Position numbers and translations under genes: made by a program | Notes under the pieces: generated by a model | Databases searched by the model: none | Told to the model about the DNA's origin: nothing | The model's input: only the letters and a program-made list of their open reading frames with translations | NCBI GenBank assembly: GCA_913052165.1 | Contig: CAJXEC010000002.1 | Location: 133-64,132, forward strand | Direction: 5' to 3' | Length of the DNA stretch: 64,000 nucleotides | Source of the DNA: an uncultured Rhodospirillaceae bacterium | GTDB taxonomy: Bacteria; Pseudomonadota; Alphaproteobacteria; MPNO01; UBA2964 | Part shown: piece after piece, positions 1-64,000 of the stretch | Position numbering within the stretch: the stretch's first letter is position 1 | Layout of the letters: every line of letters begins with the position of its first letter

Positions 1-1
1 A

Positions 2-160
2 GCGCACGTAATTGATAGCACAGGAACTTCTTTCGTGTTTGAAATATCAGGATCAACCAAAAAAATAAATGCTTTTATCGAGTTGATGGGGCCTCTGGGG
101 TTAGTCGAAGCTTCCAGAACTGGTGTTGTTGCTATTGCGCGCGGGGCAAAGGGGCTTTAG
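2..160 (+). CDS. ilvH: acetolactate synthase small (regulatory) subunit, C-terminal fragment; the 5' end lies outside the window
   Basis: The frame starting at nt 2 reads AHVIDSTGTSFVFEISGSTKKINAFIELMGPLGLVEASRTGVVAIARGAKGL then TAG at 158..160. This is the typical IlvH/IlvN C-terminus, and it lies directly upstream of ilvC. Confidence 0.75.
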   Translation, partial: AHVIDSTGTSFVFEISGSTKKINAFIELMGPLGLVEASRTGVVAIARGAKGL

Positions 161-173
161 GTAGACGTTCTAG

Positions 174-1247
<1,074 letters not shown>

Positions 1248-1414
1248 GAAGCAATTCTGATAAAAAAGAAAAGTTTTTAGCTGAAAATAAATAAAATTTT
1301 GGTTAATAGTTGTTGCACTAACGTGTAAGCTTCGAAAAAAGCTTCTCGTTGTATTTTTTAAGAGTGGCGATATCTCCTATCTCCAGTGATAGGCTAATTT
1401 TAAGGAGCTGGAAT

Positions 1415-2971
1415 ATGAACGCCAGCAAAAATAAACCCGATAAGGTAGTGATATTCGACACTACCTTGCGGGACGGGGAGCAGTCTCCAGGTGCATCCAT
1501 GAATCTTGAGGAGAAACTCGGGATTGCTGAGTTATTAGAAGAAATGGGTGTGGATGTAATAGAAGCGGGTTTTCCTATTGCATCTGTAGGAGATTTCGAG
1601 GCCGTCAACGAGGTTGCGAAATTGGCGAAGGGCCCAATTGTTTGTGGATTGGCTCGCTCCGCTCGAGGAGATATTGACCGCGCAGCGGAGGCATTAAAAC
1701 CTGCTCAACAGAGCAGAATTCACACATTTATCTCCACCAGCCCGCTGCATATGAAATTTAAATTGCGTATGGAGCCAGAGGAGGTTTATCAAGCTGTTAT
1801 TGATAGTGTGTCATATGCGCGGCAGTTTACTGATAACGTGGAATGGTCCCCGGAGGACGGATCAAGGACAGAGCATGATTTTTTATGTCGCACCGTCGAG
1901 GCTGCGATTAAAGCTGGCGCATTGACGATAAATATCCCCGATACGGTGGGCTACGCTGTACCGGAAGAGTTTGGCTCTTTGATCGCGATGCTTAAAAATC
2001 GTGTGCCAAATATTGATAAGGCAATCATTTCAACTCATTGCCACAATGATTTGGGATTGGCCGTGGCAAATTCACTGTCTGGGGTGTCTGCAGGTGCTCG
2101 CCAGATAGAATGTACTATAAATGGTCTGGGCGAGCGCGCCGGTAACGCAGCCTTGGAGGAAATTGTAATGGCTTTGCGAACGCGAAGCGACATGTTGCCA
2201 TTCACCACCGGAATAGAAACTACCCATATTTCAAGAGCATCTCGGATGGTTGCGTCAGTGACGGGATTTGCGGTGCAGCCGAATAAGGCCATTGTCGGGG
2301 CGAACGCATTCGCGCATGAGTCCGGTATCCACCAAGATGGCATGCTGAAAAATGCCCAGACTTACGAAATTATGACGCCGGAGTCGGTAGGTTTGACTCA
2401 ATCTAAGCTTGTGATGGGTAAGCATTCTGGACGTCATGCCTTCAGGGTAAAGTTAGAGGAACTGGGTTACGAGCTGGGAGAGAATGCTATTCAAGATGCG
2501 TTTTTAAGGTTTAAGTCGCTTGCAGATAAAAAAAAGGATGTTTACGACGAAGACATTGTTGCGCTTGTGGATGACGAGGTTCAGAGCAAGAAAGACTCAA
2601 TTCAATTTGCTTCGCTTAGGGTGATTTGTGGATCAGAGGACCCCCAAACCGCTACTCTTGCTCTTACAATCGATGGTGCACTGCATCAGGTAACAGCTAA
2701 AGGAGATGGTCCGGTCGATGCAACTTTTAACGCCATAACAGAAATTATTCAACACAACGCTCGCCTTCGGCTATATCAGGTGCACGCGGTCACTGAAGGC
2801 ACGGATGCGCAAGCAGAAGTCTCGGTTCGGTTGGAAGAGAATGGCAAGAGTGTCGTCGGACGCGGCGCTGATACCGATACTTTAGTGGCAAGCGCTCGCG
2901 CATATCTCAACGCTCTCAATAAATTAATAGAGAAGCGAGAGAAAACTTTGCCGGGCGCACTTTCCGCGTAA
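1415..2971 (+). CDS. leuA: 2-isopropylmalate synthase
   Basis: VIFDTTLRDGEQSPG and HCHNDLGLAVANS motifs, plus a C-terminal LeuA dimerisation/regulatory domain. I place the start at ATG 1415 (AAGGAG RBS at 1402..1407) rather than at the ORF-track start 1349. Confidence 0.95.
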   Translation: MNASKNKPDKVVIFDTTLRDGEQSPGASMNLEEKLGIAELLEEMGVDVIEAGFPIASVGDFEAVNEVAKLAKGPIVCGLARSARGDIDRAAEALKPAQQSRIHTFISTSPLHMKFKLRMEPEEVYQAVIDSVSYARQFTDNVEWSPEDGSRTEHDFLCRTVEAAIKAGALTINIPDTVGYAVPEEFGSLIAMLKNRVPNIDKAIISTHCHNDLGLAVANSLSGVSAGARQIECTINGLGERAGNAALEEIVMALRTRSDMLPFTTGIETTHISRASRMVASVTGFAVQPNKAIVGANAFAHESGIHQDGMLKNAQTYEIMTPESVGLTQSKLVMGKHSGRHAFRVKLEELGYELGENAIQDAFLRFKSLADKKKDVYDEDIVALVDDEVQSKKDSIQFASLRVICGSEDPQTATLALTIDGALHQVTAKGDGPVDATFNAITEIIQHNARLRLYQVHAVTEGTDAQAEVSVRLEENGKSVVGRGADTDTLVASARAYLNALNKLIEKREKTLPGALSA

Positions 2972-3007
2972 AGGGGTTGTGAAATGAATGAATTTGTTGA
3001 GGGGTAG

Positions 3008-4054
<1,047 letters not shown>

Positions 4055-4101
4055 GAGCCTGATGGGTTTAGAGTGCTGTTTTCCACACGAAGTTACTGGT
4101 A

Positions 4102-4968
4102 ATGAGAATAAACTCTAAATTTAGGCCTGGGTCGCGACTGATAAGGCTCTCATCTCCTTTGAGGGCCGTTATCCATAAATCTCTTATTTTTATTCTGATA
4201 TCGGCTGCCATTAGTTTTATGGTATTAGATAAAAATAAAAGCACCACCATTGAGAGGACTTCGGTGGTGATAGCAGACGTTTTTTCACCAATACTTGACT
4301 TTGTTTCGAGGCCGGCAGCGTCAATCAATAAGTTTCTCCAGGGTCTAGAAAATCTGTCGCAATTGCACAAGGATAATTTGCGACTCAGAGCAGAAAATGA
4401 ACGGCTAAAAGATTGGAAAATGATTGCTCGAGATTTAGGGGCTCAAAATAGGGTGCTGAAAGCTCTTTTAGGACTTACTAGCGATCTGCCTCCATCTCAA
4501 GTGACGGCCCGAGTAATTGGTGACGCGGCCGGCCCTTTTGTTCGCAGTTTGATTATTAATGTCGGGACAAATCGGGGTCTTAAAAAGGGTAATGCAGTCG
4601 TTTCAGGAGAGGGGTTAATTGGCCGGGTCATTTCAGTCGGTGAGAGATCAGCGCGGGTTTTGTTGATTACAGATATAAACTCACGCGTTCCCGTTTTGGT
4701 TGAGTCATCGCGGGATAGGGCAATCTTAACGGGAACTAATGTTGGTCAGCCAAAGCTTTTATTTTTGCCTGCGTCGGCAGATTTAACAGAGGGAGACAGG
4801 GTGGTTACTTCGGGTCATGGAGGTGTTTTCCCAGTCGGGTTGCCGGTCGGAACTATTATAAACTCCGGTGATGGAAATGTTCTTATTTCAACTTTGGCAA
4901 GGCTGGGTCGACTCGAGTATGTTCGCGTTCTGGTTTTCGATAAAATTACCCCCCCGGATCAAAATTGA
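4102..4968 (+). CDS. mreC: rod shape-determining protein MreC
   Basis: 288 aa with an N-terminal TM segment, a coiled-coil region (LRLRAENERLKDW) and beta-rich C-terminal repeats (GLIGRV..., VVTSGHGGVFPVGLPVG). Position between mreB and mreD. Confidence 0.85.
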   Translation: MRINSKFRPGSRLIRLSSPLRAVIHKSLIFILISAAISFMVLDKNKSTTIERTSVVIADVFSPILDFVSRPAASINKFLQGLENLSQLHKDNLRLRAENERLKDWKMIARDLGAQNRVLKALLGLTSDLPPSQVTARVIGDAAGPFVRSLIINVGTNRGLKKGNAVVSGEGLIGRVISVGERSARVLLITDINSRVPVLVESSRDRAILTGTNVGQPKLLFLPASADLTEGDRVVTSGHGGVFPVGLPVGTIINSGDGNVLISTLARLGRLEYVRVLVFDKITPPDQN

Positions 4969-5001
4969 AGAGAATATTAGCTTTTTGCGTGGAGCAAGAG
5001 G

Positions 5002-5517
5002 GTGCTTAGCAACTTTTTGAGCTTTGTGGAGAATATTGCCCGAGATCAAGTTCCTATGATAACCATGATAGTGTTGGTGCTGATATCAGTTCCACCACTT
5101 TATTTGCCTCATTATGGCGGGATCGCGATTAATTTTAGCTTACTTGGTTTGTTCTATTGGTCCGTTTATAAGCCACAACTAATTCATTTGTTCACAGCCT
5201 TCTTGTTAGGTCTATTTTATGATTTTTTGGCGGGCGTGCCTGTGGGTATGTTCGCCCTGATATTTGTGGTCTCCCGGGCATTGCTTGGTATCTATAGCGG
5301 GCGCCTCGGAGCAGCTAACTTTCTGAGTCTTTGGTTGGGATTTTTTTTATTTGTCGTTGGGACGAGCTTCACGGGGTGGTTGGCTAGTTCACTATGGTAC
5401 GGAGTATTTTTAGATCCAGTTTCAGTTCTATTTCATGCAATATTGACGGTGGCATCATTTCCTTTCGGGACGGTTTTGTTGGTATGGATCAGCCGAAAAG
5501 TTTACCAGGTCGGCTAA
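5002..5517 (+). CDS. mreD: rod shape-determining protein MreD
   Basis: 171-aa polytopic membrane protein in the canonical slot between mreC and mrdA. GTG start. Its stop abuts the mrdA ATG. Confidence 0.75.
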   Translation: MLSNFLSFVENIARDQVPMITMIVLVLISVPPLYLPHYGGIAINFSLLGLFYWSVYKPQLIHLFTAFLLGLFYDFLAGVPVGMFALIFVVSRALLGIYSGRLGAANFLSLWLGFFLFVVGTSFTGWLASSLWYGVFLDPVSVLFHAILTVASFPFGTVLLVWISRKVYQVG

Positions 5518-7371
5518 ATGTATCGTGAAGATTACGAACGTCGCAAGAAGTTTACCCGCCGCGCTTTGATCTTAGCCGGTGCTCAACTCGGTATGATCGG
5601 AGTTCTTGGAGGGCGACTTTACCAGCTTCAAGTGTTGGAGGCGGATCGATTTAAAACCCTCGCAGATGACAACCGCATTAATATGAAATTATTAGTCCCC
5701 CCAAGGGGAAGAATTTTCGATCGTAATGGCAAGCCTTTGGCCGTAAACCGGATGGTTTATCGGGTCTTGCTCACAGCAGAGCGGACCGAAGACGTTGCGA
5801 AAACTCTCAAGATCCTTGCCAAGCTTATCGGAACCAGTCCTTTAGATGTCAAGAGAATTTTAGCGGAGGTAGGTCGTCGGCGAAATTTTGTCCCTGTGAC
5901 TGTAAAGGATAACTTAGAGTGGGAGATGGTCGCAGGAATAGAAGTAAATGCTCCTGATCTACCTGGTATATCTATCGAAGCGGATCAGACAAGGGAATAT
6001 CCTCATGCCAGGGAAATTTCACATTTGCTCGGTTACGTCGCTCCGCCGCCGCCAGATTCAAAGGACACAGATCCATTACTCGAGTTACCTGGCTTTCGTG
6101 TCGGAAAGACGGGCATTGAAAGGCAGTTTGATCTAACCTTACGCGGAAAAGCAGGCGCTAGTCAGCTCGAGGTTAATGCGTTAGGTCGTGTAATCAGAGA
6201 GCTTGAGAGAAAAGAAGGTGTCGCGGGAGACGACATTGTGTTGACAGTTGATCTCGACTTACAGCGGTTTGCTAGAAAGCGTTTATCTTCTCTAAAAAGT
6301 GCTGCCGCAGTTGTGTTGGATGTCGAGAGAGGTGATGTTTTAACGCTCTGCTCTGTGCCCGGCTACAACCCCAATGATTTTAACAAGGGACTTAGTCGAG
6401 AAGACTGGGAAGCTATCAAAGATGATATTTATGACCCATTGATCAACAAATCAATTTCGGGGCTCTACGCACCAGGGTCTACTTTCAAAATGCTCGTCGG
6501 CCTCGCTGCTTTAAAATATAAATTAATTAGCCCCCGAGATGCTATTTTTTGCCCCGGTCACTTCACCCTCGGTATGGGAAAATTTCATTGCTGGATGAAG
6601 AACGGGCATGGCCCTGTGAATATGAAACAAGCCCTGCAGCAAAGTTGTGATGTTTATTTTTATGAACTGGCCAACAGGATCGGTGTTGAGCGCATAGCAA
6701 AGATGGCTAGCATTTTGGGGCTTGGACAGCTAACAGGTATAGATCTTCCTGGAGAAAAAAGTGGCTTGGTGCCCACTCGATCTTGGAAGCAAAAAACACT
6801 TGGTAAATCCTGGCAGGGCGGAGAAACTATTCTCGCAGGTATAGGTCAAGGGTTTGTGTTGTCGACCCCTCTTCAGCTCGCCGTAATGACAGCAAGGTTG
6901 GCAACCGGACGAGAGATAAAACCACATCTTCTTCGTGCTTTAATTTCCGGCGAGGAGATCAGAGTAACCGATAGGCCGCTTCCCCCAAAATTAAAGATAA
7001 ACCCACGGCATTTGGAAGTCATAAAAAGTGGTATGGACGCAGCGGTTAATACACCCCGCGGGACTGGTTGGGGAGCGAGGATCTCTGAGAGAAAAAATTC
7101 TATGGCGGGCAAAACGGGGACCTCTCAAGTCCGCCGCATTAGTTCATATGAACGCGAAACAGGTATAATTAAAAACGAAGAACTACCTTGGAAGGACCGT
7201 GACCATTCTCTTTTTGTCGCATTTGCGCCAGTAAAAAAGCCAAAATTAGCTATTTCCGTTATAGCCGAGCACGGCGGCAGTGGATCTAAGGTTGCAGCAC
7301 CGGTTGCCCGTGACATATTGGAAGAGGCCTTTAAGCGCAATCTATTATCCGCTTCTAGCAGAAAAGATTAA
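5518..7371 (+). CDS. mrdA: penicillin-binding protein 2 (elongasome transpeptidase)
   Basis: 617 aa with an N-terminal anchor and the transpeptidase motifs STFK (APGSTFKM), SxN-like and KTGT (GKTGTSQV). Confidence 0.93.
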   Translation: MYREDYERRKKFTRRALILAGAQLGMIGVLGGRLYQLQVLEADRFKTLADDNRINMKLLVPPRGRIFDRNGKPLAVNRMVYRVLLTAERTEDVAKTLKILAKLIGTSPLDVKRILAEVGRRRNFVPVTVKDNLEWEMVAGIEVNAPDLPGISIEADQTREYPHAREISHLLGYVAPPPPDSKDTDPLLELPGFRVGKTGIERQFDLTLRGKAGASQLEVNALGRVIRELERKEGVAGDDIVLTVDLDLQRFARKRLSSLKSAAAVVLDVERGDVLTLCSVPGYNPNDFNKGLSREDWEAIKDDIYDPLINKSISGLYAPGSTFKMLVGLAALKYKLISPRDAIFCPGHFTLGMGKFHCWMKNGHGPVNMKQALQQSCDVYFYELANRIGVERIAKMASILGLGQLTGIDLPGEKSGLVPTRSWKQKTLGKSWQGGETILAGIGQGFVLSTPLQLAVMTARLATGREIKPHLLRALISGEEIRVTDRPLPPKLKINPRHLEVIKSGMDAAVNTPRGTGWGARISERKNSMAGKTGTSQVRRISSYERETGIIKNEELPWKDRDHSLFVAFAPVKKPKLAISVIAEHGGSGSKVAAPVARDILEEAFKRNLLSASSRKD

Positions 7372-7373
7372 GT

Positions 7374-8522
7374 ATGGCCCTTGGAGTTGAATATAACCCA
7401 GATAATGTAGGGTTAGGTCAGAAGTTAAAAATGGTCAGTTGGCCCTTACTTCTTATTCTCTGCATAATCGCTGGAGTAGGTTTCTGCATGCTGTATTCCG
7501 CTGGGAACGGTAATTGGGAGCCCTGGGCATCGAGACAGCTTGCCCGTTTTATTTTTGGAGCAGCGATACTGCTTTTGATCGCAGTTACGGATATACGCAT
7601 TTGGTTAAGATACTCTTATTTCATTTACTTCCTATCACTAGCTTTATTGATTGCAGTTGAATTGAAGGGCGTAATCGGGATGGGTGCCCAACGTTGGATT
7701 GATCTCAAATTTGTTCAGTTGCAGCCATCAGAGATCATGAAAATAGCAATAGTCCTTGCTCTAGCGAGATACTTTCATGGTGTTACTTTATCTGAATTAA
7801 AAACTATTCGGCGGCTTTTAACCCCTGTATTGCTGGTAGCGATTCCGGTTGGCTTAGTGCTTCGCCAGCCTGATCTAGGGACTGCTGTTATGCTCGGTTT
7901 TACCGCAGTAGTAGTATTTTTTCTTGCGGGGGTTCAATTATGGAAATTTCTCATAGCAGGCCTGACCGGGTTAGCCTTTTTGCCTCTTGCTTGGTCTTTT
8001 TTACATGAATATCAAAAACGCCGTGTCGTAACATTTTTAGATCCAGAATCTGATCCTCTTGGGGCCGGTTATCATATTATTCAATCAAAAATTGCACTCG
8101 GTTCTGGGGGTGTTTTTGGAAAAGGGTTGCTTGCCGGGACCCAGAGTCACCTAAGTTTTTTACCTGAAAAGCAGACAGATTTTATCTTTACAATGTTCGC
8201 TGAGGAGTTTGGGCTTATCGGGAGTTTGACGCTTTTGGTCCTCTACACGTTGCTGATCGGTTATGGTTTTTTTATTTCCTACCGAGTAGGCCATCAATTT
8301 GGCAGGCTGGTCTGTGCGGGTATTATGAGCGTACTTTTTTTCTATGTTTTTATAAATATGGCTATGGTAATGGGTCTAGTGCCAGTCGTTGGAGTGCCGT
8401 TGCCCCTAATTTCATACGGAGGAACCTCAATGCTCTCGCTAATGATTGGATTTGGATTATTGATGTCGGCTAATGTGCATCGCAATGTCCAAATCAATCG
8501 CCATGGTGACTTTATTGATTAA
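7374..8522 (+). CDS. rodA: peptidoglycan glycosyltransferase RodA (SEDS family)
   Basis: 382-aa polytopic protein with SEDS signatures (QPSEIMKIAIVLALA, TDFIFTMFAEEFG, PLPLISYGGTSM), directly after mrdA. Confidence 0.93.
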   Translation: MALGVEYNPDNVGLGQKLKMVSWPLLLILCIIAGVGFCMLYSAGNGNWEPWASRQLARFIFGAAILLLIAVTDIRIWLRYSYFIYFLSLALLIAVELKGVIGMGAQRWIDLKFVQLQPSEIMKIAIVLALARYFHGVTLSELKTIRRLLTPVLLVAIPVGLVLRQPDLGTAVMLGFTAVVVFFLAGVQLWKFLIAGLTGLAFLPLAWSFLHEYQKRRVVTFLDPESDPLGAGYHIIQSKIALGSGGVFGKGLLAGTQSHLSFLPEKQTDFIFTMFAEEFGLIGSLTLLVLYTLLIGYGFFISYRVGHQFGRLVCAGIMSVLFFYVFINMAMVMGLVPVVGVPLPLISYGGTSMLSLMIGFGLLMSANVHRNVQINRHGDFID

Positions 8523-8558
8523 TTATCGATAATTTGAAACGCTGTTTCTTGCTTTTTA

Positions 8559-8583
8559 GGCGAGACATGACAAAGTTCTCGCC
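8559..8583 (+). terminator. possible hairpin terminator after rodA
   Basis: GGCGAGA (8559..8565) pairs perfectly with TCTCGCC (8577..8583) across an 11-nt loop. Only a weak T tract follows. Confidence 0.3.
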
Positions 8584-8613
8584 TTGTGGAAATAATTCTT
8601 TTGAGGCTCGGCT

Positions 8614-9477
8614 ATGAATAACTTTGATACCGCAACTCAACTCGTTCCCAGGGTTCATCCTCTTTCTAATGCGGGTGGAGCAATAATCTCAGACATTGAC
8701 CTGCGAAGTCCAATCTCTGAGGAGGTTGGGGAAATGCTCCGATCCGCATGGAGAACTTATCTTGTGTTGGTTATTCGCGATTTGAATATCGAGGAACAGC
8801 ATCAAGAAAGCTTTTGTAAAATTTTTGGAAACTTAGCTGGTTTACGCTCTAAAGTGTATAGAACGGGCGGCGATACTAAGTCTCATGCTTTGTGGGTGGC
8901 AAATGCCGAGGATTTATCACGGCCAACCGCGGTGCAACAAGGCGAAATGATGTTTCACATCGACCAGTGCTATACTGAACGTCCCTCAAAGGCCTCAACT
9001 TTATACGCTGTAACTATTCCAGATGAGGGAGGGAACACCCGATTTAGCAATTTGATAAAGGCTTACGAAGGACTAAGTGATGATTGGAAAATGCGTATCG
9101 AGGGTTTGCAGGCTCTGAATTATTTCGATTACCAGGCCAACGCTACTACCAGACCAGAAACTATCGATCCGAACGGTCCTCAATTTCTTCACCCTGTAGT
9201 TCGAACACATCCTGAAACCGGGCGAAAATCTTTATTTGTGAATCGCCAAATGACGATTTTTATCGAAGGCCTGGGGGCTAATGAAAGCGACGAGATTTTA
9301 AATTATCTTTTCGAGATGATAGAGGATCCGACAAATGTGTATGAGCATGTTTGGAAAGTAGGGGACCTAGTTCTTTGGGACAATCGTTGTACTGCACATG
9401 CCAGAACCTATTATGATCCCAAAGAGTCCAGACTTTTGCGGAGGATGACAGTGTTGGATGAGAACCCTGTAACGTAA
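8614..9477 (+). CDS. TauD/TfdA-family Fe(II)/2-oxoglutarate-dependent dioxygenase
   Basis: 287 aa with an HxD facial-triad motif (MFHIDQ) and the distal His in WDNRCTAHAR, which is the family signature. Confidence 0.85.
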   Translation: MNNFDTATQLVPRVHPLSNAGGAIISDIDLRSPISEEVGEMLRSAWRTYLVLVIRDLNIEEQHQESFCKIFGNLAGLRSKVYRTGGDTKSHALWVANAEDLSRPTAVQQGEMMFHIDQCYTERPSKASTLYAVTIPDEGGNTRFSNLIKAYEGLSDDWKMRIEGLQALNYFDYQANATTRPETIDPNGPQFLHPVVRTHPETGRKSLFVNRQMTIFIEGLGANESDEILNYLFEMIEDPTNVYEHVWKVGDLVLWDNRCTAHARTYYDPKESRLLRRMTVLDENPVT

Positions 9478-9497
9478 ATGACAATAATCGGGTTCGG

Positions 9498-10826
9498 TCA
9501 GACAGATCGAAACTGATTTTTCGGGCGAGGAAGCCCAAGATTTTCTCTCAAAGTGTTACCTTCATAATCTTCTCGATAAATTCCCTTTTTCTGAAGAATG
9601 GGAACTAGTTTTTCGACGAAATCATCGAGGCCTTGGGGCAAATAAGGGAATTGTATTGTAAATCCATCGGCCCCACCGGTGGAAAGCCACTCCTCCATCT
9701 GATCAGCCACAAGCTCGGGTGGCCCCATTAGACAGAGGCTCGAGTGACCGCCAATCCTCTGGGCGAGTTGTCGGACTGTAAGACACTCCTCCTCGGCTAT
9801 TCGAATTGCTTTTTCTCTACTTGATTGTCCAGCATTTGTCTCCGGTATATCGGGTAGCATCTCGTCGGGGTCAAATACGGATGCATCAGTACCGAGGGCG
9901 ATGGATAAAGATGCTATCGCACTTTCAAAGTGAACGAGTGAATCGAGTTTAGCTCGTCTTTCCTTTGCGTCTTCGAGCGAATTGGCAATGATGACCATGC
10001 AAGCAGGTAGGATGTGCATGTGCCGAGGGTTACGACCGATTTGTTTCATGCGGCCCTTTATGTCTGAGTAAAATTCTCGAGCATGATCTATCGTAGGCTG
10101 GGACGTGAATACTACTTCAGCTGTTTCTGCAGCTAGTTGGCGTCCAGCGTTTGATGCGCCTGCTTGGACGATAACCGGCCATCCCTGGATAGGGCGGCCA
10201 ATGTTTAGGGGGCCGCGAGATTTCAGATATTTTCCTTGATGATTGAGTATATGCATTTTTTCTGTATCGAAAAAAATGCCAGTTTTTTGGTTGCGAACGA
10301 ATGCGTCATCCTCCCAGCTATCCCAAAGACCTGTAACGACGTCGTAAAATTCTTTCGCCCTACTGTATCTTTCGTCATGCTCCATTTGGAATTCTATCCC
10401 GAAATTTCTGGATGCATTGGGGTTCGCGGTTGTAACAATGTTCCAGCCCGAACGTCCTCCGCTGATGTGATCAAGAGAGGCAAACCGGCGCGCGACGTGA
10501 TACGGGGCATCATAAGTTGTTGATGATGTTGCAACGAGACCTATTTTCTTGGTGACCATGGCGAGAGCAGAAAGAAGCGTCATAGGTTCAAAAGAAGTTG
10601 GGGTGGCTGACCGCTTAAGCGCTTCAATTGGCATGTTTAGCAACGCAAGGTGATCAGCCATAAAGAATGTATCGAATTTTCCTTCTTCTAATTTCTGGAT
10701 AAACCGAATTATGTGGTTGAGGTTAAAGTTTGCATCAGCAAACCCACCGGGATATCTCCAGCCACCCGTGTGTATGGTGGCTGGTCTCATAAAAGCGTTG
10801 AAGTGAAGTTTTCTCTTAGCACTCAT
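9498..10826 (-). CDS. LLM-class flavin-dependent monooxygenase, NtaA/SnaA/DszA subfamily
   Basis: About 442 aa. N-terminus KLHFNAFMRPATIHTGGWRYPG is typical of the subfamily. I prefer ATG 10826 over the GTG at 10853 used by the ORF track. Confidence 0.85.
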   Translation of the reverse strand: MSAKRKLHFNAFMRPATIHTGGWRYPGGFADANFNLNHIIRFIQKLEEGKFDTFFMADHLALLNMPIEALKRSATPTSFEPMTLLSALAMVTKKIGLVATSSTTYDAPYHVARRFASLDHISGGRSGWNIVTTANPNASRNFGIEFQMEHDERYSRAKEFYDVVTGLWDSWEDDAFVRNQKTGIFFDTEKMHILNHQGKYLKSRGPLNIGRPIQGWPVIVQAGASNAGRQLAAETAEVVFTSQPTIDHAREFYSDIKGRMKQIGRNPRHMHILPACMVIIANSLEDAKERRAKLDSLVHFESAIASLSIALGTDASVFDPDEMLPDIPETNAGQSSREKAIRIAEEECLTVRQLAQRIGGHSSLCLMGPPELVADQMEEWLSTGGADGFTIQFPYLPQGLDDFVEKLVPILQKKGIYREDYEGNTLRENLGLPRPKNQFRSV

Positions 10827-10915
10827 AAACCGTATCCAATTTGTGCTTTCCACGCATGAATTTGATGAATTATTGGGCCATCCAGTAAAAGATCACGAGA
10901 TTATGATCCGTTAAT

Positions 10916-12184
10916 TTATACTTTTACAGCCCCACCGATCCGGGGCGTAGGTTCGTCGTTCATGAATACCTGGAAAAGCCCGGCAGTTATACCTACCAGG
11001 ACTCCAATCTGCCAAGCCAGATCATAATTTCCCATTGCGTCAAACAAAAGCCCGGCTCCCCAGGCGCCGATAAAGGACCCAGTTTGATGGCATAGAAATG
11101 CTATTCCGGTTAGAGTTGCCATGTTTTTTAGGCCAAATATCTGAGATACCAAACCGGTAACTAGTGGCGCAACTCCGAGCCACAGGAAACCCATGACAGC
11201 TGCAAAAATCAGAGTGGTTATGGGTGTTGCTGGGAGCAAAAAGTAAACCACAATAAAAGATGATCGTAATATATATACACCACCTAAAAGAATCTGTTTG
11301 GGGAACTTTCCACCTAACCAGCCAAGAACGTAGCATCCCACCGCATTAAAACCACCTATCACAGCAAGAGCCTGGGCACCCAAGGCCGGCGATTGACCGC
11401 AAAGTTCAAGATAGACGGGTAGATGAGCTGTGATAAAGATCAATTGTAGGCCACAGACAAAATAAGCGACAGCCATGGTCACATACCCTTTGTGCTCCCA
11501 AGCCTCCAATAAAACTTCCCTGAGAGACATGTTGACGCTGGCGTCAATATTTTGACCATCACCTATTTTATCTTTGAAGACCTGATCCCCCGCTCCAGTA
11601 AAAAAAGCTGCTGGGATCATAACTGCGCACAAGCCAAGGAAGCCGACCATCGCAAACAACCATCCGTCGGAGTTGATCATCCCTTGGGCGAGTGGTGCAG
11701 CAATAAAGGTACCGATAGAGCCAAAAGCGGAGATAGTGCCCAGGGTAACGCTGCGTTTTAATGATGATACCGCTCGCGCGGATGCAGCCAGAGCTAGACT
11801 TAGGCCAGTGCAAGCCAGAGCCAGCCCTACCATTACACCAAGGCCTATCCAAAGGGCTATAGGTCCTGTCGCTACCATGGTGACACCAAGCCCCGCCGCG
11901 TATAAAAAAGAACCCAGGATGGTCATCATTCTGCAACCTAGGCGGTCCGCGATTGCACCGATGAGGGGCTGGCTCAGGCCCCAAGTAAGATTCTGCAAGG
12001 CAATTGCTAGCGTAAAGTCCGCAACCGTTATCCCCAGATCTTGTGTAACTGGATTAACAAAGAGCCCGAAACTCTGGCGCATGCCCATGCTCATCGTGAG
12101 CATCAAGCTTGCGCCGGTAAGGACAGATATTGTTTGAGCGCTAGTATACCCTGGATTTCTAAAATTCTCGGAAAGTTGAGCCAC
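10916..12184 (-). CDS. MFS transporter
   Basis: 422 aa with about 12 predicted TM segments and a loop 2-3 motif GAIADRLGCR. Substrate unknown; OFA-family resemblance is only a weak impression. Confidence 0.85.
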   Translation of the reverse strand: MAQLSENFRNPGYTSAQTISVLTGASLMLTMSMGMRQSFGLFVNPVTQDLGITVADFTLAIALQNLTWGLSQPLIGAIADRLGCRMMTILGSFLYAAGLGVTMVATGPIALWIGLGVMVGLALACTGLSLALAASARAVSSLKRSVTLGTISAFGSIGTFIAAPLAQGMINSDGWLFAMVGFLGLCAVMIPAAFFTGAGDQVFKDKIGDGQNIDASVNMSLREVLLEAWEHKGYVTMAVAYFVCGLQLIFITAHLPVYLELCGQSPALGAQALAVIGGFNAVGCYVLGWLGGKFPKQILLGGVYILRSSFIVVYFLLPATPITTLIFAAVMGFLWLGVAPLVTGLVSQIFGLKNMATLTGIAFLCHQTGSFIGAWGAGLLFDAMGNYDLAWQIGVLVGITAGLFQVFMNDEPTPRIGGAVKV

Positions 12185-12189
12185 AGAGT

Positions 12190-12687
12190 TTAGATAGGTA
12201 TGACCAATAGGGTATCTATACGCCGTGATTCTAATATGACCCGGCGCTCTGCAAATTTAAGTTCCCCATTATAGTCGATAATTTTGTCCATGTAGCGACC
12301 TGCCGCAAAAAGCATCATTTGACCCTCTGACATCGTTCGGACCAGAGTAAAGTTTGATTTTGTTGCAATCACACCTTGAGATGCGCTCGAGATATGAAGT
12401 GCGCTGACTGAATGACAGTAGGTGTGGGGCTCATAAATATTTGCCTGTCTTAATGCAGTGATCCTATCGCGAAACATCCCAGTCCCTTTACACTGGACAA
12501 GGCATATTGGTAGGCCCATTTCGTGATTTTCGCGTGTAGAAATACTGTATTCGCCATCAGCTGTGAAGAAATTTGGCCAGTCTTCCAACCGGTCATCATC
12601 TATTGTGTGCACGTAATTTGCATTTAGTGCATCAATACGAGGCCTCAGGGAGACTTCATCATCTAGTTGGCTTGGGATCAATGCCAT
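12190..12687 (-). CDS. aromatic-ring-hydroxylating dioxygenase, beta (small) subunit
   Basis: NTF2-like small-subunit pattern (NYVHTIDDDRLEDWPNFFTADGEY). I start it at ATG 12687 (MALIPSQ...), one nt after the alpha stop codon. The longer ORF-track start overlaps the alpha gene. Confidence 0.75.
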   Translation of the reverse strand: MALIPSQLDDEVSLRPRIDALNANYVHTIDDDRLEDWPNFFTADGEYSISTRENHEMGLPICLVQCKGTGMFRDRITALRQANIYEPHTYCHSVSALHISSASQGVIATKSNFTLVRTMSEGQMMLFAAGRYMDKIIDYNGELKFAERRVILESRRIDTLLVIPI

Positions 12688-12688
12688 C

Positions 12689-13936
12689 CTAAATCTCCAT
12701 GCACTCTCTCCAGCCCTTCCAAAACCCTCTGACAGCGGCTTCAGTAACGCGTGATCCCTGACTGGGTTCAATCGCGCGTCCACCCATCGGCATCACTGTT
12801 AGGGCTTCGCGATCCGATTTGGCAGCGCGCTGGACCCATGCTCCAACTGCGCCATCCTCCATAGAGATGAACCCTGCTGGTCCCACTAAATTATTTGTGG
12901 AGACTCGGTGTTGAATCATTTCTTCATCATCATCTTCGAAGCCGAGTATCGTCCATATTAACTCCGACTCGTTCACTCCCTTGGGTATTAGCTGGCGCAC
13001 AGCCAGACAATTTAAAATTTGCTGGATAACAAGGGTTGGAAAAATAGTTTGAATATTATTGGTAACATTATCGCCTAGCTCTAATTTGTGTTCCATTAGT
13101 GTGGGATCTTCAAGGCTGTATGCATCTTGCTTAGACCTAACATTCTCTTTGACTATTTCATCATCCGAAATGTCGGTTCGTTCGGTGTAACTGAGATGGT
13201 GCCAACCCGAGTCACTAATTTTTATTCCACCTCCCATATTGGGTCTCACGACACCAAATGTATTGTGAAAAACATGAAGCAGACTGGCATGATAGGAGTC
13301 CTTGTTGTTCTCAACATATAGCTTCCAGTTATTTTTAAAAATCTGGGAGTAGTAGCCCAATACCTTCAGAGGTTTGATGAGGACTCGATCTACTGCTGAT
13401 ACTAATTCATCTCCCAAGTAATCAGCTACTGGTTCTGTCTTTTCCGAGAAGGTTCCAAACACCAGGCCCCGAAAAACCTCTACCCTTAGTCGCTGGAGCC
13501 CGTGTTCCGAATTTTTAAATTCATCTGTAAGGCCACCCTTGCCGCCTACCCCTCGCCGAAACGCGACAGCGGTGAGATTCCCCCTGAGGTCGTATACCCA
13601 ATTATGGTAAACACAAGCTAATTCTTTCACATTGCCTCGCGGCTTGTAACAAACCAAAGACCCTTTATGCGCACAACGATTTACCATCGCATTAATGTTA
13701 CCGGCCTCATCGCGTACGGCGATGATGGGCGTGTCACCGGCATAGGTTGTCTTATAATCACCCGGTTCCGGAATTTCACATTCTAGACAGAGAAAATTCC
13801 ATACATTCCCCTGAAAAACTTTTTTCTGCTCAACGCGATAAAGTTCCTCGTCCGTATACACCTGAAAGGGCACGCGGGATGTGTCTTCGTATGGCCAGAC
13901 AAAATCCGGATCATTGCCTCTATCTATCGTGTCCAT
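12689..13936 (-). CDS. Rieske non-heme-iron oxygenase, alpha (large) subunit
   Basis: Rieske motif CAHKG...CVYHNW and mononuclear iron motif DSYHASLLH. 415 aa. Confidence 0.88.
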   Translation of the reverse strand: MDTIDRGNDPDFVWPYEDTSRVPFQVYTDEELYRVEQKKVFQGNVWNFLCLECEIPEPGDYKTTYAGDTPIIAVRDEAGNINAMVNRCAHKGSLVCYKPRGNVKELACVYHNWVYDLRGNLTAVAFRRGVGGKGGLTDEFKNSEHGLQRLRVEVFRGLVFGTFSEKTEPVADYLGDELVSAVDRVLIKPLKVLGYYSQIFKNNWKLYVENNKDSYHASLLHVFHNTFGVVRPNMGGGIKISDSGWHHLSYTERTDISDDEIVKENVRSKQDAYSLEDPTLMEHKLELGDNVTNNIQTIFPTLVIQQILNCLAVRQLIPKGVNESELIWTILGFEDDDEEMIQHRVSTNNLVGPAGFISMEDGAVGAWVQRAAKSDREALTVMPMGGRAIEPSQGSRVTEAAVRGFWKGWRECMEI

Positions 13937-14053
13937 CTCAATAAGTCCTTAACCCAGTAAATCTGTTGGGCACTCTATCAAAACAGGAATTTGCTGCAAT
14001 AGATAGCTTCGCGTCTTCTTGCAAAGGGCGGCCCAAAGTGAAATTGTTGTTCA

Positions 14054-16384
14054 ATGTCTAACTCGTGCCAGAAAATAACTAATACATTTGTTGGTCAGCC
14101 AGTTCCCCGTATCGAAGATTTGAGGTTACTTCCTGGACGTGGCCAATTTGTTGACGATATGTCTCGGGAAAATTTGTTATGTGCCGTAATGTTTCGTAGC
14201 CCGATTGGCCACGGTCGAATACTCTCCATTGATACCTCTGCCGCGGCAGCTTTGCCCGGAGTTTATTCTATAATTACTGAGGCAGATTTGCCGGCTCAGA
14301 TGCCACTCGTGCCGCTCAGGTTGATGCCTATGGAAGACCTCTTACCTCTCGGTCAGCCAGCCCTGGCAAGAGATAAAGTTCGGTATGTAGGGGAAGTAAT
14401 TGCGATAATTCTAGCAAAAAGTATTGCGATCGGGGAAGACGCTAGGAGTCTAATCGAAATTGATATCGAGCCTTTGCCGGCTATCTCGAACACCGCGGAT
14501 GCGCGGGATAATAGATCTTTGCTGTTTGAAGGATGGGGGAGTAACGAGGCCGTCGTTTATTCCGCCCAAAAAGGCGATGCCCGGGCTGCTTTTGAGAATG
14601 CTGACTATATCCGACGAGAGAAATTTTCAACCCAAAGGCACCTGGCCTTGCCTATGGAGGCCCGTGGAGTGCTGGCCGAATGGAATGATACGCGAAGCAC
14701 TCTTAAAGTGGATGGTGCCGCTAAAGTACCTTTTCCTAACAGACGCATACTGGCGGATATGTTGGATATAGAGGAACGCGCCATTCAAATGATAGAAGCA
14801 GACGTGGGCGGTGGATTTGGAGCCAGGGGTGAATTCTTTCCAGAAGACTTTTTAGTTCCCTTTGCCGCGCGTCAAACTGGACGGCCGGTTAAATGGATCG
14901 AGGATCGGCGGGAAAACCTTCAGACCACTGGGCATGCTCGCGAAATGGATTGTGAAATAGAAATCGCCTGCCGGTCTGACGGCGCTGTTATTGGCTTACG
15001 TGGCGAGGTGTGGGTTGATGCAGGTTCGTATTTTCGTACTAACGGGCCCATAAGTCCTAGAAACGTGGCTCAGTTTATGTCGGGTCCCTACCGCGTGGCT
15101 AATATCGAAATTAATTCACACACGATGCTAACCAACAAGGCTCCGATTGGCACCTATCGTGGTCCAGGCAGATTTGAAACGATTTTTTTCTGCGAGCGTT
15201 TATTTGATCTGGCGGCGAAAGATCTTGGTATTGATCCCGCAGAATTTCGGAGACGCAATTTGGTCCGAGAAGACGAAATGCCCTATCAAATCGCTACAAT
15301 AACCCCTGTTTCAGTCACCGATGAGCTGGATAGCGGTAATTACGAAAAGATCCTAGACCGGTGTATTGATGAGATAGGTTGGGCCGATAAGCGACCACTT
15401 TGTGGAAATTTGATTGAGGGGGTCTACCATGGCTTGGCAGTCTCTTGTTTCATTGAGGGTGGTGGGGCTGGACCCCGTGAGAATGCAAGCGCGGCTATTC
15501 GGTCGGACGGCTCGGTTTGCGTTAATGTGGGCTCTACCTCGGTGGGACAAGGCGTTGAGACCATTCTCACTCAGATTGCTGCTGATGCGATGGAGGTACC
15601 CCTTGATAAGATCACTCTAGCCCATGGCTCAACGGATCTAATAAGCGAAGGCTTTGGATCATATCATTCGAGATCAACGGTGATGGGTGGTTCTGCAATA
15701 ATTTTGGCAATAACTAAATTACGTGAACAGATAAAGGAAGTTGCTGCTGTCCGTTTTGGTTGCCGGTCTGATCAGGTCAATCTAGTGAGTCAAATGGCGC
15801 TGGGACCCGATCAAAAGAGCGCTACTTTTTCGGAGTTAGCCGACGGTATCGAAAAGGTGGAGGAGACTTTTTATAATCATAAGCATACTTACGCCAATGG
15901 ATCTGCGGCGGCTCATGTCACTGTTGATCCTGAAACCGGAGAGGTAAAAATAGTTGATCTCGTTTTTTTTGAAGATGTTGGGAAGATTATCAACCCAATA
16001 ACTTTGAAGGGGCAGGCCATCGGGGCGATGATGCAAGGGCTAGGAGGAACCTTTCTCGAGCATGTGATGTATGACCAAGAGGGTCAGCTAATATCCGGAA
16101 CATTGGCTGATTATTTGGTTCCATCCTCCTCAAGCTTTGAAAATTTGCAAGCCTATTTGTTAGAAGAGCACCCGTCCCCGATCAGTCTTCTGGGCGCAAA
16201 GGGAGCAGGAGAGGGCGGCTTATTGCCAATAGGTGGTTTAATGGCGAATGCAGTGTCAAGTGCATTATCCTCACTTGGGATCGAAATTAGAAAGCTACCA
16301 CTAACGCCAGACTATATATGGAGCCTAATAAATGATGCGGTAAGGCCAGTCCAGACCTCTAAAACCGATCATTTAGATGTCTGA
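14054..16384 (+). CDS. xanthine dehydrogenase-family molybdopterin-binding large subunit (CoxL-like, not form I)
   Basis: 776 aa. N-terminus GQPVPRIEDLRLLPGRGQFVDD, GGGFG motif, active-site loop TYRGPGRFE, C-terminal GAKGAGEGG. No FeS or FAD subunit genes are adjacent. Confidence 0.88.
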   Translation: MSNSCQKITNTFVGQPVPRIEDLRLLPGRGQFVDDMSRENLLCAVMFRSPIGHGRILSIDTSAAAALPGVYSIITEADLPAQMPLVPLRLMPMEDLLPLGQPALARDKVRYVGEVIAIILAKSIAIGEDARSLIEIDIEPLPAISNTADARDNRSLLFEGWGSNEAVVYSAQKGDARAAFENADYIRREKFSTQRHLALPMEARGVLAEWNDTRSTLKVDGAAKVPFPNRRILADMLDIEERAIQMIEADVGGGFGARGEFFPEDFLVPFAARQTGRPVKWIEDRRENLQTTGHAREMDCEIEIACRSDGAVIGLRGEVWVDAGSYFRTNGPISPRNVAQFMSGPYRVANIEINSHTMLTNKAPIGTYRGPGRFETIFFCERLFDLAAKDLGIDPAEFRRRNLVREDEMPYQIATITPVSVTDELDSGNYEKILDRCIDEIGWADKRPLCGNLIEGVYHGLAVSCFIEGGGAGPRENASAAIRSDGSVCVNVGSTSVGQGVETILTQIAADAMEVPLDKITLAHGSTDLISEGFGSYHSRSTVMGGSAIILAITKLREQIKEVAAVRFGCRSDQVNLVSQMALGPDQKSATFSELADGIEKVEETFYNHKHTYANGSAAAHVTVDPETGEVKIVDLVFFEDVGKIINPITLKGQAIGAMMQGLGGTFLEHVMYDQEGQLISGTLADYLVPSSSSFENLQAYLLEEHPSPISLLGAKGAGEGGLLPIGGLMANAVSSALSSLGIEIRKLPLTPDYIWSLINDAVRPVQTSKTDHLDV

Positions 16385-17705
16385 GAAGGATACAATTCAT
16401 TTAGCAGCAGATCTGTCTTTTCTGCACACCGATTTTCTTTGGCGTATGCCAGGGTCTTGGGCAGGTTACCCATATTATAGCAGTTCCGAATTTTATGAAG
16501 AAATAGCAAAAACTGCAGAGCGGGGTAGGATGGACCTACTTTTTTTTGGTGATACCGGCGGCACCTCGGAAGATTTTGGGGGATCCCATGATGCAGTGGT
16601 GACCAATGGAGTAAAATGGCCACGTCACGATATGACCCCTATGATCCCGATCTTAGCCCGCATGACAAAACATATTGGTTATGCGTTAACTATGTCTACG
16701 ACTTATCATCATCCGTTTCATTGTGCCCGGGTATTTAACGCACTTGACCATGTTACAAAAGGGCGGATTGCATGGAATGCGGTGACATCGGCCTATAAGT
16801 GGGAGGCAATGAATTGGGGCTTTGATGTGATGATGGAGCATGGCGAACGCTATAGAAGAGCCCAGGAGTTTTTGGAAGTTGCTGGCCGACTATGGGACAG
16901 TGTTGAGCCTGATGCGGTTGTGTTAGACAGGGAAGAGGGCTTATTTCTGGATCCAAAGAAAGTTCACCGCCTAGATTTTAAAGGCGAATATTTTAAAATT
17001 CGGGGTCCATTGCCCGCGTTGCCATCGCCTCAACAAAAACCGTTGATTATCCAAGCTGGGCAGTCTGGCCCGGGTATGGATCTCGCTGCAAGATTTGCAG
17101 ACCTGCAATTTAGTACAAGACGGACAATTGATAGCATGAAGGAGCATCGAACCGAGATCGATAAAAGATTGCTGAAATTCTCGAGAAAACCCAGGGATCT
17201 TGGAATCCTGTGGTCGGTTAGGGTGCAGGTGGCGGAGTCACAATCTGAGGCAAGAGCTAAGGAAAAAGCTTTTCTTGACGCGATACCCCCTGAAGGAGGC
17301 CTTATCGAAATGTCCCAATGGTTTGGCGTCGATTTTTCTTTGGCAGATCCGGAAATGACCCTGGCTGATTTTATTGATCAGGTCTGCGAGACAAATGGCA
17401 ATCTCGGAACTTTTGAGGAGATACTTCGGACGACAAGCCCTAATACGACGGTCAAAGAGCTTGGCCGGGATTACCTAACTAAGCGAATAATGGCGGTTGA
17501 GGGGACACCTAAGGCGATTGTGGATAAATTAGAACGGGTGCATTTCGAGACTGGGGCAAATGGAGGATTTATCCTTGGTCGGGGCTATCACGCAATGAAT
17601 AACATTAGGGACTTTGTGGATCTTGTTGTACCAGAATTGCAGAGGAGGGGTCTCTCTAAAAAGGAATATTCTTCCGGCACACTCAAGGATAATTTCAACG
17701 ACTAG
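16377..17705 (+). CDS. LLM-class flavin-dependent monooxygenase, NtaA/SnaA/DszA subfamily
   Basis: 442 aa, paralogous to 9498..10826 (shared HxxxxFxxLDHxxxGRxxWNxVTS pattern). Its start overlaps the preceding Mo-subunit stop by 8 nt. Confidence 0.85.
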   Translation: MSEKDTIHLAADLSFLHTDFLWRMPGSWAGYPYYSSSEFYEEIAKTAERGRMDLLFFGDTGGTSEDFGGSHDAVVTNGVKWPRHDMTPMIPILARMTKHIGYALTMSTTYHHPFHCARVFNALDHVTKGRIAWNAVTSAYKWEAMNWGFDVMMEHGERYRRAQEFLEVAGRLWDSVEPDAVVLDREEGLFLDPKKVHRLDFKGEYFKIRGPLPALPSPQQKPLIIQAGQSGPGMDLAARFADLQFSTRRTIDSMKEHRTEIDKRLLKFSRKPRDLGILWSVRVQVAESQSEARAKEKAFLDAIPPEGGLIEMSQWFGVDFSLADPEMTLADFIDQVCETNGNLGTFEEILRTTSPNTTVKELGRDYLTKRIMAVEGTPKAIVDKLERVHFETGANGGFILGRGYHAMNNIRDFVDLVVPELQRRGLSKKEYSSGTLKDNFND

Positions 17706-17714
17706 TGAATTGAG

Positions 17715-18545
17715 CTAAGAGACTTTCCATTCTGCCCAACCGCATCCAACATAGACTTCTGATATCGGAGCGTAATCAATCAATTTGAACCCCTCACCAT
17801 TCATTGCCGCATGGGCAATTATCCAACTCCGGATTTCTTCGCTCCCATTCCCCACAGTTGGAAGGTTTTTTACAAGCTTTTCAATAATTTCGGTTTCATT
17901 TGCTTTTGAGAATAATGCAATACAATCTTGATCAAATCGTTCGTCAATTTTGCCCATATTAGGTTCGCCGATAGAGTGACTGAGGCCACCAGATCCGATC
18001 ACTGCAACTTTGAGATCCTCCGGGTAATTTACTATAGCTGATCGGATCATTCGACCCCAATCGAAGCAGCGTTTTATGCTAGGCATGGGTTGCTCAAGCT
18101 CGTTTACAAAAATCGGAATAACTGTAGGTAGTGGGTCAAGCCCCAGCTTCCATAGTGGGATACAGAATCCGTGGTCGAGATTTACATTGTAAGATAGGGA
18201 TGGATCAAATCCGCTTTCGAATGCCGTGTCTGCCAGGTGGCGAGAGAATTCAGGGTGCCCTTCTATTTTTTCATATTGGAACTTCGGAGATAAAAATGGC
18301 TCCGGAGGTCCTCCGTGTTCGGGTCCGAGGCCAATACAAAAAGCCGGTAGGTTGTCCAAAAAGAAATTTACCCAATGGTCGGGGGCCAGCATAATAATAA
18401 GATCAGGACAAAGTTTTTTTATCCGGGACCTCATCTCACTAAAACCGGAACTAATCTTTTGTTTAGCCTCTGTTGGGAGTATATCCCAGTCGCGAGCAAT
18501 GAGTGGGGCGTGGCTTGAGGCGAAGGCACCAACTAACTGAGCCAT
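17715..18545 (-). CDS. class III extradiol ring-cleavage dioxygenase, LigB-family catalytic subunit
   Basis: 276 aa. N-terminus MAQLVGAFASSHAP, then PDHWVNFF and GSGGLSH motifs typical of LigB/protocatechuate 4,5-dioxygenase beta-like proteins. Confidence 0.8.
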   Translation of the reverse strand: MAQLVGAFASSHAPLIARDWDILPTEAKQKISSGFSEMRSRIKKLCPDLIIMLAPDHWVNFFLDNLPAFCIGLGPEHGGPPEPFLSPKFQYEKIEGHPEFSRHLADTAFESGFDPSLSYNVNLDHGFCIPLWKLGLDPLPTVIPIFVNELEQPMPSIKRCFDWGRMIRSAIVNYPEDLKVAVIGSGGLSHSIGEPNMGKIDERFDQDCIALFSKANETEIIEKLVKNLPTVGNGSEEIRSWIIAHAAMNGEGFKLIDYAPISEVYVGCGWAEWKVS

Positions 18546-18546
18546 A

Positions 18547-18810
18547 TCAATGTCGCTCCGAAGTGTTAATTTTTCTTAGACGCTCTATAAATTCTTTATC
18601 TCCCATTCCACAAATCCCGCAATAAAACCGAAGTAGGTAGGCATTTACGTGCGGTGCGATTGCCGCAAGGTTATCATCCCTTACTGCCTGCTTCATTTCT
18701 TCGCTAATGGGATACTGCTCTAAAAACGGTTCTCTATCAGCGCGCCAACTGCTCACATCACCAGATTTCTGGAGGTCAAACATCATTTTACTAAGCCAAT
18801 AGTCTGTCAT
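18547..18810 (-). CDS. LigA-like small subunit of the extradiol dioxygenase
   Basis: 87 aa with the LigA-domain pattern (W/FRADREPFLEQYPISEEMKQAVRDDN..NAYLL). One-nt gap to the LigB-like gene. Confidence 0.68.
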   Translation of the reverse strand: MTDYWLSKMMFDLQKSGDVSSWRADREPFLEQYPISEEMKQAVRDDNLAAIAPHVNAYLLRFYCGICGMGDKEFIERLRKINTSERH

Positions 18811-18824
18811 AATCGCTCTTGATA

Positions 18825-19271
18825 TCAGGTCAAATCCTCGAGCACTTCTGCTGGATGAATAGCTGCTTCTGGGTTTTCATATATTTTTAAGATTTTCATA
18901 TCGGGTCCGAGCAAATAGGACATACGTTTGGGGCGCTCTTGGTCCCGAGTTTCGACAGCCCCATAAGAAATCGCTACACTTTTCGATTGATCCGATAACA
19001 AGTCTCCAGTCAAGGCATTATCTTCTGACCATCGCTTCAGCTCCTCGGGCAGACTAAATGTAATTCCAATAGGAATCGCATTCTGTTCTAAAAGTCCCTG
19101 GGTTCTATCACGGAACCCCTTTGCTTCGTTTGTTCACCCGCCGCCATATGCCCTTGGGAAAAACCAAACCAGTACATTTTGCCCCGCACAGTCGGAAAGC
19201 TTGATTAAATCACCATTTTGATTGGGTAATTCAAAGTCTGGAGCTAATTCGCCGATTTTTAGATTGGCCAT
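18825..19271 (-). CDS. BCP/PrxQ-type peroxiredoxin with in-frame TGA (candidate selenocysteine) at the peroxidatic position
   Basis: Reading from ATG 19271 (GAGG RBS about 12 nt upstream) gives one frame of 148 codons to TGA 18825. It has a single internal TGA at 19134..19136: MANLKIGELAPDFELPNQNGDLIKLSDCAGQNVLVWFFPRAYGGG-U-TNEAKGFRD...LLSDQSKSVAISYGA...HPAEVLEDL. The protein is colinear with full-length BCP. The TGA replaces the Cys of the F-x-P-x-x-x-x-x-G-C-T-x-E-A-x-x-F-R-D motif. The ORF track reports only the 62-aa tail. Confidence 0.7.
19091..19122 (-). promoter_or_regulatory. candidate bacterial SECIS stem-loop 3' of the UGA
   Basis: In mRNA sense: AAAG GGGUUC CGUGAUA GAACCC AGGGA CUUU. 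It has a perfect 6-bp upper stem (19113..19118 with 19100..19105) and a 7-nt loop containing GU. A 4-bp lower stem closes across a 5-nt bulge. The upper stem starts 15 nt after the UGA. Confidence 0.5.
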
Positions 19272-19296
19272 TGGATTGCCCTACCTCTACAAAAAC

Positions 19297-19329
19297 AGAT
19301 AGGTATATTATACCCAAATATAGCTATCT
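19297..19329 (-). promoter_or_regulatory. candidate promoter -10 box overlapped by an 11-bp inverted repeat (possible operator)
   Basis: The minus strand has TATAAT at 19307..19312, about 36 nt upstream of the ATG. AGATAGGTATA (19297..19307) and TATAGCTATCT (19319..19329) form an inverted repeat matching at 10 of 11 positions. No convincing -35 box. Confidence 0.3.
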
Positions 19330-19354
19330 AGTGATATATCCAATTTATCCGTTC

Positions 19355-20716
19355 TTAAATATTTAGCATCGATACAAGAGGGCGGACATCGGGTGCGCTT
19401 TTAAGCCCTGCCCATGCATGGGTTATTTCTTGCGCTCGATTTGAACCAATGATTGGCTCAGCCTGTTTGGAAAATTTTGTCGCAATCTCTTCGCTCGTCA
19501 TAGGATTTTTAGGGTGCCCAGGCGGGTTTCGACTCTTTGCTTCCAGAATGGTTCCGTTTTTCATCCTGGTTACGACCCTCACAGCTAGGTTCTCGCGCGT
19601 CATTGCCTCTATATCTTCGTCTATCGTAACAACAATCTTGTTCATCAGCGGGCGCAATGTTGGGTCCAGAACTTTTGCCTCAGAAAATGAAGCAATGGAC
19701 GGAGGACCGTCGGCGAATGTCCGGGCGAAAATATATGGCATCGAATGATCCGCTGTTTCTCGAGTTTGAGGATCCCACTTTTCAGGTCCACCCGCGATTT
19801 CATGTTTTCCTTGTGAGTCACAGAAAATTTCAATGACCTCTATCTCCTCAATAGACGAAAAACCCAATTTTTCCCTTAGCTCAAGAGCCGCCCAAACGAC
19901 TGGCTGACCGCTTGCTTCTAATGGCCAATATTTTATCTGCACCTCCTCAAACCGCATTTTTCCTCCCTGATGAGGAAGGGGATCTATTATGAATGGTCCT
20001 GTAATATTGTCGAACAAACCGGCCCGACCTTCAAAAATGCTATCAGGCCCAGGCATACCCTCCGCGGCTAACATGGCGGCAAAAGTTGCATTGCGGGCCG
20101 CGAACGGTGTCGCCACATTTTTCCATGCAGTTAGAGCTCCAGAACGAGATACTCGAAGCGGAACAGTGGCGCTTCCTGTTATACTGATGGCGTTTGCCGT
20201 TTGTTCAAATGACAGTCCCAAAAGGCGCGAAAGTCCTGCAACTGCAGAAATCCCAACAGCGAATCCCTGATCCCAACCTCGCTCCCGAAGCTTGGAGGCT
20301 TCGGTAATACGAATAAAAGTCTCATAGGTAATAAGGGCCGAAAGAATCAACTCTCGACCGGTAATTTTTGTCGATCCAGCGAGCGCTAAATGGGCTCCGA
20401 GCCCATCTGATGGATGTCCACCGGGAAATCGATCATTGAAATCGTAATTGCGGATCATACAGCTATTAATAAAACCGGCCATATCGAGCGGCATCGTTTG
20501 TGCATTGAATAAAGTTTTGCCGGCGAATTTGCCGGGGGTTTGTCCAAAGGAAATTTCTTTACCGATATTTGCTGGCAGAGTGTTTTTTGCCGCTAAAGCG
20601 CATCCAATAGAATCGATAATGTGTTGTGCCAACAAGTCCGGAATGTGTTCAACAATTTCGTCATATTTCCAATCACATGAAAAACGGGCTATTTCCTGGG
20701 TTAAGTTATCCACCAA
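19355..20716 (-). CDS. MmgE/PrpD-family protein (2-methylcitrate dehydratase-like fold)
   Basis: 453 aa. Family-typical N-terminal region (FSCDWKYDEIVEHIPDLLAQHIIDSIGCALAA) and C-terminal ADHSMPY motif. Confidence 0.85.
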   Translation of the reverse strand: MVDNLTQEIARFSCDWKYDEIVEHIPDLLAQHIIDSIGCALAAKNTLPANIGKEISFGQTPGKFAGKTLFNAQTMPLDMAGFINSCMIRNYDFNDRFPGGHPSDGLGAHLALAGSTKITGRELILSALITYETFIRITEASKLRERGWDQGFAVGISAVAGLSRLLGLSFEQTANAISITGSATVPLRVSRSGALTAWKNVATPFAARNATFAAMLAAEGMPGPDSIFEGRAGLFDNITGPFIIDPLPHQGGKMRFEEVQIKYWPLEASGQPVVWAALELREKLGFSSIEEIEVIEIFCDSQGKHEIAGGPEKWDPQTRETADHSMPYIFARTFADGPPSIASFSEAKVLDPTLRPLMNKIVVTIDEDIEAMTRENLAVRVVTRMKNGTILEAKSRNPPGHPKNPMTSEEIATKFSKQAEPIIGSNRAQEITHAWAGLKSAPDVRPLVSMLNI

Positions 20717-20872
20717 ATACCCCTCAATCCATGATTCTTAGTTGATCAGAAAATGCACGTTTCGGAGAATCAATCATTTGAAGCCGAATGAGTGAAGTAG
20801 TCTCTTAGAAATTAATAAAGCTGGGTCGCCTACTTTTATTGGAATTTTTACCTCTGAAAGCCGCAAAAAACA

Positions 20873-21271
20873 CTATTCCTCGACTGTGACAGTCTCATAT
20901 TCTGCGGGAATGGTGAGTTCTAGTAGCTCGTAGTCTTCAGAATAGTACATCACATTGTGCTTTATTTTAGGCGGCTGGATCCAACAATCTCCCTCATTAA
21001 ATTCAACTTCGCCTTGGCCTTCAAACCAAACCCTGGATTTTCCTTTTAAAATCATGACCATCTGAAATTCAAGATCATGATAGTGAAGCCCACTGCCCTC
21101 TTCAGGGCACGGCTTAGTTGTGCGAACTATTTGCGCGTGGACGCGACCCATGGTGGCGTCGGAGATACCAAGGTCTCGATATTCCCGATATACTCGCAAT
21201 CCTCCGCTAACAAAAGGGTTTTCCTGGGCTCTGTTGACCACAAATTTTGACTGAATTTTTTCCGCTGACAC
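20873..21271 (-). CDS. cupin-domain protein
   Basis: About 132 aa with a cupin core (GLHYHDLEFQMVMILKG...GDCWIQPPKIKHNV). I prefer GTG 21271, 6 nt after an AAGGAGG RBS, over TTG 21277. Confidence 0.75.
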   Translation of the reverse strand: MSAEKIQSKFVVNRAQENPFVSGGLRVYREYRDLGISDATMGRVHAQIVRTTKPCPEEGSGLHYHDLEFQMVMILKGKSRVWFEGQGEVEFNEGDCWIQPPKIKHNVMYYSEDYELLELTIPAEYETVTVEE

Positions 21272-21390
21272 GATCAACCTCCTTTTCTCTGTGCTTCAGA
21301 ATAGTGTGCGATATTTTTTTGATTATTTGAAGATTTTACCTTCGACAGGAATCAGATAATAAAAACAGTTAGGAATTAAGGAGTATTGAA

Positions 21391-22458
21391 TTGAGTTCTT
21401 TTACACATATGGGTTATCCATCTCGGGTGATACTTGGGGCTGGGGCGATCAAAAGGTTAGCCGAGGAGGTAAGCCGTCTGAACAAGACGCGAGTAATGTT
21501 TTGTTGTACGAAGAGCCGGGTGCCTCAAGTGGAGAAAATCGCCGGTTTGCTCGGAGATAAAACCATTGGCATTTGCTCGGACGCTAAAATTTTTGTCCCG
21601 ATGGCGTCGGTTGAGGAAGGGCGCGCAATGGCAGCTGAATTAAAGGCTGATTGTCTGGTTTCCTTCGGAGGCGGGACAGCTGTAGGATTAGCGAAATCGA
21701 TAGCTCTAGAATTTGATATTCCGATAATTGCTATTCCGACCACATATTCAGGTTCGGAAACTACTCACATCCAAGGAATTATTCACCATGATGGGGTTAG
21801 ACGAAATAATTATGATTTAAAAATGCTTCCGTCGGTTTTGATTTATGATCCGGAGCTTGCAGTTGCCCTCCCTAAGGATACCTCTATTGCTAGTGGTTTA
21901 AATGCAATAGCCCATTCAGTCAGTTCTTTCCTAGGAAGAAATGCCAATCCTGTTACCGATATGTTCGCCGAGAGAGGAATTGGAGAAATGGCGGCGGCGT
22001 TGGTTAAAATTGCTCAAGATCCGGCCAACATAGATGCGCGCGCACAGGCTTTTCTTGGATCATGGTTGTGTGGTTCGACCATAATATCGGCGGGTACCAC
22101 ATTGCATCACAAAATGGTCCACGTGCTCGGTGGCGGCTGGGATCTTCCACATGGTCCCACCCACGGAATCATGTTACCCCACTCCACAGCCTATGTGGAG
22201 AGGGTTCAGCCTGATCCCTGTCGAAGAATTTCTCGTGCCTTGGGAAATGGCGAGCAGGATGCGCCTCGCGCTCTTTACGGACTTTTGGAGGCGTGCGGTG
22301 TGCCTCGCGGACTGAGAGACCTAGGGCTGGATCGAGAGGTTTTAACCGAGGCCACAGACAGAATTATGCTCGATCAATATTTTTGTGCGCGTCCTTACGA
22401 ACGGGATGAAATCCTGGCACGCTTGGAAGAAGCTTGGCGTGGCAGATCGCCGAGCTAG
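21391..22458 (+). CDS. maleylacetate reductase (iron-containing alcohol dehydrogenase family)
   Basis: 355 aa. N-terminus FTHMGYPSRVILGAGAIKRL, GGGTAVGLAK, and HHKMVHVLGG...HG metal-site pattern, as in TfdF/PnpE-type maleylacetate reductases. Confidence 0.8.
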   Translation: MSSFTHMGYPSRVILGAGAIKRLAEEVSRLNKTRVMFCCTKSRVPQVEKIAGLLGDKTIGICSDAKIFVPMASVEEGRAMAAELKADCLVSFGGGTAVGLAKSIALEFDIPIIAIPTTYSGSETTHIQGIIHHDGVRRNNYDLKMLPSVLIYDPELAVALPKDTSIASGLNAIAHSVSSFLGRNANPVTDMFAERGIGEMAAALVKIAQDPANIDARAQAFLGSWLCGSTIISAGTTLHHKMVHVLGGGWDLPHGPTHGIMLPHSTAYVERVQPDPCRRISRALGNGEQDAPRALYGLLEACGVPRGLRDLGLDREVLTEATDRIMLDQYFCARPYERDEILARLEEAWRGRSPS

Positions 22459-22506
22459 TCTTATGTGACGAGAAAGCAATTTGCTGTCGAACAAATAAGC
22501 AGGTTA

Positions 22507-23237
22507 TCAATTTTTCTGCTCTTTAAGCGCTTGATTTAGACGTGGTATTACCTGCTCAGCCGTCATTCGCAGAGATCTTTTGGTCAACGTTTCATCAACC
22601 CAGTCCATGCCAGCTACAATCAACGCCCAAAAGTTGCCAACTTCGGCCCGCAATAAAAAAATTGATCTACCACTCCGTTTACAGTGCCGGATACTACTAT
22701 GTCATCGACGATCCTGCCCGGTGTGAGGGCCTCATCTGGTTCTTCAGAATGCCCTCTAAAACTCCGCGTCTTCCGGCTCCTTTAAATTTGGTCAACAACT
22801 GGTTGTGGTAAAATCTATATGGGCTGTTTGCATCAAACTTTCCTTACCGAGAGGCCAGTATTTCATCATCTGCAATGAATATAATTCGAGCGATTTTTGA
22901 GTCCATTTGATTCGCTTTTATTCCTGCATCGTGAAAGCCTTGTTGATAATTTTGTCATGAGGAGGTTGGCGGAGAAGGGGTAGCAGTGAGGTCGTCCCAT
23001 TTCGACCACCTCTCTGGAAAATGATATTACCACCGAACCGACTATTTAAGGGTGAGGGTTTTTCAGTGGTTTTGGCATAACACCTAAGTCAAATCCCGGA
23101 TTGAAAAATGTTCTCAAACAATTGGATCATAGAAGCCGAGCTGATCACATACGATGATGGTTTCCCGATCATCTCGGGGGGTAGTTTGGTAATCCCGACT
23201 CAATAGGTTGATGGGCATGGTAATAAACGAGACGCAT
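22507..23237 (-). pseudogene. decayed LLM-class (luciferase-like) flavin oxidoreductase
   Basis: No long ORF exists, but minus-strand fragments in different frames resemble LLM proteins. FDLGVMPKPLKNPHP is followed by TAA. GTVNGVVDQF is another fragment. The C-terminal frame reads AEVGNFWALIVAGMDWVDETLTKRSLRMTAEQVIPRLNQALKEQKN then TGA at 22507..22509. Several stops and frame changes lie between them. The 5' limit is uncertain. Confidence 0.6.
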
Positions 23238-23278
23238 TTGACCTTCGTTATTACCCCTAGAGATCTAAATATTTTCTT

Positions 23279-24106
23279 TTATTGTTCCCTATTTGCATTA
23301 GGAAAAAACATTTGTTTACCATCAATACGAAAGTCTCTTATCGCATTTTGACCATCATTTGATAAAAGCCAATTGGTGAACTTTTTGACCAGGTCGTATT
23401 TTACGTGCCCGTGTTTTTTTTTGTTAACGGGTATTACGGAATACTGATTGAAAAGCGTCTTATCACCTTCCATGAGAATCGTATGATTTTTTTTATTTCT
23501 AAAAGCGGCCCAGGATGCCCTATCAGTAAGGGCGTAGGTATCCATCGCTACAGCTATATTTAATGTTGATCCCATTCCTGCGCCAAGCGATAAATACCAT
23601 CTTGTCCTTTGAGGGCTAAGTCGAGCCTTTTTCCAAATTTCTTTTTCCACAAGATGTGTCCCACTATCATCACCGCGCGACGCGAATAATTGCATTGAGG
23701 ACGCTATTTTCGAAAAAGCAATGGTTGCTTCCTCGACACCTCTTATTTTTGCGCTATCCGTTTTTGGCCCTACAATTACCAAATCATTGTACATTAATTT
23801 ATGACGTTTTAATCCGAACCCCTCTGCAACGAAGCTCTCCTCAGATGGGGGGTGATGGACAACAAGTACGTCCGCATCGCCGTTTCTTCCTATTCTTATC
23901 GCCTGTCCTGTTCCTGCAGCAATAACTCTAACTTTGATTTTTGTTGCTTTTTCAAACTTTGGTAGCAGGAATTTAAAAAGCCCTGAATTTTCAGTTGAGG
24001 TAGTGGATGCCAGCTTTATTACTTTTTCTGCAGATGCAGATGTCGAACAAATAATAGCGGCAATTAAAATAAGCCTGTTTATGACTGTGCTCAATATTGT
24101 CCCCAT
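23279..24106 (-). CDS. tupA: tungstate ABC transporter substrate-binding protein (TupA-type)
   Basis: 275 aa with a signal peptide. TupA-like motifs LASTTSTENSGL, AAGTGQAIRIGRNGDADVLVVHHP and MYNDLVIVGP. Confidence 0.8.
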   Translation of the reverse strand: MGTILSTVINRLILIAAIICSTSASAEKVIKLASTTSTENSGLFKFLLPKFEKATKIKVRVIAAGTGQAIRIGRNGDADVLVVHHPPSEESFVAEGFGLKRHKLMYNDLVIVGPKTDSAKIRGVEEATIAFSKIASSMQLFASRGDDSGTHLVEKEIWKKARLSPQRTRWYLSLGAGMGSTLNIAVAMDTYALTDRASWAAFRNKKNHTILMEGDKTLFNQYSVIPVNKKKHGHVKYDLVKKFTNWLLSNDGQNAIRDFRIDGKQMFFPNANREQ

Positions 24107-24810
24107 AATATCTCTCCGTTGAGAAAAGCCCTGGCTTCTATGGTTTTGGGTGAGTCGAAAAATTTCTCCGCTGAGCTGTGTTCTTTGAGAATGCCTCCAT
24201 AGAGAAAAATGATGTCGCCCCCAAGTCGTTTTGCTTGCCCCAGATCATGTGTTGTCATGACGATTTTTGTGCCGGATTTCCTAATCTCTTGAATAATTAT
24301 TTCCACCTCGGCTGTAGACCCTGGATCTAGATTGGCGGTGGGTTCGTCTAGAAAAAGAACGTCTGGTTCAAGCACCCATGCTCTAGCCAACGCGAGCCGT
24401 TGTTGCTCCCCTGCGGATAGAGACGTGGCTAATTGCTTAGCGGCTTCGGTAAGGCCAACCCTTCGTAAAATTTGTAAAACCCGCTGCTTAATTACGTCTC
24501 TTTTGGCCCCACGCAGCTTTAATCCGTAGGCCAGGTTCGCTTCCGCGGTTCGTTGAAGCATAATGGGCTTTTCAAAAACCATGGCCTGATTGGGGTTATT
24601 CGCATCTTGCTCTTTTCCAGTCCATTCGACCTGCCCTTCGGTTGGTTTTAAGAGCCCGTGGCAAACTCGAAGAAAAATGCTTTTGCCCGCGCCGTTGGGC
24701 CCAAGAATCACGGTGTTTAGGCCTTCGCTGATAGTCGCATTACACTTTAGTAATTGCTTGCCACCCGAGTGATAGGTGACGTTTTTTAGGGTTAGCGGTA
24801 ATTTATTCAT
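24091..24810 (-). CDS. tupC: tungstate ABC transporter ATP-binding protein (short form, no TOBE domain)
   Basis: 239 aa with Walker A GPNGAGKS, signature LSAGEQQR and Walker B LFLDEP. The lack of a ModC-type C-terminal domain favours Tup over Mod. Confidence 0.8.
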   Translation of the reverse strand: MNKLPLTLKNVTYHSGGKQLLKCNATISEGLNTVILGPNGAGKSIFLRVCHGLLKPTEGQVEWTGKEQDANNPNQAMVFEKPIMLQRTAEANLAYGLKLRGAKRDVIKQRVLQILRRVGLTEAAKQLATSLSAGEQQRLALARAWVLEPDVLFLDEPTANLDPGSTAEVEIIIQEIRKSGTKIVMTTHDLGQAKRLGGDIIFLYGGILKEHSSAEKFFDSPKTIEARAFLNGEILWGQY

Positions 24811-25538
24811 CTATTTGCCCTGGACCGACTGACTGAATCGGCAGTAACACTCGCGACTCCGTTTACGACAATCGAGAGCAAAACCAGAATAATACCAAGT
24901 GCCATCGCTAGAGCTAAATTTCCTCTGCTGGTTTCAAGTGCGATGGTGGTCGTCATTACTCGGGTGAAATGCTCAATGTTACCACCTACTATAAACACGG
25001 CTCCGACCTCCGCGATGGCCCTACCAAAACCCGCCATAATTGCGGTTACCAGAGATATTCGGGCATCCCATAAAATGGTCAGCATTATGTTCAGTGGAGT
25101 GGCCCCGAGAGATCGCAGTTGCTCTTCGTAGATCTCGTAGAGGGCCTGACATGTTTGTCTACTCAGAGCTGCCACGATTGGCGTAATAAGTATGGCTTGG
25201 GCAATGATCATAGCGGTTGGAGTAAATAGAAGGTCAAGGGCCCCAAGGGGGCCAGATCGAGATAAGAGGAGATAAACCGTGAGTCCGATAAAGACAGGAG
25301 GTAGCCCCATCAGCGCGTTGAGGAGAACGATTGATATTTGACGTCCTCGGAAGTTGTAAACGGTGAGAGCGGCTCCGAGGGGTAATCCGATGCTTGCAGC
25401 AATTAGGACTGCGCTTAAACTTACTGAGAGAGATAGGCTAACGATTTCTATCAGCCCTGCGTTGAATTCTGTAATTAAATCAAGAGCTAGTAACAGAGCG
25501 TCTAAAAAATTATTTGCCGTGTCTTCCGTCCCAGCCAT
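24807..25538 (-). CDS. tupB: tungstate ABC transporter permease
   Basis: 243-aa polytopic permease with an EAA-like loop (EEQLRSLGATPLN). Overlaps tupC by 4 nt. Confidence 0.8.
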   Translation of the reverse strand: MAGTEDTANNFLDALLLALDLITEFNAGLIEIVSLSLSVSLSAVLIAASIGLPLGAALTVYNFRGRQISIVLLNALMGLPPVFIGLTVYLLLSRSGPLGALDLLFTPTAMIIAQAILITPIVAALSRQTCQALYEIYEEQLRSLGATPLNIMLTILWDARISLVTAIMAGFGRAIAEVGAVFIVGGNIEHFTRVMTTTIALETSRGNLALAMALGIILVLLSIVVNGVASVTADSVSRSRANR

Positions 25539-25550
25539 GGAGCGGGACCT

Positions 25551-28334
25551 TTATTCCGCTGCAGCCGCGCCTTTATTCATAGGCTCGACTTTAGCCGCAC
25601 AGAACTTGAATTCCGGAATTTTTCCTAGGGGATCAAGTTGGGGGTTGGTTAAAATATTAGCCGCGGCTTCCGAAAAGCAGAACGGAACAAAGATCATATT
25701 TTCCGGAACTGAGCGGTCCTCCCTTGCTTTGATTGATATGTGTCCCCTCCGGGTTTTAATGCTTACCAATTCTCCTGGCTTGACCCCTAACCTCTCCATG
25801 TCTCTATAATTAAGACATGCAATTGCTTCCGGCTCTAAAGCGTCTAAATTCACTGCGCGCCGGGTCATCGCGCCAGTGTGCCAATGTTCAAGAAGTCTTC
25901 CAGTAGAGAGGATCATAGGATATTCATTGTCGGGTAGCTCATCTGGTGGAACAATATCTACAGGAACTATTTTTGCTCGTCCGCTAGAAGTCGGGAATCC
26001 GTCTCCGAATATTATTTCCTCCCCTGGGTTTTCGGGCGCCAGACAGGGGTAAGTCACAGAGTTTTCTCTCTCAACCCTTTCCCAGGTAATATTGGCCAAG
26101 GAAGGCATGATTTTTGACATTTCTGCAAAAACATCGCTGGGATCTTTATAATTCCAATCTAACCCTATTCTTATCGCTAATTCTTTAATGAGCTCCCAGT
26201 CTTGACGGGCATTGCCGGGCGGTTCTATTGCCGGACGAGCCATTTGTACTTGGCGATTGGTGTTGGTGAAGGTACCGGATTTTTCTGCATGGGCGGAAGC
26301 GGGTAAGACTACATCTGCGTGCCAAGCCGTTTCGGTGAGAAAAATATCTTGGACAACTAAGTGTTCTAGAGACGCCAAAGCTTCCCGTGCATGATTTTGA
26401 TCAGGATCGGACATGGCCGGGTTTTCACCAAGTATATACATCCCCTTGATTTGGCCTTGGAGAATTGAATTGACAATTTCTACGACTGTTAGCCCTCTTT
26501 GGGGATCTAAATCTTGTCCCCAAAACTCTTGGTATTGCTCGCGGATTTCTTTGCCTTCAACCGACCTGTAGTCGGGATAAAACATTGGGATCAGGCCTGC
26601 ATCTGAGGCCCCTTGCACGTTATTTTGTCCACGAAGAGGATGAAGACCTGTCCCGGGTCTTCCTACCTGCCCTGTCACTAGCGAGAGAGCGATCAGACAT
26701 CGCGCATTATTAGTTCCATGGACGTGTTGTGAAACCCCCATTCCCCAAAAAATGATGGAGGCTTTGGACGATGCGTAAATGCGCGCGACCTCTCGGATAA
26801 TATTTGCTGGTATACCACAAATTTTTTCCATCTTTTCGGGCGGGAAGTCCGAGATTTTCTGCTTTAACTCGTCATACCCATCTGCATTGGACTGAATATA
26901 TTGTTTGTCGGCTAAACCCTCTGAGATAATCGTATGAAGCATGCCATTGAGTAATGCGACGTCGCTGCCTGGTTTAAATTGAAGCATATGGCTCGCGTAT
27001 CTTCCGAGGCCAGATTGATGTCCCCTAGGGTCCATGACAATCAATTTTGCCCCTTTTTTTGCCGCGTCTTTGATATAAGTTGCGGCGACGGGGTGATTTT
27101 CTTCCGGGCGTGCCCCAATGACGATTATGCATTCTGCGTCCTTAGCGGCTGTAAAAGGTGCTGAAACAGCACCAGAATTCAAGCCCTCCATCAGTGCTGC
27201 AACAGAGGATGCGTGGCAAAGTCTGGTGCAATGGTCCACATTATTAGTTCTAAACCCCTGTCGGATGAGTTTTTGAAATAAATATGCTTCCTCATTTGAA
27301 CATTTAGCGGATCCAAAACCTGCTATCGCGTTGCCACCATCTCGCTGAAAGATTGCTTTTAGCCCAGAGGCTGCCCTGTCTAGTGCTTCCTCCCAAGTGG
27401 CTTCTCGAAAAACTTTCTCAATTCTTTCACTCCCAATTTGGATGTCTGCTTGCTTTGGTACATCATCTCTGCGGATTAAGGGTTGGGTTAGTCGGTCTGG
27501 GCTATGAACGTAATCAAATCCAAAGCGCCCCTTCACGCAAAGCCTATTGTTATTTGCTGGACCATTTTTACCGTCGACAAAGAGTATCTTAGAATCTTTG
27601 ACATTTACATTGGTTTGACATCCTACTCCGCAAAACGGGCAGAGTGTTTCCACGGATCTTGTCTCAAATTCTGTTCTTGTACCCGAGGCATTCAATAGGT
27701 TCGCTTCCATCAATGCACCTGTAGGACAAGCTTGCACACATTCCCCGCAAGCGACACAGGTCGACTCACCCATGTTTCTGTCGAAATCAAAAACAATTTT
27801 TGATTGATGGCCCCGATATGCGAGCCCAATTACATCATTTACTTGAACTTCACGACAAGCCCTGACACACAGATTGCAGTGGATACAAGCATCAAGGTTA
27901 ACGGCGATTGCCGAGTGAGAATTGTCCGGCTCAGGCTGGTCCGCGCTTGGAAGACGATTAGTTTTCGTCACCCCCATCGCATCAACCCACCCCCAAAATT
28001 TTGACTCAGGATCATGGCTGATCTGTCGCTCTGGCTGATCCGCCAGCAAAAGTTCAAAAACCATTTCCCGAGCTTTCTTGGCACGTGCTGACACCGTTTT
28101 CACTCGCATGCCCTCTGTCGGTTTTCTTATGCATGAGGCAGCGAGCGTTCGTTCACCCTCTACCTCGACCATACAGGCTCGGCAGTTTCCATCTGCGCGA
28201 TAGCCAGGATCTGGTTGCCAACACAAATGTGGTATTTCCACACCGGTCCTCGCTGCAGCCTCCCATATTGTCTCACTTGGTTCAGCGGTGATGGTTTTGT
28301 CATCAAGTTCGAAGGTGATTTTTTCAGACATCAT
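25551..28334 (-). CDS. fdsA: NAD-dependent formate dehydrogenase, catalytic alpha subunit (Cys type)
   Basis: 927 aa. It has an N-terminal 2Fe-2S motif (CRACMVEV), two 4Fe-4S ferredoxin motifs (CIHCNLCVRAC, CVACGECVQACP) and the MopB 4Fe-4S motif CPFCGVGC. The active site NNVDHCTRLCHASSV has Cys where E. coli FdhF has Sec. Confidence 0.93.
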   Translation of the reverse strand: MMSEKITFELDDKTITAEPSETIWEAAARTGVEIPHLCWQPDPGYRADGNCRACMVEVEGERTLAASCIRKPTEGMRVKTVSARAKKAREMVFELLLADQPERQISHDPESKFWGWVDAMGVTKTNRLPSADQPEPDNSHSAIAVNLDACIHCNLCVRACREVQVNDVIGLAYRGHQSKIVFDFDRNMGESTCVACGECVQACPTGALMEANLLNASGTRTEFETRSVETLCPFCGVGCQTNVNVKDSKILFVDGKNGPANNNRLCVKGRFGFDYVHSPDRLTQPLIRRDDVPKQADIQIGSERIEKVFREATWEEALDRAASGLKAIFQRDGGNAIAGFGSAKCSNEEAYLFQKLIRQGFRTNNVDHCTRLCHASSVAALMEGLNSGAVSAPFTAAKDAECIIVIGARPEENHPVAATYIKDAAKKGAKLIVMDPRGHQSGLGRYASHMLQFKPGSDVALLNGMLHTIISEGLADKQYIQSNADGYDELKQKISDFPPEKMEKICGIPANIIREVARIYASSKASIIFWGMGVSQHVHGTNNARCLIALSLVTGQVGRPGTGLHPLRGQNNVQGASDAGLIPMFYPDYRSVEGKEIREQYQEFWGQDLDPQRGLTVVEIVNSILQGQIKGMYILGENPAMSDPDQNHAREALASLEHLVVQDIFLTETAWHADVVLPASAHAEKSGTFTNTNRQVQMARPAIEPPGNARQDWELIKELAIRIGLDWNYKDPSDVFAEMSKIMPSLANITWERVERENSVTYPCLAPENPGEEIIFGDGFPTSSGRAKIVPVDIVPPDELPDNEYPMILSTGRLLEHWHTGAMTRRAVNLDALEPEAIACLNYRDMERLGVKPGELVSIKTRRGHISIKAREDRSVPENMIFVPFCFSEAAANILTNPQLDPLGKIPEFKFCAAKVEPMNKGAAAAE

Positions 28335-30031
28335 AAGTCCCCTGGGAAATATTTCATGACTGAAAGAAGTGGGTTAGGCGCGGCTTGTCCCAAGCCGCAA
28401 ATGGAAGCATCTGCCATTACATTTGCCAAATCGTTAAGGGTTTCCATATCCCACTTTGGTTCCGCCATTAGTGCTATCGCTTTCTCTGTCCCCTGCCGGC
28501 AGGGTGTGCACTGACCGCAGCTCTCGTCCTCAAAAAATTTCATAAGATTTAGCGCTACATCTTTCATGTCATCTTGATCAGAGAGAAAAATTACTGCGTG
28601 AGACCCAACAAAGCAGCCATGCTCTTCTAATGTTCCAAAATCTAACGGTAGATCGGCAAGGCTCTCAGGTAGTATGCCTCCAGAGGCTCCGCCGGGCAGG
28701 TAAGCTTTAAACGCATGTCCATCACTCATTCCATCGCAATAATTTATCAGAAGTTCACGAGCAGTCGTTCCAGCTGGCGCTAATTTTACGCCTGGATTTT
28801 TGACTCGCCCAGAAACCGAGTAGCTGCGAAGTCCTTTCGAACCTCGCACACCATGACTGGCAAACCAATCCGCTCCCTTCTCAAGGATTTTTGGAACCCA
28901 AATAAGAGTTTCGACATTATTAACGAGCGTGGGACGGTCGAAAATACCAGCTTGCGCAACATATGGGGGCCTGTGTCTGGGAAGTCCCCGTTTTCCCTCA
29001 ATCGACTCAATCATCGCGGACTCCTCCCCACAGATGTAAGCACCTGCACCGCGACGTAAATGAACCTTAGTATGATTTGTGAGGCCTGCTGTTCGTAAAG
29101 CTGAAATTTCTTTTAAAAGAATTTTGTAGACGGCTGGGTATTCATCGCGGAGATAAATATATATTGCTTCCGCCTCGACAGCCCAAGCGGCTATCAGCAT
29201 ACCCTCCAGAAATGCATGGGGCTCACGTTCTAGATAATGACGATCCTTAAAAGTACCAGGTTCACCCTCATCTGCGTTTACGGCCATCATCCTGGGACCT
29301 GGCTGTGATCGAACCAAATCCCATTTTCGGCCCGTCGGGAAACCGGCTCCACCCAGCCCCCGAAGCCCGCCATCAGATAGTGCTGCAATGACCTCGTCTC
29401 GTGACCTGCCACCTTCGATGCAAGATCGCAATATGTTATACCCCGTTGATGCCAGCCGCGCTTCTAAGTTTTCATAGTCCGGTATGATGGGGTCCCGGGT
29501 ACCAGATGCAATGGTAGATAAAACGCTATCCACAGCCGCATTATCAACGTGATGGTGACCTACTTCGCACACTGGTGCTTGGTCGCAACGACCCATGCAA
29601 GGTGCGCGTATGATGCGAACGTTCAGTGGGGATGATCTCTCCAGAGCCGACATAAGGGTATCTGCACCTTTAAGCATGCAGCTCAGAGAGTCACATACTC
29701 TTACGGTAGTTTCTGGAGGGGGAACCTGATCGTCATGGACGATATCAAAATGCGCGTAAAAAGACGCAGTTTCATAAACTTCTGACATTGGAATTCGCAT
29801 TTCCTCTGCCAGGGCATGTAATAGCCCGGCGGGAAGGAAACCTTTTTTATCTTGAACCAAATGCAGATATTCAATCAGAAGATCTCTGTTTCTCGGGGTG
29901 TCTCCGAGAATTACCCGAATCTCTTCAAGGTCTATGTCGTCTAGGACTCTTCCCTTCGGAAATCTCGGGGCCTTACGACGTCCTGAGCCCGGGTGGACTT
30001 TACTCGGCGTTGTTGTGGTGGGCTGGTCCAT
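28331..30031 (-). CDS. fdsB: formate dehydrogenase beta subunit, fused NuoE-like plus NuoF-like domains
   Basis: 566 aa. N-terminal NuoE-type 2Fe-2S motif (CDSLSC...CMGRCDQAP). NuoF-type GLRGLGGAGFPTGRKW FMN/NADH site and C-terminal ESCGQCTPCR cluster. 4-nt ATGA overlap with the alpha gene. Confidence 0.9.
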   Translation of the reverse strand: MDQPTTTTPSKVHPGSGRRKAPRFPKGRVLDDIDLEEIRVILGDTPRNRDLLIEYLHLVQDKKGFLPAGLLHALAEEMRIPMSEVYETASFYAHFDIVHDDQVPPPETTVRVCDSLSCMLKGADTLMSALERSSPLNVRIIRAPCMGRCDQAPVCEVGHHHVDNAAVDSVLSTIASGTRDPIIPDYENLEARLASTGYNILRSCIEGGRSRDEVIAALSDGGLRGLGGAGFPTGRKWDLVRSQPGPRMMAVNADEGEPGTFKDRHYLEREPHAFLEGMLIAAWAVEAEAIYIYLRDEYPAVYKILLKEISALRTAGLTNHTKVHLRRGAGAYICGEESAMIESIEGKRGLPRHRPPYVAQAGIFDRPTLVNNVETLIWVPKILEKGADWFASHGVRGSKGLRSYSVSGRVKNPGVKLAPAGTTARELLINYCDGMSDGHAFKAYLPGGASGGILPESLADLPLDFGTLEEHGCFVGSHAVIFLSDQDDMKDVALNLMKFFEDESCGQCTPCRQGTEKAIALMAEPKWDMETLNDLANVMADASICGLGQAAPNPLLSVMKYFPGDL

Positions 30032-30119
30032 TTCAGTTTGACTTTGCTTTATTCAATATCCTGGCACCATGGTGCTTTTATTCATGAGTTAAGATCGTTT
30101 CGCGACCAGTTATAACCCC

Positions 30120-31790
30120 TTAAAATAGTCCTTCAATTTGCCCTTCCTCATTCAGTCTTATGGAGGCTGCTGAAGGCACTCGAGGCAGGCCTGGCATCGT
30201 CATTACGTCCCCGCAAATCACCACAATGAATCCTGCCCCTGCTGAGAGCCGCACCTCTCTGATATTTACATCAAAGCCCTCCGGGGCCCCCATTAATTTA
30301 GGGTCGGTAGAGAAGCTCAGGGGAGTTTTTGCCATACAAACTGGAAACTTTCCATAACCTCGTTTTTCCAATGTCGAGAGTTGGTTATGCACCGCAGTTG
30401 AGGCCGAGACGGTTCCAGCTCGGTATATTTTTTTGGCAACTGTCTTTATCTTTTCCCAGAGTGGCATTTCATCAGGGTAGAGGTATTCAAAACTATTAGG
30501 CTGATTGGACATTGCAACTATTTCATGCGCTAGCTCTTCGGCTCCGGCAGCACCGTTAGCCCAATGCGTGCACTCAACAGCTTTTGAACCTGCGTCTCCG
30601 CATATGTCTTGGAGAAGCCTTATTTCCGCATCAGTGTCAGTTAGGAACCGATTAATCCCGACCACTGCGGGAACCCCAAAGCTTTTAATGTTTTCTATGT
30701 GTCGCAACATATTAGCAGCACCAGTCCGGACAGCCTCAACATTCTCTTTGCCCAAATCCTCTTTGGCAACGCCTCCGTGCATTTTTAGAGCGCGAACGGT
30801 CGCGACAAGTGCGACTGCATCGGGCTGAAGGCCCGCGGACCGACACTTTATATCGAAAAATTTTTCGGCCCCAAGGTCTGATCCAAAGCCCGCTTCTGTG
30901 ACAACATAGTCAGATAGCGCCAGTGCTGACTTTGTTGCGGACACGGAATTACAGCCATGTGCAATATTAGCGAAGGGACCGCCGTGGACAAATGCCGGGG
31001 TATGTTCAAGCGTTTGCACCAGGTTAGGCAGAATGGCTTCCTTAAGCAGCACTGTAAGGGGGCCCTCGGCTTTTAACGCATCTGCTGTAATGGGTTCCCG
31101 TCCACGCGTCTCCGCGATAACGATTCTGGCGATTCGTTCTTGCAAGTCTTGGAGGTTATTGGCCAGGCAAAAAATTGCCATAATCTCTGAGGCCACGGTT
31201 ATATCAAACCCTGTTTCACGGGGAAAACCATTCACGGCCCCTCCCAATGAGGCAACGATTGATCTCAATGCCCTATCATTAAGGTCAACCACTCGTCGCC
31301 AAGCTACCCGTCGGGAGTCAATTCCAAGACTATTTCCCCAATAGATATGGTTATCGATAAGAGCTGATAGCAAATTGTGCGCCGATGTGATTGCATGGAA
31401 ATCACCGGTAAAATGAAGGTTTATGTCTTCCATTGGAACAACCTGAGCATATCCTCCACCAGCTGCTCCTCCTTTCACGCCGAAGCATGGACCAAGGCTG
31501 GGTTCCCTGAGGCAGATGGTTGCATTTTTCCCAATTCGGTTAAGCGCGTCACCCAACCCAACCGTTGTCGTGCTTTTGCCCTCTCCCGCTGGGGTGGGGC
31601 TAATGCCGGTAACAAGGATTAATTTGCCTTTTCTCGACTCATCACCGAGAAAACTTACGTCTACCTTTGCTTTTGTGTGACCGAATGGTTGCAAATAATT
31701 ACTCGGAACGCCCAGCTTTTCGGCAATCTCCCCGATTGGCTTGATTTTGGCCTCACGCGCTATTTGTAAATCGGATTTTACCTCTGACAT
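30120..31790 (-). CDS. fhs: formate--tetrahydrofolate ligase
   Basis: 556 aa with highly conserved Fhs motifs ([43 protein letters not shown]). Confidence 0.96.
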
Positions 31791-32256
31791 AGATTGTTCT
31801 TCCGTATTTTGACCTCAACCCTGCAGATAAGGTTTTTTGTAGGGTTCTATGATCAATTTAAAGCATGTTAATTTATGTGTCCTAGCGACAGCGTTTGTAT
31901 ATCTTTTACCTATATAGTCTAGGGTTAACCAAGGAATTTACTAGTTTTCCGCTCTAAAACAGATCTCTGAAAATTGACTCTGCTATCAAATAGCAAATAT
32001 GGATTGGTCTGCTTGCCACCCCCCAGAGAGCGGTTATTGTCTCTTGGTCGGGATTGAAACATATATATCAAGTGTAGGGGTTTTATTTCGCTTAAGTTGA
32101 AAATTTTACTTTTTAACGGGTAAGAGTGAGTCTGTGGAGTTATTATTCTTTCCGGTTGATATAAAAATTGTTAGGAATTTGCTCGGTCCACGGAGAAAGT
32201 CTTAATTTTCTCAATAAAAATGGCTTTCAAACGGAATTGGTTAAAGGGGTATTAAT

Positions 32257-33993
32257 TTGGTTGAAAATGCTACGGATAATTTGGACACCCATCCGGTTGA
32301 TGAACCATTAACTGATGGTTTTCACCTAATTATTGATGCGTTGAAGCTTAACGGGCTCACCACTGTCTACAATGTTCCCGGTATCCCGATTACAGATCTC
32401 GGCCGGATGATGCAGGCTGAGGGTATGAGAGTTCTCTCATTCAGACATGAACAGAATGCCGGTTATGCCGCATCAATCGCAGGGTTTTTGACAAAAAAAC
32501 CGGGCATCTGCATGACGGTCTCTGCGCCTGGTTTCCTCAACGGACTAACTGCGTTGGCTCATGCTACCACAAATTGTTTTCCGATGATCCTCATGAGCGG
32601 CTCGTCAGAACGAGAAATTGTTGATTTGCAGCAGGGTGACTACGAGGAGATGGATCAACTTGCGGTTGCAAAACCGCTTTGCAAAGCGGCTTACAGAGTT
32701 CTCCATGCAGAGGATATCGGTATTGCTGTGGCGAGGGCAATTAGGGCAGCAGTATCTGGAAGACCGGGTGGAGTCTATTTGGACATACCCGCTAATTTGC
32801 TAGGTCAGACAATGAATGTTGATGCGGGGCTCAAATCCCTCGTGAAAGTTGTCGATCCTGCGCCAGCACAAATTCCCGCACCGAGCTCTGTAGACCGTGC
32901 GATTGAAGTCATTCAAAACGCAAAACGACCTCTGATTATTCTTGGCAAAGGGGCCGCTTACGCTCAAGCCGATGATGAAATTCGCGCTTTTGTGGAAAAG
33001 ACAGGGATTCCCTACCTCCCAATGAGTATGGCAAAGGGCTTGCTTCCTGACACTCATCCACAATCAGCGGGGCCCGCTAGGTCACTCGTCTTAAAGGAGT
33101 CCGATGTAGTGATCTTGATCGGTGCGCGGCTTAACTGGCTTTTATCCCATGGCAAAGGAGAGGGTTGGGGAAAAAATCCGAAGCGGTTTGTCCATATTGA
33201 TATCGAACCGAGGGAAATGGATAGTAATAAAGAAATTGCGGCTCCACTGGTCGGCGATATTTTTTCTTGTGTTGAGTCATTATTGGCCAGAATCGGAGAT
33301 GAATGGGCTGCACCGCCGAAAGAATGGCTCAGCTCGGTTTCGGAAAAACGGGATGCTAATATAGAGCGTATGGCACCTCGTCTTCAAAACAACAATGTGC
33401 CAATGGACTATCATGGTGCCTTAGGTGCTCTCAAAAATATCATTTCAGAGCGACCCGATGCTATTTTGGTCAATGAGGGGGCAAATACTCTTGATTTCGC
33501 GCGCTCAATCATTGATATGCACAAACCCCGCAAACGTTTGGATGTGGGTACCTGGGGCGTTATGGGCGTCGGTATGGGTTCGGCGATTGCTGCCGCAGTA
33601 GAGACAGGACAGCCCGTTCTTGCGGTAGAGGGGGACAGCGCATTTGGGTTTTCCGGGATGGAAATAGAGACAATTTGTAGATACAACCTGCCAGTTTGCG
33701 TAGTGGTCTTCAATAACGGGGGTATCTATCGAGGGACGGATACAAATCCTGCGGGCGAAGACGTCGCTACAACTGTCTTCGTTAAAGGGGCCCGCTATGA
33801 TAAGATGATGGAGGCTTTTGGTGGCGTTGGTTTTAACGCTACCTCGCCAGATGAGTTGTCCCGAGCAGTAAATGAGGCGATGGATTCTGGTAGGCCATCC
33901 CTCGTAAATGCTGTTATTGACGAAGGATCGGGTACCGAAAGTGGTCGTATCGGCAATCTAAATCCTCAAAGCGTTGTGTCACAGAAGAAATAG
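32257..33993 (+). CDS. oxc: oxalyl-CoA decarboxylase (ThDP-dependent)
   Basis: 578 aa, near-colinear with Oxalobacter formigenes Oxc as I recall it. Shared blocks include [79 protein letters not shown] start. Confidence 0.95.
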
Positions 33994-34031
33994 GATTCGA
34001 AAAAATAATTCCAATCGGAATAGGTGCAAAA

Positions 34032-35300
34032 ATGAAAGCTCTAGAAGGCGTGAAAATTCTGGATATGACCCATGTTCAATCGGGTCCTACCTGTACTCAA
34101 TTATTGGCTTGGTTTGGCGCGGATGTTTTGAAAGTTGAGAGGCCTGGCGTGGGAGACGCGACAAGAGGACAGCTTCGTGATGTTCCCGATGCTGACAGTC
34201 TTTATTTTACGATGCTTAACCACAACAAAAGGAGCGTGACCGTCAATCCTAAAACTGAGTCCGGTAAGAGGATTTTTACTAGGCTTCTTGAAGAGTGTGA
34301 TGTCATGGTGGAAAATTTTGCTCCCGGGGCTATCGATCGCATGGGTTTCTCATGGGAGATAATTCAGCAAATCAACCCTCGTCTCATATACGCCTCAATT
34401 AATGGCTTCGGCCCAGGACCTTATGAAGAATGCAAGGTTTATGAAAACGTTGCACAGTGCACCGGAGGCGCCGCTTCGACGACAGGATTTCTTGATGGGC
34501 CTCCGATTGTTACTGGGGCGCAGATTGGTGACTCCGGTACCGGTCTCCATCTCGCACTTGGTATTGTCACGGCTTTGTTTCAACGTGAGCAAACTGGCAA
34601 AGGACAGCGCGTGTCCTGTGCGATGCAAGATGGAGTTTTGAATCTTTGCCGCGTGAAATTAAGAGATCAACAGCGCCTGGAGCGGGGGCCCCTCAAGGAG
34701 TACAGCCAGTTTGGTCAAGGTATACCTTTTAAGGAGGCAACGCCGCGTGCTGGAAATGACTCTGGCGGTGGTCAACCGGGCTGGATTCTAAAGTGTAAAG
34801 GTTGGGAGAGTGACCCCGACGCTTACGTGTATTTTATTACTCAAGCCGCAGTTTGGGGTAATATTTGTGATCTTATCGGTAAGCCTGAATGGAAAGATGC
34901 AGAGGGATATGCTGCACCGGAAGAGCGCTTAGATAAAATCCCACAGATCTTTGATGCGATAGAGGAATGGACCAAGACCCTCGACAAGTTTGAGGTTATG
35001 AAACGCTGCAACCCTTTGAACATCCCATGTGGACCCATCCTATCCATGAAGGAGCTCTCGACAGAGCAAAGTCTCAGAGAAACGGGAACAGTTGTAGAAG
35101 TCGATCACCCACAGCGGGGCCCGTATTTGAGTATTGGCAATCCCATCAAGCTGTCGGATTCACCCTCTGACGTGACGAGAGCCCCATTGCTTGGTGAACA
35201 CACAACTGAAATATTGCGGGAAATTGTTGGTTTGAGTGACGAAGAAATAGCTTACGCAGTTGCTGATGGTGGTACGGGTAAAGAGGCTACAGACTCCTGA
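34032..35300 (+). CDS. frc: formyl-CoA:oxalate CoA-transferase (class III)
   Basis: 422 aa. Matches recalled Frc blocks: [71 protein letters not shown]. Confidence 0.95.
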
Positions 35301-35325
35301 TTGCTGATTTTACGGAGAAAATGAG

Positions 35326-37659
35326 ATGAACATGGTACGAATTGGCGAGCCGGTAGTTCGAGATGAGGATCTTCGTCTCCTTCAAGGTAAGGGTCGATAT
35401 TTAGATGATGTTGCTGTAGTCAATCAGGCTTATGCCCAGGTTTTACGATCACCTTTTGCTCATGCTAAACTAAAAAGTATTGACAGCTCCAAGGCGGAGG
35501 CAATGCCCGGGGTGCTTGCCATTCTTACCGGCTCAGAGCTTGAGGACCGAGGCCTGGGTGCGCTAAAGCCCGCTGACCCGGGCAAGCGTTCAGATGGGTC
35601 ACCCGGTTTCGGTTGCTCGCTGCCATTATTGGCCCAAGGCCGTGTGAGGTTTGTTGGACAAGCAGTGGCCTTTATTGTCGCAGAGAGTGCTGCAAAGGCA
35701 AAAGATGCGGCAGAGCTTATTGAAGTCGACTACGAGCCGCTACCCGCATTGGTGGCTGCTGACGACGCGTTAGCGGACGGGGCTCCTGTAATCTGGGAAG
35801 AGGCGGGAGACAATGAGGCGTTTTTTTTTCAAAAGGGAGATAAAGCGGGGGTCGACGCTCTATCCTCGAAGGCAGCACATGTCGTGAAGCACAGAGTTTG
35901 CGTTAGCCGTGTTGCAGGTAACCCGATGGAAAATCGGGGGTGCATTGGGGAATATGACTCTTTTGAAGATTGTTACAGACTAAGAGCAACGGTGCAGTCA
36001 GTTCATGGTGTGCGCGGCATGATTGCGGGCCAAATTTTTAACATGCCTCACAATAAATTACAGGTTATTTGCGACAATATGGGTGGCGGTTTTGGTACCC
36101 GAGGTGGTTGTCAGTCGGAATATAGCCTTGTTCTTTGGGCATCGGAGGTCGTTGGTCGTCCCGTTAAGTGGGTTGCAACTAGAGAAGAGGGACTCCTGAC
36201 GGATGAACAAGCGCGTGGAACTCTGGCGGATATGCAGCTTATCCTTGATAAGGACTATAAATTTTTGGCGATTAGGGCCGATGTTAAAGTGCCAATAGGC
36301 GCCTATTATTCGACAGATCGCAATATGCGCTCAGTAACGGGCGGCTTCGGAGGCATGGCAGGTGTTTACGGCTTTGAGAAAATATACTGCACGGTAACTG
36401 GTGCTTTTACGAATACCATGACTAATGCCCAGTATCGTGGGGGGGCGAAGCCTGAGCCGGTGTATTATCTTGAAAATATCATAGATGTTGCTGCCCGAGA
36501 ACTTGAAATCGATCCTGCGGAACTTCGACGAATTAATACCATCGATAGCGGTTCTATTCCCTTCACCACCTGCTTAGGAGATGAATATGATTGCGGCGAC
36601 TTTTTGGGAAATTTCGAAGATTGTTTGAAGGCTGGAGACTACGTGGGTGTTGACGTCCGTAGGCGGGAAGCGCAGGCACGTGGAAAAATTCTTGGTATCG
36701 GCATGTCTAACTCGATAACTGGTGTCGCCAGTTCAAACTTCGAGCATGTCGAAGTTCGCTTTGACCCTGCTGGCGGCATAGTGCTCCAAAGTGGAGCAAT
36801 GGACCATGGTCAAGGCCATGATACAACATTTCGACAGGTTCTAGCCGACAAGCTGGGTATAGATCACCAAGGTATCAAATACCGCTTTGGAGATACTGAT
36901 AAAATTGCGACAGGTGTGGGTACTTTCAATGCCCGCTGCGCGGTTTTTGTGGGTTCTGCTGTCCATAATGCCGCCGAAAAAATTATCGAAAAAGGTAAGA
37001 GAATAGCCGCTCACATGCTTGAGGCGGCCTCTGATGATATCGAATTCGGTGACGGTAATTTTACGGTCGTTGGCACCGACAGAGCAGTAACCTTAACCGA
37101 TGTGGCCAAGACCGCATTTAATAAATCGAAATTACCCCCTGATATCGAACCTGGTCTATATGAGCATGGTGAATTTGGGATGGGTCAAGGGCAGCGGCCT
37201 ACTTACCCAAATGGTTGCCATCTCGCGGAAGTTGAAATTGATAGAGAAACTGGAGAAGTTGAAATCGTTCGCTATACTGCTGTTGATGATGCCGGCACAA
37301 TTTTAAATCCCATTTTGTTTGATGGTCAGGTGCATGGAGGAATTGTCCAGGGTGCCAGCCAGATACTGATGGAAAATGTCAATTATGACCCAGACTCAGG
37401 ACAACTTCTCTCGGGATCATTCATGGATTATTGCATGCCCAGAGCGGATGATTTTTGTGACTTTGAGATTGCGGCTAATGAGGTGCCAACTGGTCGAAAC
37501 CCTCTCGGTGTAAAAGGTGTTGGTGAGTCTGGCACTGTAGGTGCATTACCTGCAGTGATGAACGCGGTTAATGACGCTCTGCATCGTGCAGGGGCGCCAA
37601 CGGTAGAGATGCCTGCGACCCCAAAGCATGTCTGGGAGGCTCTACAAAACAGTCATTAA
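35326..37659 (+). CDS. xanthine dehydrogenase-family molybdopterin-binding large subunit (orphan, CoxL-like, not form I)
   Basis: 777 aa. N-terminus GEPVVRDEDLRLLQGKGRYLDD, GGGFGTRG, active-site loop QYRGGAKPEP, C-terminal GVKGVGESGTVGA. It starts 26 nt after frc, and no FeS or FAD subunits are adjacent. Confidence 0.88.
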   Translation: MNMVRIGEPVVRDEDLRLLQGKGRYLDDVAVVNQAYAQVLRSPFAHAKLKSIDSSKAEAMPGVLAILTGSELEDRGLGALKPADPGKRSDGSPGFGCSLPLLAQGRVRFVGQAVAFIVAESAAKAKDAAELIEVDYEPLPALVAADDALADGAPVIWEEAGDNEAFFFQKGDKAGVDALSSKAAHVVKHRVCVSRVAGNPMENRGCIGEYDSFEDCYRLRATVQSVHGVRGMIAGQIFNMPHNKLQVICDNMGGGFGTRGGCQSEYSLVLWASEVVGRPVKWVATREEGLLTDEQARGTLADMQLILDKDYKFLAIRADVKVPIGAYYSTDRNMRSVTGGFGGMAGVYGFEKIYCTVTGAFTNTMTNAQYRGGAKPEPVYYLENIIDVAARELEIDPAELRRINTIDSGSIPFTTCLGDEYDCGDFLGNFEDCLKAGDYVGVDVRRREAQARGKILGIGMSNSITGVASSNFEHVEVRFDPAGGIVLQSGAMDHGQGHDTTFRQVLADKLGIDHQGIKYRFGDTDKIATGVGTFNARCAVFVGSAVHNAAEKIIEKGKRIAAHMLEAASDDIEFGDGNFTVVGTDRAVTLTDVAKTAFNKSKLPPDIEPGLYEHGEFGMGQGQRPTYPNGCHLAEVEIDRETGEVEIVRYTAVDDAGTILNPILFDGQVHGGIVQGASQILMENVNYDPDSGQLLSGSFMDYCMPRADDFCDFEIAANEVPTGRNPLGVKGVGESGTVGALPAVMNAVNDALHRAGAPTVEMPATPKHVWEALQNSH

Positions 37660-37702
37660 GGTTTGGCAGAAAACATTAATCGTTTATCAGGCAAACAGTT
37701 GT

Positions 37703-38578
37703 TCAGGGTTTTTTGGCCTCCAATCGGGTTGTAACATATCCAGCGGCAAAAATTATTAGGGCGCCAGTCCACACCCACTTGTCTGCTATTTCGTCGAAAA
37801 GTAGCCATGCTAAGATTGCTCCGAATATCAGTCGAGAGAAATCGAATGGCATGACGGCGCTCGTGTCAGCCTCCTCAAAAGCCCGTGCTTGGCAGAAGTG
37901 GGCGAGCCAACCAGATAAAGCCATCGTAGTTAGGGGAAGCAATTGATCTAAAGTTGGTGTCCTCCAGACGAATAAAAGCGGAATAGCACAAAGCGGAACC
38001 ATTAATATATTCATATAAAATGTGGTTACCGCGGCGGAGTCTTTTCGGGTCAGTATTTTTATCGTCGACCATGTCCCTGCGTAAAATATACATGAAAGTA
38101 CAACTAATAGAATGTAAGGATTTACGTCAGTTAGACCCGGCCTAACGATGATCAGTGCACCACAAAATCCAACACCGGTTGCGAACCATCTTGCGAAATC
38201 CACCCTTTCTCTGAGCACAAATGCAGCAGCAAAAGTTGTAAAGAGGGGTATTAAAAATGTTAGAGAAATAGAGTCCGCAAGTGGTGTTACCGCCAGTGCA
38301 TAATAAAGGGTCACCATAGCGGCAAATGCGAGTAAAGTTCTAAGAGCATGTAATGGGAGCTGTTCGGTTCTGAGAGCTGCGAAGCCTGAGCGCATTACTA
38401 TAGGTATAATCATAAATAGCCCCACTATTGCTCTTACAAAGACAATCTCAATAGCGTCTAATTCTGGTCCGATATACCTGACGCTAGCCATCATTACCGC
38501 GAAGCTTGCACAACCTAAAATCATCCAATAGATCCCGACGAGTGTCCGCTTGCTAATTGGTGCTGGCGATTTAGTCAT
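37703..38578 (-). CDS. DMT-superfamily (EamA-type) transporter
   Basis: About 291 aa from ATG 38578 (MTKSPAPISKRTLVGIYWMILG...) with 10 predicted TM segments in two EamA-like halves. The 398-aa ORF-track version adds a Pro/Ser-rich extension antisense to the SDR gene and is rejected. Confidence 0.85.
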   Translation of the reverse strand: MTKSPAPISKRTLVGIYWMILGCASFAVMMASVRYIGPELDAIEIVFVRAIVGLFMIIPIVMRSGFAALRTEQLPLHALRTLLAFAAMVTLYYALAVTPLADSISLTFLIPLFTTFAAAFVLRERVDFARWFATGVGFCGALIIVRPGLTDVNPYILLVVLSCIFYAGTWSTIKILTRKDSAAVTTFYMNILMVPLCAIPLLFVWRTPTLDQLLPLTTMALSGWLAHFCQARAFEEADTSAVMPFDFSRLIFGAILAWLLFDEIADKWVWTGALIIFAAGYVTTRLEAKKP

Positions 38579-38660
38579 GTAACAGTTTACCCTGATATAA
38601 TTTCCGCATTTATACCTTTGTGTAAGACTCGTCGCTATCAGGGTTGGAGGAGAAAAAGAT

Positions 38661-39533
38661 ATGGCAGAAGAATTAGCGAGATCTGGCGTAATACTGCCAG
38701 AGATTGATTTGGCGGGCGGCGTTGCCCTCATAACAGGCGGCGATCGCGGCTTAGGTAGGTCTATGGCTGAGGCCATAGCGCGGTGTGGGGGGCGTGTTGG
38801 CATCGCTTCTGTTGACCCAAATGGATGTATCGAATTGGCTGATGAACTTAATGCAAGGTATGGGACGGGTGCAGCCTGTGGCTTTCCCCTCGACGTCACG
38901 AATTTAGCTCAATGCCGAGAAGCCGTTAAACAGACGGTTTCACAGTTTGGTAAGCTTAACATATTATTTAACAATGCAAGGAGGTTAATGCGAGGCCATG
39001 GATTACCGCCAACTGGAAACTCACTCCCGATTTGGGAGACCGACCCTGATATCTATGCGGAGACAGTTACTGTAAATGTCATTGGTACTTTCAATATGGC
39101 TCGAGCGGCGGTTGAATATTTTCGGAGCCAAAATGGCGGGAAGATTTTAAATATATCAACTTCTTTAAGAAATTTTTCTTTCGCCAACAACTCCCCTTAC
39201 GGCGTCACTAAAACAGCATTGGAATCTCAAACGTTGATTTGGGCAGCGGAGTGTGAAGCAGAGAACATTATGATTAACTCGATATGTCCTGGTGGGGCCG
39301 TAGACTCTGATCTTTCTCGGCCTGATCGTGAGAGCAGAAAATTGCAACCGGTGGACATAATGGATCCACTGGCTGTTTGGCTTGCCTCGGAGCACTCAAA
39401 TGGGGTTACAGGTTGCAGGTTTAACGCGAAATTTTGGGATCCATCGGTAAATTTTAACCAGGCAGCGAGAGGCGCACGGGAAGAGCCGGTGTTTGCGCTT
39501 CAGCCGGAGGGAAGGTTTTCAGTTTTGGATTAA
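38661..39533 (+). CDS. short-chain dehydrogenase/reductase (SDR)
   Basis: 290 aa with TGGDRGLG cofactor motif, NNA, catalytic S...YGVTK, and a GGAGG RBS. Paralogue of 62101..62973. Confidence 0.85.
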   Translation: MAEELARSGVILPEIDLAGGVALITGGDRGLGRSMAEAIARCGGRVGIASVDPNGCIELADELNARYGTGAACGFPLDVTNLAQCREAVKQTVSQFGKLNILFNNARRLMRGHGLPPTGNSLPIWETDPDIYAETVTVNVIGTFNMARAAVEYFRSQNGGKILNISTSLRNFSFANNSPYGVTKTALESQTLIWAAECEAENIMINSICPGGAVDSDLSRPDRESRKLQPVDIMDPLAVWLASEHSNGVTGCRFNAKFWDPSVNFNQAARGAREEPVFALQPEGRFSVLD

Positions 39534-40711
39534 GAGTGGCGTGATCTAGCTCTGAGTAGGGCCGAGAATGCGCTTGCCACAACGTTCCTTTGGATTTCAC
39601 TGGTCCCTGCAAATATTGATAAGCGCCGCGATTGCAATCAAGTCGTCGTGATATAAATTTCTCCAGACTCCGTCCTAAATGGTGCTGAATTGGCACCATC
39701 TGGTCCTGCGGCCCCCAATGGGAGATCGGCAAGTTCTTGGGTGGTCTCGGTGGAAAAAGTTTTATGAAAGATGACTGTGCGCCAATCGCAAGTTTCGCGC
39801 TTGCCAGTTGGACGGCATGGGCGAACACTGAGGCCTGTCCAAGGACTCTAATTTGGGATTGAGTTGGTTATCTTTAGGGGATGGGTCATCGTTTTTTCGA
39901 GTAACTTTGGCGACTTACTGTATTTTTCCAAGTTCTTGAGGGCGGCTTGAGGGTCTGCATTACCAATCCTCTCCCAGTCCAAGAGGCTTTCGGCAAGGGG
40001 CCAACCTTTGTCAATTTCTCCAACTAAGTTGTCTAATGGTACCTTAACCTGGTCGAAAATTTCTTGAGCAAATTCTGCATCACCCGCGATCGTTTTTATG
40101 GATTTGATGGTAATTCCTGGAGTGTTCTTGAGGTCAATTAAAACCAATGTTACGCCGTCCGTCTTCCGGTTCACCTGTTGGGTTGATCCAAAGAGAGCAT
40201 ACATCCAGTCTGCATGCTGGCTTTAGGTGGTCCAGATTTTTTGACCGTTTATGACGATTTGGTCCTTCACTACGACTCCGCTTGTTGTGAGATTGGCTAA
40301 GTCTGAACCTGCACCTGGTTCCAAGTAGCCTTGGCACCATCAAATTTCTCCTGACAGAATATTTGGTAAATGAAACTCTTTCTGTTTTTGTGTTCCAAAT
40401 TTCATTATAATTGGGCCGATATGGTTCAGCGCTTGGCGCGATAGCACCTGTGGACCTGCTCGTCCAAACTCTTCCTGCAAGATTAGCTGTTGGTCGACAC
40501 TTGCATCCGTGCCGCTATATTCTTTTGGCCAATGTGGCGCGATCCACCCCCGTTGATAAACTTTTTTATACCATGACTGAAATAACCCCGGGGGCGGTCG
40601 TGTTGCCCAACCCCTAAGATTATCGGGCAAGTTCTCTCTCAGCCATGAACGAACTTCTTCTCGAAAAATTATATTTTTTTTGTCATCGGCGATGAAGTTG
40701 ATCGGTTCCAT
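39530..40711 (-). pseudogene. acyl-CoA dehydrogenase pseudogene (full length but disrupted)
   Basis: One frame from ATG 40711 reads a typical ACAD. It is interrupted by in-frame TGA (40340..40342, ...[22 protein letters not shown]...), TAA (40223..40225, ...GQKIWTT*SQHADWMYALF...) and TAG (39848..39850). The C-terminal third then needs frame changes to read IGAQSSFIKLF, then STETTQELADL, then SIFAGTSEIQRNVVA. Confidence 0.75.
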
Positions 40712-40783
40712 GAAGACCACCGACTCCTGTCGGAAAAGATCTTATTTTTTTAAAATTCGGTCCTTGCTGTCAATGGAGGCGCA

Positions 40784-42016
40784 TTGCTAGATCCTAAGGA
40801 TGCTTCTAACCTAAAAGGTATGGATTTAATTCTACATGAGAATCAAAAGATACTTCGTGAGAGCGCCCGAGCATTTGTAAAAAAAAACGGGGGTCCGGCT
40901 GCCTTTCGGGCGAACTCGGCACAAGAAGTAGGCTTCGATCGCGGAAGATTAGAGGCCGCTGCTGCAGAGGGGTGGTTTAGATTGCTAGTCTCTCCCAGCC
41001 GGAAAGGATTGGGATTAGGACTAACCGAGCTTGCCTTAGTAATGGAAGCTGCTGGTGCGGGCCTGATGACTGAACCAATTGCTGAAATGGCAGTATCGGC
41101 TTGGGCAATATCCAATGGCCGTGCAGCTACCGGCCTTGGCCAAGTGTTGATCGAGCTGATGGAGGGAAAACGAATTGTCATTCCCGCAATTAGGGATAGT
41201 GTTTTTCCACCAGAGCATGGCCCTGGAATAATATCCACCAACGAGCATCACGGTTATCAGCTCACCGGAGAAACTCCCGCTGTTCCGATTCCAGATTTGG
41301 TAGATGATTATCTGGTTAATGCGGAAACCCAAGAGGGAACCCTGGTTTTCTCGGTGACAAGGCATGGGGCTGGGCTTATCTCTGAAGTGATCTCTCGCAC
41401 GGATGGCATTACCACAGGTAAAATAGATTTTCCGGGGGTCTTTCTCGTAGAGGAGGCACTCGTTGCTGGTCGAGAACAGGGGGGAAAGATTGCAATGCAA
41501 ATTTATGACCGGGTCCTCATTGGTCATGTCGCAGAAATGCTAGGTGTCATGACAGGGGCAATGGAATTGACGCTTGATTATGTTGGGACCCGTGAACAAT
41601 TTGGCAGGGCTATCGGATCTTTCCATGTTATTCAGCATCGAATTGCAGATGACTCTATGGGCCTGGAAGTTACACGCTCCTTATTATACGAGACTTGCAG
41701 AGCATTCGATGAGGGGCGAGGCCGAAGAGCAATGGTAGCTGCATTAAAAGCCCATGCCTCAGAGGCTGTGTTGAAGATTGCTAAATCAGCTATTCAATTG
41801 CACGGTGCCATCGGGTTTGCTGATGAACATGACGCGGGTCTCTTTCTGAAGAGAGCGATGGGCCTTTCTGTTCAGTACGGCACATCTTCCGAACATAGAA
41901 GACGATTTGAGTATTTATCTGGTGAAGAGCCGGACGACTCCCATCCTTCCAAAAAAACTAAACGTCGATCAAAGAAACGTCGGCGGAGTATTTTCTCTGG
42001 GATGTCTGGGTCTTGA
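40784..42016 (+). CDS. acyl-CoA dehydrogenase-family protein lacking the canonical C-terminal catalytic Glu, with a basic C-terminal tail
   Basis: 410 aa with the ACAD fold pattern (LDYVGTREQFGRAIGSFHVIQHRIAD, IQLHGAIGFADEHD). It has VQYGTSSEH where catalytic ACADs have xYEGTxEI. The tail is HPSKKTKRRSKKRRRSIFSGMSGS. TTG start 4 nt after GGAGG; ATG 40820 is an alternative. Confidence 0.75.
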   Translation: MLDPKDASNLKGMDLILHENQKILRESARAFVKKNGGPAAFRANSAQEVGFDRGRLEAAAAEGWFRLLVSPSRKGLGLGLTELALVMEAAGAGLMTEPIAEMAVSAWAISNGRAATGLGQVLIELMEGKRIVIPAIRDSVFPPEHGPGIISTNEHHGYQLTGETPAVPIPDLVDDYLVNAETQEGTLVFSVTRHGAGLISEVISRTDGITTGKIDFPGVFLVEEALVAGREQGGKIAMQIYDRVLIGHVAEMLGVMTGAMELTLDYVGTREQFGRAIGSFHVIQHRIADDSMGLEVTRSLLYETCRAFDEGRGRRAMVAALKAHASEAVLKIAKSAIQLHGAIGFADEHDAGLFLKRAMGLSVQYGTSSEHRRRFEYLSGEEPDDSHPSKKTKRRSKKRRRSIFSGMSGS

Positions 42017-42054
42017 GTCCCTAAAATCCCCTCCCTGAACTTTGTGTTTCCCTG

Positions 42055-42564
42055 CTAATGACTCATTTGCTTGTGGCCGCTGGTATCTCTTTTTTCTCCG
42101 CTACTTCCGCGCATAGCTCCAATCCCTTCCACCTTGACTTTGATATTGATCGGATCAATCGATTGAAATTTAACGAGAAGGGGAAATTCTTCTCCTTGTT
42201 GTAATTTTCTCTCTAGATTTAACAGCATGAGGTGGATACCTCCTGGGGCCATTTTAATCGATTTATTGGGAGCGATACCGATTTTTTCAGTTTTCCGCAT
42301 TCGCATAATTTGCCCGTCCATTGTGTGGGTGTGGATCTCAACCTTCCTTGCCAGTGGAGTCTCGGCGCCGATGAGGAGGTGGGCTCTATCTCCGTGATTT
42401 TGAATAGTTAAATAAGCTGCACCATTTTTGCTGACTGAAGCGCGTGCCCAGGCTGCTGTAATTTCGATCTCACCGGGCACAGGTTTCGGTTTCTTCTCAG
42501 CCTTAGCCGGGAACGCAAACAAAATCATTGAGAGGAAGAGTAAAATACCTGATTGAATTCTCAT
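42055..42564 (-). CDS. periplasmic copper chaperone PCu(A)C (DUF461)
   Basis: 169 aa with a signal peptide. AAWARAS, HTHTMDGQIMRM and GGIHLMLL match the H(M)..M..HxM copper-binding pattern of PCuAC. Confidence 0.8.
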   Translation of the reverse strand: MRIQSGILLFLSMILFAFPAKAEKKPKPVPGEIEITAAWARASVSKNGAAYLTIQNHGDRAHLLIGAETPLARKVEIHTHTMDGQIMRMRKTEKIGIAPNKSIKMAPGGIHLMLLNLERKLQQGEEFPLLVKFQSIDPINIKVKVEGIGAMRGSSGEKRDTSGHKQMSH

Positions 42565-42621
42565 TTTTCCCGAACCCTGATTTCCTATTGAGTAAGATTG
42601 ACTATTAATTGCGCTTAAAAT

Positions 42622-45363
42622 TTACGGGGGGCCATAGATCCCCGATTGGACCAGTTCTGCTTGAAGACGGTCCGGTGTGCAAGGGGCCTCTCGCACTCGA
42701 ATACCTGTTGCTTGATAAATCCCGCCAAAGATCGCTGGAGCGGTCGCACACAATGCAGGTTCACCAATGCCTTTTGCTCCCCAGGGTCCGGAAGGTTCGG
42801 GGTTCTCAATTATAAAAATTTTCATTGAAGGAATGTCGCCTATAGTAGGGATCAAATAATCATGAAGATTTTCTGTCTTTCCTGGGACATACTCCTCCAT
42901 TAGCGCTAGCCCTATTCCTTGCGCTGTGCCTCCTTCTATCTGTCCTTCCACTTGGATCGGATTAAGTGTCTGCCCTACATCGTGGGCTGCCTCGATCCGA
43001 AGCACTCGCACTGTTCCTAGGGCACAGTCGACTTTAACCAATGCCAATTGTGCTGCAAATCCGTATGTCCCGTAAGGTTCCCCCTGCCCGTGAGAATCTA
43101 GGCTTGTTGTGGGAGGATCAAAATAGCCGGAACCTGACAAGACATCTCCACTCTCTGGATTTCTTAGAGCTGCTAAATCAATTTCATGGATTGTCTCTTT
43201 GTCATGCACCAAAATGCAACTGTTTCGAACATCTAGTCGTGCATCAGGACCGGCATTCGCCAAACGCAGAATTTGTGATCGCAGATTTTCTCCAGCTAAT
43301 TTTGTGGCGTTTCCTGACACATAGGCTTGGCGCGAGGCGGAGCTTTTTCCGGAGTCGGGTGTCTTATCTGTATCTCCCCAAACGATCTCAATTTGGCTCA
43401 TCGGCACACCGAGAGCATCAGCTGCAGCTTGAACCATTGTGGTGTTAGTCCCTTGGCCGATATCCTGCGCTCCAGAGTAGAGGGTGATGCGACCATTTGC
43501 AGATATGCCAATTCTAATGGATGATGGGTTCGAAAGTGAGGTGTTGCCGCAGCCATACCACATGCATCCTATGCCAGCTCCGAGCCGGAAAGGTCCTGAT
43601 GAGGCAGCATTAAATGCAACTGCTTCCGCCCGAGCTTTTTGCCACCCCGGCCGGAGAGACTTCAGACATTTCACGAGTCCCACACTTTTTAAAACCTGAC
43701 CGGTGCTGGTTTCTTGCCCTTTACGGATCGCATTTTTTAGTCGGAATTCAAGTGGGTCTTGGCCCGTTTTTTCCGCCAATTCATCAATAAGAGCTTCATG
43801 GGCGATTGCTGCTTGAGGAACGCCAAAACCACGAAATGCGCCTGCAACCGGCTCGTTAGAGAAGGTTGCCCGAGATTTGGCTTTAATAGCCGGTACGTAA
43901 TACGGGCCAGACGCGTGAATGGGGACCCGATCCTTAACCGTTAGCCCCCATGAAGTATACGCTCCCGTGTTGAAGTCACCGTCAAAAAAAAAGCTTGTTA
44001 GCGAACCGTTCTCGTCGCAGCCGTATCGTGCCATTATTCGAGACGGGTGTCTTTTGGTGGTCGCAGTCATGGATTCTTTGCGGTCATATACCATCCTAAC
44101 TGGCAACTTGTGTTTCCAGGCCGCGATTGACAGAAAAGTTTGGACGGATAGATCAAGTTTGCCGCCAAAGCCACCCCCGCAAGCCGAGGGTATTATACGT
44201 ACATTCTCTTTTTCTATTCCGAGGAGTTGGGCGACCTCATCTCGATCCATGTAGGGAGATTGGGTGCTTGAATAGATTTCGATCCGATCTCCGACACGTT
44301 GAGCCCAACCCGCTTCCGGCTCGATATAAGCATGCTCCACGAAACCGGTTTTAAAACTACCCTCTGCGATGATAGGGCTGCTCTCTAATGAGGCCAGCGC
44401 ATCACCTTTTATCACGCACCCTTCCGCCAAAATATTCCCAGGCTTGCTTGGGTGGATGAGGTCAGCTCCCTCCGCTAGAGGTTTATCGAAACCCTGAAGT
44501 GGTTCCTCTTCAAACCATAAGATAGGAAGGTCATTGTCGTCTATAGAATAAATAGCATCGTGCTCTCCGACTAAAGCCAGGATGGGTTCACCGCGATATC
44601 GAACTGTTTTATCTGCCAAGGCTGGTTGGTCTTTTACATCAGGGTAAATACCAAAGCCATTGTTCCCAGGGATATCTCTCGCCGTAAGGATATCCAAAAG
44701 TCCGCTTGTGTTTTTAACAAAGCTTTGAAGGTCACCAATTTCGAAGGTTGCTCGCCAAAAAGGAGATCTGACTGCTCGGATCCACAAGGAGCTTTTTGGC
44801 GCAACATCATCGCCAAATTTTTCGGCTCCTGTTAATTTTTGAATTCCATCGATTTTAGCCGCGCGCGCGCCTACTGCCGAACCGACCCCCGGGTCCACGA
44901 CACCAGCATTATCGATTGTTTTGATATTCAGAATAGCTTGAATAATTTTTTGGTAGCCTGTGCAGCGGCATAAGACTCCCCCAAGGTGATCTCTAATGGT
45001 TTCTTCCGTTGGTGAGGGATTGTGTTGAAGTAAAGCAGTAGCGGCCATAAGCATTCCTGGGGTACAAATTCCGCACTGTGCTGCTCCGAATGCGTGAAAT
45101 GATTTTTGCAACGCGTTTAACTGCCCCTGCTTGGCGAGACCTTCAACAGTCATTATTTTCGATCCCTGCGCCCTGGCGGCAGATACCATGCAGGCACAGG
45201 TTTGTTGGCTATCGATTAGCACGGTGCAGGCACCACAATCTCCAGCGTTGCAACCTATTTTTGTCCCCGTGAGCCCGATTTCGTTTCTTATGACATCCGA
45301 TAAACGATCTGACGGTCGCGCCTCGATGACATGCAGTTTTCCGTTTACATCAAGTGTAATCAT
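42622..45363 (-). CDS. xanthine dehydrogenase/aldehyde oxidoreductase-family fused [2Fe-2S] plus molybdopterin subunit
   Basis: 913 aa. N-terminal double 2Fe-2S motifs (CNAGDCGACTV, CGICTPG, CRCTGY). Mo domain with GGGFGGK and the XDH/AOX-type loop GAFRGFGVPQ. 4-nt overlap with the upstream FAD subunit gene. Confidence 0.9.
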   Translation of the reverse strand: MITLDVNGKLHVIEARPSDRLSDVIRNEIGLTGTKIGCNAGDCGACTVLIDSQQTCACMVSAARAQGSKIMTVEGLAKQGQLNALQKSFHAFGAAQCGICTPGMLMAATALLQHNPSPTEETIRDHLGGVLCRCTGYQKIIQAILNIKTIDNAGVVDPGVGSAVGARAAKIDGIQKLTGAEKFGDDVAPKSSLWIRAVRSPFWRATFEIGDLQSFVKNTSGLLDILTARDIPGNNGFGIYPDVKDQPALADKTVRYRGEPILALVGEHDAIYSIDDNDLPILWFEEEPLQGFDKPLAEGADLIHPSKPGNILAEGCVIKGDALASLESSPIIAEGSFKTGFVEHAYIEPEAGWAQRVGDRIEIYSSTQSPYMDRDEVAQLLGIEKENVRIIPSACGGGFGGKLDLSVQTFLSIAAWKHKLPVRMVYDRKESMTATTKRHPSRIMARYGCDENGSLTSFFFDGDFNTGAYTSWGLTVKDRVPIHASGPYYVPAIKAKSRATFSNEPVAGAFRGFGVPQAAIAHEALIDELAEKTGQDPLEFRLKNAIRKGQETSTGQVLKSVGLVKCLKSLRPGWQKARAEAVAFNAASSGPFRLGAGIGCMWYGCGNTSLSNPSSIRIGISANGRITLYSGAQDIGQGTNTTMVQAAADALGVPMSQIEIVWGDTDKTPDSGKSSASRQAYVSGNATKLAGENLRSQILRLANAGPDARLDVRNSCILVHDKETIHEIDLAALRNPESGDVLSGSGYFDPPTTSLDSHGQGEPYGTYGFAAQLALVKVDCALGTVRVLRIEAAHDVGQTLNPIQVEGQIEGGTAQGIGLALMEEYVPGKTENLHDYLIPTIGDIPSMKIFIIENPEPSGPWGAKGIGEPALCATAPAIFGGIYQATGIRVREAPCTPDRLQAELVQSGIYGPP

Positions 45364-46205
45364 GAGAGCTTTGTTTCCAATTCCTCTAAAGCGCGGATCA
45401 CTAGCGTTAAGGCAGCATCTTTGCGGTATAAAGCCTTAGATCGAATATCGTCGATGGGGGTTAGGGATAATAGATGCTCGTGTGAGGGCGTTTCTGAAAA
45501 GTTTGATCCAACTTTTTTTCCAATGAGGTCATCTTCAAGTTGGGGAAGTCTTTGCGCTACTGGGGAGCAGGATCCAACGGCAATGCGTGCCGAAGTAATG
45601 ATGCGGTGAACATCCACCTCTAAAATAACAGCCACCATTACGACCGATATCACAAGATATTTACGGGCCCCAAGTTTCAAAAAAGTCGATACACATGGTT
45701 GCTTTGGCCGGGGAATTGTAATCCCTGTCACGAGTTCATCAGCTTTCCTCAGGGTTGTTCTATTCCCCGTTATGAACTCATCTAAATTAACCGTGCGAAT
45801 TCTCCCTATGCTCTCTAACTCGACTTTGGCGTTAAGCGCCAGTAACGGTGGAATGCTATCGGCAGCAGGTGAAGCGTTGCAAATATTGCCGGCGATGGTG
45901 CCGATATTTTGTATTTGCTTCCCACCTACCTCCCTTGCAGCAAGCCTCAGACAATCGAATAACTCAGGTAGATCACCGTTAATTATGTCTGACCAAGTCG
46001 CTGTAGCTCCAATTCGGTAATCGTTTGCTCGTTCCTCAATAATTTGTAACGACCTGATTTTCGACAAATCGAGAATGGGATCCTTTATTATTTGAGCCGA
46101 TCTCGGAGGATAGAAATCGGTGCCTCCTGCCAGTGGCGTGTATGCATGTTGAGACAGCGCTGATAATGCCTCCTCGAGGGATTTCGGTTGCAAGTATTCT
46201 GACAT
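45360..46205 (-). CDS. FAD-binding subunit of molybdenum hydroxylase (CoxM/XdhB-like)
   Basis: 281 aa. The FAD-binding PCMH-type pattern (PLAGGTDFYP, TIAGNICNASPAADSIPPLLAL) is typical of medium subunits. Confidence 0.88.
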   Translation of the reverse strand: MSEYLQPKSLEEALSALSQHAYTPLAGGTDFYPPRSAQIIKDPILDLSKIRSLQIIEERANDYRIGATATWSDIINGDLPELFDCLRLAAREVGGKQIQNIGTIAGNICNASPAADSIPPLLALNAKVELESIGRIRTVNLDEFITGNRTTLRKADELVTGITIPRPKQPCVSTFLKLGARKYLVISVVMVAVILEVDVHRIITSARIAVGSCSPVAQRLPQLEDDLIGKKVGSNFSETPSHEHLLSLTPIDDIRSKALYRKDAALTLVIRALEELETKLS

Positions 46206-46214
46206 TAATCGGGT

Positions 46215-46973
46215 TTAATAAGATGTATAGCCTGCATCAACGGTCATATCAGTCCCTGAGACATATGAAGCTTCATCACTTGCAAGAAATAGGGCTGCTG
46301 CAGCAATTTCTTCAGGTTGGCCCAGTCGCCCTATATGGAGTCTGGGACCGTGACGTTCTAGAACTGCCTCAAGTGATGGATTCCGAACGAGCAGTCTCGG
46401 GGTTTGAATAGGACCAGGCATAATCGAATTACAACGGATATTATCCGCCGCATAATCAATGGCTATATTTTTTGTGAGCATGCGGATTCCACCCTTGGAG
46501 GTGGCGTATACAGCTCGTTCTTTAGGCGACACCATGCCGTATATTGATGAGATATTTACGATAGACCCAATCCCTGCTTCGAGCATTTGAATAAGACAAT
46601 GTTTGGCTATGATCACCATTCCGGTGAGGTTTATGTCGAGAACCCGTCGGTAATCTGTGATATCTGTTTCATGGACACGGGCTTTTTTGTCTTGGCCGGC
46701 TGCAGCGTTCATTAAACACGTTATAAGCCCGTAGGACTCTTTCGCTTTAGCACAAGCGGCTGCCACGGAATCTTCGTCTGTAACGTCGCAGACAATGGCT
46801 ATCGCTTTTCCACCGGCGTCATTGATATCTTGGGCGGTTTTTTTTACGTTTTCTTCAGCTATATCTACACAAACTACGGATGCACCTTCACGACCCCAAA
46901 CACGTGCAGTTGCCCCGGCAATATATCCTCCTGCTGCGGTTACAACTGCTACTTTCCCGTCCAGTCTTCCCAT
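46215..46973 (-). CDS. short-chain dehydrogenase/reductase (classical SDR)
   Basis: 252 aa with a glycine-rich N-terminal cofactor-binding motif (VVTAAGGYIAG), NAA and catalytic YATSK. First gene of the minus-strand SDR-FAD-FeS/Mo-PCuAC string. Confidence 0.9.
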   Translation of the reverse strand: MGRLDGKVAVVTAAGGYIAGATARVWGREGASVVCVDIAEENVKKTAQDINDAGGKAIAIVCDVTDEDSVAAACAKAKESYGLITCLMNAAAGQDKKARVHETDITDYRRVLDINLTGMVIIAKHCLIQMLEAGIGSIVNISSIYGMVSPKERAVYATSKGGIRMLTKNIAIDYAADNIRCNSIMPGPIQTPRLLVRNPSLEAVLERHGPRLHIGRLGQPEEIAAAALFLASDEASYVSGTDMTVDAGYTSY

Positions 46974-47278
46974 AAAATTTCTCTCCCCAGGTTTGTTTTT
47001 TTCGAAATATCGTCTTCAGTAGAACACCTTCCCTAAGGCGTTAGACTTGATTTGTACTTGCGGTCAAATGCAGAAGCCCCCGTCTGGAAAGAGATTGCCA
47101 TAAATTTTTCCTCTAACCAAATTGGACCAGAAGAATTTAAAGACCTAAAGAGGTCCTCTAAACTTGCGTAGTTTTAAGAAGTTTACTGATCGGATCCGCT
47201 ATTTAGATATTTATATGGCATTTGAATTGAGGATGCCTGTGTGTAAGCTATCGTCAAAAGTGGATAGTGGAGCAAATT

Positions 47279-48058
47279 ATGGACGGAGCCTTTAGCATCG
47301 ACATACCATCCCTAGAGGGAAAGGTCAGTGAGGAGGAGTGGCAAGCTCGGGTCAATTTAGCCTGCGCTTATCGGATCGTTGACTACTACGGTTGGACGAA
47401 TGTTATCGCAAATCATATTTCTCTTCGTGTCCCAGGTGTAGAAGAACATTTTTTGCTAAATCCTTATGGGATGATGTACGATGAAGTAACCGCATCCAGC
47501 TTGGTAAAAATAGATTTGGAGGGCAAAAAAGTGATTAATAGCCCATTTGAAATCAACCAGGCAGGCTATGTGATTCATTCCGCTATTCACGCCGCGAGAA
47601 AGGATGTGACCTGTGCGATCCACACCCATACAGAAGCAGGTATGGCTGTATCGGCCCAGAAATGCGGACTTTTACCTCTATCAATGGCCGCAATCCGCTT
47701 TTACGACAATATTGCCTACCACGATTATGAAGGTGTCGTACTTGAGGTAGAAGAACGGGAGAGTATTGTCCAACACCTCGGTGATAAGTTTGCCATGATT
47801 CTCAAAAATCACGGTCTTTTGACCCTCGGCAGAAATTTGGGCGAAGCATTTTATTTGATGTACAATCTCGAGAAGGCCTGCAGATCCCAACTTGCTGCGA
47901 TGGCCGGCGGGACAGAACTTGACGTGCCATCTGAAGAGGTCCTGAAGAAATCGGCGGCACAGAGTTGGATACCTAACAATAACAGGACTGATATGCATCC
48001 AACATGGCCGGCGCTTGTTCGAAAGATGGACCGGATAGACCCTAGCTATCGAACTTAA
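47279..48058 (+). CDS. class II aldolase/adducin-domain protein
   Basis: About 259 aa with the metal-site pattern HSAIHAARKDVTCAIHTHT and NHGLLTLG. I prefer ATG 47279 (GGAG 6 nt upstream) over GTG 47267. Confidence 0.8.
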   Translation: MDGAFSIDIPSLEGKVSEEEWQARVNLACAYRIVDYYGWTNVIANHISLRVPGVEEHFLLNPYGMMYDEVTASSLVKIDLEGKKVINSPFEINQAGYVIHSAIHAARKDVTCAIHTHTEAGMAVSAQKCGLLPLSMAAIRFYDNIAYHDYEGVVLEVEERESIVQHLGDKFAMILKNHGLLTLGRNLGEAFYLMYNLEKACRSQLAAMAGGTELDVPSEEVLKKSAAQSWIPNNNRTDMHPTWPALVRKMDRIDPSYRT

Positions 48059-48067
48059 TTGTCCAAA

Positions 48068-49225
48068 TCAGTCGTAATTTCTGAGAATATTTCGAGCGAT
48101 TACCCACTTCATTATTTCAGTTGGCCCCTCTGTTATCCTGAAGGACCGTGCCTGGCGCCAAAATTGCTCTATCGGAAGATCAGTTGTTAGTCCAATTCCG
48201 CCATGGACCTGCATGCAGCGATCAGCTGCCCTAAACCCAAGCTCATCCGCATACATTTTTTGTATAAACCCGTCAGTTCGATCGAGTTGACCTCGCGATG
48301 CCATATCTGCGGCGTTGTAAACCATCAGACGGGCTGCCTGTGTCTCAACATGAGTATCTGTAATTAACCACTGGATAGCCTGCCTATCTGAGAGCCTTTG
48401 TCCAAATGTCTCCCTTTGTTTGGCATATGTGCACATCATGTCGAGACACCTCTGAGCTGTGCCAACGCCTCTCGCGCCATGTTTCAAGCGTCCGTGTGCT
48501 AGGAACCTCTGTCCCAGACCAAATCCCTCGCCCTCCTCACCGACTCGATGCTCTATGGGTATTTCGACATTATCAAAATGAATCTCGCACGGCTGGTCAC
48601 CCATCATCGTGTTATATTTAGCAGTAATTTTTACACCCGGTGAGTCCATATCAACCAGAAAAAGAGAGATACCGCCCCGAGAGCCTCTATCTTTGTCGGT
48701 GACAGCTAAAAGCTGGGCAAAGTCGGCTTCCTCAGCGCCGGTCATCCATCTCTTTGTGCCGTTAATAATATACTTGTCACCGTCCCGTACCGCTGCCGTG
48801 CGCATGCTACCTGGGTCTCCGCCGGCATCGGGTTCACTTTGGGCGAAGCAGGCTGTTTTTTTGCCATCTAGGACAGGATAAAGATATTTTTCTTTCATCG
48901 GTTCAGATAGCTCATACAGGGGGGCACGGACTTGAGGTCCCATGATCCCACCTAGGCCCCGGGTGGGGACGGCGATTGTGCGGCCTAATTGTTCCCAAAC
49001 GATCACGAGGGACATAAGATCGGCTCCTACGCCACCATATTCCTCTGGAACCTCCATCTTCCAAATGCCTAGGTCTTTGGCCCGGGAATGAAATTTGTCT
49101 CTCCATTCAGGTTTGAGTTGACCTCCTTCGCAAGTCTCTAGTTCGAATGGGATCATTTCCTCATCTACAAACCGCTGCATTGTTTCTCGGAACATACGAT
49201 GTTCTTCTGAAAGGGGATATTCCAT
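48068..49225 (-). CDS. acyl-CoA dehydrogenase
   Basis: About 385 aa from ATG 49225 (GGAGG RBS). Motifs SEPDAGGDPG, RWMTGA and the catalytic Glu context RITEGPTEI. Confidence 0.9.
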   Translation of the reverse strand: MEYPLSEEHRMFRETMQRFVDEEMIPFELETCEGGQLKPEWRDKFHSRAKDLGIWKMEVPEEYGGVGADLMSLVIVWEQLGRTIAVPTRGLGGIMGPQVRAPLYELSEPMKEKYLYPVLDGKKTACFAQSEPDAGGDPGSMRTAAVRDGDKYIINGTKRWMTGAEEADFAQLLAVTDKDRGSRGGISLFLVDMDSPGVKITAKYNTMMGDQPCEIHFDNVEIPIEHRVGEEGEGFGLGQRFLAHGRLKHGARGVGTAQRCLDMMCTYAKQRETFGQRLSDRQAIQWLITDTHVETQAARLMVYNAADMASRGQLDRTDGFIQKMYADELGFRAADRCMQVHGGIGLTTDLPIEQFWRQARSFRITEGPTEIMKWVIARNILRNYD

Positions 49226-49356
49226 GAGACCTCCAAGCAATCTTTTAATGATCCGGGCGCAGAGAAGACTTGTCAACGGAGCTACCCGTAAAGTTGACCT
49301 GTATTTATGCTAAAGTTTAAAGTTGCTAATAAAAATAAAGTAAGGGAGGTGGCGTG

Positions 49357-50352
49357 ATGGCCACACAGTTTCAGGCTTTGGTCCTGGAAAAGGGGGAGAG
49401 CGGGGTCCATGGCTCTGTTCAGAAACTGGATGAAGACAGTTTACCCAAAGGTGATGTGACCGTTGCTGTTTCGCACTCCACATTGAATTATAAAGATGGA
49501 TTGATCCTAAACGGTTTAGGAAGGCTGGTAAAAAATTATCCTCACATCCCGGGGATTGATTTTTCAGGTACGGTCGAAAACTCTAAAAACTCCGATTATG
49601 TAGTCGGCGATCAAGTTGTCTTGACCGGTTGGCGGGTCGGAGAAAGCCACTGGGGCGGATTTGCTCAGAAGGCCAGGGTGGATCCAAATTGGTTGGTCCC
49701 AATGCCTGATAACCTGTCACCAAAAAGAGCAATGGCAATCGGCACGGCAGGCTTCACTGCCATGTTGGCATTCATGGCATTGGAGGATCACGGCATGAGA
49801 CCTGAAAAAGGTTCCGTCCTTGTCACCGGTGCAAATGGCGGGGTGGGAAGTATCGCGATAGCAATTCTCAAAGCGAATGGCTATGAGGTTCACGCTGTTA
49901 CCGGTCGAATGAACCTGTCTGATCGCTTAGAGGCTATGGGCGCGGACAAAATAATCGACAGATCTGAGATGATGATCGAGCCCAAAAGACCCCTGCAAGG
50001 CGAATATTGGGCGGGGTGCATAGATGCCGTTGGGGGTAAGATGTTGGCTAATGTGCTAACCCAAATAAAGCATGGAGGCTGCGTCGCTGCTTGTGGTCTC
50101 GCGGGAGGTGCGCATTTGGCCACAACAGTAATCCCTTTTCTGCTAAGAGGTGTCAATCTTCTTGGTGTTGACTCAGTTATGTGTCCAATCGGAAGACGCA
50201 AAGAGGCTTGGGCCCGACTTGCTAAGGACATACCCAGCCAGGCAGTGGGTAATATCACGCAGATCGTGGGGCTAGAGGAGTTACCCGATTTGGCTGATAA
50301 AATCTTGGCAGGACAAATCGCCGGGCGGGTTGTCGTTGATCTAAACCGTTAA
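49357..50352 (+). CDS. acuI: YhdH/AcuI-family MDR oxidoreductase (acryloyl-CoA reductase-like)
   Basis: About 331 aa, colinear with recalled E. coli YhdH blocks (SSLNYKDGL, FPMIPGIDF-GTV, LTGWRVGESHWGG, GTAGFTAMLAFMALEDHG). Confidence 0.82.
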   Translation: MATQFQALVLEKGESGVHGSVQKLDEDSLPKGDVTVAVSHSTLNYKDGLILNGLGRLVKNYPHIPGIDFSGTVENSKNSDYVVGDQVVLTGWRVGESHWGGFAQKARVDPNWLVPMPDNLSPKRAMAIGTAGFTAMLAFMALEDHGMRPEKGSVLVTGANGGVGSIAIAILKANGYEVHAVTGRMNLSDRLEAMGADKIIDRSEMMIEPKRPLQGEYWAGCIDAVGGKMLANVLTQIKHGGCVAACGLAGGAHLATTVIPFLLRGVNLLGVDSVMCPIGRRKEAWARLAKDIPSQAVGNITQIVGLEELPDLADKILAGQIAGRVVVDLNR

Positions 50353-50366
50353 AGAAGGGGAGAAAT

Positions 50367-51524
50367 ATGGATTTTCACCTACCTGAAGAATTACAAATGT
50401 TGAAGGATAACCTCCGACGCTTTGTAGACAGTGAACTCATACCAATCGAACGTAAGACGAATGACGGTACTGAATTTTTCCCGGGTATTCAAAAGGAACT
50501 CGAAGAAAAGGCCAGAGGTTTGGGGCTCTGGATGTTTGATGTGCCCGAAGAATATGGAGGTTTAGGTTTAGGTCACTTATCAAAAGCCGTGATGTGGGAA
50601 GAAATGGCCCGCACAATTGCCATTCCAGCGCGTAATGCGTCAATCTTTGGGCCGAGGGTAAGTCCCATTTTGTATACCCTCAATGAGGAGCAAAAAGAGC
50701 GATGGCTTTATCCAGTTATATCCGGAGAGAAAAAGAGTTGTTTCTGTCAAAGTGAACCAGATGCTGGTGGAGACCCAGGCGGCATGAGGACGACAGCCGT
50801 CCGCGATGGAGATCATTATATTATCAACGGTTATAAACGCTGGATAACTGGCGCTGGAGATGCAGATTTTGCGCAAATTGTTACCGCAACAGATCGTAAT
50901 AAAGGATCCAGGGGTGGCCTCACGGTATTTCTTGCAGAAATGGACACTCCAGGAATAAAGCGGATTCGGCAGCAAGATTTAATGATTTCAGATAAACCTT
51001 GGGAAATAGCATTTGAGGATGTTCGTGTATCCATCGATCAACGCGTAGGCGATGAGGGAGATGGTATGCGTGCTGCCCAAAGCTGGCTGACAGAGGGTCG
51101 GCTCAGGCATGGCGCGCGGGGTATTGGTGTTATCGAGCGTTGTCTTGAGCTCGCTTGTTCCTACGCTCAACAACGGAGCACTTTTGGAGAAAAATTGTCC
51201 CAGCGTCAGACAGTTCAAAACATGATCGTCGATATGTTTCAGGATCTCCATCAATTGAGGCTTATGGTTTACGATGCAGCCTGGAGGGCTGATAATGGTG
51301 AGGACGTCCGAAAACAGTCCTATATGTGTAAATATTTCGGCGATGAGAGGTCCTTCAAAGCCGCAGACCGGTGCATGCAAATCCACGGTGGGATGGGCCT
51401 AGCTAAAGATCTACCAATTGAGCAGTTTTTTAGGGATCAGCGCAGCATGGTTATAACTGAGGGCCCTACCGAAATTTTAAAGATGGCTTTGGCAAGGCAG
51501 ATTTTGCGGCAATACGGTGATTAA
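50367..51524 (+). CDS. acyl-CoA dehydrogenase (paralogue of 48068..49225)
   Basis: 385 aa. Same motif set (SEPDAGGDPG, RWITGA, VITEGPTEI) and extended similarity to the divergent paralogue. Confidence 0.9.
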   Translation: MDFHLPEELQMLKDNLRRFVDSELIPIERKTNDGTEFFPGIQKELEEKARGLGLWMFDVPEEYGGLGLGHLSKAVMWEEMARTIAIPARNASIFGPRVSPILYTLNEEQKERWLYPVISGEKKSCFCQSEPDAGGDPGGMRTTAVRDGDHYIINGYKRWITGAGDADFAQIVTATDRNKGSRGGLTVFLAEMDTPGIKRIRQQDLMISDKPWEIAFEDVRVSIDQRVGDEGDGMRAAQSWLTEGRLRHGARGIGVIERCLELACSYAQQRSTFGEKLSQRQTVQNMIVDMFQDLHQLRLMVYDAAWRADNGEDVRKQSYMCKYFGDERSFKAADRCMQIHGGMGLAKDLPIEQFFRDQRSMVITEGPTEILKMALARQILRQYGD

Positions 51525-51526
51525 GA

Positions 51527-52084
51527 ATGTCCGTTCAAATAGAGAATTTGCCGCCTGCTCGACCAACGCTTACAGAATTTGGGGCGTTTGCGGAGCATAT
51601 TGGTATAAGACTTGTTGAGTGGGAATTGGACCGTCGCGTGATCGAGTTTGATTTTACAGATCAGAATTTAAACGGCACAGGAGTTATACACGGTGGATGC
51701 CTCGCAACTAAGCTTGACACTGACATAGCCCACTCGGCGATTTATTGCACTGTGCCTGAAAATTACCGTTCTGAGGCCACTGTAAACTTAAGCGTGAACT
51801 TTGTCGCCGCTGGCAGACCCGGCAGTCAAATAACAATTGAAGCTCGAAAGATGGGTGGAGGAAGGACAATGTTTATGTCGGTGGCCGAAGCTCTCGATGA
51901 GAGTGGGACGGTGATTGGCAACGCGCAAGATATTGGCCCTTACCGTGGTGGTTGTCACAAGCCAGAGCGGCTGCCGAGGCCGCAAGGTGTGGAATTGGGA
52001 AAATCTCCCCAGCGTCTGAATGCGGATGATACAAATAACGAGGACAAGAAAGAGCGATGTTTCGAGACGTTGAACCTCTTCTGA
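51527..52084 (+). CDS. PaaI-family hotdog-fold thioesterase with C-terminal extension
   Basis: 185 aa. The core VIHGGCLATKLDTDIAHSA is typical of PaaI/4HBT class II. A roughly 45-aa extension overlaps the next gene start by 28 nt. Confidence 0.7.
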   Translation: MSVQIENLPPARPTLTEFGAFAEHIGIRLVEWELDRRVIEFDFTDQNLNGTGVIHGGCLATKLDTDIAHSAIYCTVPENYRSEATVNLSVNFVAAGRPGSQITIEARKMGGGRTMFMSVAEALDESGTVIGNAQDIGPYRGGCHKPERLPRPQGVELGKSPQRLNADDTNNEDKKERCFETLNLF

Positions 52085-54132
52085 AACCCAAATCAATGGC
52101 AATAGTCGGGGCATCCGAGACTGGCGGAGAGGGCTGGTCCCGGGTTTTGTATCAGAATCTTAGAGATGCAGGCATGCCAGTAAAAACTTATTTGATTAAC
52201 CCCCAAAGAGATGAGCTTTGGGGGGAGAGAGTGTATCCCAATTTTGGAGCGCTACCTCAGTCGGTGGAGCACGCGGCTGTTTTGGTGCCGGCGCAATTTG
52301 TTAATACTGTGATGCGAGATGGCATTGCTAATGGTCTCAGGGCCGCGACAATCTTTTCTGCTGGTTTTGGTGAAGGGCGAAAAAAGATTGGTGCCGAGCG
52401 GGGCGAGGAGCTGAGTGGTTTGATCTCCGACGCTAAATTATCGGTTTGTGGACCAAATTGCATGGGCACCTTTTCTTTGCCCCAAAAAATCCTTCAATAC
52501 CCTACGAGCCGCCTACGAAATTTGAAGCTTGGCAAAGTTGGTGGAGTTTTTCACTCGGGTGGCACTCTTGGTTATTGGTTCGCGCGGGCGGCTCAGAGAG
52601 GTTTAGGATTCTCTTATGCAGTCTCTTGTGGCAACGAATTTGGTCTCGACTGTGCGGATTATATTAATTTTTTGGCAGGTGATCCCGACACAGAGATTAT
52701 CGTGGGAATGCTGGAGAGTATTAGGCGGCCTCAGGCGTTTATTGCGGCGGCAGAGAAAGCTTTTCGAGCAGAAAAACCTTTAATTCTGGTTAAACTGGGC
52801 CGCTCTGAAATGGGAAAAGAGCAAGCTAAAACACATACAGGGGCTGTAGCGGTTGATGATGACGTGTTTATGGCTGCATGCCGCAGGTTCGGCATAACGC
52901 GAGCAAGCAATTTGGATGATATGGTCGAAATGTGTCTTGCTTTCCAACAGAAGCGATATCCGACAGGCAATCGCTTGGCCGTGGTGACGTCTTCGGGTGG
53001 CGCTGTGGGTCTATCTATCGATGCGGCAGAGGAGGAGGGCGCAGTGCTAGCCGCTCTTTCCCAGGATACCATAAAAAAAATGGAGGAGATCATACCAGAT
53101 GATGTCGATGTGCATAATCCTATGGATGCAGGAACTCGGCTAGCGGGTAACGTTGAGAGGTTTATAAATCTATGCGGTTTGTTTGCGGCAGATCCCGGTG
53201 TTGATATCGTGGCTTTGCAAGGTCGGCTGCCCCTACCCACAGACTCGGAGGAAACCCATCAGCATTATATAAAGTTAAAAAATGAAACCGGTAAGCCCGT
53301 CCTTGGGCTGGTGCGGATGAGTGAAAATGCTGATGACAAGTATCGAATTTTTCAGGAGGCTGCCCAGATTCCTTTTCTCTTTGGAATACCTCAAACTGTG
53401 CGGGCAGCCAAAGCCCTTATAAATTACGGTGAGGCTCGACGGCGGGGTATTCCTGAGCTTTTCTCTCCGATCCCTGACAGTAAATTGTGTAACGAAAATC
53501 TATCAGACTCACTCTCAATAGCGGGCATCAGGACGCCGAATCATGCGATAGCCCGCAGTCCTGAGCAAGCCGCTGACTTTGCGGCGGGTATAGGTTTTCC
53601 GGTCGCGATAAAGATTACCTCAGACACCATAAGTCATAAAACTGAAGCAGGTGGCGTGCGGCTGGGTCTCAAAGATCGAGAAGCAGTCAAAGGCCAAGCG
53701 GAAGATTTGATTGAGAGTATTGGAAAAGAAAATATTTCGGGGTTTTTGGTGCAAGAGATGGTCGCTGGGACAGAAATGTTAGTTGGGCTTCGCGATGACC
53801 CCGATTTTGGTCCTCTCTTGGTTATTGGTTTGGGCGGAGTTTTTGTGGAAATTTTAAAAGACGTTTCCTTAAGGCTTATTCCGGTTGACGAACCGGAGGT
53901 TCGTGCCATGCTATCCGAACTGCGAGGGTCTAAAATCCTTGATGGATTCAGGGGGCAGCCCGCACCAGATGTGGACGCACTTGTTGAGAACGTTATGGCA
54001 TTGTGCGGGTTTTTTCTCGATCACAGGGAGGTTCTATCGGAGATAGAAATAAATCCATTAATGGTTCTTGAGAGAGGCAAGGGCGTGAGAGCGATAGATA
54101 TAAGGCCAGTTTGGAAAAATAATTTGACATAA
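52057..54132 (+). CDS. ADP-forming acyl-CoA synthetase (CoA-binding plus ATP-grasp domains), FerA-like
   Basis: 691 aa. N-terminus LLKPKSMAIVGASE is a CoA-binding domain, followed by a succinyl-CoA-synthetase-like flavodoxin domain and a C-terminal ATP-grasp domain (FPVAIKITSDTISHKTEAGGV). This is the architecture of Sphingobium SYK-6 feruloyl-CoA synthetase FerA. Confidence 0.85.
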   Translation: MFRDVEPLLKPKSMAIVGASETGGEGWSRVLYQNLRDAGMPVKTYLINPQRDELWGERVYPNFGALPQSVEHAAVLVPAQFVNTVMRDGIANGLRAATIFSAGFGEGRKKIGAERGEELSGLISDAKLSVCGPNCMGTFSLPQKILQYPTSRLRNLKLGKVGGVFHSGGTLGYWFARAAQRGLGFSYAVSCGNEFGLDCADYINFLAGDPDTEIIVGMLESIRRPQAFIAAAEKAFRAEKPLILVKLGRSEMGKEQAKTHTGAVAVDDDVFMAACRRFGITRASNLDDMVEMCLAFQQKRYPTGNRLAVVTSSGGAVGLSIDAAEEEGAVLAALSQDTIKKMEEIIPDDVDVHNPMDAGTRLAGNVERFINLCGLFAADPGVDIVALQGRLPLPTDSEETHQHYIKLKNETGKPVLGLVRMSENADDKYRIFQEAAQIPFLFGIPQTVRAAKALINYGEARRRGIPELFSPIPDSKLCNENLSDSLSIAGIRTPNHAIARSPEQAADFAAGIGFPVAIKITSDTISHKTEAGGVRLGLKDREAVKGQAEDLIESIGKENISGFLVQEMVAGTEMLVGLRDDPDFGPLLVIGLGGVFVEILKDVSLRLIPVDEPEVRAMLSELRGSKILDGFRGQPAPDVDALVENVMALCGFFLDHREVLSEIEINPLMVLERGKGVRAIDIRPVWKNNLT

Positions 54133-54153
54133 AATTTTTAGGGGGAGAGATCT

Positions 54154-55068
54154 ATGCTGACAAAGAAATTCACTTGTGTGAAAGTTGACCAACAAAAAGA
54201 TGGCATTACCTGGGTAACTTTTAATCGTCCGGAAAAACGGAATGCGATGAGCCCAACTTTTCATCGAGAAATGATGGAAATTATGACAGCGCTCCAGGTT
54301 GATCCAGATACAAAAATTGTAATTCTCACGGGTGCAGGAACCGCCTACAGCGCGGGTCAGGATTTAAAAGAATACTTCAGAGAGACGGATGGTAATCCAG
54401 GGGCAAAAGCTGAAGCAGGTGCGAATAGCCGATGGCGAAGTGACCTCCTATGGATGTATGACAAGCCAACCATTGCAATGATCAATGGATATTGTGTTGG
54501 TGGGGCTTTTACGCATTGCATATGCTCCGATTTTGCAATTGCCGCAGATGATGCAGTTTTTAGTCTCTCTGAGGTAAACTGGGGAATTTTGCCGGGTGGC
54601 ATGGTATCAAAGATGATGTCTGATACCGTAAGCCCCCGAGACGCTATGTACTATGCTTGTTCTGGACGGCCTTTTAATGGGAAGGAAGCTGCCGCGATGC
54701 GGTTAGTAACCTTTTCGGTTCCGAAAAGAAGCCTAAAACGCGAGACATTGAAGTTAGCGAGGGAACTGCTCCAAAAGAACCAAAATGTTTTGAGAGGAAC
54801 AAAGCACGCTATTCGCGCCACCCAAAATATGCATTGGAATGCTGCAGCAGACTACCTCGTGGCAAAGCAGGCTGAAATCAAAATGAGAGATGCAGCTAGG
54901 GGCCACGATTCCTACCAAGAAGGCATCCGACAATTTATTGATGAAAAGACCTACAAGCCAGTATTCTCTCCGTATATTGGAGCGGGTGAGGGCAAGAGTG
55001 GAGCTGTTAAAAAGTCAGCTAAGAAGCGATCGAAAAAATCGGCAAAAAAAGCAACTCGTAAGAAGTAA
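54154..55068 (+). CDS. ech: hydroxycinnamoyl-CoA hydratase/lyase (HCHL/FerB-type crotonase) with Lys-rich C-terminal tail
   Basis: 304 aa, colinear with recalled Pseudomonas HCHL blocks (NRPEKRNAMSPT, LTGAG.A..AG.DLKEYFRE, KPTIAM.NG.C.GG, LSE.NWGI.PG..VSK). The extra tail is KSGAVKKSAKKRSKKSAKKATRKK. Confidence 0.85.
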   Translation: MLTKKFTCVKVDQQKDGITWVTFNRPEKRNAMSPTFHREMMEIMTALQVDPDTKIVILTGAGTAYSAGQDLKEYFRETDGNPGAKAEAGANSRWRSDLLWMYDKPTIAMINGYCVGGAFTHCICSDFAIAADDAVFSLSEVNWGILPGGMVSKMMSDTVSPRDAMYYACSGRPFNGKEAAAMRLVTFSVPKRSLKRETLKLARELLQKNQNVLRGTKHAIRATQNMHWNAAADYLVAKQAEIKMRDAARGHDSYQEGIRQFIDEKTYKPVFSPYIGAGEGKSGAVKKSAKKRSKKSAKKATRKK

Positions 55069-55088
55069 AGGTCTATAAAAGAATATTG

Positions 55089-55116
55089 GGGAAGGGGGTT
55101 TGTGGGTCTCCTTCCC
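55089..55116 (+). terminator. possible hairpin terminator after the HCHL gene
   Basis: GGGAAGG (55089..55095) pairs with CCTTCCC (55110..55116) across a 14-nt loop. Only a short T tract follows. Confidence 0.3.
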
Positions 55117-55255
55117 TTGAATATATGGTGAACCATGGGATCTGGTATTTTTGATTTAGCTCAGCCATTTCGCTCATATTTAACATCGTAATATACTTAG
55201 CAAGTTGATGCTTGTCCGAGCAATGACTCATGATTTAACGGCAGGTCCTTAAGAC

Positions 55256-56245
55256 CTACTCTGTCCACGCTATGATTGGAGTGAACAGGTCATCGATCTT
55301 CGGCGCATGCTCGAGAAAATGCTGTTCGGAGAGATATCCTGCAAAGGCCTCGAGCATAGCTCGGTTCTGATTTACACCGTACGGCCATGGGTCATCTCCC
55401 ATCAGAGCATGCATTTCTGCAATTTCTTCGTGCAGCCATGGCAGCATGTTTTTTTGAGCGCCGGAAAATTTCATAGCATCTAACGCCCATTTTTTTGAAG
55501 CTTGACAGGCCTTGAACAGTGATTCCGCAGCCCATGGTTGTTCCTTATGCAAGTCTTCACGAATGACTATCGTGTGCATGATTGGGTGGAAGCCTGTTCG
55601 TTGATAATAGGTCTTTTCTTCATCCCTGTAGTGAGGGAAAAGTCTGGTCACATTTCTGCCGTAATCGAAGCTGTCTGGTCTACGAGCGCCGAAATAAGCA
55701 TCAATCTGGCCCCCCTCTAATTGATCGCTGAGGCACTGGTCTCCTGATATTATTTCGATTGACATTCCGCCTAGTGGACGCAGGTCCATATCCTCGTCCT
55801 CTGGTCTTGGGGTATTAACTCCGCCCTCGACCCACTGGACGGTGTCTAGGTCCACGCCATACTCATGTTGAAGGATTCCTCGAACCCAAACTCCCGCGGT
55901 CTGTCGATATTCCTGGACCCCAATACGTTTTCCAGAGAGCTCGGAGGGTTGCTCAATTCCTGAGTTTTTGTTGATGAAAATAAAACCGTGTCGAAAAACC
56001 CGCGAGGGAAATACCGGTATTGCGATGAATGGGAAATCACCTCGGGACCGCATGATCATGTAATGGGCGAGCGACATTTCTGCAACATCAAAAGATCCCG
56101 TTTTTAGCATGCGCGCGAAAATTTCTGGCGGAGACTGGATCGCTATATACCGAAGATTGATGCCTTCAGGTTGAATTTCTCCAAGCCGGAGTGCCTCCAT
56201 GCGATCGTATGGTCCGCAAGCGAATGTAATCGGCAGCTTTTTCAT
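55256..56245 (-). CDS. 4,5-dihydroxyphthalate decarboxylase-like protein (periplasmic-binding-protein-like fold family)
   Basis: 329 aa. N-terminal pattern ITFACGPYDRMEALRLGEIQPEGI...PEIFARM...FDVAEMSL and IPVFPSRVFRH, as I recall for PhtD/Pht5-type decarboxylases. No signal peptide. Confidence 0.6.
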   Translation of the reverse strand: MKKLPITFACGPYDRMEALRLGEIQPEGINLRYIAIQSPPEIFARMLKTGSFDVAEMSLAHYMIMRSRGDFPFIAIPVFPSRVFRHGFIFINKNSGIEQPSELSGKRIGVQEYRQTAGVWVRGILQHEYGVDLDTVQWVEGGVNTPRPEDEDMDLRPLGGMSIEIISGDQCLSDQLEGGQIDAYFGARRPDSFDYGRNVTRLFPHYRDEEKTYYQRTGFHPIMHTIVIREDLHKEQPWAAESLFKACQASKKWALDAMKFSGAQKNMLPWLHEEIAEMHALMGDDPWPYGVNQNRAMLEAFAGYLSEQHFLEHAPKIDDLFTPIIAWTE

Positions 56246-56445
56246 CTAAATACCCTTTTCTCGACTTTTGAGCCTATATCCCCACTGACCCCCGTCAAGC
56301 AAGCCTGCAGTTCTCGGTCGCGACGAGGCCCAATTAGCAGTTTGTCTCTACGGACGATTTTTATGTCCGGGTTGCTGAAGACTTATTTGTCTATCCCGGA
56401 GATTTTGCATTATTGTTGGACTAAAATACCCAAATTAGTCGGTTG

Positions 56446-56691
56446 CTAGGGGTCCTTTTTCCTCCATTCATCAGCCTCATCATCATAACCCCTACGGTGG
56501 CTATAAAAAACCAGAAACATCAAACCGGCGCCTAATCCGAATGTAGCAAATACGCCCAACCCAAGGGCTAAGAAGCCGTGGAGAGAAATTTTTGTTTCTT
56601 CCAGACCCATCCACGCTGCGACGGCAATAATTGCGGCGAAAAATAGCAGCGAGAGGAGGAGGATTGCTAGTAACAGGCCTTTTTTTGTCAA
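56446..56691 (-). CDS. small membrane protein (2 TM), function unknown
   Basis: 81 aa with two hydrophobic helices and an acidic/basic tail. TTG start 4 nt after the leuD stop. Coding status supported only by position and hydrophobicity. Confidence 0.45.
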   Translation of the reverse strand: MTKKGLLLAILLLSLLFFAAIIAVAAWMGLEETKISLHGFLALGLGVFATFGLGAGLMFLVFYSHRRGYDDEADEWRKKDP

Positions 56692-56695
56692 CGCT

Positions 56696-57301
56696 TCACA
56701 ACCATTTTTTATCAGCCAAGTAGTCGTTTTCGTAGCGGTTTATAGCTTCCCTAAATTGCTGGGTATAATCGATCATATCTAGACCTTTAAGCAGTCTCTC
56801 TCTCCGATGGGGATCAATATCAAATTTTGCCAAGGATGTCGCTTCGCAAAATACCTGTTGGGTTTCAAGGTCAATGGTAATCTCAGGTGTAGCTTCGTTA
56901 ATCAAAAATTGTTGTAGCTTTTTTACGAGCGTTTCAGGCAATACAACGGGCAATAAACCGTTGTTAAATGAATTATTGTAAAAAATATCGCCGAAACTTG
57001 GTGCAATAACAGACCGAAATCCGGAGTCTACTAGCGTGAACACCGCCCCCTCTCGAGAGGAACCGCAGCCAAAGTTACGACCAGCCACAATAATTTGTGC
57101 TTCGGCAAACTTTTTTTGATTCAGGAAGAAATCTGGGATTTTCAAACCATTATTATCTTGACGCAAATCTCGAAATAAATAGGTACCATACCTCTGATCC
57201 CTCGGCATCATGAGAAACCTGGCGGGCAGGATTTGGTCTGTATCAATGTTATCCTGGTTAATGGGTGCTGCCAGAGCCTTTAGGATTTTAAAAGGGATCA
57301 T
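56696..57301 (-). CDS. leuD: 3-isopropylmalate dehydratase small subunit
   Basis: 201 aa with the DQILPARF and GRNFGCGSSREGA motifs. One nt after leuC. Confidence 0.95.
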   Translation of the reverse strand: MIPFKILKALAAPINQDNIDTDQILPARFLMMPRDQRYGTYLFRDLRQDNNGLKIPDFFLNQKKFAEAQIIVAGRNFGCGSSREGAVFTLVDSGFRSVIAPSFGDIFYNNSFNNGLLPVVLPETLVKKLQQFLINEATPEITIDLETQQVFCEATSLAKFDIDPHRRERLLKGLDMIDYTQQFREAINRYENDYLADKKWL

Positions 57302-57302
57302 T

Positions 57303-58712
57303 TTAATTTCTTCGAAGTGACCTTACGTCTGTAAGTTTTCCAGTTACCGCTGCCGCTGCCGCCATTGCAGGCCCGGTCAGGTGAGTCCGGGCGTCAGGAC
57401 CCTGGCGTCCACGAAAATTACGATTGGAAGTTGAAACACAACGCTGTCTAGGTGAGACCAAGTCACCATTGACGCCTACGCACATTGAACAACCTGCAGC
57501 AGGACGCCAGTCAAAACCAGCTTCAATAAAAATTCTATCAAGCCCTTCATTTTCGGCTTGTTTTTTTATCAAACCAGATCCAGGGACAACTATGGCGCGA
57601 ACACAGGCGGCTCTACCTTTTGCAACCGCTGCGGCCTCTCTTAAATCCTCGATTCGGCTGTTAGTGCAAGACCCTATAAAAACGTTGTCGACAGTAATGT
57701 CTTCAAGTGAGGTTCCAGGCTTCAAGCCCATATAGTCCAGTTTTCTCTCTAAGTTTGCGCGTTTGTCTATATTGGTTTCTTTAAGCGGATCGGGCACGTG
57801 GCCGGTAATTGGGAGTGCATCCTCCGGGCTAGTCCCCCATGTAACCATCGGGGTAATAAGTTGTCCGTCAATTTCGTGCTCCTTATCAAACACGGCACCT
57901 TCATCTGTTCCTAACTGCGTCCAAGCGATTAGAGCCTCTCTCCAAGTATCGTTTTTTGGTGCATGTGGACGACCTTGAATCCAATTATACGTGGTTTCAT
58001 CAGGTGCAATCATTCCCGCGCGAGCTCCAGCCTCAATGGACATGTTGCAGACGGTTAATCTTTCTTCAATCGATAAGCTAGATATTATCGGTCCCGCGTA
58101 TTCAATAACATGACCCGTTCCTCCGGCAGCCCCTATATGACAGATAATTGAGAGGATTATGTCCTTAGCAGACACATACGGCGGTCGAGAACCCTTCAAG
58201 ATTACTCGCATTTTCTTTGGTTTTGGCTGCCAAAGCGTTTGAGTGGCGAGGACGTGGCTGACATCTGAGGCACCGATGCCAAAGGCAAGGGCGCCTAATG
58301 CACCATGTGTCGCAGTATGAGAGTCTCCGCAAACGATAATGGTCCCGGGTAGTGAAAAGCCTTGCTCAGGGCCAATTACATGAATGATTCCCCTTCTTTG
58401 ATCACCGAGGCCTAAGAAATCTAGATCGTGGTTGAGAGCATTTTTTTTCAAAGTGTTATAAAGTTCAAACCTATCTGAGCTTTTGAAATCACTAGCTTTT
58501 TCTCCGGTCGTTGGTGTGTAATGATCGGCCACCGCGATTGTTCGAGAGGGGTGCCTAACCCTTATTTTTCGCTTTTCAAGCATGTTGAAAGCGTGAAAGG
58601 ATAATTCGTGGCAAAAGTGGCGGTCGATAAATAGGAGAGACTGACCGGCTGGATTGATCGTTATCTCATGACGCTCCCATATCTTATCAAGTAATGTTTT
58701 TGGTTTAGTCAC
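57303..58712 (-). CDS. leuC: 3-isopropylmalate dehydratase large subunit
   Basis: 469 aa. Aconitase-family cluster ligands (CGDSHT, GSCTNSR, CSMCVG) and LeuC N-terminus TLLDKIWERH. Confidence 0.96.
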   Translation of the reverse strand: MTKPKTLLDKIWERHEITINPAGQSLLFIDRHFCHELSFHAFNMLEKRKIRVRHPSRTIAVADHYTPTTGEKASDFKSSDRFELYNTLKKNALNHDLDFLGLGDQRRGIIHVIGPEQGFSLPGTIIVCGDSHTATHGALGALAFGIGASDVSHVLATQTLWQPKPKKMRVILKGSRPPYVSAKDIILSIICHIGAAGGTGHVIEYAGPIISSLSIEERLTVCNMSIEAGARAGMIAPDETTYNWIQGRPHAPKNDTWREALIAWTQLGTDEGAVFDKEHEIDGQLITPMVTWGTSPEDALPITGHVPDPLKETNIDKRANLERKLDYMGLKPGTSLEDITVDNVFIGSCTNSRIEDLREAAAVAKGRAACVRAIVVPGSGLIKKQAENEGLDRIFIEAGFDWRPAAGCSMCVGVNGDLVSPRQRCVSTSNRNFRGRQGPDARTHLTGPAMAAAAAVTGKLTDVRSLRRN

Positions 58713-58719
58713 GGATCTT

Positions 58720-59301
58720 CTAACTCTCTTCGTTTGCGGATTGATCTTTCAAGCTATGTTGTTGAATGAGCGGCATTTGTGAAAAGATGAAAAGAAACGT
58801 GAGTATCAGTAGCCCCCAAACTTTAAAATTGACCCAAATTTCTGTTGTTTGAGTTCGCCAGACTATTTCATTCAAGATCGCAAGGCCGATAGAAAACCAA
58901 GCAAAACGAGTTGTTAATTTGCGCCACCCTTCATCAGTCATCGGGAGAGCGCTGCCCATTAGGTTTTTTAAAAATAATTTTTTGAAAGACAATCCCCCAA
59001 AAAGGATACCTGCGATTATTACTTCAACTATTGTTGGCTTCATTTTTATAAATGTTTCATCTTTCAGGAAAAGGGTCAGCCCTCCAAATATCCCGATCGC
59101 TATTGCCGTAACGAGCGGCATGGTTGGAACCTTACGGGTGAACAATAACGACAGAAGAATGACCACTACAGTCGCTACCATAATAGCCGCTGTCGCGAAG
59201 AAAAGATCCTCCAGGTAGTACGTCACAAAAAAAGTCACTAGTGGTCCGTAATCGACAACTGGTTTTAGCCAAGACGGTTGATTGCCATTTTCTGCCATCA
59301 T
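58720..59301 (-). CDS. yciB: inner-membrane septation protein YciB/IspZ
   Basis: About 193 aa from ATG 59301. The pattern DYGPLVTFF..., DETFIKMKPTIV, NFKVWG is typical of YciB. The longer ORF-track N-terminus is not family-like. Confidence 0.8.
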   Translation of the reverse strand: MMAENGNQPSWLKPVVDYGPLVTFFVTYYLEDLFFATAAIMVATVVVILLSLLFTRKVPTMPLVTAIAIGIFGGLTLFLKDETFIKMKPTIVEVIIAGILFGGLSFKKLFLKNLMGSALPMTDEGWRKLTTRFAWFSIGLAILNEIVWRTQTTEIWVNFKVWGLLILTFLFIFSQMPLIQQHSLKDQSANEES

Positions 59302-59430
59302 TGCTTTCCGTTTATAATCCAAGAGTTTTCGAAATACCGGGATGTAAAAGTGCCTCGCGTTGACCAAAAAGGCCAGCCCTAATAGTGTTTATAATTCTAC
59401 AAAATGTGTCATTTTAAAGAAGGCGACCCA

Positions 59431-60129
59431 ATGGCAGAATACTCTGAAGTTCAAGTAGACCAAGTTCCTATGAGGATCGCTTATGCGTTTCCGGGGGGAG
59501 CGGGACCTCATCCTGGAGTGGTTGTGATGTTCCATCGCGGCGGTTTTGACGAGTTCACAATCAAAGTCCTCGACGATCTTGCATCGGCAGGGTTTGCCGC
59601 AGCTGCACCAGATGTATATCATTGGCCTCCAGCTGAAGAGCCTCCAGAAAAGAACCCTTTTCCGGTAGATCCAGAAATTATTAAAGATATTAGTGCAACG
59701 CTTGAATGGATGCAGGGTTCATGCACAGTGGATATGGATCGGTTAGGTATCACCGGACATTGCATGGGGGGTCGTATGGCATTTCTCGGGGCGAGCACTC
59801 ACCCACAATTCAAAGCATGCGTTCCCTATTATTCTGGAAATATGTTTAAACCTTGGGGGGATGATAGTGCGCCTACTCCATTTGATCGCCTCGTCGATTT
59901 AAAAGCAGAGGTTTTGGCATTCTTTGGAAATGACGATGTTAATCCGTCTCCTGAAGATGTCGATAAAATTGGAGCTGAACTAGATAGACTTGCTATAAAA
60001 CATGTGTTTCATCGTTATGATGGTGCGGGTCATGCTTTCCAAAATTTTCTTGCCCCGGAGAGATTTAGTGAAGCAGCGAGAGATGATAGCTGGGCTAAGA
60101 CGGAGTCTTTTTTGAAGGGCATTCTCTAA
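59431..60129 (+). CDS. dienelactone hydrolase-family protein
   Basis: About 232 aa with the nucleophile elbow GHCMGG and C-terminal GAGHAF. I prefer ATG 59431 (GAAGG upstream). Confidence 0.8.
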   Translation: MAEYSEVQVDQVPMRIAYAFPGGAGPHPGVVVMFHRGGFDEFTIKVLDDLASAGFAAAAPDVYHWPPAEEPPEKNPFPVDPEIIKDISATLEWMQGSCTVDMDRLGITGHCMGGRMAFLGASTHPQFKACVPYYSGNMFKPWGDDSAPTPFDRLVDLKAEVLAFFGNDDVNPSPEDVDKIGAELDRLAIKHVFHRYDGAGHAFQNFLAPERFSEAARDDSWAKTESFLKGIL

Positions 60130-60231
60130 TTTTAATAGACCATTGGATGTTGAGTCGGGTCTGATTTGTGTCCAGAGGCGCTATTCAAGCAAAAATTAGT
60201 TTTCCACTGTCGGCGATTTAAGGAGGGTGCA

Positions 60232-60948
60232 TTGGAAGATCGTGTTCAGGAGGCGATGCTCAACTTAGTTATTGCCAACCGTATTCTAGATCAAGAAAAC
60301 ATTTGTGATGCATTCGGACACGTAAGTGTTAGGCATCCGCTTGATCAAGAGAAATATATTATGGCTAGGTCGAGAGCGCCGGGTGTTATCGAAATTGATG
60401 ACCTGATGGAATTTCATTTAGATGGTCGTCCGGTCGATCTAAGGGATAGAACTGTTTACGCAGAACGCCACATTCATGGGGGTGTCTATGAAGCTCGCCC
60501 CGATGTCACATCGGTTGTGCACAGTCATTCTCACTCTGTGATTCCTTTCGGGGTAACAGATGTTAAACTCCAGCCTGTTTTCCACATGGGGGCAACCGTT
60601 GGTCATGAAGTTCCAGTTTGGGATATTCGCGATAATTTTGGTGATACTTCTTTATTGGTGAGCAACATGGATCAGGGTCGAGACTTGGCTTTTTTTTTGG
60701 GTGACCGACGAGCCTCTCTAATGAGAGGCCACGGCGCCGTTGTTGTAGGCAAAACCATAAAAGAGGCAGTGCTAATAGCGGTTTTTCTTGAGCATAATGC
60801 GAGGATTACGATGCAATGTTTGCAGCTTGGAACCCCAAACTTTTTATCCGCTGGAGAAGTATCCTTGTGCAAGGATCAATTTGTTGGTGATTTAGCAATT
60901 GACAGGGCTTGGGACTATTGGTCTTTGAGAGCCGGATTTAAATCTTAA
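60232..60948 (+). CDS. class II aldolase/adducin-domain protein (paralogue of 47279..48058)
   Basis: HGGVYEARPDVTSVVHSHSH metal-site pattern and RGHGAVVVG. TTG 60232 lies 5 nt after an AGGAGG RBS, so the ORF-track start 60166 is probably too long. Confidence 0.8.
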   Translation: MEDRVQEAMLNLVIANRILDQENICDAFGHVSVRHPLDQEKYIMARSRAPGVIEIDDLMEFHLDGRPVDLRDRTVYAERHIHGGVYEARPDVTSVVHSHSHSVIPFGVTDVKLQPVFHMGATVGHEVPVWDIRDNFGDTSLLVSNMDQGRDLAFFLGDRRASLMRGHGAVVVGKTIKEAVLIAVFLEHNARITMQCLQLGTPNFLSAGEVSLCKDQFVGDLAIDRAWDYWSLRAGFKS

Positions 60949-60956
60949 AAAATTCC

Positions 60957-62099
60957 ATGGAGAAGGGACCTCAAGAGCTTTATAAGGCGCGTCTCGTGGC
61001 AGGCGAAATCCAGGAGGATGCCCACCAGAAGATTGTTATCGATAGATTAGAACTTCTTCATCAGGAGTTATCTGTAAAAAAAGTTAGCCCAGGCGTCTCT
61101 CTCTTTAAAAAGTTACTTTTCCTCGCCGAAGAGAATAAAAAGTATCCTCGGTGTTTATATATCTATGGACCGCCTGGCAGGGGAAAATCCATGCTAATGG
61201 ATTTATTTTTTGAGACAGCTCCTGTGTGGCCCCGGAAAAGAGTGCATGTACATCCGTTCATGCAGGCTATTCACGAGAGGCTCCACCTGCTTCGGACGGG
61301 TAATGATTCGGGGGATATTTCAGATCCGCTTGGCCGTCTGGCTAGGGTGATAGCCGAAGAGAGCTCTCTAATCTGTTTTGATGAGTTTCAGGTTGAGGCG
61401 ATTGCCGATGCCATGATTGTCCGGCGACTTTTTGAAAAAATATTGAGTTATGGCGTAACCGTTGTTGCAACATCCAACACCGCTCCACAACATTTGTATC
61501 AAGGCGGATTGCAGCGTGAGCGTTTCGTTCCCTTCATCGATCTTATCTTTGAGAAATTTGATATTCTCGAGTTGGGGAGGGGCAATGATTATCGGCGGGA
61601 TAGGCTAAAATCTGTCGGAGTCTGGCACTATCCTCTCGATGAATCCTCGAGAGGAAAGCTTGAAGCAGCGTTTGATCAATTGACCAATGGTCAAACGGGT
61701 GTGCCAACATCTTTGACGGTGCAAGGCAGGTCCCTTCAAATACAGAGACAGGCGGCTGGGGTCGCTTTTTTTACTTTTGAAGAGTTGTGTAATCGGCCTT
61801 TGGGGCCCTCTGACTATGGTGCCATAGCCTGCAGTTTCCAGACTATTCTTATTTCTGATATCCCAGTATTAACGGCGAGTGACCGAAATGCTGCCAAGCG
61901 TTTTGCGACACTTATCGAGACACTTTATGAACAAAAAACTAAAATTGTTTGTTCTGCGGCGGCCTTACCAGATGAGCTTTACCGAGAAGGTGATGGTGCG
62001 GCTTTGTTTGGAAGGGTCGCCTCTCGTTTAGAAGAGATGCAGGCGGAGGATTATTTGGCAGAGGCTCATCGACCGGCAACTTCAAAGACAGCGGCCTGA
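60957..62099 (+). CDS. zapE: AFG1-like ATPase / cell division protein ZapE
   Basis: 380 aa with Walker A YIYGPPGRGKSMLMD, Walker B LICFDEFQV and a family-typical N-terminus (LYKARLVAGEIQEDAHQ). Confidence 0.85.
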   Translation: MEKGPQELYKARLVAGEIQEDAHQKIVIDRLELLHQELSVKKVSPGVSLFKKLLFLAEENKKYPRCLYIYGPPGRGKSMLMDLFFETAPVWPRKRVHVHPFMQAIHERLHLLRTGNDSGDISDPLGRLARVIAEESSLICFDEFQVEAIADAMIVRRLFEKILSYGVTVVATSNTAPQHLYQGGLQRERFVPFIDLIFEKFDILELGRGNDYRRDRLKSVGVWHYPLDESSRGKLEAAFDQLTNGQTGVPTSLTVQGRSLQIQRQAAGVAFFTFEELCNRPLGPSDYGAIACSFQTILISDIPVLTASDRNAAKRFATLIETLYEQKTKIVCSAAALPDELYREGDGAALFGRVASRLEEMQAEDYLAEAHRPATSKTAA

Positions 62100-62100
62100 G

Positions 62101-62973
62101 TCAAATTCCTGGCTCAGTCCACGTCTTCGTCAGGATAGAGTCGCGTCTTGGTGGTAAAAAAATTGCGGCCTCCCGGGCTATTTCTGCCGCCTCTTGGTCG
62201 TTTAATTCTGCGTTCCATTTAGCCCCTACATATCGGCATCCTGTTATTCCATCCGAGGCACCCGACGCGAGCCACACTGCGGCTGGGACAATCACTTCCG
62301 GGTTAAAAAATTTTTTCGTGACCTCCTTTTTTTTAATTTTCTCTCGCACTGCAGGGAGAACAAACCCGGTATCAACACTCCCGCCCGGGGCCAGGGTGTT
62401 TACGGTAACACCCGTTCCAGATAAGTCCTGTGCCCACGAGAGTGTCATTGCCTCAAGGGCTGCCTTAGATGCGCCGTAGGGACTGTTTTTGGGCCGGTGC
62501 ATCGAGTCGCGGGATTTTGAAATATTAATAATTCTTCCCCAACCAGCAGTTATCATCAATTTGACTACTGCACGTGTCATAAAAAAAGGGCCATTGACAT
62601 TTGTTTCTATAATTTCTTCCCAACCTGACAGTTTTGCTTGCCAAAACGGGACATGATCATCTGCGACAAAATTTTGTCCTTTCCCGGCGTTGTTTATCAA
62701 GATGTCGACTGGTCCTAGAGCCCTACAAGCTTGGTTCACTGCCTTTAAACATGCGTCAGGACTCGTGACATCCGCGACCACAGGTAAAACTTTGGTTTTT
62801 GTGCCGAGCGATCTTATTTCCCTCTCGACTTGTTTTAGTTGATCGACAGAACTGGACCCGGTGATGCAAATGCCTGAGGCGCCAGCTTTTGCAAGCCCTA
62901 CAGCCATTGCCTTTCCTAAACCTCTGCCTCCGCCGGTAATGATTGCGATTTTGTTTTTGAGAGGCTTTGTCAT
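62101..62973 (-). CDS. short-chain dehydrogenase/reductase (SDR), paralogue of 38661..39533
   Basis: 290 aa with TGGGRGLG, NNAG and S...YGASK. Convergent with zapE with a 1-nt gap. Confidence 0.88.
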   Translation of the reverse strand: MTKPLKNKIAIITGGGRGLGKAMAVGLAKAGASGICITGSSSVDQLKQVEREIRSLGTKTKVLPVVADVTSPDACLKAVNQACRALGPVDILINNAGKGQNFVADDHVPFWQAKLSGWEEIIETNVNGPFFMTRAVVKLMITAGWGRIINISKSRDSMHRPKNSPYGASKAALEAMTLSWAQDLSGTGVTVNTLAPGGSVDTGFVLPAVREKIKKKEVTKKFFNPEVIVPAAVWLASGASDGITGCRYVGAKWNAELNDQEAAEIAREAAIFLPPRRDSILTKTWTEPGI

Positions 62974-63060
62974 ATTGTCAAATCATCTTTAGTCTTCAGC
63001 AAGTGGCAAATGTTCTCGGCTCTGAGAGATAGCCTATAATGAAATTAATGGTTCTTTAAT

Positions 63061-63621
63061 ATGTCAATAGATTACCCTGAAAACAGATTTTGGGAATATT
63101 CTCTGAAAATTTATGGTGGTGAAGGCGTCTCAAGGGCATTTATCAACATCCAAGATAGACATGAAATGGACGTCAATTTGCTATTGTTGAGCATTTGGGT
63201 TGGAGGGACTGGGCGCGGGACACTCTCGTTACCCCAGTTCTCCCAGCTAATAGAAGTTTCCCAGTTATGGAATAGAGAGATCGTTTGCAAGCTTCGAGCG
63301 GTTCGGGATCGGTTGAAGGATCCTTTTCAAGGATTTTCTGAGCCGCATACTGAAGAAATGAGAAAATCGGTTCTGGGACTCGAAATAGAGTGTGAACGTA
63401 TCGAACACTTAGCGCTATCGTCTGTGCTTGGAGATATTGCACTTGGTCCCGACCAACCTGATAGAGGAAGTTTGAAGCAAGTAATTACGAATATATCAAA
63501 TTATTTTACCACAAAAAATTGCATTGTGAATGAGTCGGATCTCGAGGATTTTTTAGTGATTTTAGCGGCCGCCTATCCCCTGGCGACCCGTCATGAAATC
63601 AGGGAAGAATTTTTGAGCTAA
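63061..63621 (+). CDS. conserved hypothetical protein (TIGR02444/DUF2390-like)
   Basis: 186 aa. The N-terminal pattern FWEYSLKIYGGEGVSRAFINIQDRHEMDVNLLLLSIWVG resembles that family as I remember it. Function unknown. Confidence 0.5.
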   Translation: MSIDYPENRFWEYSLKIYGGEGVSRAFINIQDRHEMDVNLLLLSIWVGGTGRGTLSLPQFSQLIEVSQLWNREIVCKLRAVRDRLKDPFQGFSEPHTEEMRKSVLGLEIECERIEHLALSSVLGDIALGPDQPDRGSLKQVITNISNYFTTKNCIVNESDLEDFLVILAAAYPLATRHEIREEFLS

Positions 63622-63743
63622 CTGGCGCATGTCACAACACCATTAAATAAATAATGACCGGATTAATTGAGATCAAGGCGCGATAATTGTGATCCTGGCC
63701 ATTCCATGATGACCTTTAACCAATATGGCATTATATAAAGGCC

Positions 63744-64000
63744 ATGAATGTAGAAAAACTCTCCAACGGACCTGGGCAATCAGATGGGCTTTTATCGGCA
63801 GACCGAGCAACCTTCGAAATGCGTCGCGGCCGTTTATTGTGTTTGACTTCGAAAAAAGACCCGCCGCTTTTGGTTGTCCCTACTGAGACCGTAACAGAAC
63901 GTGCCCTCTCTTTAATGCAGAAAATTTCTGGGAGAGACCCTGACCTTGCAATTACTCATCACCGTGCAAGAACACTGAAGGTTCGCCTTTACACCGATCA
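63744..64000 (+). CDS. N-terminal fragment of a GTP cyclohydrolase II (RibA)-like protein; the 3' end lies outside the window
   Basis: MNVEKLS...ADRATFEMRRGRLLCL...LAITHHRARTLKV resembles the N-terminal domain of alphaproteobacterial RibA-like proteins. Truncated by the window edge. Confidence 0.4.
   Translation, partial: MNVEKLSNGPGQSDGLLSADRATFEMRRGRLLCLTSKKDPPLLVVPTETVTERALSLMQKISGRDPDLAITHHRARTLKVRLYTD

Follow-up and report, generated by a model that had tools for sequence, protein, structure and literature searches.

A small peroxiredoxin gene of the BCP/PrxQ type (hereafter prx), interrupted by one in-frame TGA, lies on the minus strand of the 64,000-nucleotide stretch of DNA from an uncultured Rhodospirillaceae bacterium that was analysed here (the window). 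The TGA almost certainly encodes selenocysteine (Sec) at the catalytic site. The gene as a whole is very likely an intact selenoprotein gene, coding for a BCP/PrxQ-like peroxiredoxin (Prx) of 148 residues with Sec (U46, from UGA 19136..19134) as its peroxidatic residue. The observations behind this assignment are the reading frame, the homology, the Sec/Cys pairing among homologues, a conserved and covarying hairpin, and coding-type selection past the UGA. The features of the locus are collected in Table 1.

Table 1. Features of the prx locus, in window coordinates.
Feature	Position	Strand	Details
Sec-containing BCP/PrxQ-like peroxiredoxin (predicted), full CDS	18825..19271	-	148 aa; codon 46 = Sec (predicted); true stop TGA 18827..18825
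In-frame UGA read as Sec (U46, predicted), peroxidatic Cys position	19134..19136	-	structure alignments, homologue column, alleles
Shine-Dalgarno-like GAGGTAGGG	19279..19287	-	8-16 nt upstream of ATG 19271..19269; read directly from sequence
SECIS-like hairpin core	19100..19118	-	folding, comparative pairing, codon choice, alleles
Hairpin 5' arm GGGUUC	19118..19113	-
Hairpin loop CGUGAUA	19112..19106	-	7 nt
Hairpin 3' arm GAACCC	19105..19100	-
Possible lower stem, tentative	19091..19127	-	GAAG 19127..19124 with CUUU 19094..19091
Downstream co-oriented genes	17715..18810	-	LigA-like 87-aa subunit 18810..18547; LigB class III extradiol dioxygenase 18545..17715
MmgE/PrpD-family gene, upstream, co-oriented	19355..20716	-	83 nt from prx start

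From its ATG to its terminal TGA, the gene forms one frame of 148 sense codons, the sole internal stop of which is codon 46. The initial annotation had described this single frame with one TGA, no other stop, and a ribosome-binding site at the start; the frame is as described, a Shine-Dalgarno-like sequence precedes the ATG, and the translation is exactly the string it gave. It had also reported that the gene escapes the ORF track, and the mechanical ORF list indeed holds only two pieces of it, 19134..19271 (45 aa) and 18825..19013 (62 aa, with a TTG start). TGA is an ordinary stop in the host genome, where it closes 13 of the 39 window ORFs that are 250 codons or longer. When the window was scanned for further pairs of ORFs linked through a single TGA, prx alone was convincing, the remaining pairs being shadow frames or ordinary gene ends. 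At least 10 other independent metagenome contigs from this population have the same TGA at codon 46.

With Cys placed at codon 46, the product matches the Pfam family AhpC-TSA (PF00578) with an E-value of 1.4e-24 and 86.8 bits, for a cut-off of 26. The match runs from end to end, residues 6-128 covering profile positions 1-122 of 124. In ungapped alignments to the BCP structures 2ywn and 2cx3, the TGA codon falls in the column of the peroxidatic Cys (CP), and it is also aligned to the CP of 5epf. The colinearity with full-length BCP/PrxQ proteins claimed earlier, with the TGA on the peroxidatic Cys, agrees with both the Pfam match and the 2ywn and 2cx3 alignments. The active-site motif of the window protein is P-R-A-Y-G-G-G-U, the counterpart of which in the ungapped 2ywn alignment is P-A-A-F-T-Q-V-C. 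Pro39 and U46 of the universal PxxxT/SxxC(U) motif are present, and its Thr/Ser position is occupied by Gly43, so that the protein departs from that motif. The whole alphaproteobacterial clade has this Gly, whether the peroxidatic residue is Sec or Cys. Of the F-Y-P-x-x-x-T-P-G-C consensus given in the initial annotation, the peroxidatic position is thus retained and the Thr is not. The best-scoring family is the NCBIfam Bcp equivalog NF006960 (thioredoxin-dependent thiol peroxidase), for which the window protein reaches 91.3 bits with a cut-off of 140, and a Marinimicrobia-type Sec homologue (L003) passes the same cut-off with 161.6 bits. Because the canonical Thr is absent and the score lies below the Bcp cut-off, the window protein belongs to a divergent BCP-like clade and is not a textbook BCP, which narrows the earlier BCP/PrxQ assignment to BCP-like. 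For the same two reasons, its peroxidase activity is less certain than that of a textbook BCP.

The active-site Arg (R116) is invariant in three homologue alignments, and aligns with the Arg of the K-R-x-T/S-F/Y motif in BcpB. Position 51 (CP+5) is Lys in the window protein, and G, K, S or other residues in Sec forms; a Cys at CP+5 is present in the nearby Cys forms L035-L037, L049, L050, L054, L055, L059 and L060. Cys28 of the window protein is replaced by Tyr in its closest relatives, L010 and L001. No resolving Cys is conserved, which leads one to expect a mechanism of the 1-Sec type. A Cys orthologue (P0002), 51% identical to the window protein and having the same GGGC motif, serves as a proxy for the structure. 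Its AF2 model (pLDDT 92.8) displays a helix at residues 44-55 with CP in the first turn, and its top Foldseek matches are BCP/PrxQ proteins, namely 9a4d_B, 5epf (TM 0.89), 3drn, and E. coli BCP. By way of this proxy, the window protein is predicted to adopt a thioredoxin-like Prx fold, with BCP/PrxQ as the closest structures.

Homologues were collected from species-representative genomes, which yielded 56 related loci. The TGA column holds TGA in about 40 of these and TGC or TGT in 13; counted as distinct sequences, TGA is found in 43 homologues and TGC or TGT in 12-13 others. The hosts of the TGA forms are Rhodospirillales-type alphaproteobacterial MAGs, Marinimicrobia, Acidobacteria, Desulfobacterota (Thermodesulfobacteriota), Deltaproteobacteria, and Bacteroidota (Winogradskyella). 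Each TGA gene is free of further internal stops, at identities going down to 34% across phyla. The Cys forms include P0002 and P0003 (49-52% identity), and in a rough NJ tree they are nested among the Sec forms. Closest to the window protein, L010 and L001 (94-95% identical) carry TGA and the hairpin, and not the TGC that the initial annotation had regarded as telling against recoding.

The hairpin reported after the TGA is present at 19100..19118. Its 6-bp stem starts 15 nt past the UGA codon, and the distance from the UGA to the apical loop is 21 nt. The core hairpin alone has a folding energy of -7.1 kcal/mol, and of -9.4 to -10.0 with the flanking lower stem, which is weakly conserved (72% and 88% of its cells are paired when homologues are compared). 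The constraints published for bacterial SECIS elements are a loop of 3-9 nt, a stem of 4-16 bp, a G among the first two loop nucleotides, a distance of 16-37 nt between the UGA and the loop, and an MFE of -7.5 or lower (PMC13188914). With its 7-nt loop, 6-bp stem, CGU start, spacing of 21 nt, and energy of -9.4 to -10.0 with flanks, the hairpin falls within these bounds, the core alone being just short of the energy limit. A search of the window against Rfam at the gathering threshold returned nothing, and single-sequence folds of 71- and 141-nt segments surrounding the TGA are no better than those of shuffled sequences (z = 0.18 and -0.45). The hairpin is convincing only comparatively, because about 11% of the synonymous recodings of GFRDRTQ form six pairs by chance.

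The position of the hairpin relative to the TGA is fixed. All six pairs are formed in 41 of the 43 distinct TGA sequences and in none of the 12 Cys sequences; the remaining two TGA sequences carry a different small hairpin at that position, with a GUU or GGA loop. Two classes of stem are found. Class A (27 sequences) has 162/162 cells paired and shows one-sided changes only, its 5' arm and loop overlapping the conserved GFRD peptide. Class B (14 sequences) has 84/84 cells paired, with compensatory changes between UA and CG in six sequences and from GU to UA in one; its covariation score is reached by 0 of 500 shuffles. Between the classes, the register of the 3' arm in the reading frame differs by 1 nt, and the arm encodes R-T/I-Q in one and E-F in the other; the constraint therefore bears on the RNA and not on the protein. 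Within the hairpin, Sec forms use only GGG or GGA for Gly, TTC for Phe (36/36), and CGU or CGG for Arg (43/43), whereas the window-wide preference for Phe is the opposite (TTT 322, TTC 121). The loop start that results is C-G-[U/G]; Cys forms have CGC, AGA, or others. Codon choice in Sec forms is thus fixed in favour of the stem and the loop.

The hairpin resembles bacterial SECIS elements of the E. coli fdhF/fdnG type in being a stem-loop located within the CDS just after the UGA, with a G-U or G-G step where the loop begins and a spacing within the allowed range. It differs from those of E. coli by being very short, with a 6-bp core and a weak lower stem, and by the absence of sequence similarity. 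A consensus for bacterial SECIS elements was reportedly devised for bSECISearch by Zhang and Gladyshev in 2005.

Variation within the population is that of a functional gene. Ten alleles sampled from independent metagenomes all have the same TGA and the same 19-nt hairpin, and neither new stops nor other disabling mutations occur in them. Among the 43 sites that vary downstream of the TGA in these alleles, 25 are third codon positions (binomial p = 7e-4), and dN/dS against L010 is about 0.3 both before and after the TGA. The region past the TGA evolves like coding sequence, under purifying selection.

We infer Sec insertion at the UGA, peroxidase activity, and the reductant along the following lines. 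By analogy with the established bacterial Sec pathway, the hairpin at 19118..19100 would act as a bacterial SECIS, to which SelB is predicted to bind. It would recruit SelB-GTP-Sec-tRNA(Sec), and the ribosome would then insert Sec in place of terminating at the UGA. The terminal UGA, which has no such hairpin, would lead to normal termination. According to general Prx chemistry, the U46 selenolate, located at the start of helix alpha2 beside the conserved Arg116, would attack the peroxide and become a selenenic acid. Because no resolving Cys is conserved (Lys at U+5, Cys28 changed to Tyr), the protein would work through a 1-Sec mechanism, and an external thiol reductant would recycle it; the candidates are thioredoxin and glutaredoxin/glutathione.

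Downstream of prx, the LigA-like gene follows after 14 nt and the LigB gene after a further gap of 1 nt, and the three genes probably belong to the same transcription unit. NCBIfam identifies the LigA-like product as PCA 4,5-dioxygenase alpha, with a weak match, and LigB as a class III extradiol dioxygenase (7e-43). In the genus of the window, prx sits between the PrpD-like gene and this LigAB-type extradiol ring-cleavage dioxygenase. Among 25 alphaproteobacterial loci, gene contexts are conserved within sub-clades only: L010 and L030 share the PrpD-like/LigAB context with the window; in L002, a member of the other sub-clade, the neighbour of prx is a UDG-family gene. Neither a functional partner nor a reductant can be inferred from the neighbourhoods of these 25 loci. 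Elsewhere in the window, acyl-CoA dehydrogenase fragments at 39530..40720 are the remains of a truly decayed gene.

A rather improbable variant of the assignment is that the alphaproteobacterial PxxxGxxU/C clade is a functionally distinct, undescribed BCP-derived selenoenzyme and not a general peroxide scavenger. It is suggested by the absence of the universal Thr and of a resolving Cys, and by the score below the Bcp cut-off. Such an enzyme might reduce organic hydroperoxides that arise as by-products, or it might shield the Fe(II) dioxygenase, and Sec might compensate for the missing Thr.

The Sec-containing peroxiredoxin favoured here would depend on Sec machinery encoded elsewhere in the genome. 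ARAGORN detects no tRNA-Sec in the 64-kb window or in the 56 flanking loci (20-kb flanks), E. coli SelA, SelB, and SelD give no tblastn matches in the window and about 1.1 Mb of related loci, and no Se-related Pfam families occur among the approximately 53 window ORFs. Among the best 120 matches to E. coli SelA, all enterobacterial, none belongs to a Sec-Prx-bearing MAG. These absences are weak evidence against Sec, because the 64 kb of the window cover little of the genome. They may nevertheless be read as the sign of an orphaned selenoprotein gene, in a lineage that has lost selABCD and no longer expresses the full-length protein, the gene itself not having decayed so far. The formate dehydrogenase of the window (FdsA) is of the Cys type, which goes in the same direction, as does the loss of the Sec trait, which is frequent in bacteria (PMC1794560). 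Orphaning is nonetheless quite unlikely: TGA, hairpin, and intact frame are kept together in the window, in L010 (94% aa identity), and in L030 (61%), and the purifying selection downstream of the TGA in the 10 alleles would not persist without read-through. Moreover, Rhodospirillales do have Sec machinery (PMC8124441).

Decoding of the UGA as another residue is less probable again, and would involve either a reassigned code (Trp as in code 4, or Gly) or near-cognate read-through (Trp, Cys, or Arg). The unobserved Sec machinery would fit it, and the public gene calls P0001, P0004, and P0008 show W at the UGA. However, these W calls are code-4 artefacts, P0001 also continuing through the true stop and a further three TGAs into the gene that follows, and TGA terminates long ORFs of the window. 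Trp, Gly, or Arg would abolish Prx chemistry, and the column alternates only with Cys. Finally, SelB-dependent decoding requires just such a hairpin, placed at SECIS distance and having G[U/G] where the loop starts.

A pseudogene, produced by a recent TGC/TGT to TGA nonsense mutation and giving a 45-aa fragment or nothing, has very little probability. The splitting of prx by gene callers, the presence of a truly decayed gene in the same window, and the machinery not seen there or in related loci are what could be said for it. The initial annotation had already preferred Sec recoding to decay, and the homologues bear this preference out. The same-column TGA recurs in 43 distinct homologues down to 34% identity with neither a second stop nor a frameshift, and chance nonsense mutations would not fall time and again on the codon of the catalytic Cys. 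Only the TGA forms have the hairpin, and the TGA is kept in the 10 alleles, where variation downstream is third-position-biased as in coding sequence. An assembly or sequencing error, conceivable only a priori, can be dismissed: the same codon occurs in no fewer than 10 independent assemblies, which differ in sample and assembler, and also in species-level relatives.

In public data, the prx gene is represented by fragments of 45, 62, or 88-98 aa, or by a 183-aa code-4 read-through with an active-site Trp. Standard gene callers thus still lose selenoproteins, and the practical value of the finding lies in annotation. It also indicates an uncultured marine Rhodospirillales-like lineage as a selenium user, which is relevant to trace-element ecology. 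Together, the 43 Sec and 12 Cys sequences provide a compact example of a coding-region SECIS that could be used to train SECIS or selenoprotein predictors, and the Thr-to-Gly active-site variant raises a small biochemical question. Knowledge of Sec decoding and of peroxiredoxins in general is unchanged.

Among known systems, the Sec-containing peroxiredoxins of COG1225/PF00578 are an established and abundant marine selenoprotein family. They have been documented by Zhang, Fomenko and Gladyshev (2005) in the Sargasso Sea (COG1225, TXXU motif, 43 sequences; PMC1088965) and by Zhang and Gladyshev (2008) in the GOS data (pfam00578, TxxU motif, 253 sequences; PMC2398784). The window protein shares with them the Pfam/COG family, the position of Sec, the marine bacterial origin, and a predicted SECIS just past the UGA. 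Furthermore, a GOS fragment (AACY02) falls in the same 90% cluster as P0001, a 95%-identical relative of the window protein. The Marinimicrobia/FCB branch (S-T-P-G-U) fits the published TxxU motif, whereas the alphaproteobacterial clade is set apart by a G-x-x-U motif (Y-G-G-G-U, F-G-N-N-U, and similar). It also differs from that branch by a 5-residue deletion and by a Bcp score, at 91 bits, below the cut-off.

A second point of comparison is PrxU of Eubacterium acidaminophilum, an anaerobic Firmicute, which Söhling et al. reportedly showed by experiment in 2001 to be a Sec-peroxiredoxin. PrxU likewise has Sec in place of the peroxidatic Cys, and is the proof that bacterial peroxiredoxins can be selenoenzymes. 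It belongs, however, to another Prx subfamily, the window protein scoring 21.3 bits with NF040737 (peroxi_PrxU, 233 positions) for a cut-off of 270.

The Cys-type BCP/PrxQ proteins, taken here as E. coli Bcp, Xanthomonas campestris PrxQ, M. tuberculosis BcpB, Sulfolobus Bcp1 and Bcp4, and Aeropyrum BCP, are the best matches in sequence and fold, and have a similar length of about 150 aa. They have in common with the window protein Pro39, CP at the start of helix alpha2, the C/U-T-x-E...F-R-D motif, and Arg116. By the lack of a resolving Cys, the window protein resembles 1-Cys AhpE and the 1-Cys BCPs. In contrast to the Cys-type BCP/PrxQ, it has Sec for Cys, Gly for the universally conserved Thr of PxxxTxxC, and no Cys at CP+5. 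The Sec-Prx family itself has been known since 2005, and the clade of the window differs in having Gly for Thr (PxxxGxxU) and in lacking a resolving Cys.

The prx gene, whose BCP/PrxQ-like peroxiredoxin frame is interrupted by a TGA at codon 46 (U46), is very probably a functional, selenocysteine (Sec)-encoding peroxiredoxin-like gene. The initial annotation had preferred Sec recoding to decay, a reading supported by the conservation of the TGA among homologues, by a TGA-specific covarying hairpin, and by coding-type variation downstream. Its protein string is exactly the translation of 19271..18825, and the reported lack of frameshifts and other stops was confirmed. The mechanical ORF list contains only two pieces of the gene, 45 aa at its head (19134..19271) and 62 aa at its tail (18825..19013). 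TGA is an ordinary stop in the window: of the 39 ORFs with 250 codons or more, it terminates 13.

Positions of prx and of other features of the window
Feature	Position	Strand	Remarks
prx frame	19271..18825	minus	ATG 19271..19269 to TGA 18827..18825; 148 sense codons
In-frame TGA	19136..19134	minus	codon 46, only internal stop of the prx frame
SECIS-like hairpin	19118..19100	minus	stem GGGUUC/GAACCC, loop CGUGAUA; starts 15 nt past the UGA codon
Segment with no ORF >89 aa	22459..23278		820 bp
Formate dehydrogenase cluster	25551..31790	minus	NAD-dependent
FdsA-like alpha subunit	25551..28334	minus	927 aa, uninterrupted
Fused FdsB/FdsG-like Nuo51/2Fe-2S subunit	28331..30031	minus	
Formate-tetrahydrofolate ligase	30120..31790	minus	
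TPP enzyme	32257..33993		
Family III CoA-transferase	34032..35300		
Decayed acyl-CoA dehydrogenase	39530..40720	minus	
N-terminal fragment	40340..40720	minus	Pfam Acyl-CoA_dh_N
Middle and C-terminal pieces	39848..40204, 39530..39637	minus	out of frame

In a protein search, three close homologues display a Trp at the codon-46 column, P0001 (95% identity), P0004 (52%), and P0008 (38%). Their DNA has TGA at this column, and the Trp appears because the genes were called with genetic code 4. A Trp active site in P0001 is rejected as a code-4 artefact, this call also passing the real stop and three more TGAs. Proteins P0002 and P0003 (49-52% identity) carry Cys in the same GGGCT context. Across this Sec-Prx family, the public gene calls are systematically wrong (P0001, P0004, P0008, and their clusters L001-L004; L005-L009, L068-L077). 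Some are code-4 translations that place Trp at the active site and sometimes extend beyond the true stop into the following gene (183 aa); the others are fragments (45, 62, and 88-98 aa) that bear the label "peroxiredoxin family protein, partial".

A homologue scan with one genome per species yielded 56 loci, the nearest from the "Rhodospirillaceae bacterium" MAG JAYQSL01 (94% identity). The codon-46 column is TGA in ~40 of them and TGC/TGT in 13. Loci with TGA come from many marine Rhodospirillales or Alphaproteobacteria MAGs, Marinimicrobia/Neomarinimicrobiota, Thermodesulfobacteriota and Deltaproteobacteria, an Acidobacteria gp7 MAG, and a Winogradskyella MAG. In each, this TGA is the sole internal stop, the second stop of one locus being the terminal one. 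Judged by these homologues, the prx TGA is conserved and no accident. In a rough neighbour-joining tree, the sequences fall into two main branches, one alphaproteobacterial (motif F/Y-G-x-x-U) and one of FCB/delta/Acidobacteria (S/D-T-P/G-G-U); each of them contains Cys forms nested among the Sec ones. In these Cys forms (L024, L028, L035-L037, and L059 in the alphaproteobacterial branch; L044, L049, L050, L054, L055, and L060 in the FCB/other one), the hairpin is gone, and most possess a second Cys five residues past the peroxidatic Cys (CP+5; exceptions L024, L028, L044, P0002, and P0003). As far as this rough tree goes, it suggests repeated Sec-to-Cys switches coupled to the gain of a resolving Cys.

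The hairpin that had been noticed after the TGA is present, and was also flagged as an inverted repeat. Bacterial SECIS elements are described with a 3-9 nt loop, a 4-16 bp stem, a G in the first two loop positions, a UGA-loop spacing of 16-37 nt, and an MFE <= -7.5 kcal/mol (PMC13188914). The window hairpin lies within these ranges, with a 7-nt loop starting with CGU, a 6-bp stem, and a spacing of 21 nt; its energy is -9.4 to -10.0 kcal/mol with flanking pairs, and reaching the energy range requires this lower stem, since the core by itself gives -7.1 kcal/mol. The lower stem is conserved in only 72-88%. Single-sequence folds around the TGA are no better than shuffles, and ~11% of synonymous GFRDRTQ recodings would pair by chance; the case for a predicted SECIS rests on the comparison across homologues, not on the window sequence alone.

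All six pairs form in 41 of 43 distinct TGA sequences, and only two to four form in the Cys sequences (n=12). Class A hairpins (27 distinct sequences, from alphaproteobacteria and two Desulfobacterota) have standard pairs in 162/162 cells, with one-sided stem changes only (GC/GU/AU). Class B hairpins (14 sequences, 6-nt loop) are paired in 84/84 cells, and two pairs show compensatory double changes, UA<->CG in six sequences and GU->UA in one. Their covariation score was reached by 0/500 column shuffles, and sliding the partner by one column lowers pairing to 56-57%. Between classes, the 3' arm is shifted by one nucleotide against the reading frame, and the residues that it specifies differ, [A/C]GA-A[C/U]C-C (R-T/I-Q/P) in one and GAA/G-UUC (E-F) in the other; the constraint therefore acts on the RNA. 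Codon choice in Sec forms preserves stem and loop: Gly codons are restricted to GGG and GGA, Phe is always TTC (36/36) though window genes favour TTT (322:121), and Arg is CGU or CGG (43/43), against CGC, AGA, CGA, and others in Cys forms. The Arg codons fix the loop start as C-G-[U/G], matching the G[G/U] feature of the bacterial SECIS consensus. The two exceptions lack the family hairpin and harbor other small ones at the same distance, CCGG-GUU-CCGG in L039:10127-10174 (-9.5 kcal/mol with two outer pairs) and UGCG-GGA-CGCA in L046:598-645 (-3.2 kcal/mol). As both loops start with G[U/G], remodelling of their SECIS seems likelier than its loss.

The exact 45-aa head occurs on >23 contigs from Tara, JGI, Logan, and ENA assemblies. 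Eleven copies represent ten alleles, all retaining the TGA and an unchanged 19-nt hairpin. The additional disabling mutations that were to count against recoding are absent, the ten alleles having stops at codons 46 and 149 only. Among these alleles, 25 of the 43 variable sites 3' of the TGA are third codon positions (binomial p = 7e-4), and comparison with the relative L010 gives dN/dS ~0.3 on either side of the TGA, with few differences. The part of prx downstream of the TGA is predicted to be translated.

With Cys put at codon 46, the product covers 122/124 positions of the Pfam AhpC-TSA profile (86.8 bits, E = 1.4e-24). Its top NCBIfam family is Bcp (NF006960), at 91 bits and under the cut-off of 140; a Marinimicrobia-type Sec homologue reaches 161.6 bits, above it. 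Ungapped phmmer alignments to solved BCP structures (2ywn/4g2e, 2cx3/2cx4, and 5epf) place codon 46 on the peroxidatic Cys, as initially proposed. The AF2 model of the Cys orthologue P0002 (pLDDT 92.8), with CP in the first turn of helix 44-55, best matches BCP/PrxQ structures: E. coli BCP, M. tuberculosis BcpB (TM 0.89, rmsd 1.9), and Sulfolobus Bcp1. The homologue alignments show no variation at Pro39 and Arg116. The PxxxTxxC-type motif initially quoted for BCP/PrxQ proteins agrees at the Cys position and fails at the Thr, which is Gly43 here; the whole alphaproteobacterial clade has Gly there, whether the form is Sec or Cys. At U+5 the residue is Lys, and the Cys28 of the window protein is Tyr in L010; CxxxxC is present in several nested Cys forms. 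Since no resolving Cys is conserved, we infer a 1-Sec mechanism, in which the U46 selenolate would attack the peroxide and the selenenic acid would be recycled by an external thiol.

The prx gene sits 83 nt downstream of an MmgE/PrpD-family gene. Two genes of the same orientation follow it, one LigA-like (87 aa) and the other for a LigB class III extradiol dioxygenase, with gaps of 14 nt and 1 nt. This order is conserved in L010 and L030, as are the flanking cupin, Fe-ADH, luciferase-like monooxygenase, and xanthine-dehydrogenase-type (XDH) genes. It is not kept in the other alphaproteobacterial sub-clade, where L002 has a UDG-family gene beside prx; the context appears to hold no general functional clue. 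Between the window and L030 (L030:10001-10441), the Prx protein shows only 61% identity, versus 68-91% for its syntenic neighbours (PrpD-like 68, LigB 69, Fe-ADH 74, XDH 74, LigA-like 84, luciferase-like 87, and cupin 91%); the selenoprotein evolves faster than its operon partners. The ~53 window ORFs annotated with Pfam are ordinary chromosomal content (ilvC, leuA, mreBC, PBP2, rodA, leuCD, and many catabolic oxidoreductases). The 820-bp segment, flanked by the Fe-ADH gene and the gene of a PBP-like solute-binding protein, gave no hit to Rfam at gathering threshold. The acyl-CoA dehydrogenase, unlike prx, is a true pseudogene.

No selA, selB, selC (tRNA-Sec), or selD was found in the window or in ~1.1 Mb of related flanks, no tRNA gene or Rfam match in the window, and no selenium-related gene among the ~53 ORFs. 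The best 120 matches of a database search with E. coli SelA were all enterobacterial and gave no link to these MAGs. Rhodospirillales include members with Sec machinery, a general support only (PMC8124441). The FdsA of the formate dehydrogenase (FDH) cluster has a Cys at the Sec-equivalent site of selenoprotein FDHs (HCTRLC373HASS). FDH being the commonest bacterial selenoprotein family, that family is therefore in Cys form here; the host of this Cys-type FdsA appears to use Sec in a peroxiredoxin. Beside the formate genes, the adjoining TPP enzyme and CoA-transferase genes resemble, by their Pfam domains only, an oxalyl-CoA decarboxylase/formyl-CoA transferase pair.

Sec-Prx is an established prokaryotic selenoprotein family, with a biochemical demonstration reported for Eubacterium acidaminophilum (Söhling 2001), 253 GOS sequences (pfam00578, TxxU; PMC2398784), and occurrence in 78 sequenced bacteria (PMC5029168). 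A GOS fragment (AACY02) shares a 90% cluster with P0001, the 95%-identical relative of the prx product; prx would therefore be a new, correctly detected member of this known family. The model of the experimentally characterised PrxU gives the prx product only 21 bits. Compared with known members, its only unusual features are the Gly-for-Thr active site and a very compact predicted SECIS.

Follow-up and report, generated by a model that had tools for sequence, protein, structure and literature searches.

A very probable bacterial SECIS hairpin, conserved together with an in-frame UGA, inside a BCP-type peroxiredoxin-like gene

The minus strand of the window (the whole stretch of DNA analysed here, 64,000 nucleotides from an uncultured Rhodospirillaceae bacterium, with positions counted from its first letter) carries a peroxiredoxin-like gene whose frame, 19271..18825, translates with only one internal stop, at codon 46, and a TGA at its end. 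Mechanical ORF calling cuts this gene into pieces of 45 and 62 aa. When Cys is placed at codon 46, the translation matches Pfam PF00578 (AhpC-TSA) with E = 1.4e-24 over residues 6-128, a span that covers both flanks of the UGA, and the best NCBIfam match is the Bcp thiol peroxidase (PRK09437), with 91 bits against a cut-off of 140. In alignments to the BCP/PrxQ structures PDB 2ywn and 2cx3, codon 46 falls on the peroxidatic Cys. TGA is an ordinary stop codon in the window, ending 13 of the 39 ORFs of at least 250 codons as well as this gene, and a scan across the window for TGA-interrupted ORFs gave no other credible case besides the peroxiredoxin-like gene. Together with a PrpD-like gene and LigA- and LigB-type extradiol-dioxygenase genes, the gene lies in an apparent operon. 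The features of the locus are listed below.

20716..19355, minus strand: MmgE/PrpD-family gene, neighbour of the peroxiredoxin-like gene across a short gap
19271..18825, minus strand: predicted BCP/PrxQ-type peroxiredoxin-like selenoprotein ORF of 148 codons, with the ATG at 19271 and the terminal TGA at 18827..18825
19136..19134, minus strand: in-frame UGA, the proposed Sec codon 46, in the motif PRAYGGG-U-T (TGA or TGC/TGT in homologues)
19133..19119, minus strand: 15-nt spacer ACAAACGAAGCAAAG between the UGA and the hairpin, encoding T-N-E-A-K
19118..19113, minus strand: 5' arm GGGUUC of the upper stem of the probable SECIS, in codons Gly52-Phe53
19112..19106, minus strand: 7-nt apical loop CGUGAUA, whose second and third positions are G and U
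19105..19100, minus strand: 3' arm GAACCC of the upper stem, in parts of codons Arg56-Thr57-Gln58
19099..19095, minus strand: AGGGA, between the 3' arm and CUUU
19094..19091, minus strand: CUUU, the 3' side of a proposed lower stem, which would pair with AAAG at 19122..19119 and is unsupported
18810..18547, minus strand: LigA-like extradiol dioxygenase gene, the neighbour on the other side across a short gap
18545..17715, minus strand: LigB-like extradiol dioxygenase gene, after the LigA-like gene across a short gap

Read directly from the sequence, the minus strand from 19136 to 19091 is UGA-ACAAACGAAGCAAAG-GGGUUC-CGUGAUA-GAACCC-AGGGA-CUUU, in which the upper stem occupies nucleotides 19-24 and 32-37 counted from the UGA, and the GU of the loop nucleotides 26-27. 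The original prediction had described GGGUUC/GAACCC as a perfect 6-bp stem that caps a 7-nt loop containing a G-U dinucleotide, with the stem beginning 15 nt and the loop 21 nt after the UGA. Our check on the minus-strand sequence confirmed this Watson-Crick stem and its loop, found every base and coordinate given for the hairpin correct, and reproduced both distances.

The minimum-energy structure of the 52 nt from the UGA (RNAfold) is this hairpin, at -10.0 kcal/mol, and its stem keeps a pairing probability of 0.6-0.88 when folded within 60, 120, 180 or all 447 nt of the ORF. Counted over the window, a bacterial-SECIS geometry with a perfect stem of 6 bp or longer is seen after only 37 of 2211 TGA triplets (1.7%). 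The original prediction had named a folding energy indistinguishable from that of shuffled sequence as a result that would speak against it, and technically this is what was obtained, with 26 of 200 dinucleotide shuffles folding as well as or better than the hairpin segment (z = -1.25), so that by energy the hairpin is not separable from chance. We do not take the shuffle test as decisive because a 6-bp hairpin in 52 nt gives it little statistical power, and in our judgement the comparative data described below override the energy result. Rfam covariance models had no match in the window at gathering thresholds, nor in 18800..19300 at E ≤ 10.

A protein search returned close relatives with Cys at the UGA position (P0002 and P0003, 49-52% identical, PRAYGGG-C) and others in which a W is printed there (P0001, 95% identical; P0004, 52%; P0008-10, 36-38%). 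In the DNA of P0001, P0004 and P0008 the printed W is a TGA codon. The W-bearing translations also overrun the natural terminal TGA (P0001 goes on '...DLTWYQERL') and are therefore gene-calling artefacts of a different genetic code. The 3' arm of these first relatives reads GAACCC, GAAUCC or GAAUUC (encoding RT, RI and EF, respectively), still complementary to GGGUUC or GGAUUC.

To collect further homologues, public genome and metagenome collections were scanned, once each, with the pattern TGH-ACN-NNN-GAR-GSN-AAR-GGN-TTY-MGN-GAY, which takes TGA, TGC and TGT at the first codon and leaves everything 3' of the loop free. The pattern fixes most of the 5' arm and of the loop in advance, and only its degenerate positions and the 3' arm are informative. 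It gave at least 245 matches, 138 with TGA and 107 with TGY among those listed, which are samples and not a census; one of the at least 245 (L078) is a chance match lying outside any peroxiredoxin gene. The 138 listed TGA matches have the TGA at the same codon, with intact downstream frames and normal length, and come from at least nine bacterial phyla or classes (among the matches listed, Alpha- and Gammaproteobacteria, Marinimicrobia, Planctomycetota, Myxococcota, Acidobacteriota, Actinobacteria, Krumholzibacteriia and Anaerolineae). All 61 TGA-bearing genome loci among the matches listed are bacterial and the archaeal matches are all Cys forms, as expected of a SECIS that lies inside the coding region, as it does in bacteria. 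The closest locus, L084 (contig JAYQSL010000006.1 of a Rhodospirillaceae MAG), is syntenic with 15532..23106 of the window at 93.6% DNA identity and keeps both the TGA and the hairpin unchanged.

To score pairing of the upper stem, the 5' arm was matched with hexamers further downstream, allowing loops of 3-10 nt and optimising the loop length in both sets, a procedure that favours the controls. After dereplication, full 6/6 pairing was found in 115 of 123 TGA forms versus 2 of 98 Cys (TGY) forms among the matches listed (Mann-Whitney p = 4e-41, a value that overstates the number of independent events since the sequences are phylogenetically related). The third pair, formed by the third base of the Gly codon, is G.U in 69, A-U in 28, G-C in 19 and C-G in 7 of the listed TGA forms, with no mispair in 122 sequences; when the partners were permuted, a mean of 106 were paired, and 122 was reached in none of 10,000 permutations. 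The 3' arm is encoded in three registers, as R/G-I/T/A/V with a 7-nt loop, as E-F/L with a 6-nt loop and as L-K-P with an 8-nt loop, and its peptide contexts accordingly vary among RI, RT, RA, RV, GI, EF, EL and LKP. Very different peptides therefore encode one helix.

Within the 7-nt-loop class, to which the window belongs, 99.5% of the upper-stem cells are paired in 74 distinct sequences among the matches listed, pairing falls sharply when the partner is shifted by one column, and RNAalifold independently predicts the six upper-stem pairs and no others. No pair shows two-sided changes within this class of 74 sequences, because G.U is the modal state of pair 3 and both G-C and A-U differ from it on one side only; the covariation appears across the combined loop classes. 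The minimum free energy of the whole 60 nt does not differ between TGA and TGY forms (p = 0.52), because many Cys forms come from GC-rich genomes, and it is the position-specific pairing that is informative here, not the overall 60-nt energy. The nearest Cys homologues of the window gene (L005 and L011), for example, are GC-rich and fold strongly, but into unrelated structures. Cys forms lack the stem at identities to Sec forms of up to 61%, which is closer than the window protein stands to most Sec forms. The contrast can be seen in a single peptide, GFRDEFKKF, which is encoded as GGA TTC CGT GAT GAA TTC in the Sec form L002 and as the non-pairing GGT TTT CGC GAC GAA TTT in the Cys form L055.

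The codons themselves carry the same footprint. We calculated the codon entropy for each codon from -12 to +29 relative to the UGA, among sequences sharing the majority amino acid and for the TGA and Cys sets apart. In the TGA forms it drops sharply at codons +6 to +11 and nowhere else, and in the Cys forms it stays near its maximum throughout. At Gly +6 the entropy is 1.03 in TGA forms versus 1.88 in Cys forms; only GGG, GGA or GGC occur in the TGA forms, and the 3' partner always matches. Phe +7 is TTC in 120 of 122 TGA forms versus 55 of 100 Cys forms, and Arg +8 is CGU or CGG in 121 of 122 TGA forms, with CGC being the commonest codon in the Cys forms. In the loop, the third base of Arg +8 (position 3) is U in 98 TGA forms, G in 23 and C in only one. 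Further downstream, Arg +10 is CGA or AGA in 76/76 TGA forms (CGG or CGC in Cys forms), Ile +11 is ATC in 68/68, and in the alternative register Glu +10 is GAA in 33/33. Conserved residues on either flank, such as Pro -7, Gly -1, Thr +1, Lys +5, Phe +14 and Gly +23, keep an entropy close to the maximum in TGA and Cys forms alike, and the spacer codons +1 to +5 show no synonymous constraint across the homologues. Selection on the RNA is thus limited to the ~20 nt that form the hairpin, and is present only where a TGA stands upstream. The original prediction had held that, among orthologues with the TGA, compensatory changes at synonymous positions would be decisive, and the outcome of that comparison is clearly positive, in stem conservation, in the covariation of pair 3 and in codon constraint.

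The proposed extension of the helix across a 5-nt bulge fared differently. AAAG and CUUU are indeed complementary in the window sequence, but only 61.5% of the cells are paired across the homologues, with no synonymous constraint, and the codons concerned (Glu +3, Lys +5 and Phe +14) have full synonymous freedom. The version folded by RNAfold, GAAG/CUUU, likewise has 61.5% of cells paired, and no lower stem appears in the RNAalifold prediction on the homologue alignment. We therefore rejected the lower stem in either version.

The hairpin was compared with the bacterial SECIS consensus (bSECISearch, Zhang & Gladyshev 2005), as summarised in PMC13188914. That model allows 3-9 nt for the apical loop and 4-16 bp for the upper stem, asks for one or more G at loop positions 1-2, as a rule with G or U next, places the loop 16-37 nt after the UGA and requires a minimum free energy of ≤ -7.5 kcal/mol. 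The 7-nt loop, the 6-bp stem and the 21-nt distance of the window element all lie within these limits, its loop C-G-U-G-A-U-A has the G with a U next to it, and the -10.0 kcal/mol of our own 52-nt segment lies below the threshold of -7.5, although the segment used by the model may differ. The hairpin also stands directly 3' of an in-frame UGA aligned with the Cys of homologues, and its structure is kept, with covariation, in the UGA-keeping homologues of the gene. Two points depart from the consensus: C-G-U-G-A-U-A does not obviously fit the sub-pattern N1-G-[G|U]-N-N2 with its N1-N2 pair, and the family of the element has no conserved lower helix.

The original prediction had also likened the geometry to that of E. 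coli fdhF, and this holds for the G-U of the apical loop, not for the spacing or the form of the stem. The fdhF SECIS is a 17-nt hairpin (nt 15-31) lying 11 nt from the UGA, with a bulged U17 and with G23 and U24 in the loop, of which U17 and G23 are essential to SelB binding (PMC8659212). Both elements are coding-region hairpins with an apical G-U some 20 nt or a little further beyond the UGA, at nt 23-24 in fdhF and nt 26-27 in the window. The window element, however, has a 15-nt instead of an 11-nt spacer, and its stem is perfect and lacks a bulged U, the stem being likewise perfect in 115 of the 123 TGA homologues among the matches listed.

A closer likeness is found among the peroxiredoxin selenoproteins of marine bacteria. 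Sargasso Sea data yielded Sec-containing peroxiredoxins (COG1225/PF00578, with a TxxU motif) together with predicted bacterial SECIS elements (Zhang, Fomenko & Gladyshev 2005, PMC1088965), and 253 Sec forms versus 7,348 Cys homologues of Prx were counted in the GOS metagenomes (Zhang & Gladyshev 2008, PMC2398784). The window gene shares with this family the fold, the predicted Sec at the peroxidatic position and the hairpin inside the ORF right after the UGA. Most of the TGA homologues found here, among the matches listed, carry the TxxU motif as ...DTPG-U-T.EGKGFRD..., and their hairpin is essentially that of the window, GGR UUC / CGK GAY (N) / GAA YYC, with the difference that the 3' arm is GAACCC in the window (pair 3 being G-C) and GAAUCC in the commonest homologue version (pair 3 being G.U). 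We infer that the window hairpin is the same as the published Prx SECIS structure. PrxU (Eubacterium acidaminophilum type, NF040737) is likewise a peroxiredoxin with an active-site Sec, which in the window protein is predicted, but it represents a different Prx subfamily, against whose model the window protein scores 21 bits with a cut-off of 270. Very probably the window element is a regular instance of a signal that had already been described in marine bacteria.

The PxxxTxxU motif is absent from the window protein, in which the corresponding residues are P-R-A-Y-G-G-G-U, with Gly for the conserved Thr, the catalytic Thr of the universal PxxxT/SxxC motif. The same Gly for Thr replacement is seen in about ten related TGA loci among the matches listed (PRAYGGG-U, PRAFGKN-U) and in the Cys homologues P0002 and P0003, and the Thr is kept in 124 of the 135 scorable TGA matches among those listed. 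All Thr-less loci assignable to a taxon, among the matches listed, are alphaproteobacterial or Rhodospirillales-like. The window gene is thus a divergent new member of the family, which lacks the TxxU feature and retains the family SECIS. A tentative and rather doubtful further reading is that the small Thr-less clade of short Prx-like proteins might be a distinct thiol/selenol oxidoreductase, and not a canonical peroxidase, with an inherited standard Prx SECIS hairpin. The place of the window gene in the apparent operon would then be consistent with a product that protects or reactivates an Fe(II) enzyme. When a conserved neighbourhood was sought in the Thr-less clade, the PrpD/LigA/LigB context was common only to the window and the near-identical L084, and we infer no function from the neighbours.

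The UGA stands at the position of the catalytic Cys, and the hairpin downstream is strictly tied to the TGA, is missing in Cys forms, and shows covariation and local synonymous constraint. With the agreement with the bacterial SECIS model, these observations support the SECIS reading of the original prediction, and it is highly probable that the hairpin is a bacterial SECIS inside the coding region of a BCP-type peroxiredoxin-like gene. [quoted passage not shown] The same pathway leads us to expect selA, selB, selC and selD in this genome; for Alphaproteobacteria, a tRNA-Sec gene nested within selB has been reported. We found no tRNA-Sec in the 64-kb window or in 60 TGA-bearing related loci, no SelA, SelB or SelD by Pfam scans of 42 ORFs of the 64-kb window, and none of selA, selB, selC and selD in the 8-kb piece of the closest MAG.

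Among the other explanations, the one that survives best is a conserved RNA element that acts without SelB, by near-cognate readthrough (with Trp or Cys), ribosome pausing or mRNA stabilisation. The computation shows TGA-tied selection at the RNA level and cannot name the trans-acting factor, the Sec machinery is absent from the 64-kb window, and the bulged U and the 11-nt spacing of E. coli are missing, all of which would be compatible with such an element. Nevertheless, we regard it as improbable. To our knowledge, no SelB-independent, hairpin-driven system of UGA readthrough exists in bacteria. The UGA stands for a catalytic Cys, forming the classic Sec/Cys pair, and the hairpin agrees with the bacterial SECIS model, its G[G|U] rule for the loop included, with loop position 3 selected as U or G. 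Moreover, COG1225/PF00578 is an established marine selenoprotein family (PMC1088965, PMC2398784).

It is very unlikely that the TGA is a true stop or a pseudogene lesion followed by a chance hairpin, leaving a 45-aa fragment and an untranslated remnant. Such a reading could draw on the single-sequence energy, which does not stand out from that of shuffles, and on the separate 45-aa and 62-aa pieces given by ORF calling, but it is effectively refuted by conservation, namely by the at least 138 matches from at least nine phyla or classes with a TGA at the same codon and intact downstream frames, by the unchanged TGA and hairpin in the relative with 93.6% identical DNA, and by the localised purifying selection on the hairpin. 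No more credible is the explanation that the two arms are complementary because the peptide G-F-R-D-R-I/T-Q is conserved at the protein level, and not through selection on RNA structure. G-F-R-D is kept in both Sec and Cys forms, so coding does partly fix the 5' arm and the loop. However, the synonymous positions are constrained in TGA forms only (TTC against TTT, CGU or CGG against CGC, Arg codons of the NGA type only, Ile as ATC only), the 3' arm pairs while encoding RI, RT, RA, GI, EF, EL or LKP in three registers, and peptides that are identical are written with pairing codons in Sec forms but with non-pairing ones in Cys forms, which refutes this explanation. A genome-wide reassignment of TGA (to Trp or Gly, for instance, as genetic codes 4 and 25 have it), needing no signal at all, would account for the W printed at the site by public gene callers (P0001, P0004, P0008-10), but its probability is practically negligible, because the same translations run through the terminal TGA beyond the natural C-terminus, a single window ORF is plausibly TGA-interrupted, and stop-codon usage in the window (13 of 39 long ORFs ending in TGA) refutes it.

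Taken as a SECIS-containing selenoprotein gene, the locus calls for a correction of its annotation, in which the ORF fragments 19271..19134 and 19013..18825 should become one gene, and the same correction is needed for many public translations of the family that end at the UGA or bear a spurious W. The family SECIS consensus, GGR-UUC / CGK-GAY-(N) / GAA-YYC located 15 nt past the UGA, could serve the annotation of Prx selenoproteins in marine and soil metagenomes. The finding leaves the current understanding of Sec decoding unchanged. For the family, the contrast between TGA and Cys forms provides an unusually clean natural experiment, in which RNA-level selection vanishes once Cys replaces Sec.

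The active-site motif of the Prx-like selenoprotein departs from the universal peroxiredoxin PxxxT/SxxC motif at the Thr/Ser position, where the protein of the window has Gly.

19157..19134, minus strand: active-site motif P-R-A-Y-G-G-G-U, codons 39-46

The same substitution is found in two homologous proteins of the Cys form (P0002 and P0003, GGGC) and in the TGA-form loci L001, L004, L043, L084, L117, L125, L140, L141 and L154, where the variants GKN-U, GTN-U and GNN-U occur, and every carrier with a taxonomic assignment is alphaproteobacterial. Among the TGA matches listed, Thr is kept in 124 of the 135 that could be scored.

L178 (Ga0193753_10002473) is a Cys form (TGC) whose peptide, GFRDRIP, resembles those of the Sec forms, and a near-miss hairpin, GGGUUC-CGCGAUC-GCAUCC, forms five of the six stem pairs; the Arg codon of its loop is CGC, and the following Arg is encoded by CGC rather than CGA. 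This hairpin looks like a decaying SECIS following a Sec-to-Cys replacement. Another locus, L075, is from the Anaerolineae MAG contig CAZVQE010000085.1.

5597..5626 of that contig, minus strand: TGA-form match

Its TGA-containing Prx lacks the family hairpin (four of six pairs) and has another stem, GCGAC-AGUAU-GUCGC, a few nucleotides further 3' than the family position. This stem may represent a SECIS solution reached independently in a different phylum.

In public protein collections, W is printed at the Sec codon of these selenoprotein genes (proteins P0001, P0004 and P0008-P0010; loci L001-L004), and in P0001 and P0010 the terminal TGA is also translated, which lengthens the C-terminus by 23-35 junk residues. 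These W-bearing translations are artefacts of short metagenomic contigs called with a genetic code that reads TGA as Trp.

The selenoprotein gene lies in an apparent operon with intergenic gaps of 83, 14 and 1 nt, in gene order, and a LigA-like product of 87 aa. This gene order is kept only in L084, the locus of a near-identical MAG.

17715..20716, minus strand: apparent operon of, in order, MmgE/PrpD-family, Prx-like selenoprotein, LigA-like and LigB-like extradiol dioxygenase genes

Elsewhere in the window is a cluster whose molybdopterin oxidoreductase (927 aa, Fe-S domains N-terminal) resembles the alpha subunit of NAD-dependent formate dehydrogenase.

25551..31790, minus strand: three-gene cluster of molybdopterin oxidoreductase, NuoF-like 51K subunit and formate-tetrahydrofolate ligase

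No in-frame TGA occurs in the gene for the 927-aa enzyme, and the enzyme, if a formate dehydrogenase, would therefore be of the Cys type, despite the genome apparently encoding a selenoprotein.

The window also holds the following genes.

14054..16384 (plus strand), 35326..37659 (plus strand) and 42622..46205 (minus strand): three separate molybdenum hydroxylases, xanthine-dehydrogenase/CO-dehydrogenase family
12190..13936: Rieske ring-hydroxylating dioxygenase subunits

Luciferase-like monooxygenases and several acyl-CoA dehydrogenases are also present in the 64 kb. Genes for the breakdown of aromatic or heterocyclic compounds are abundant across the 64-kb window.
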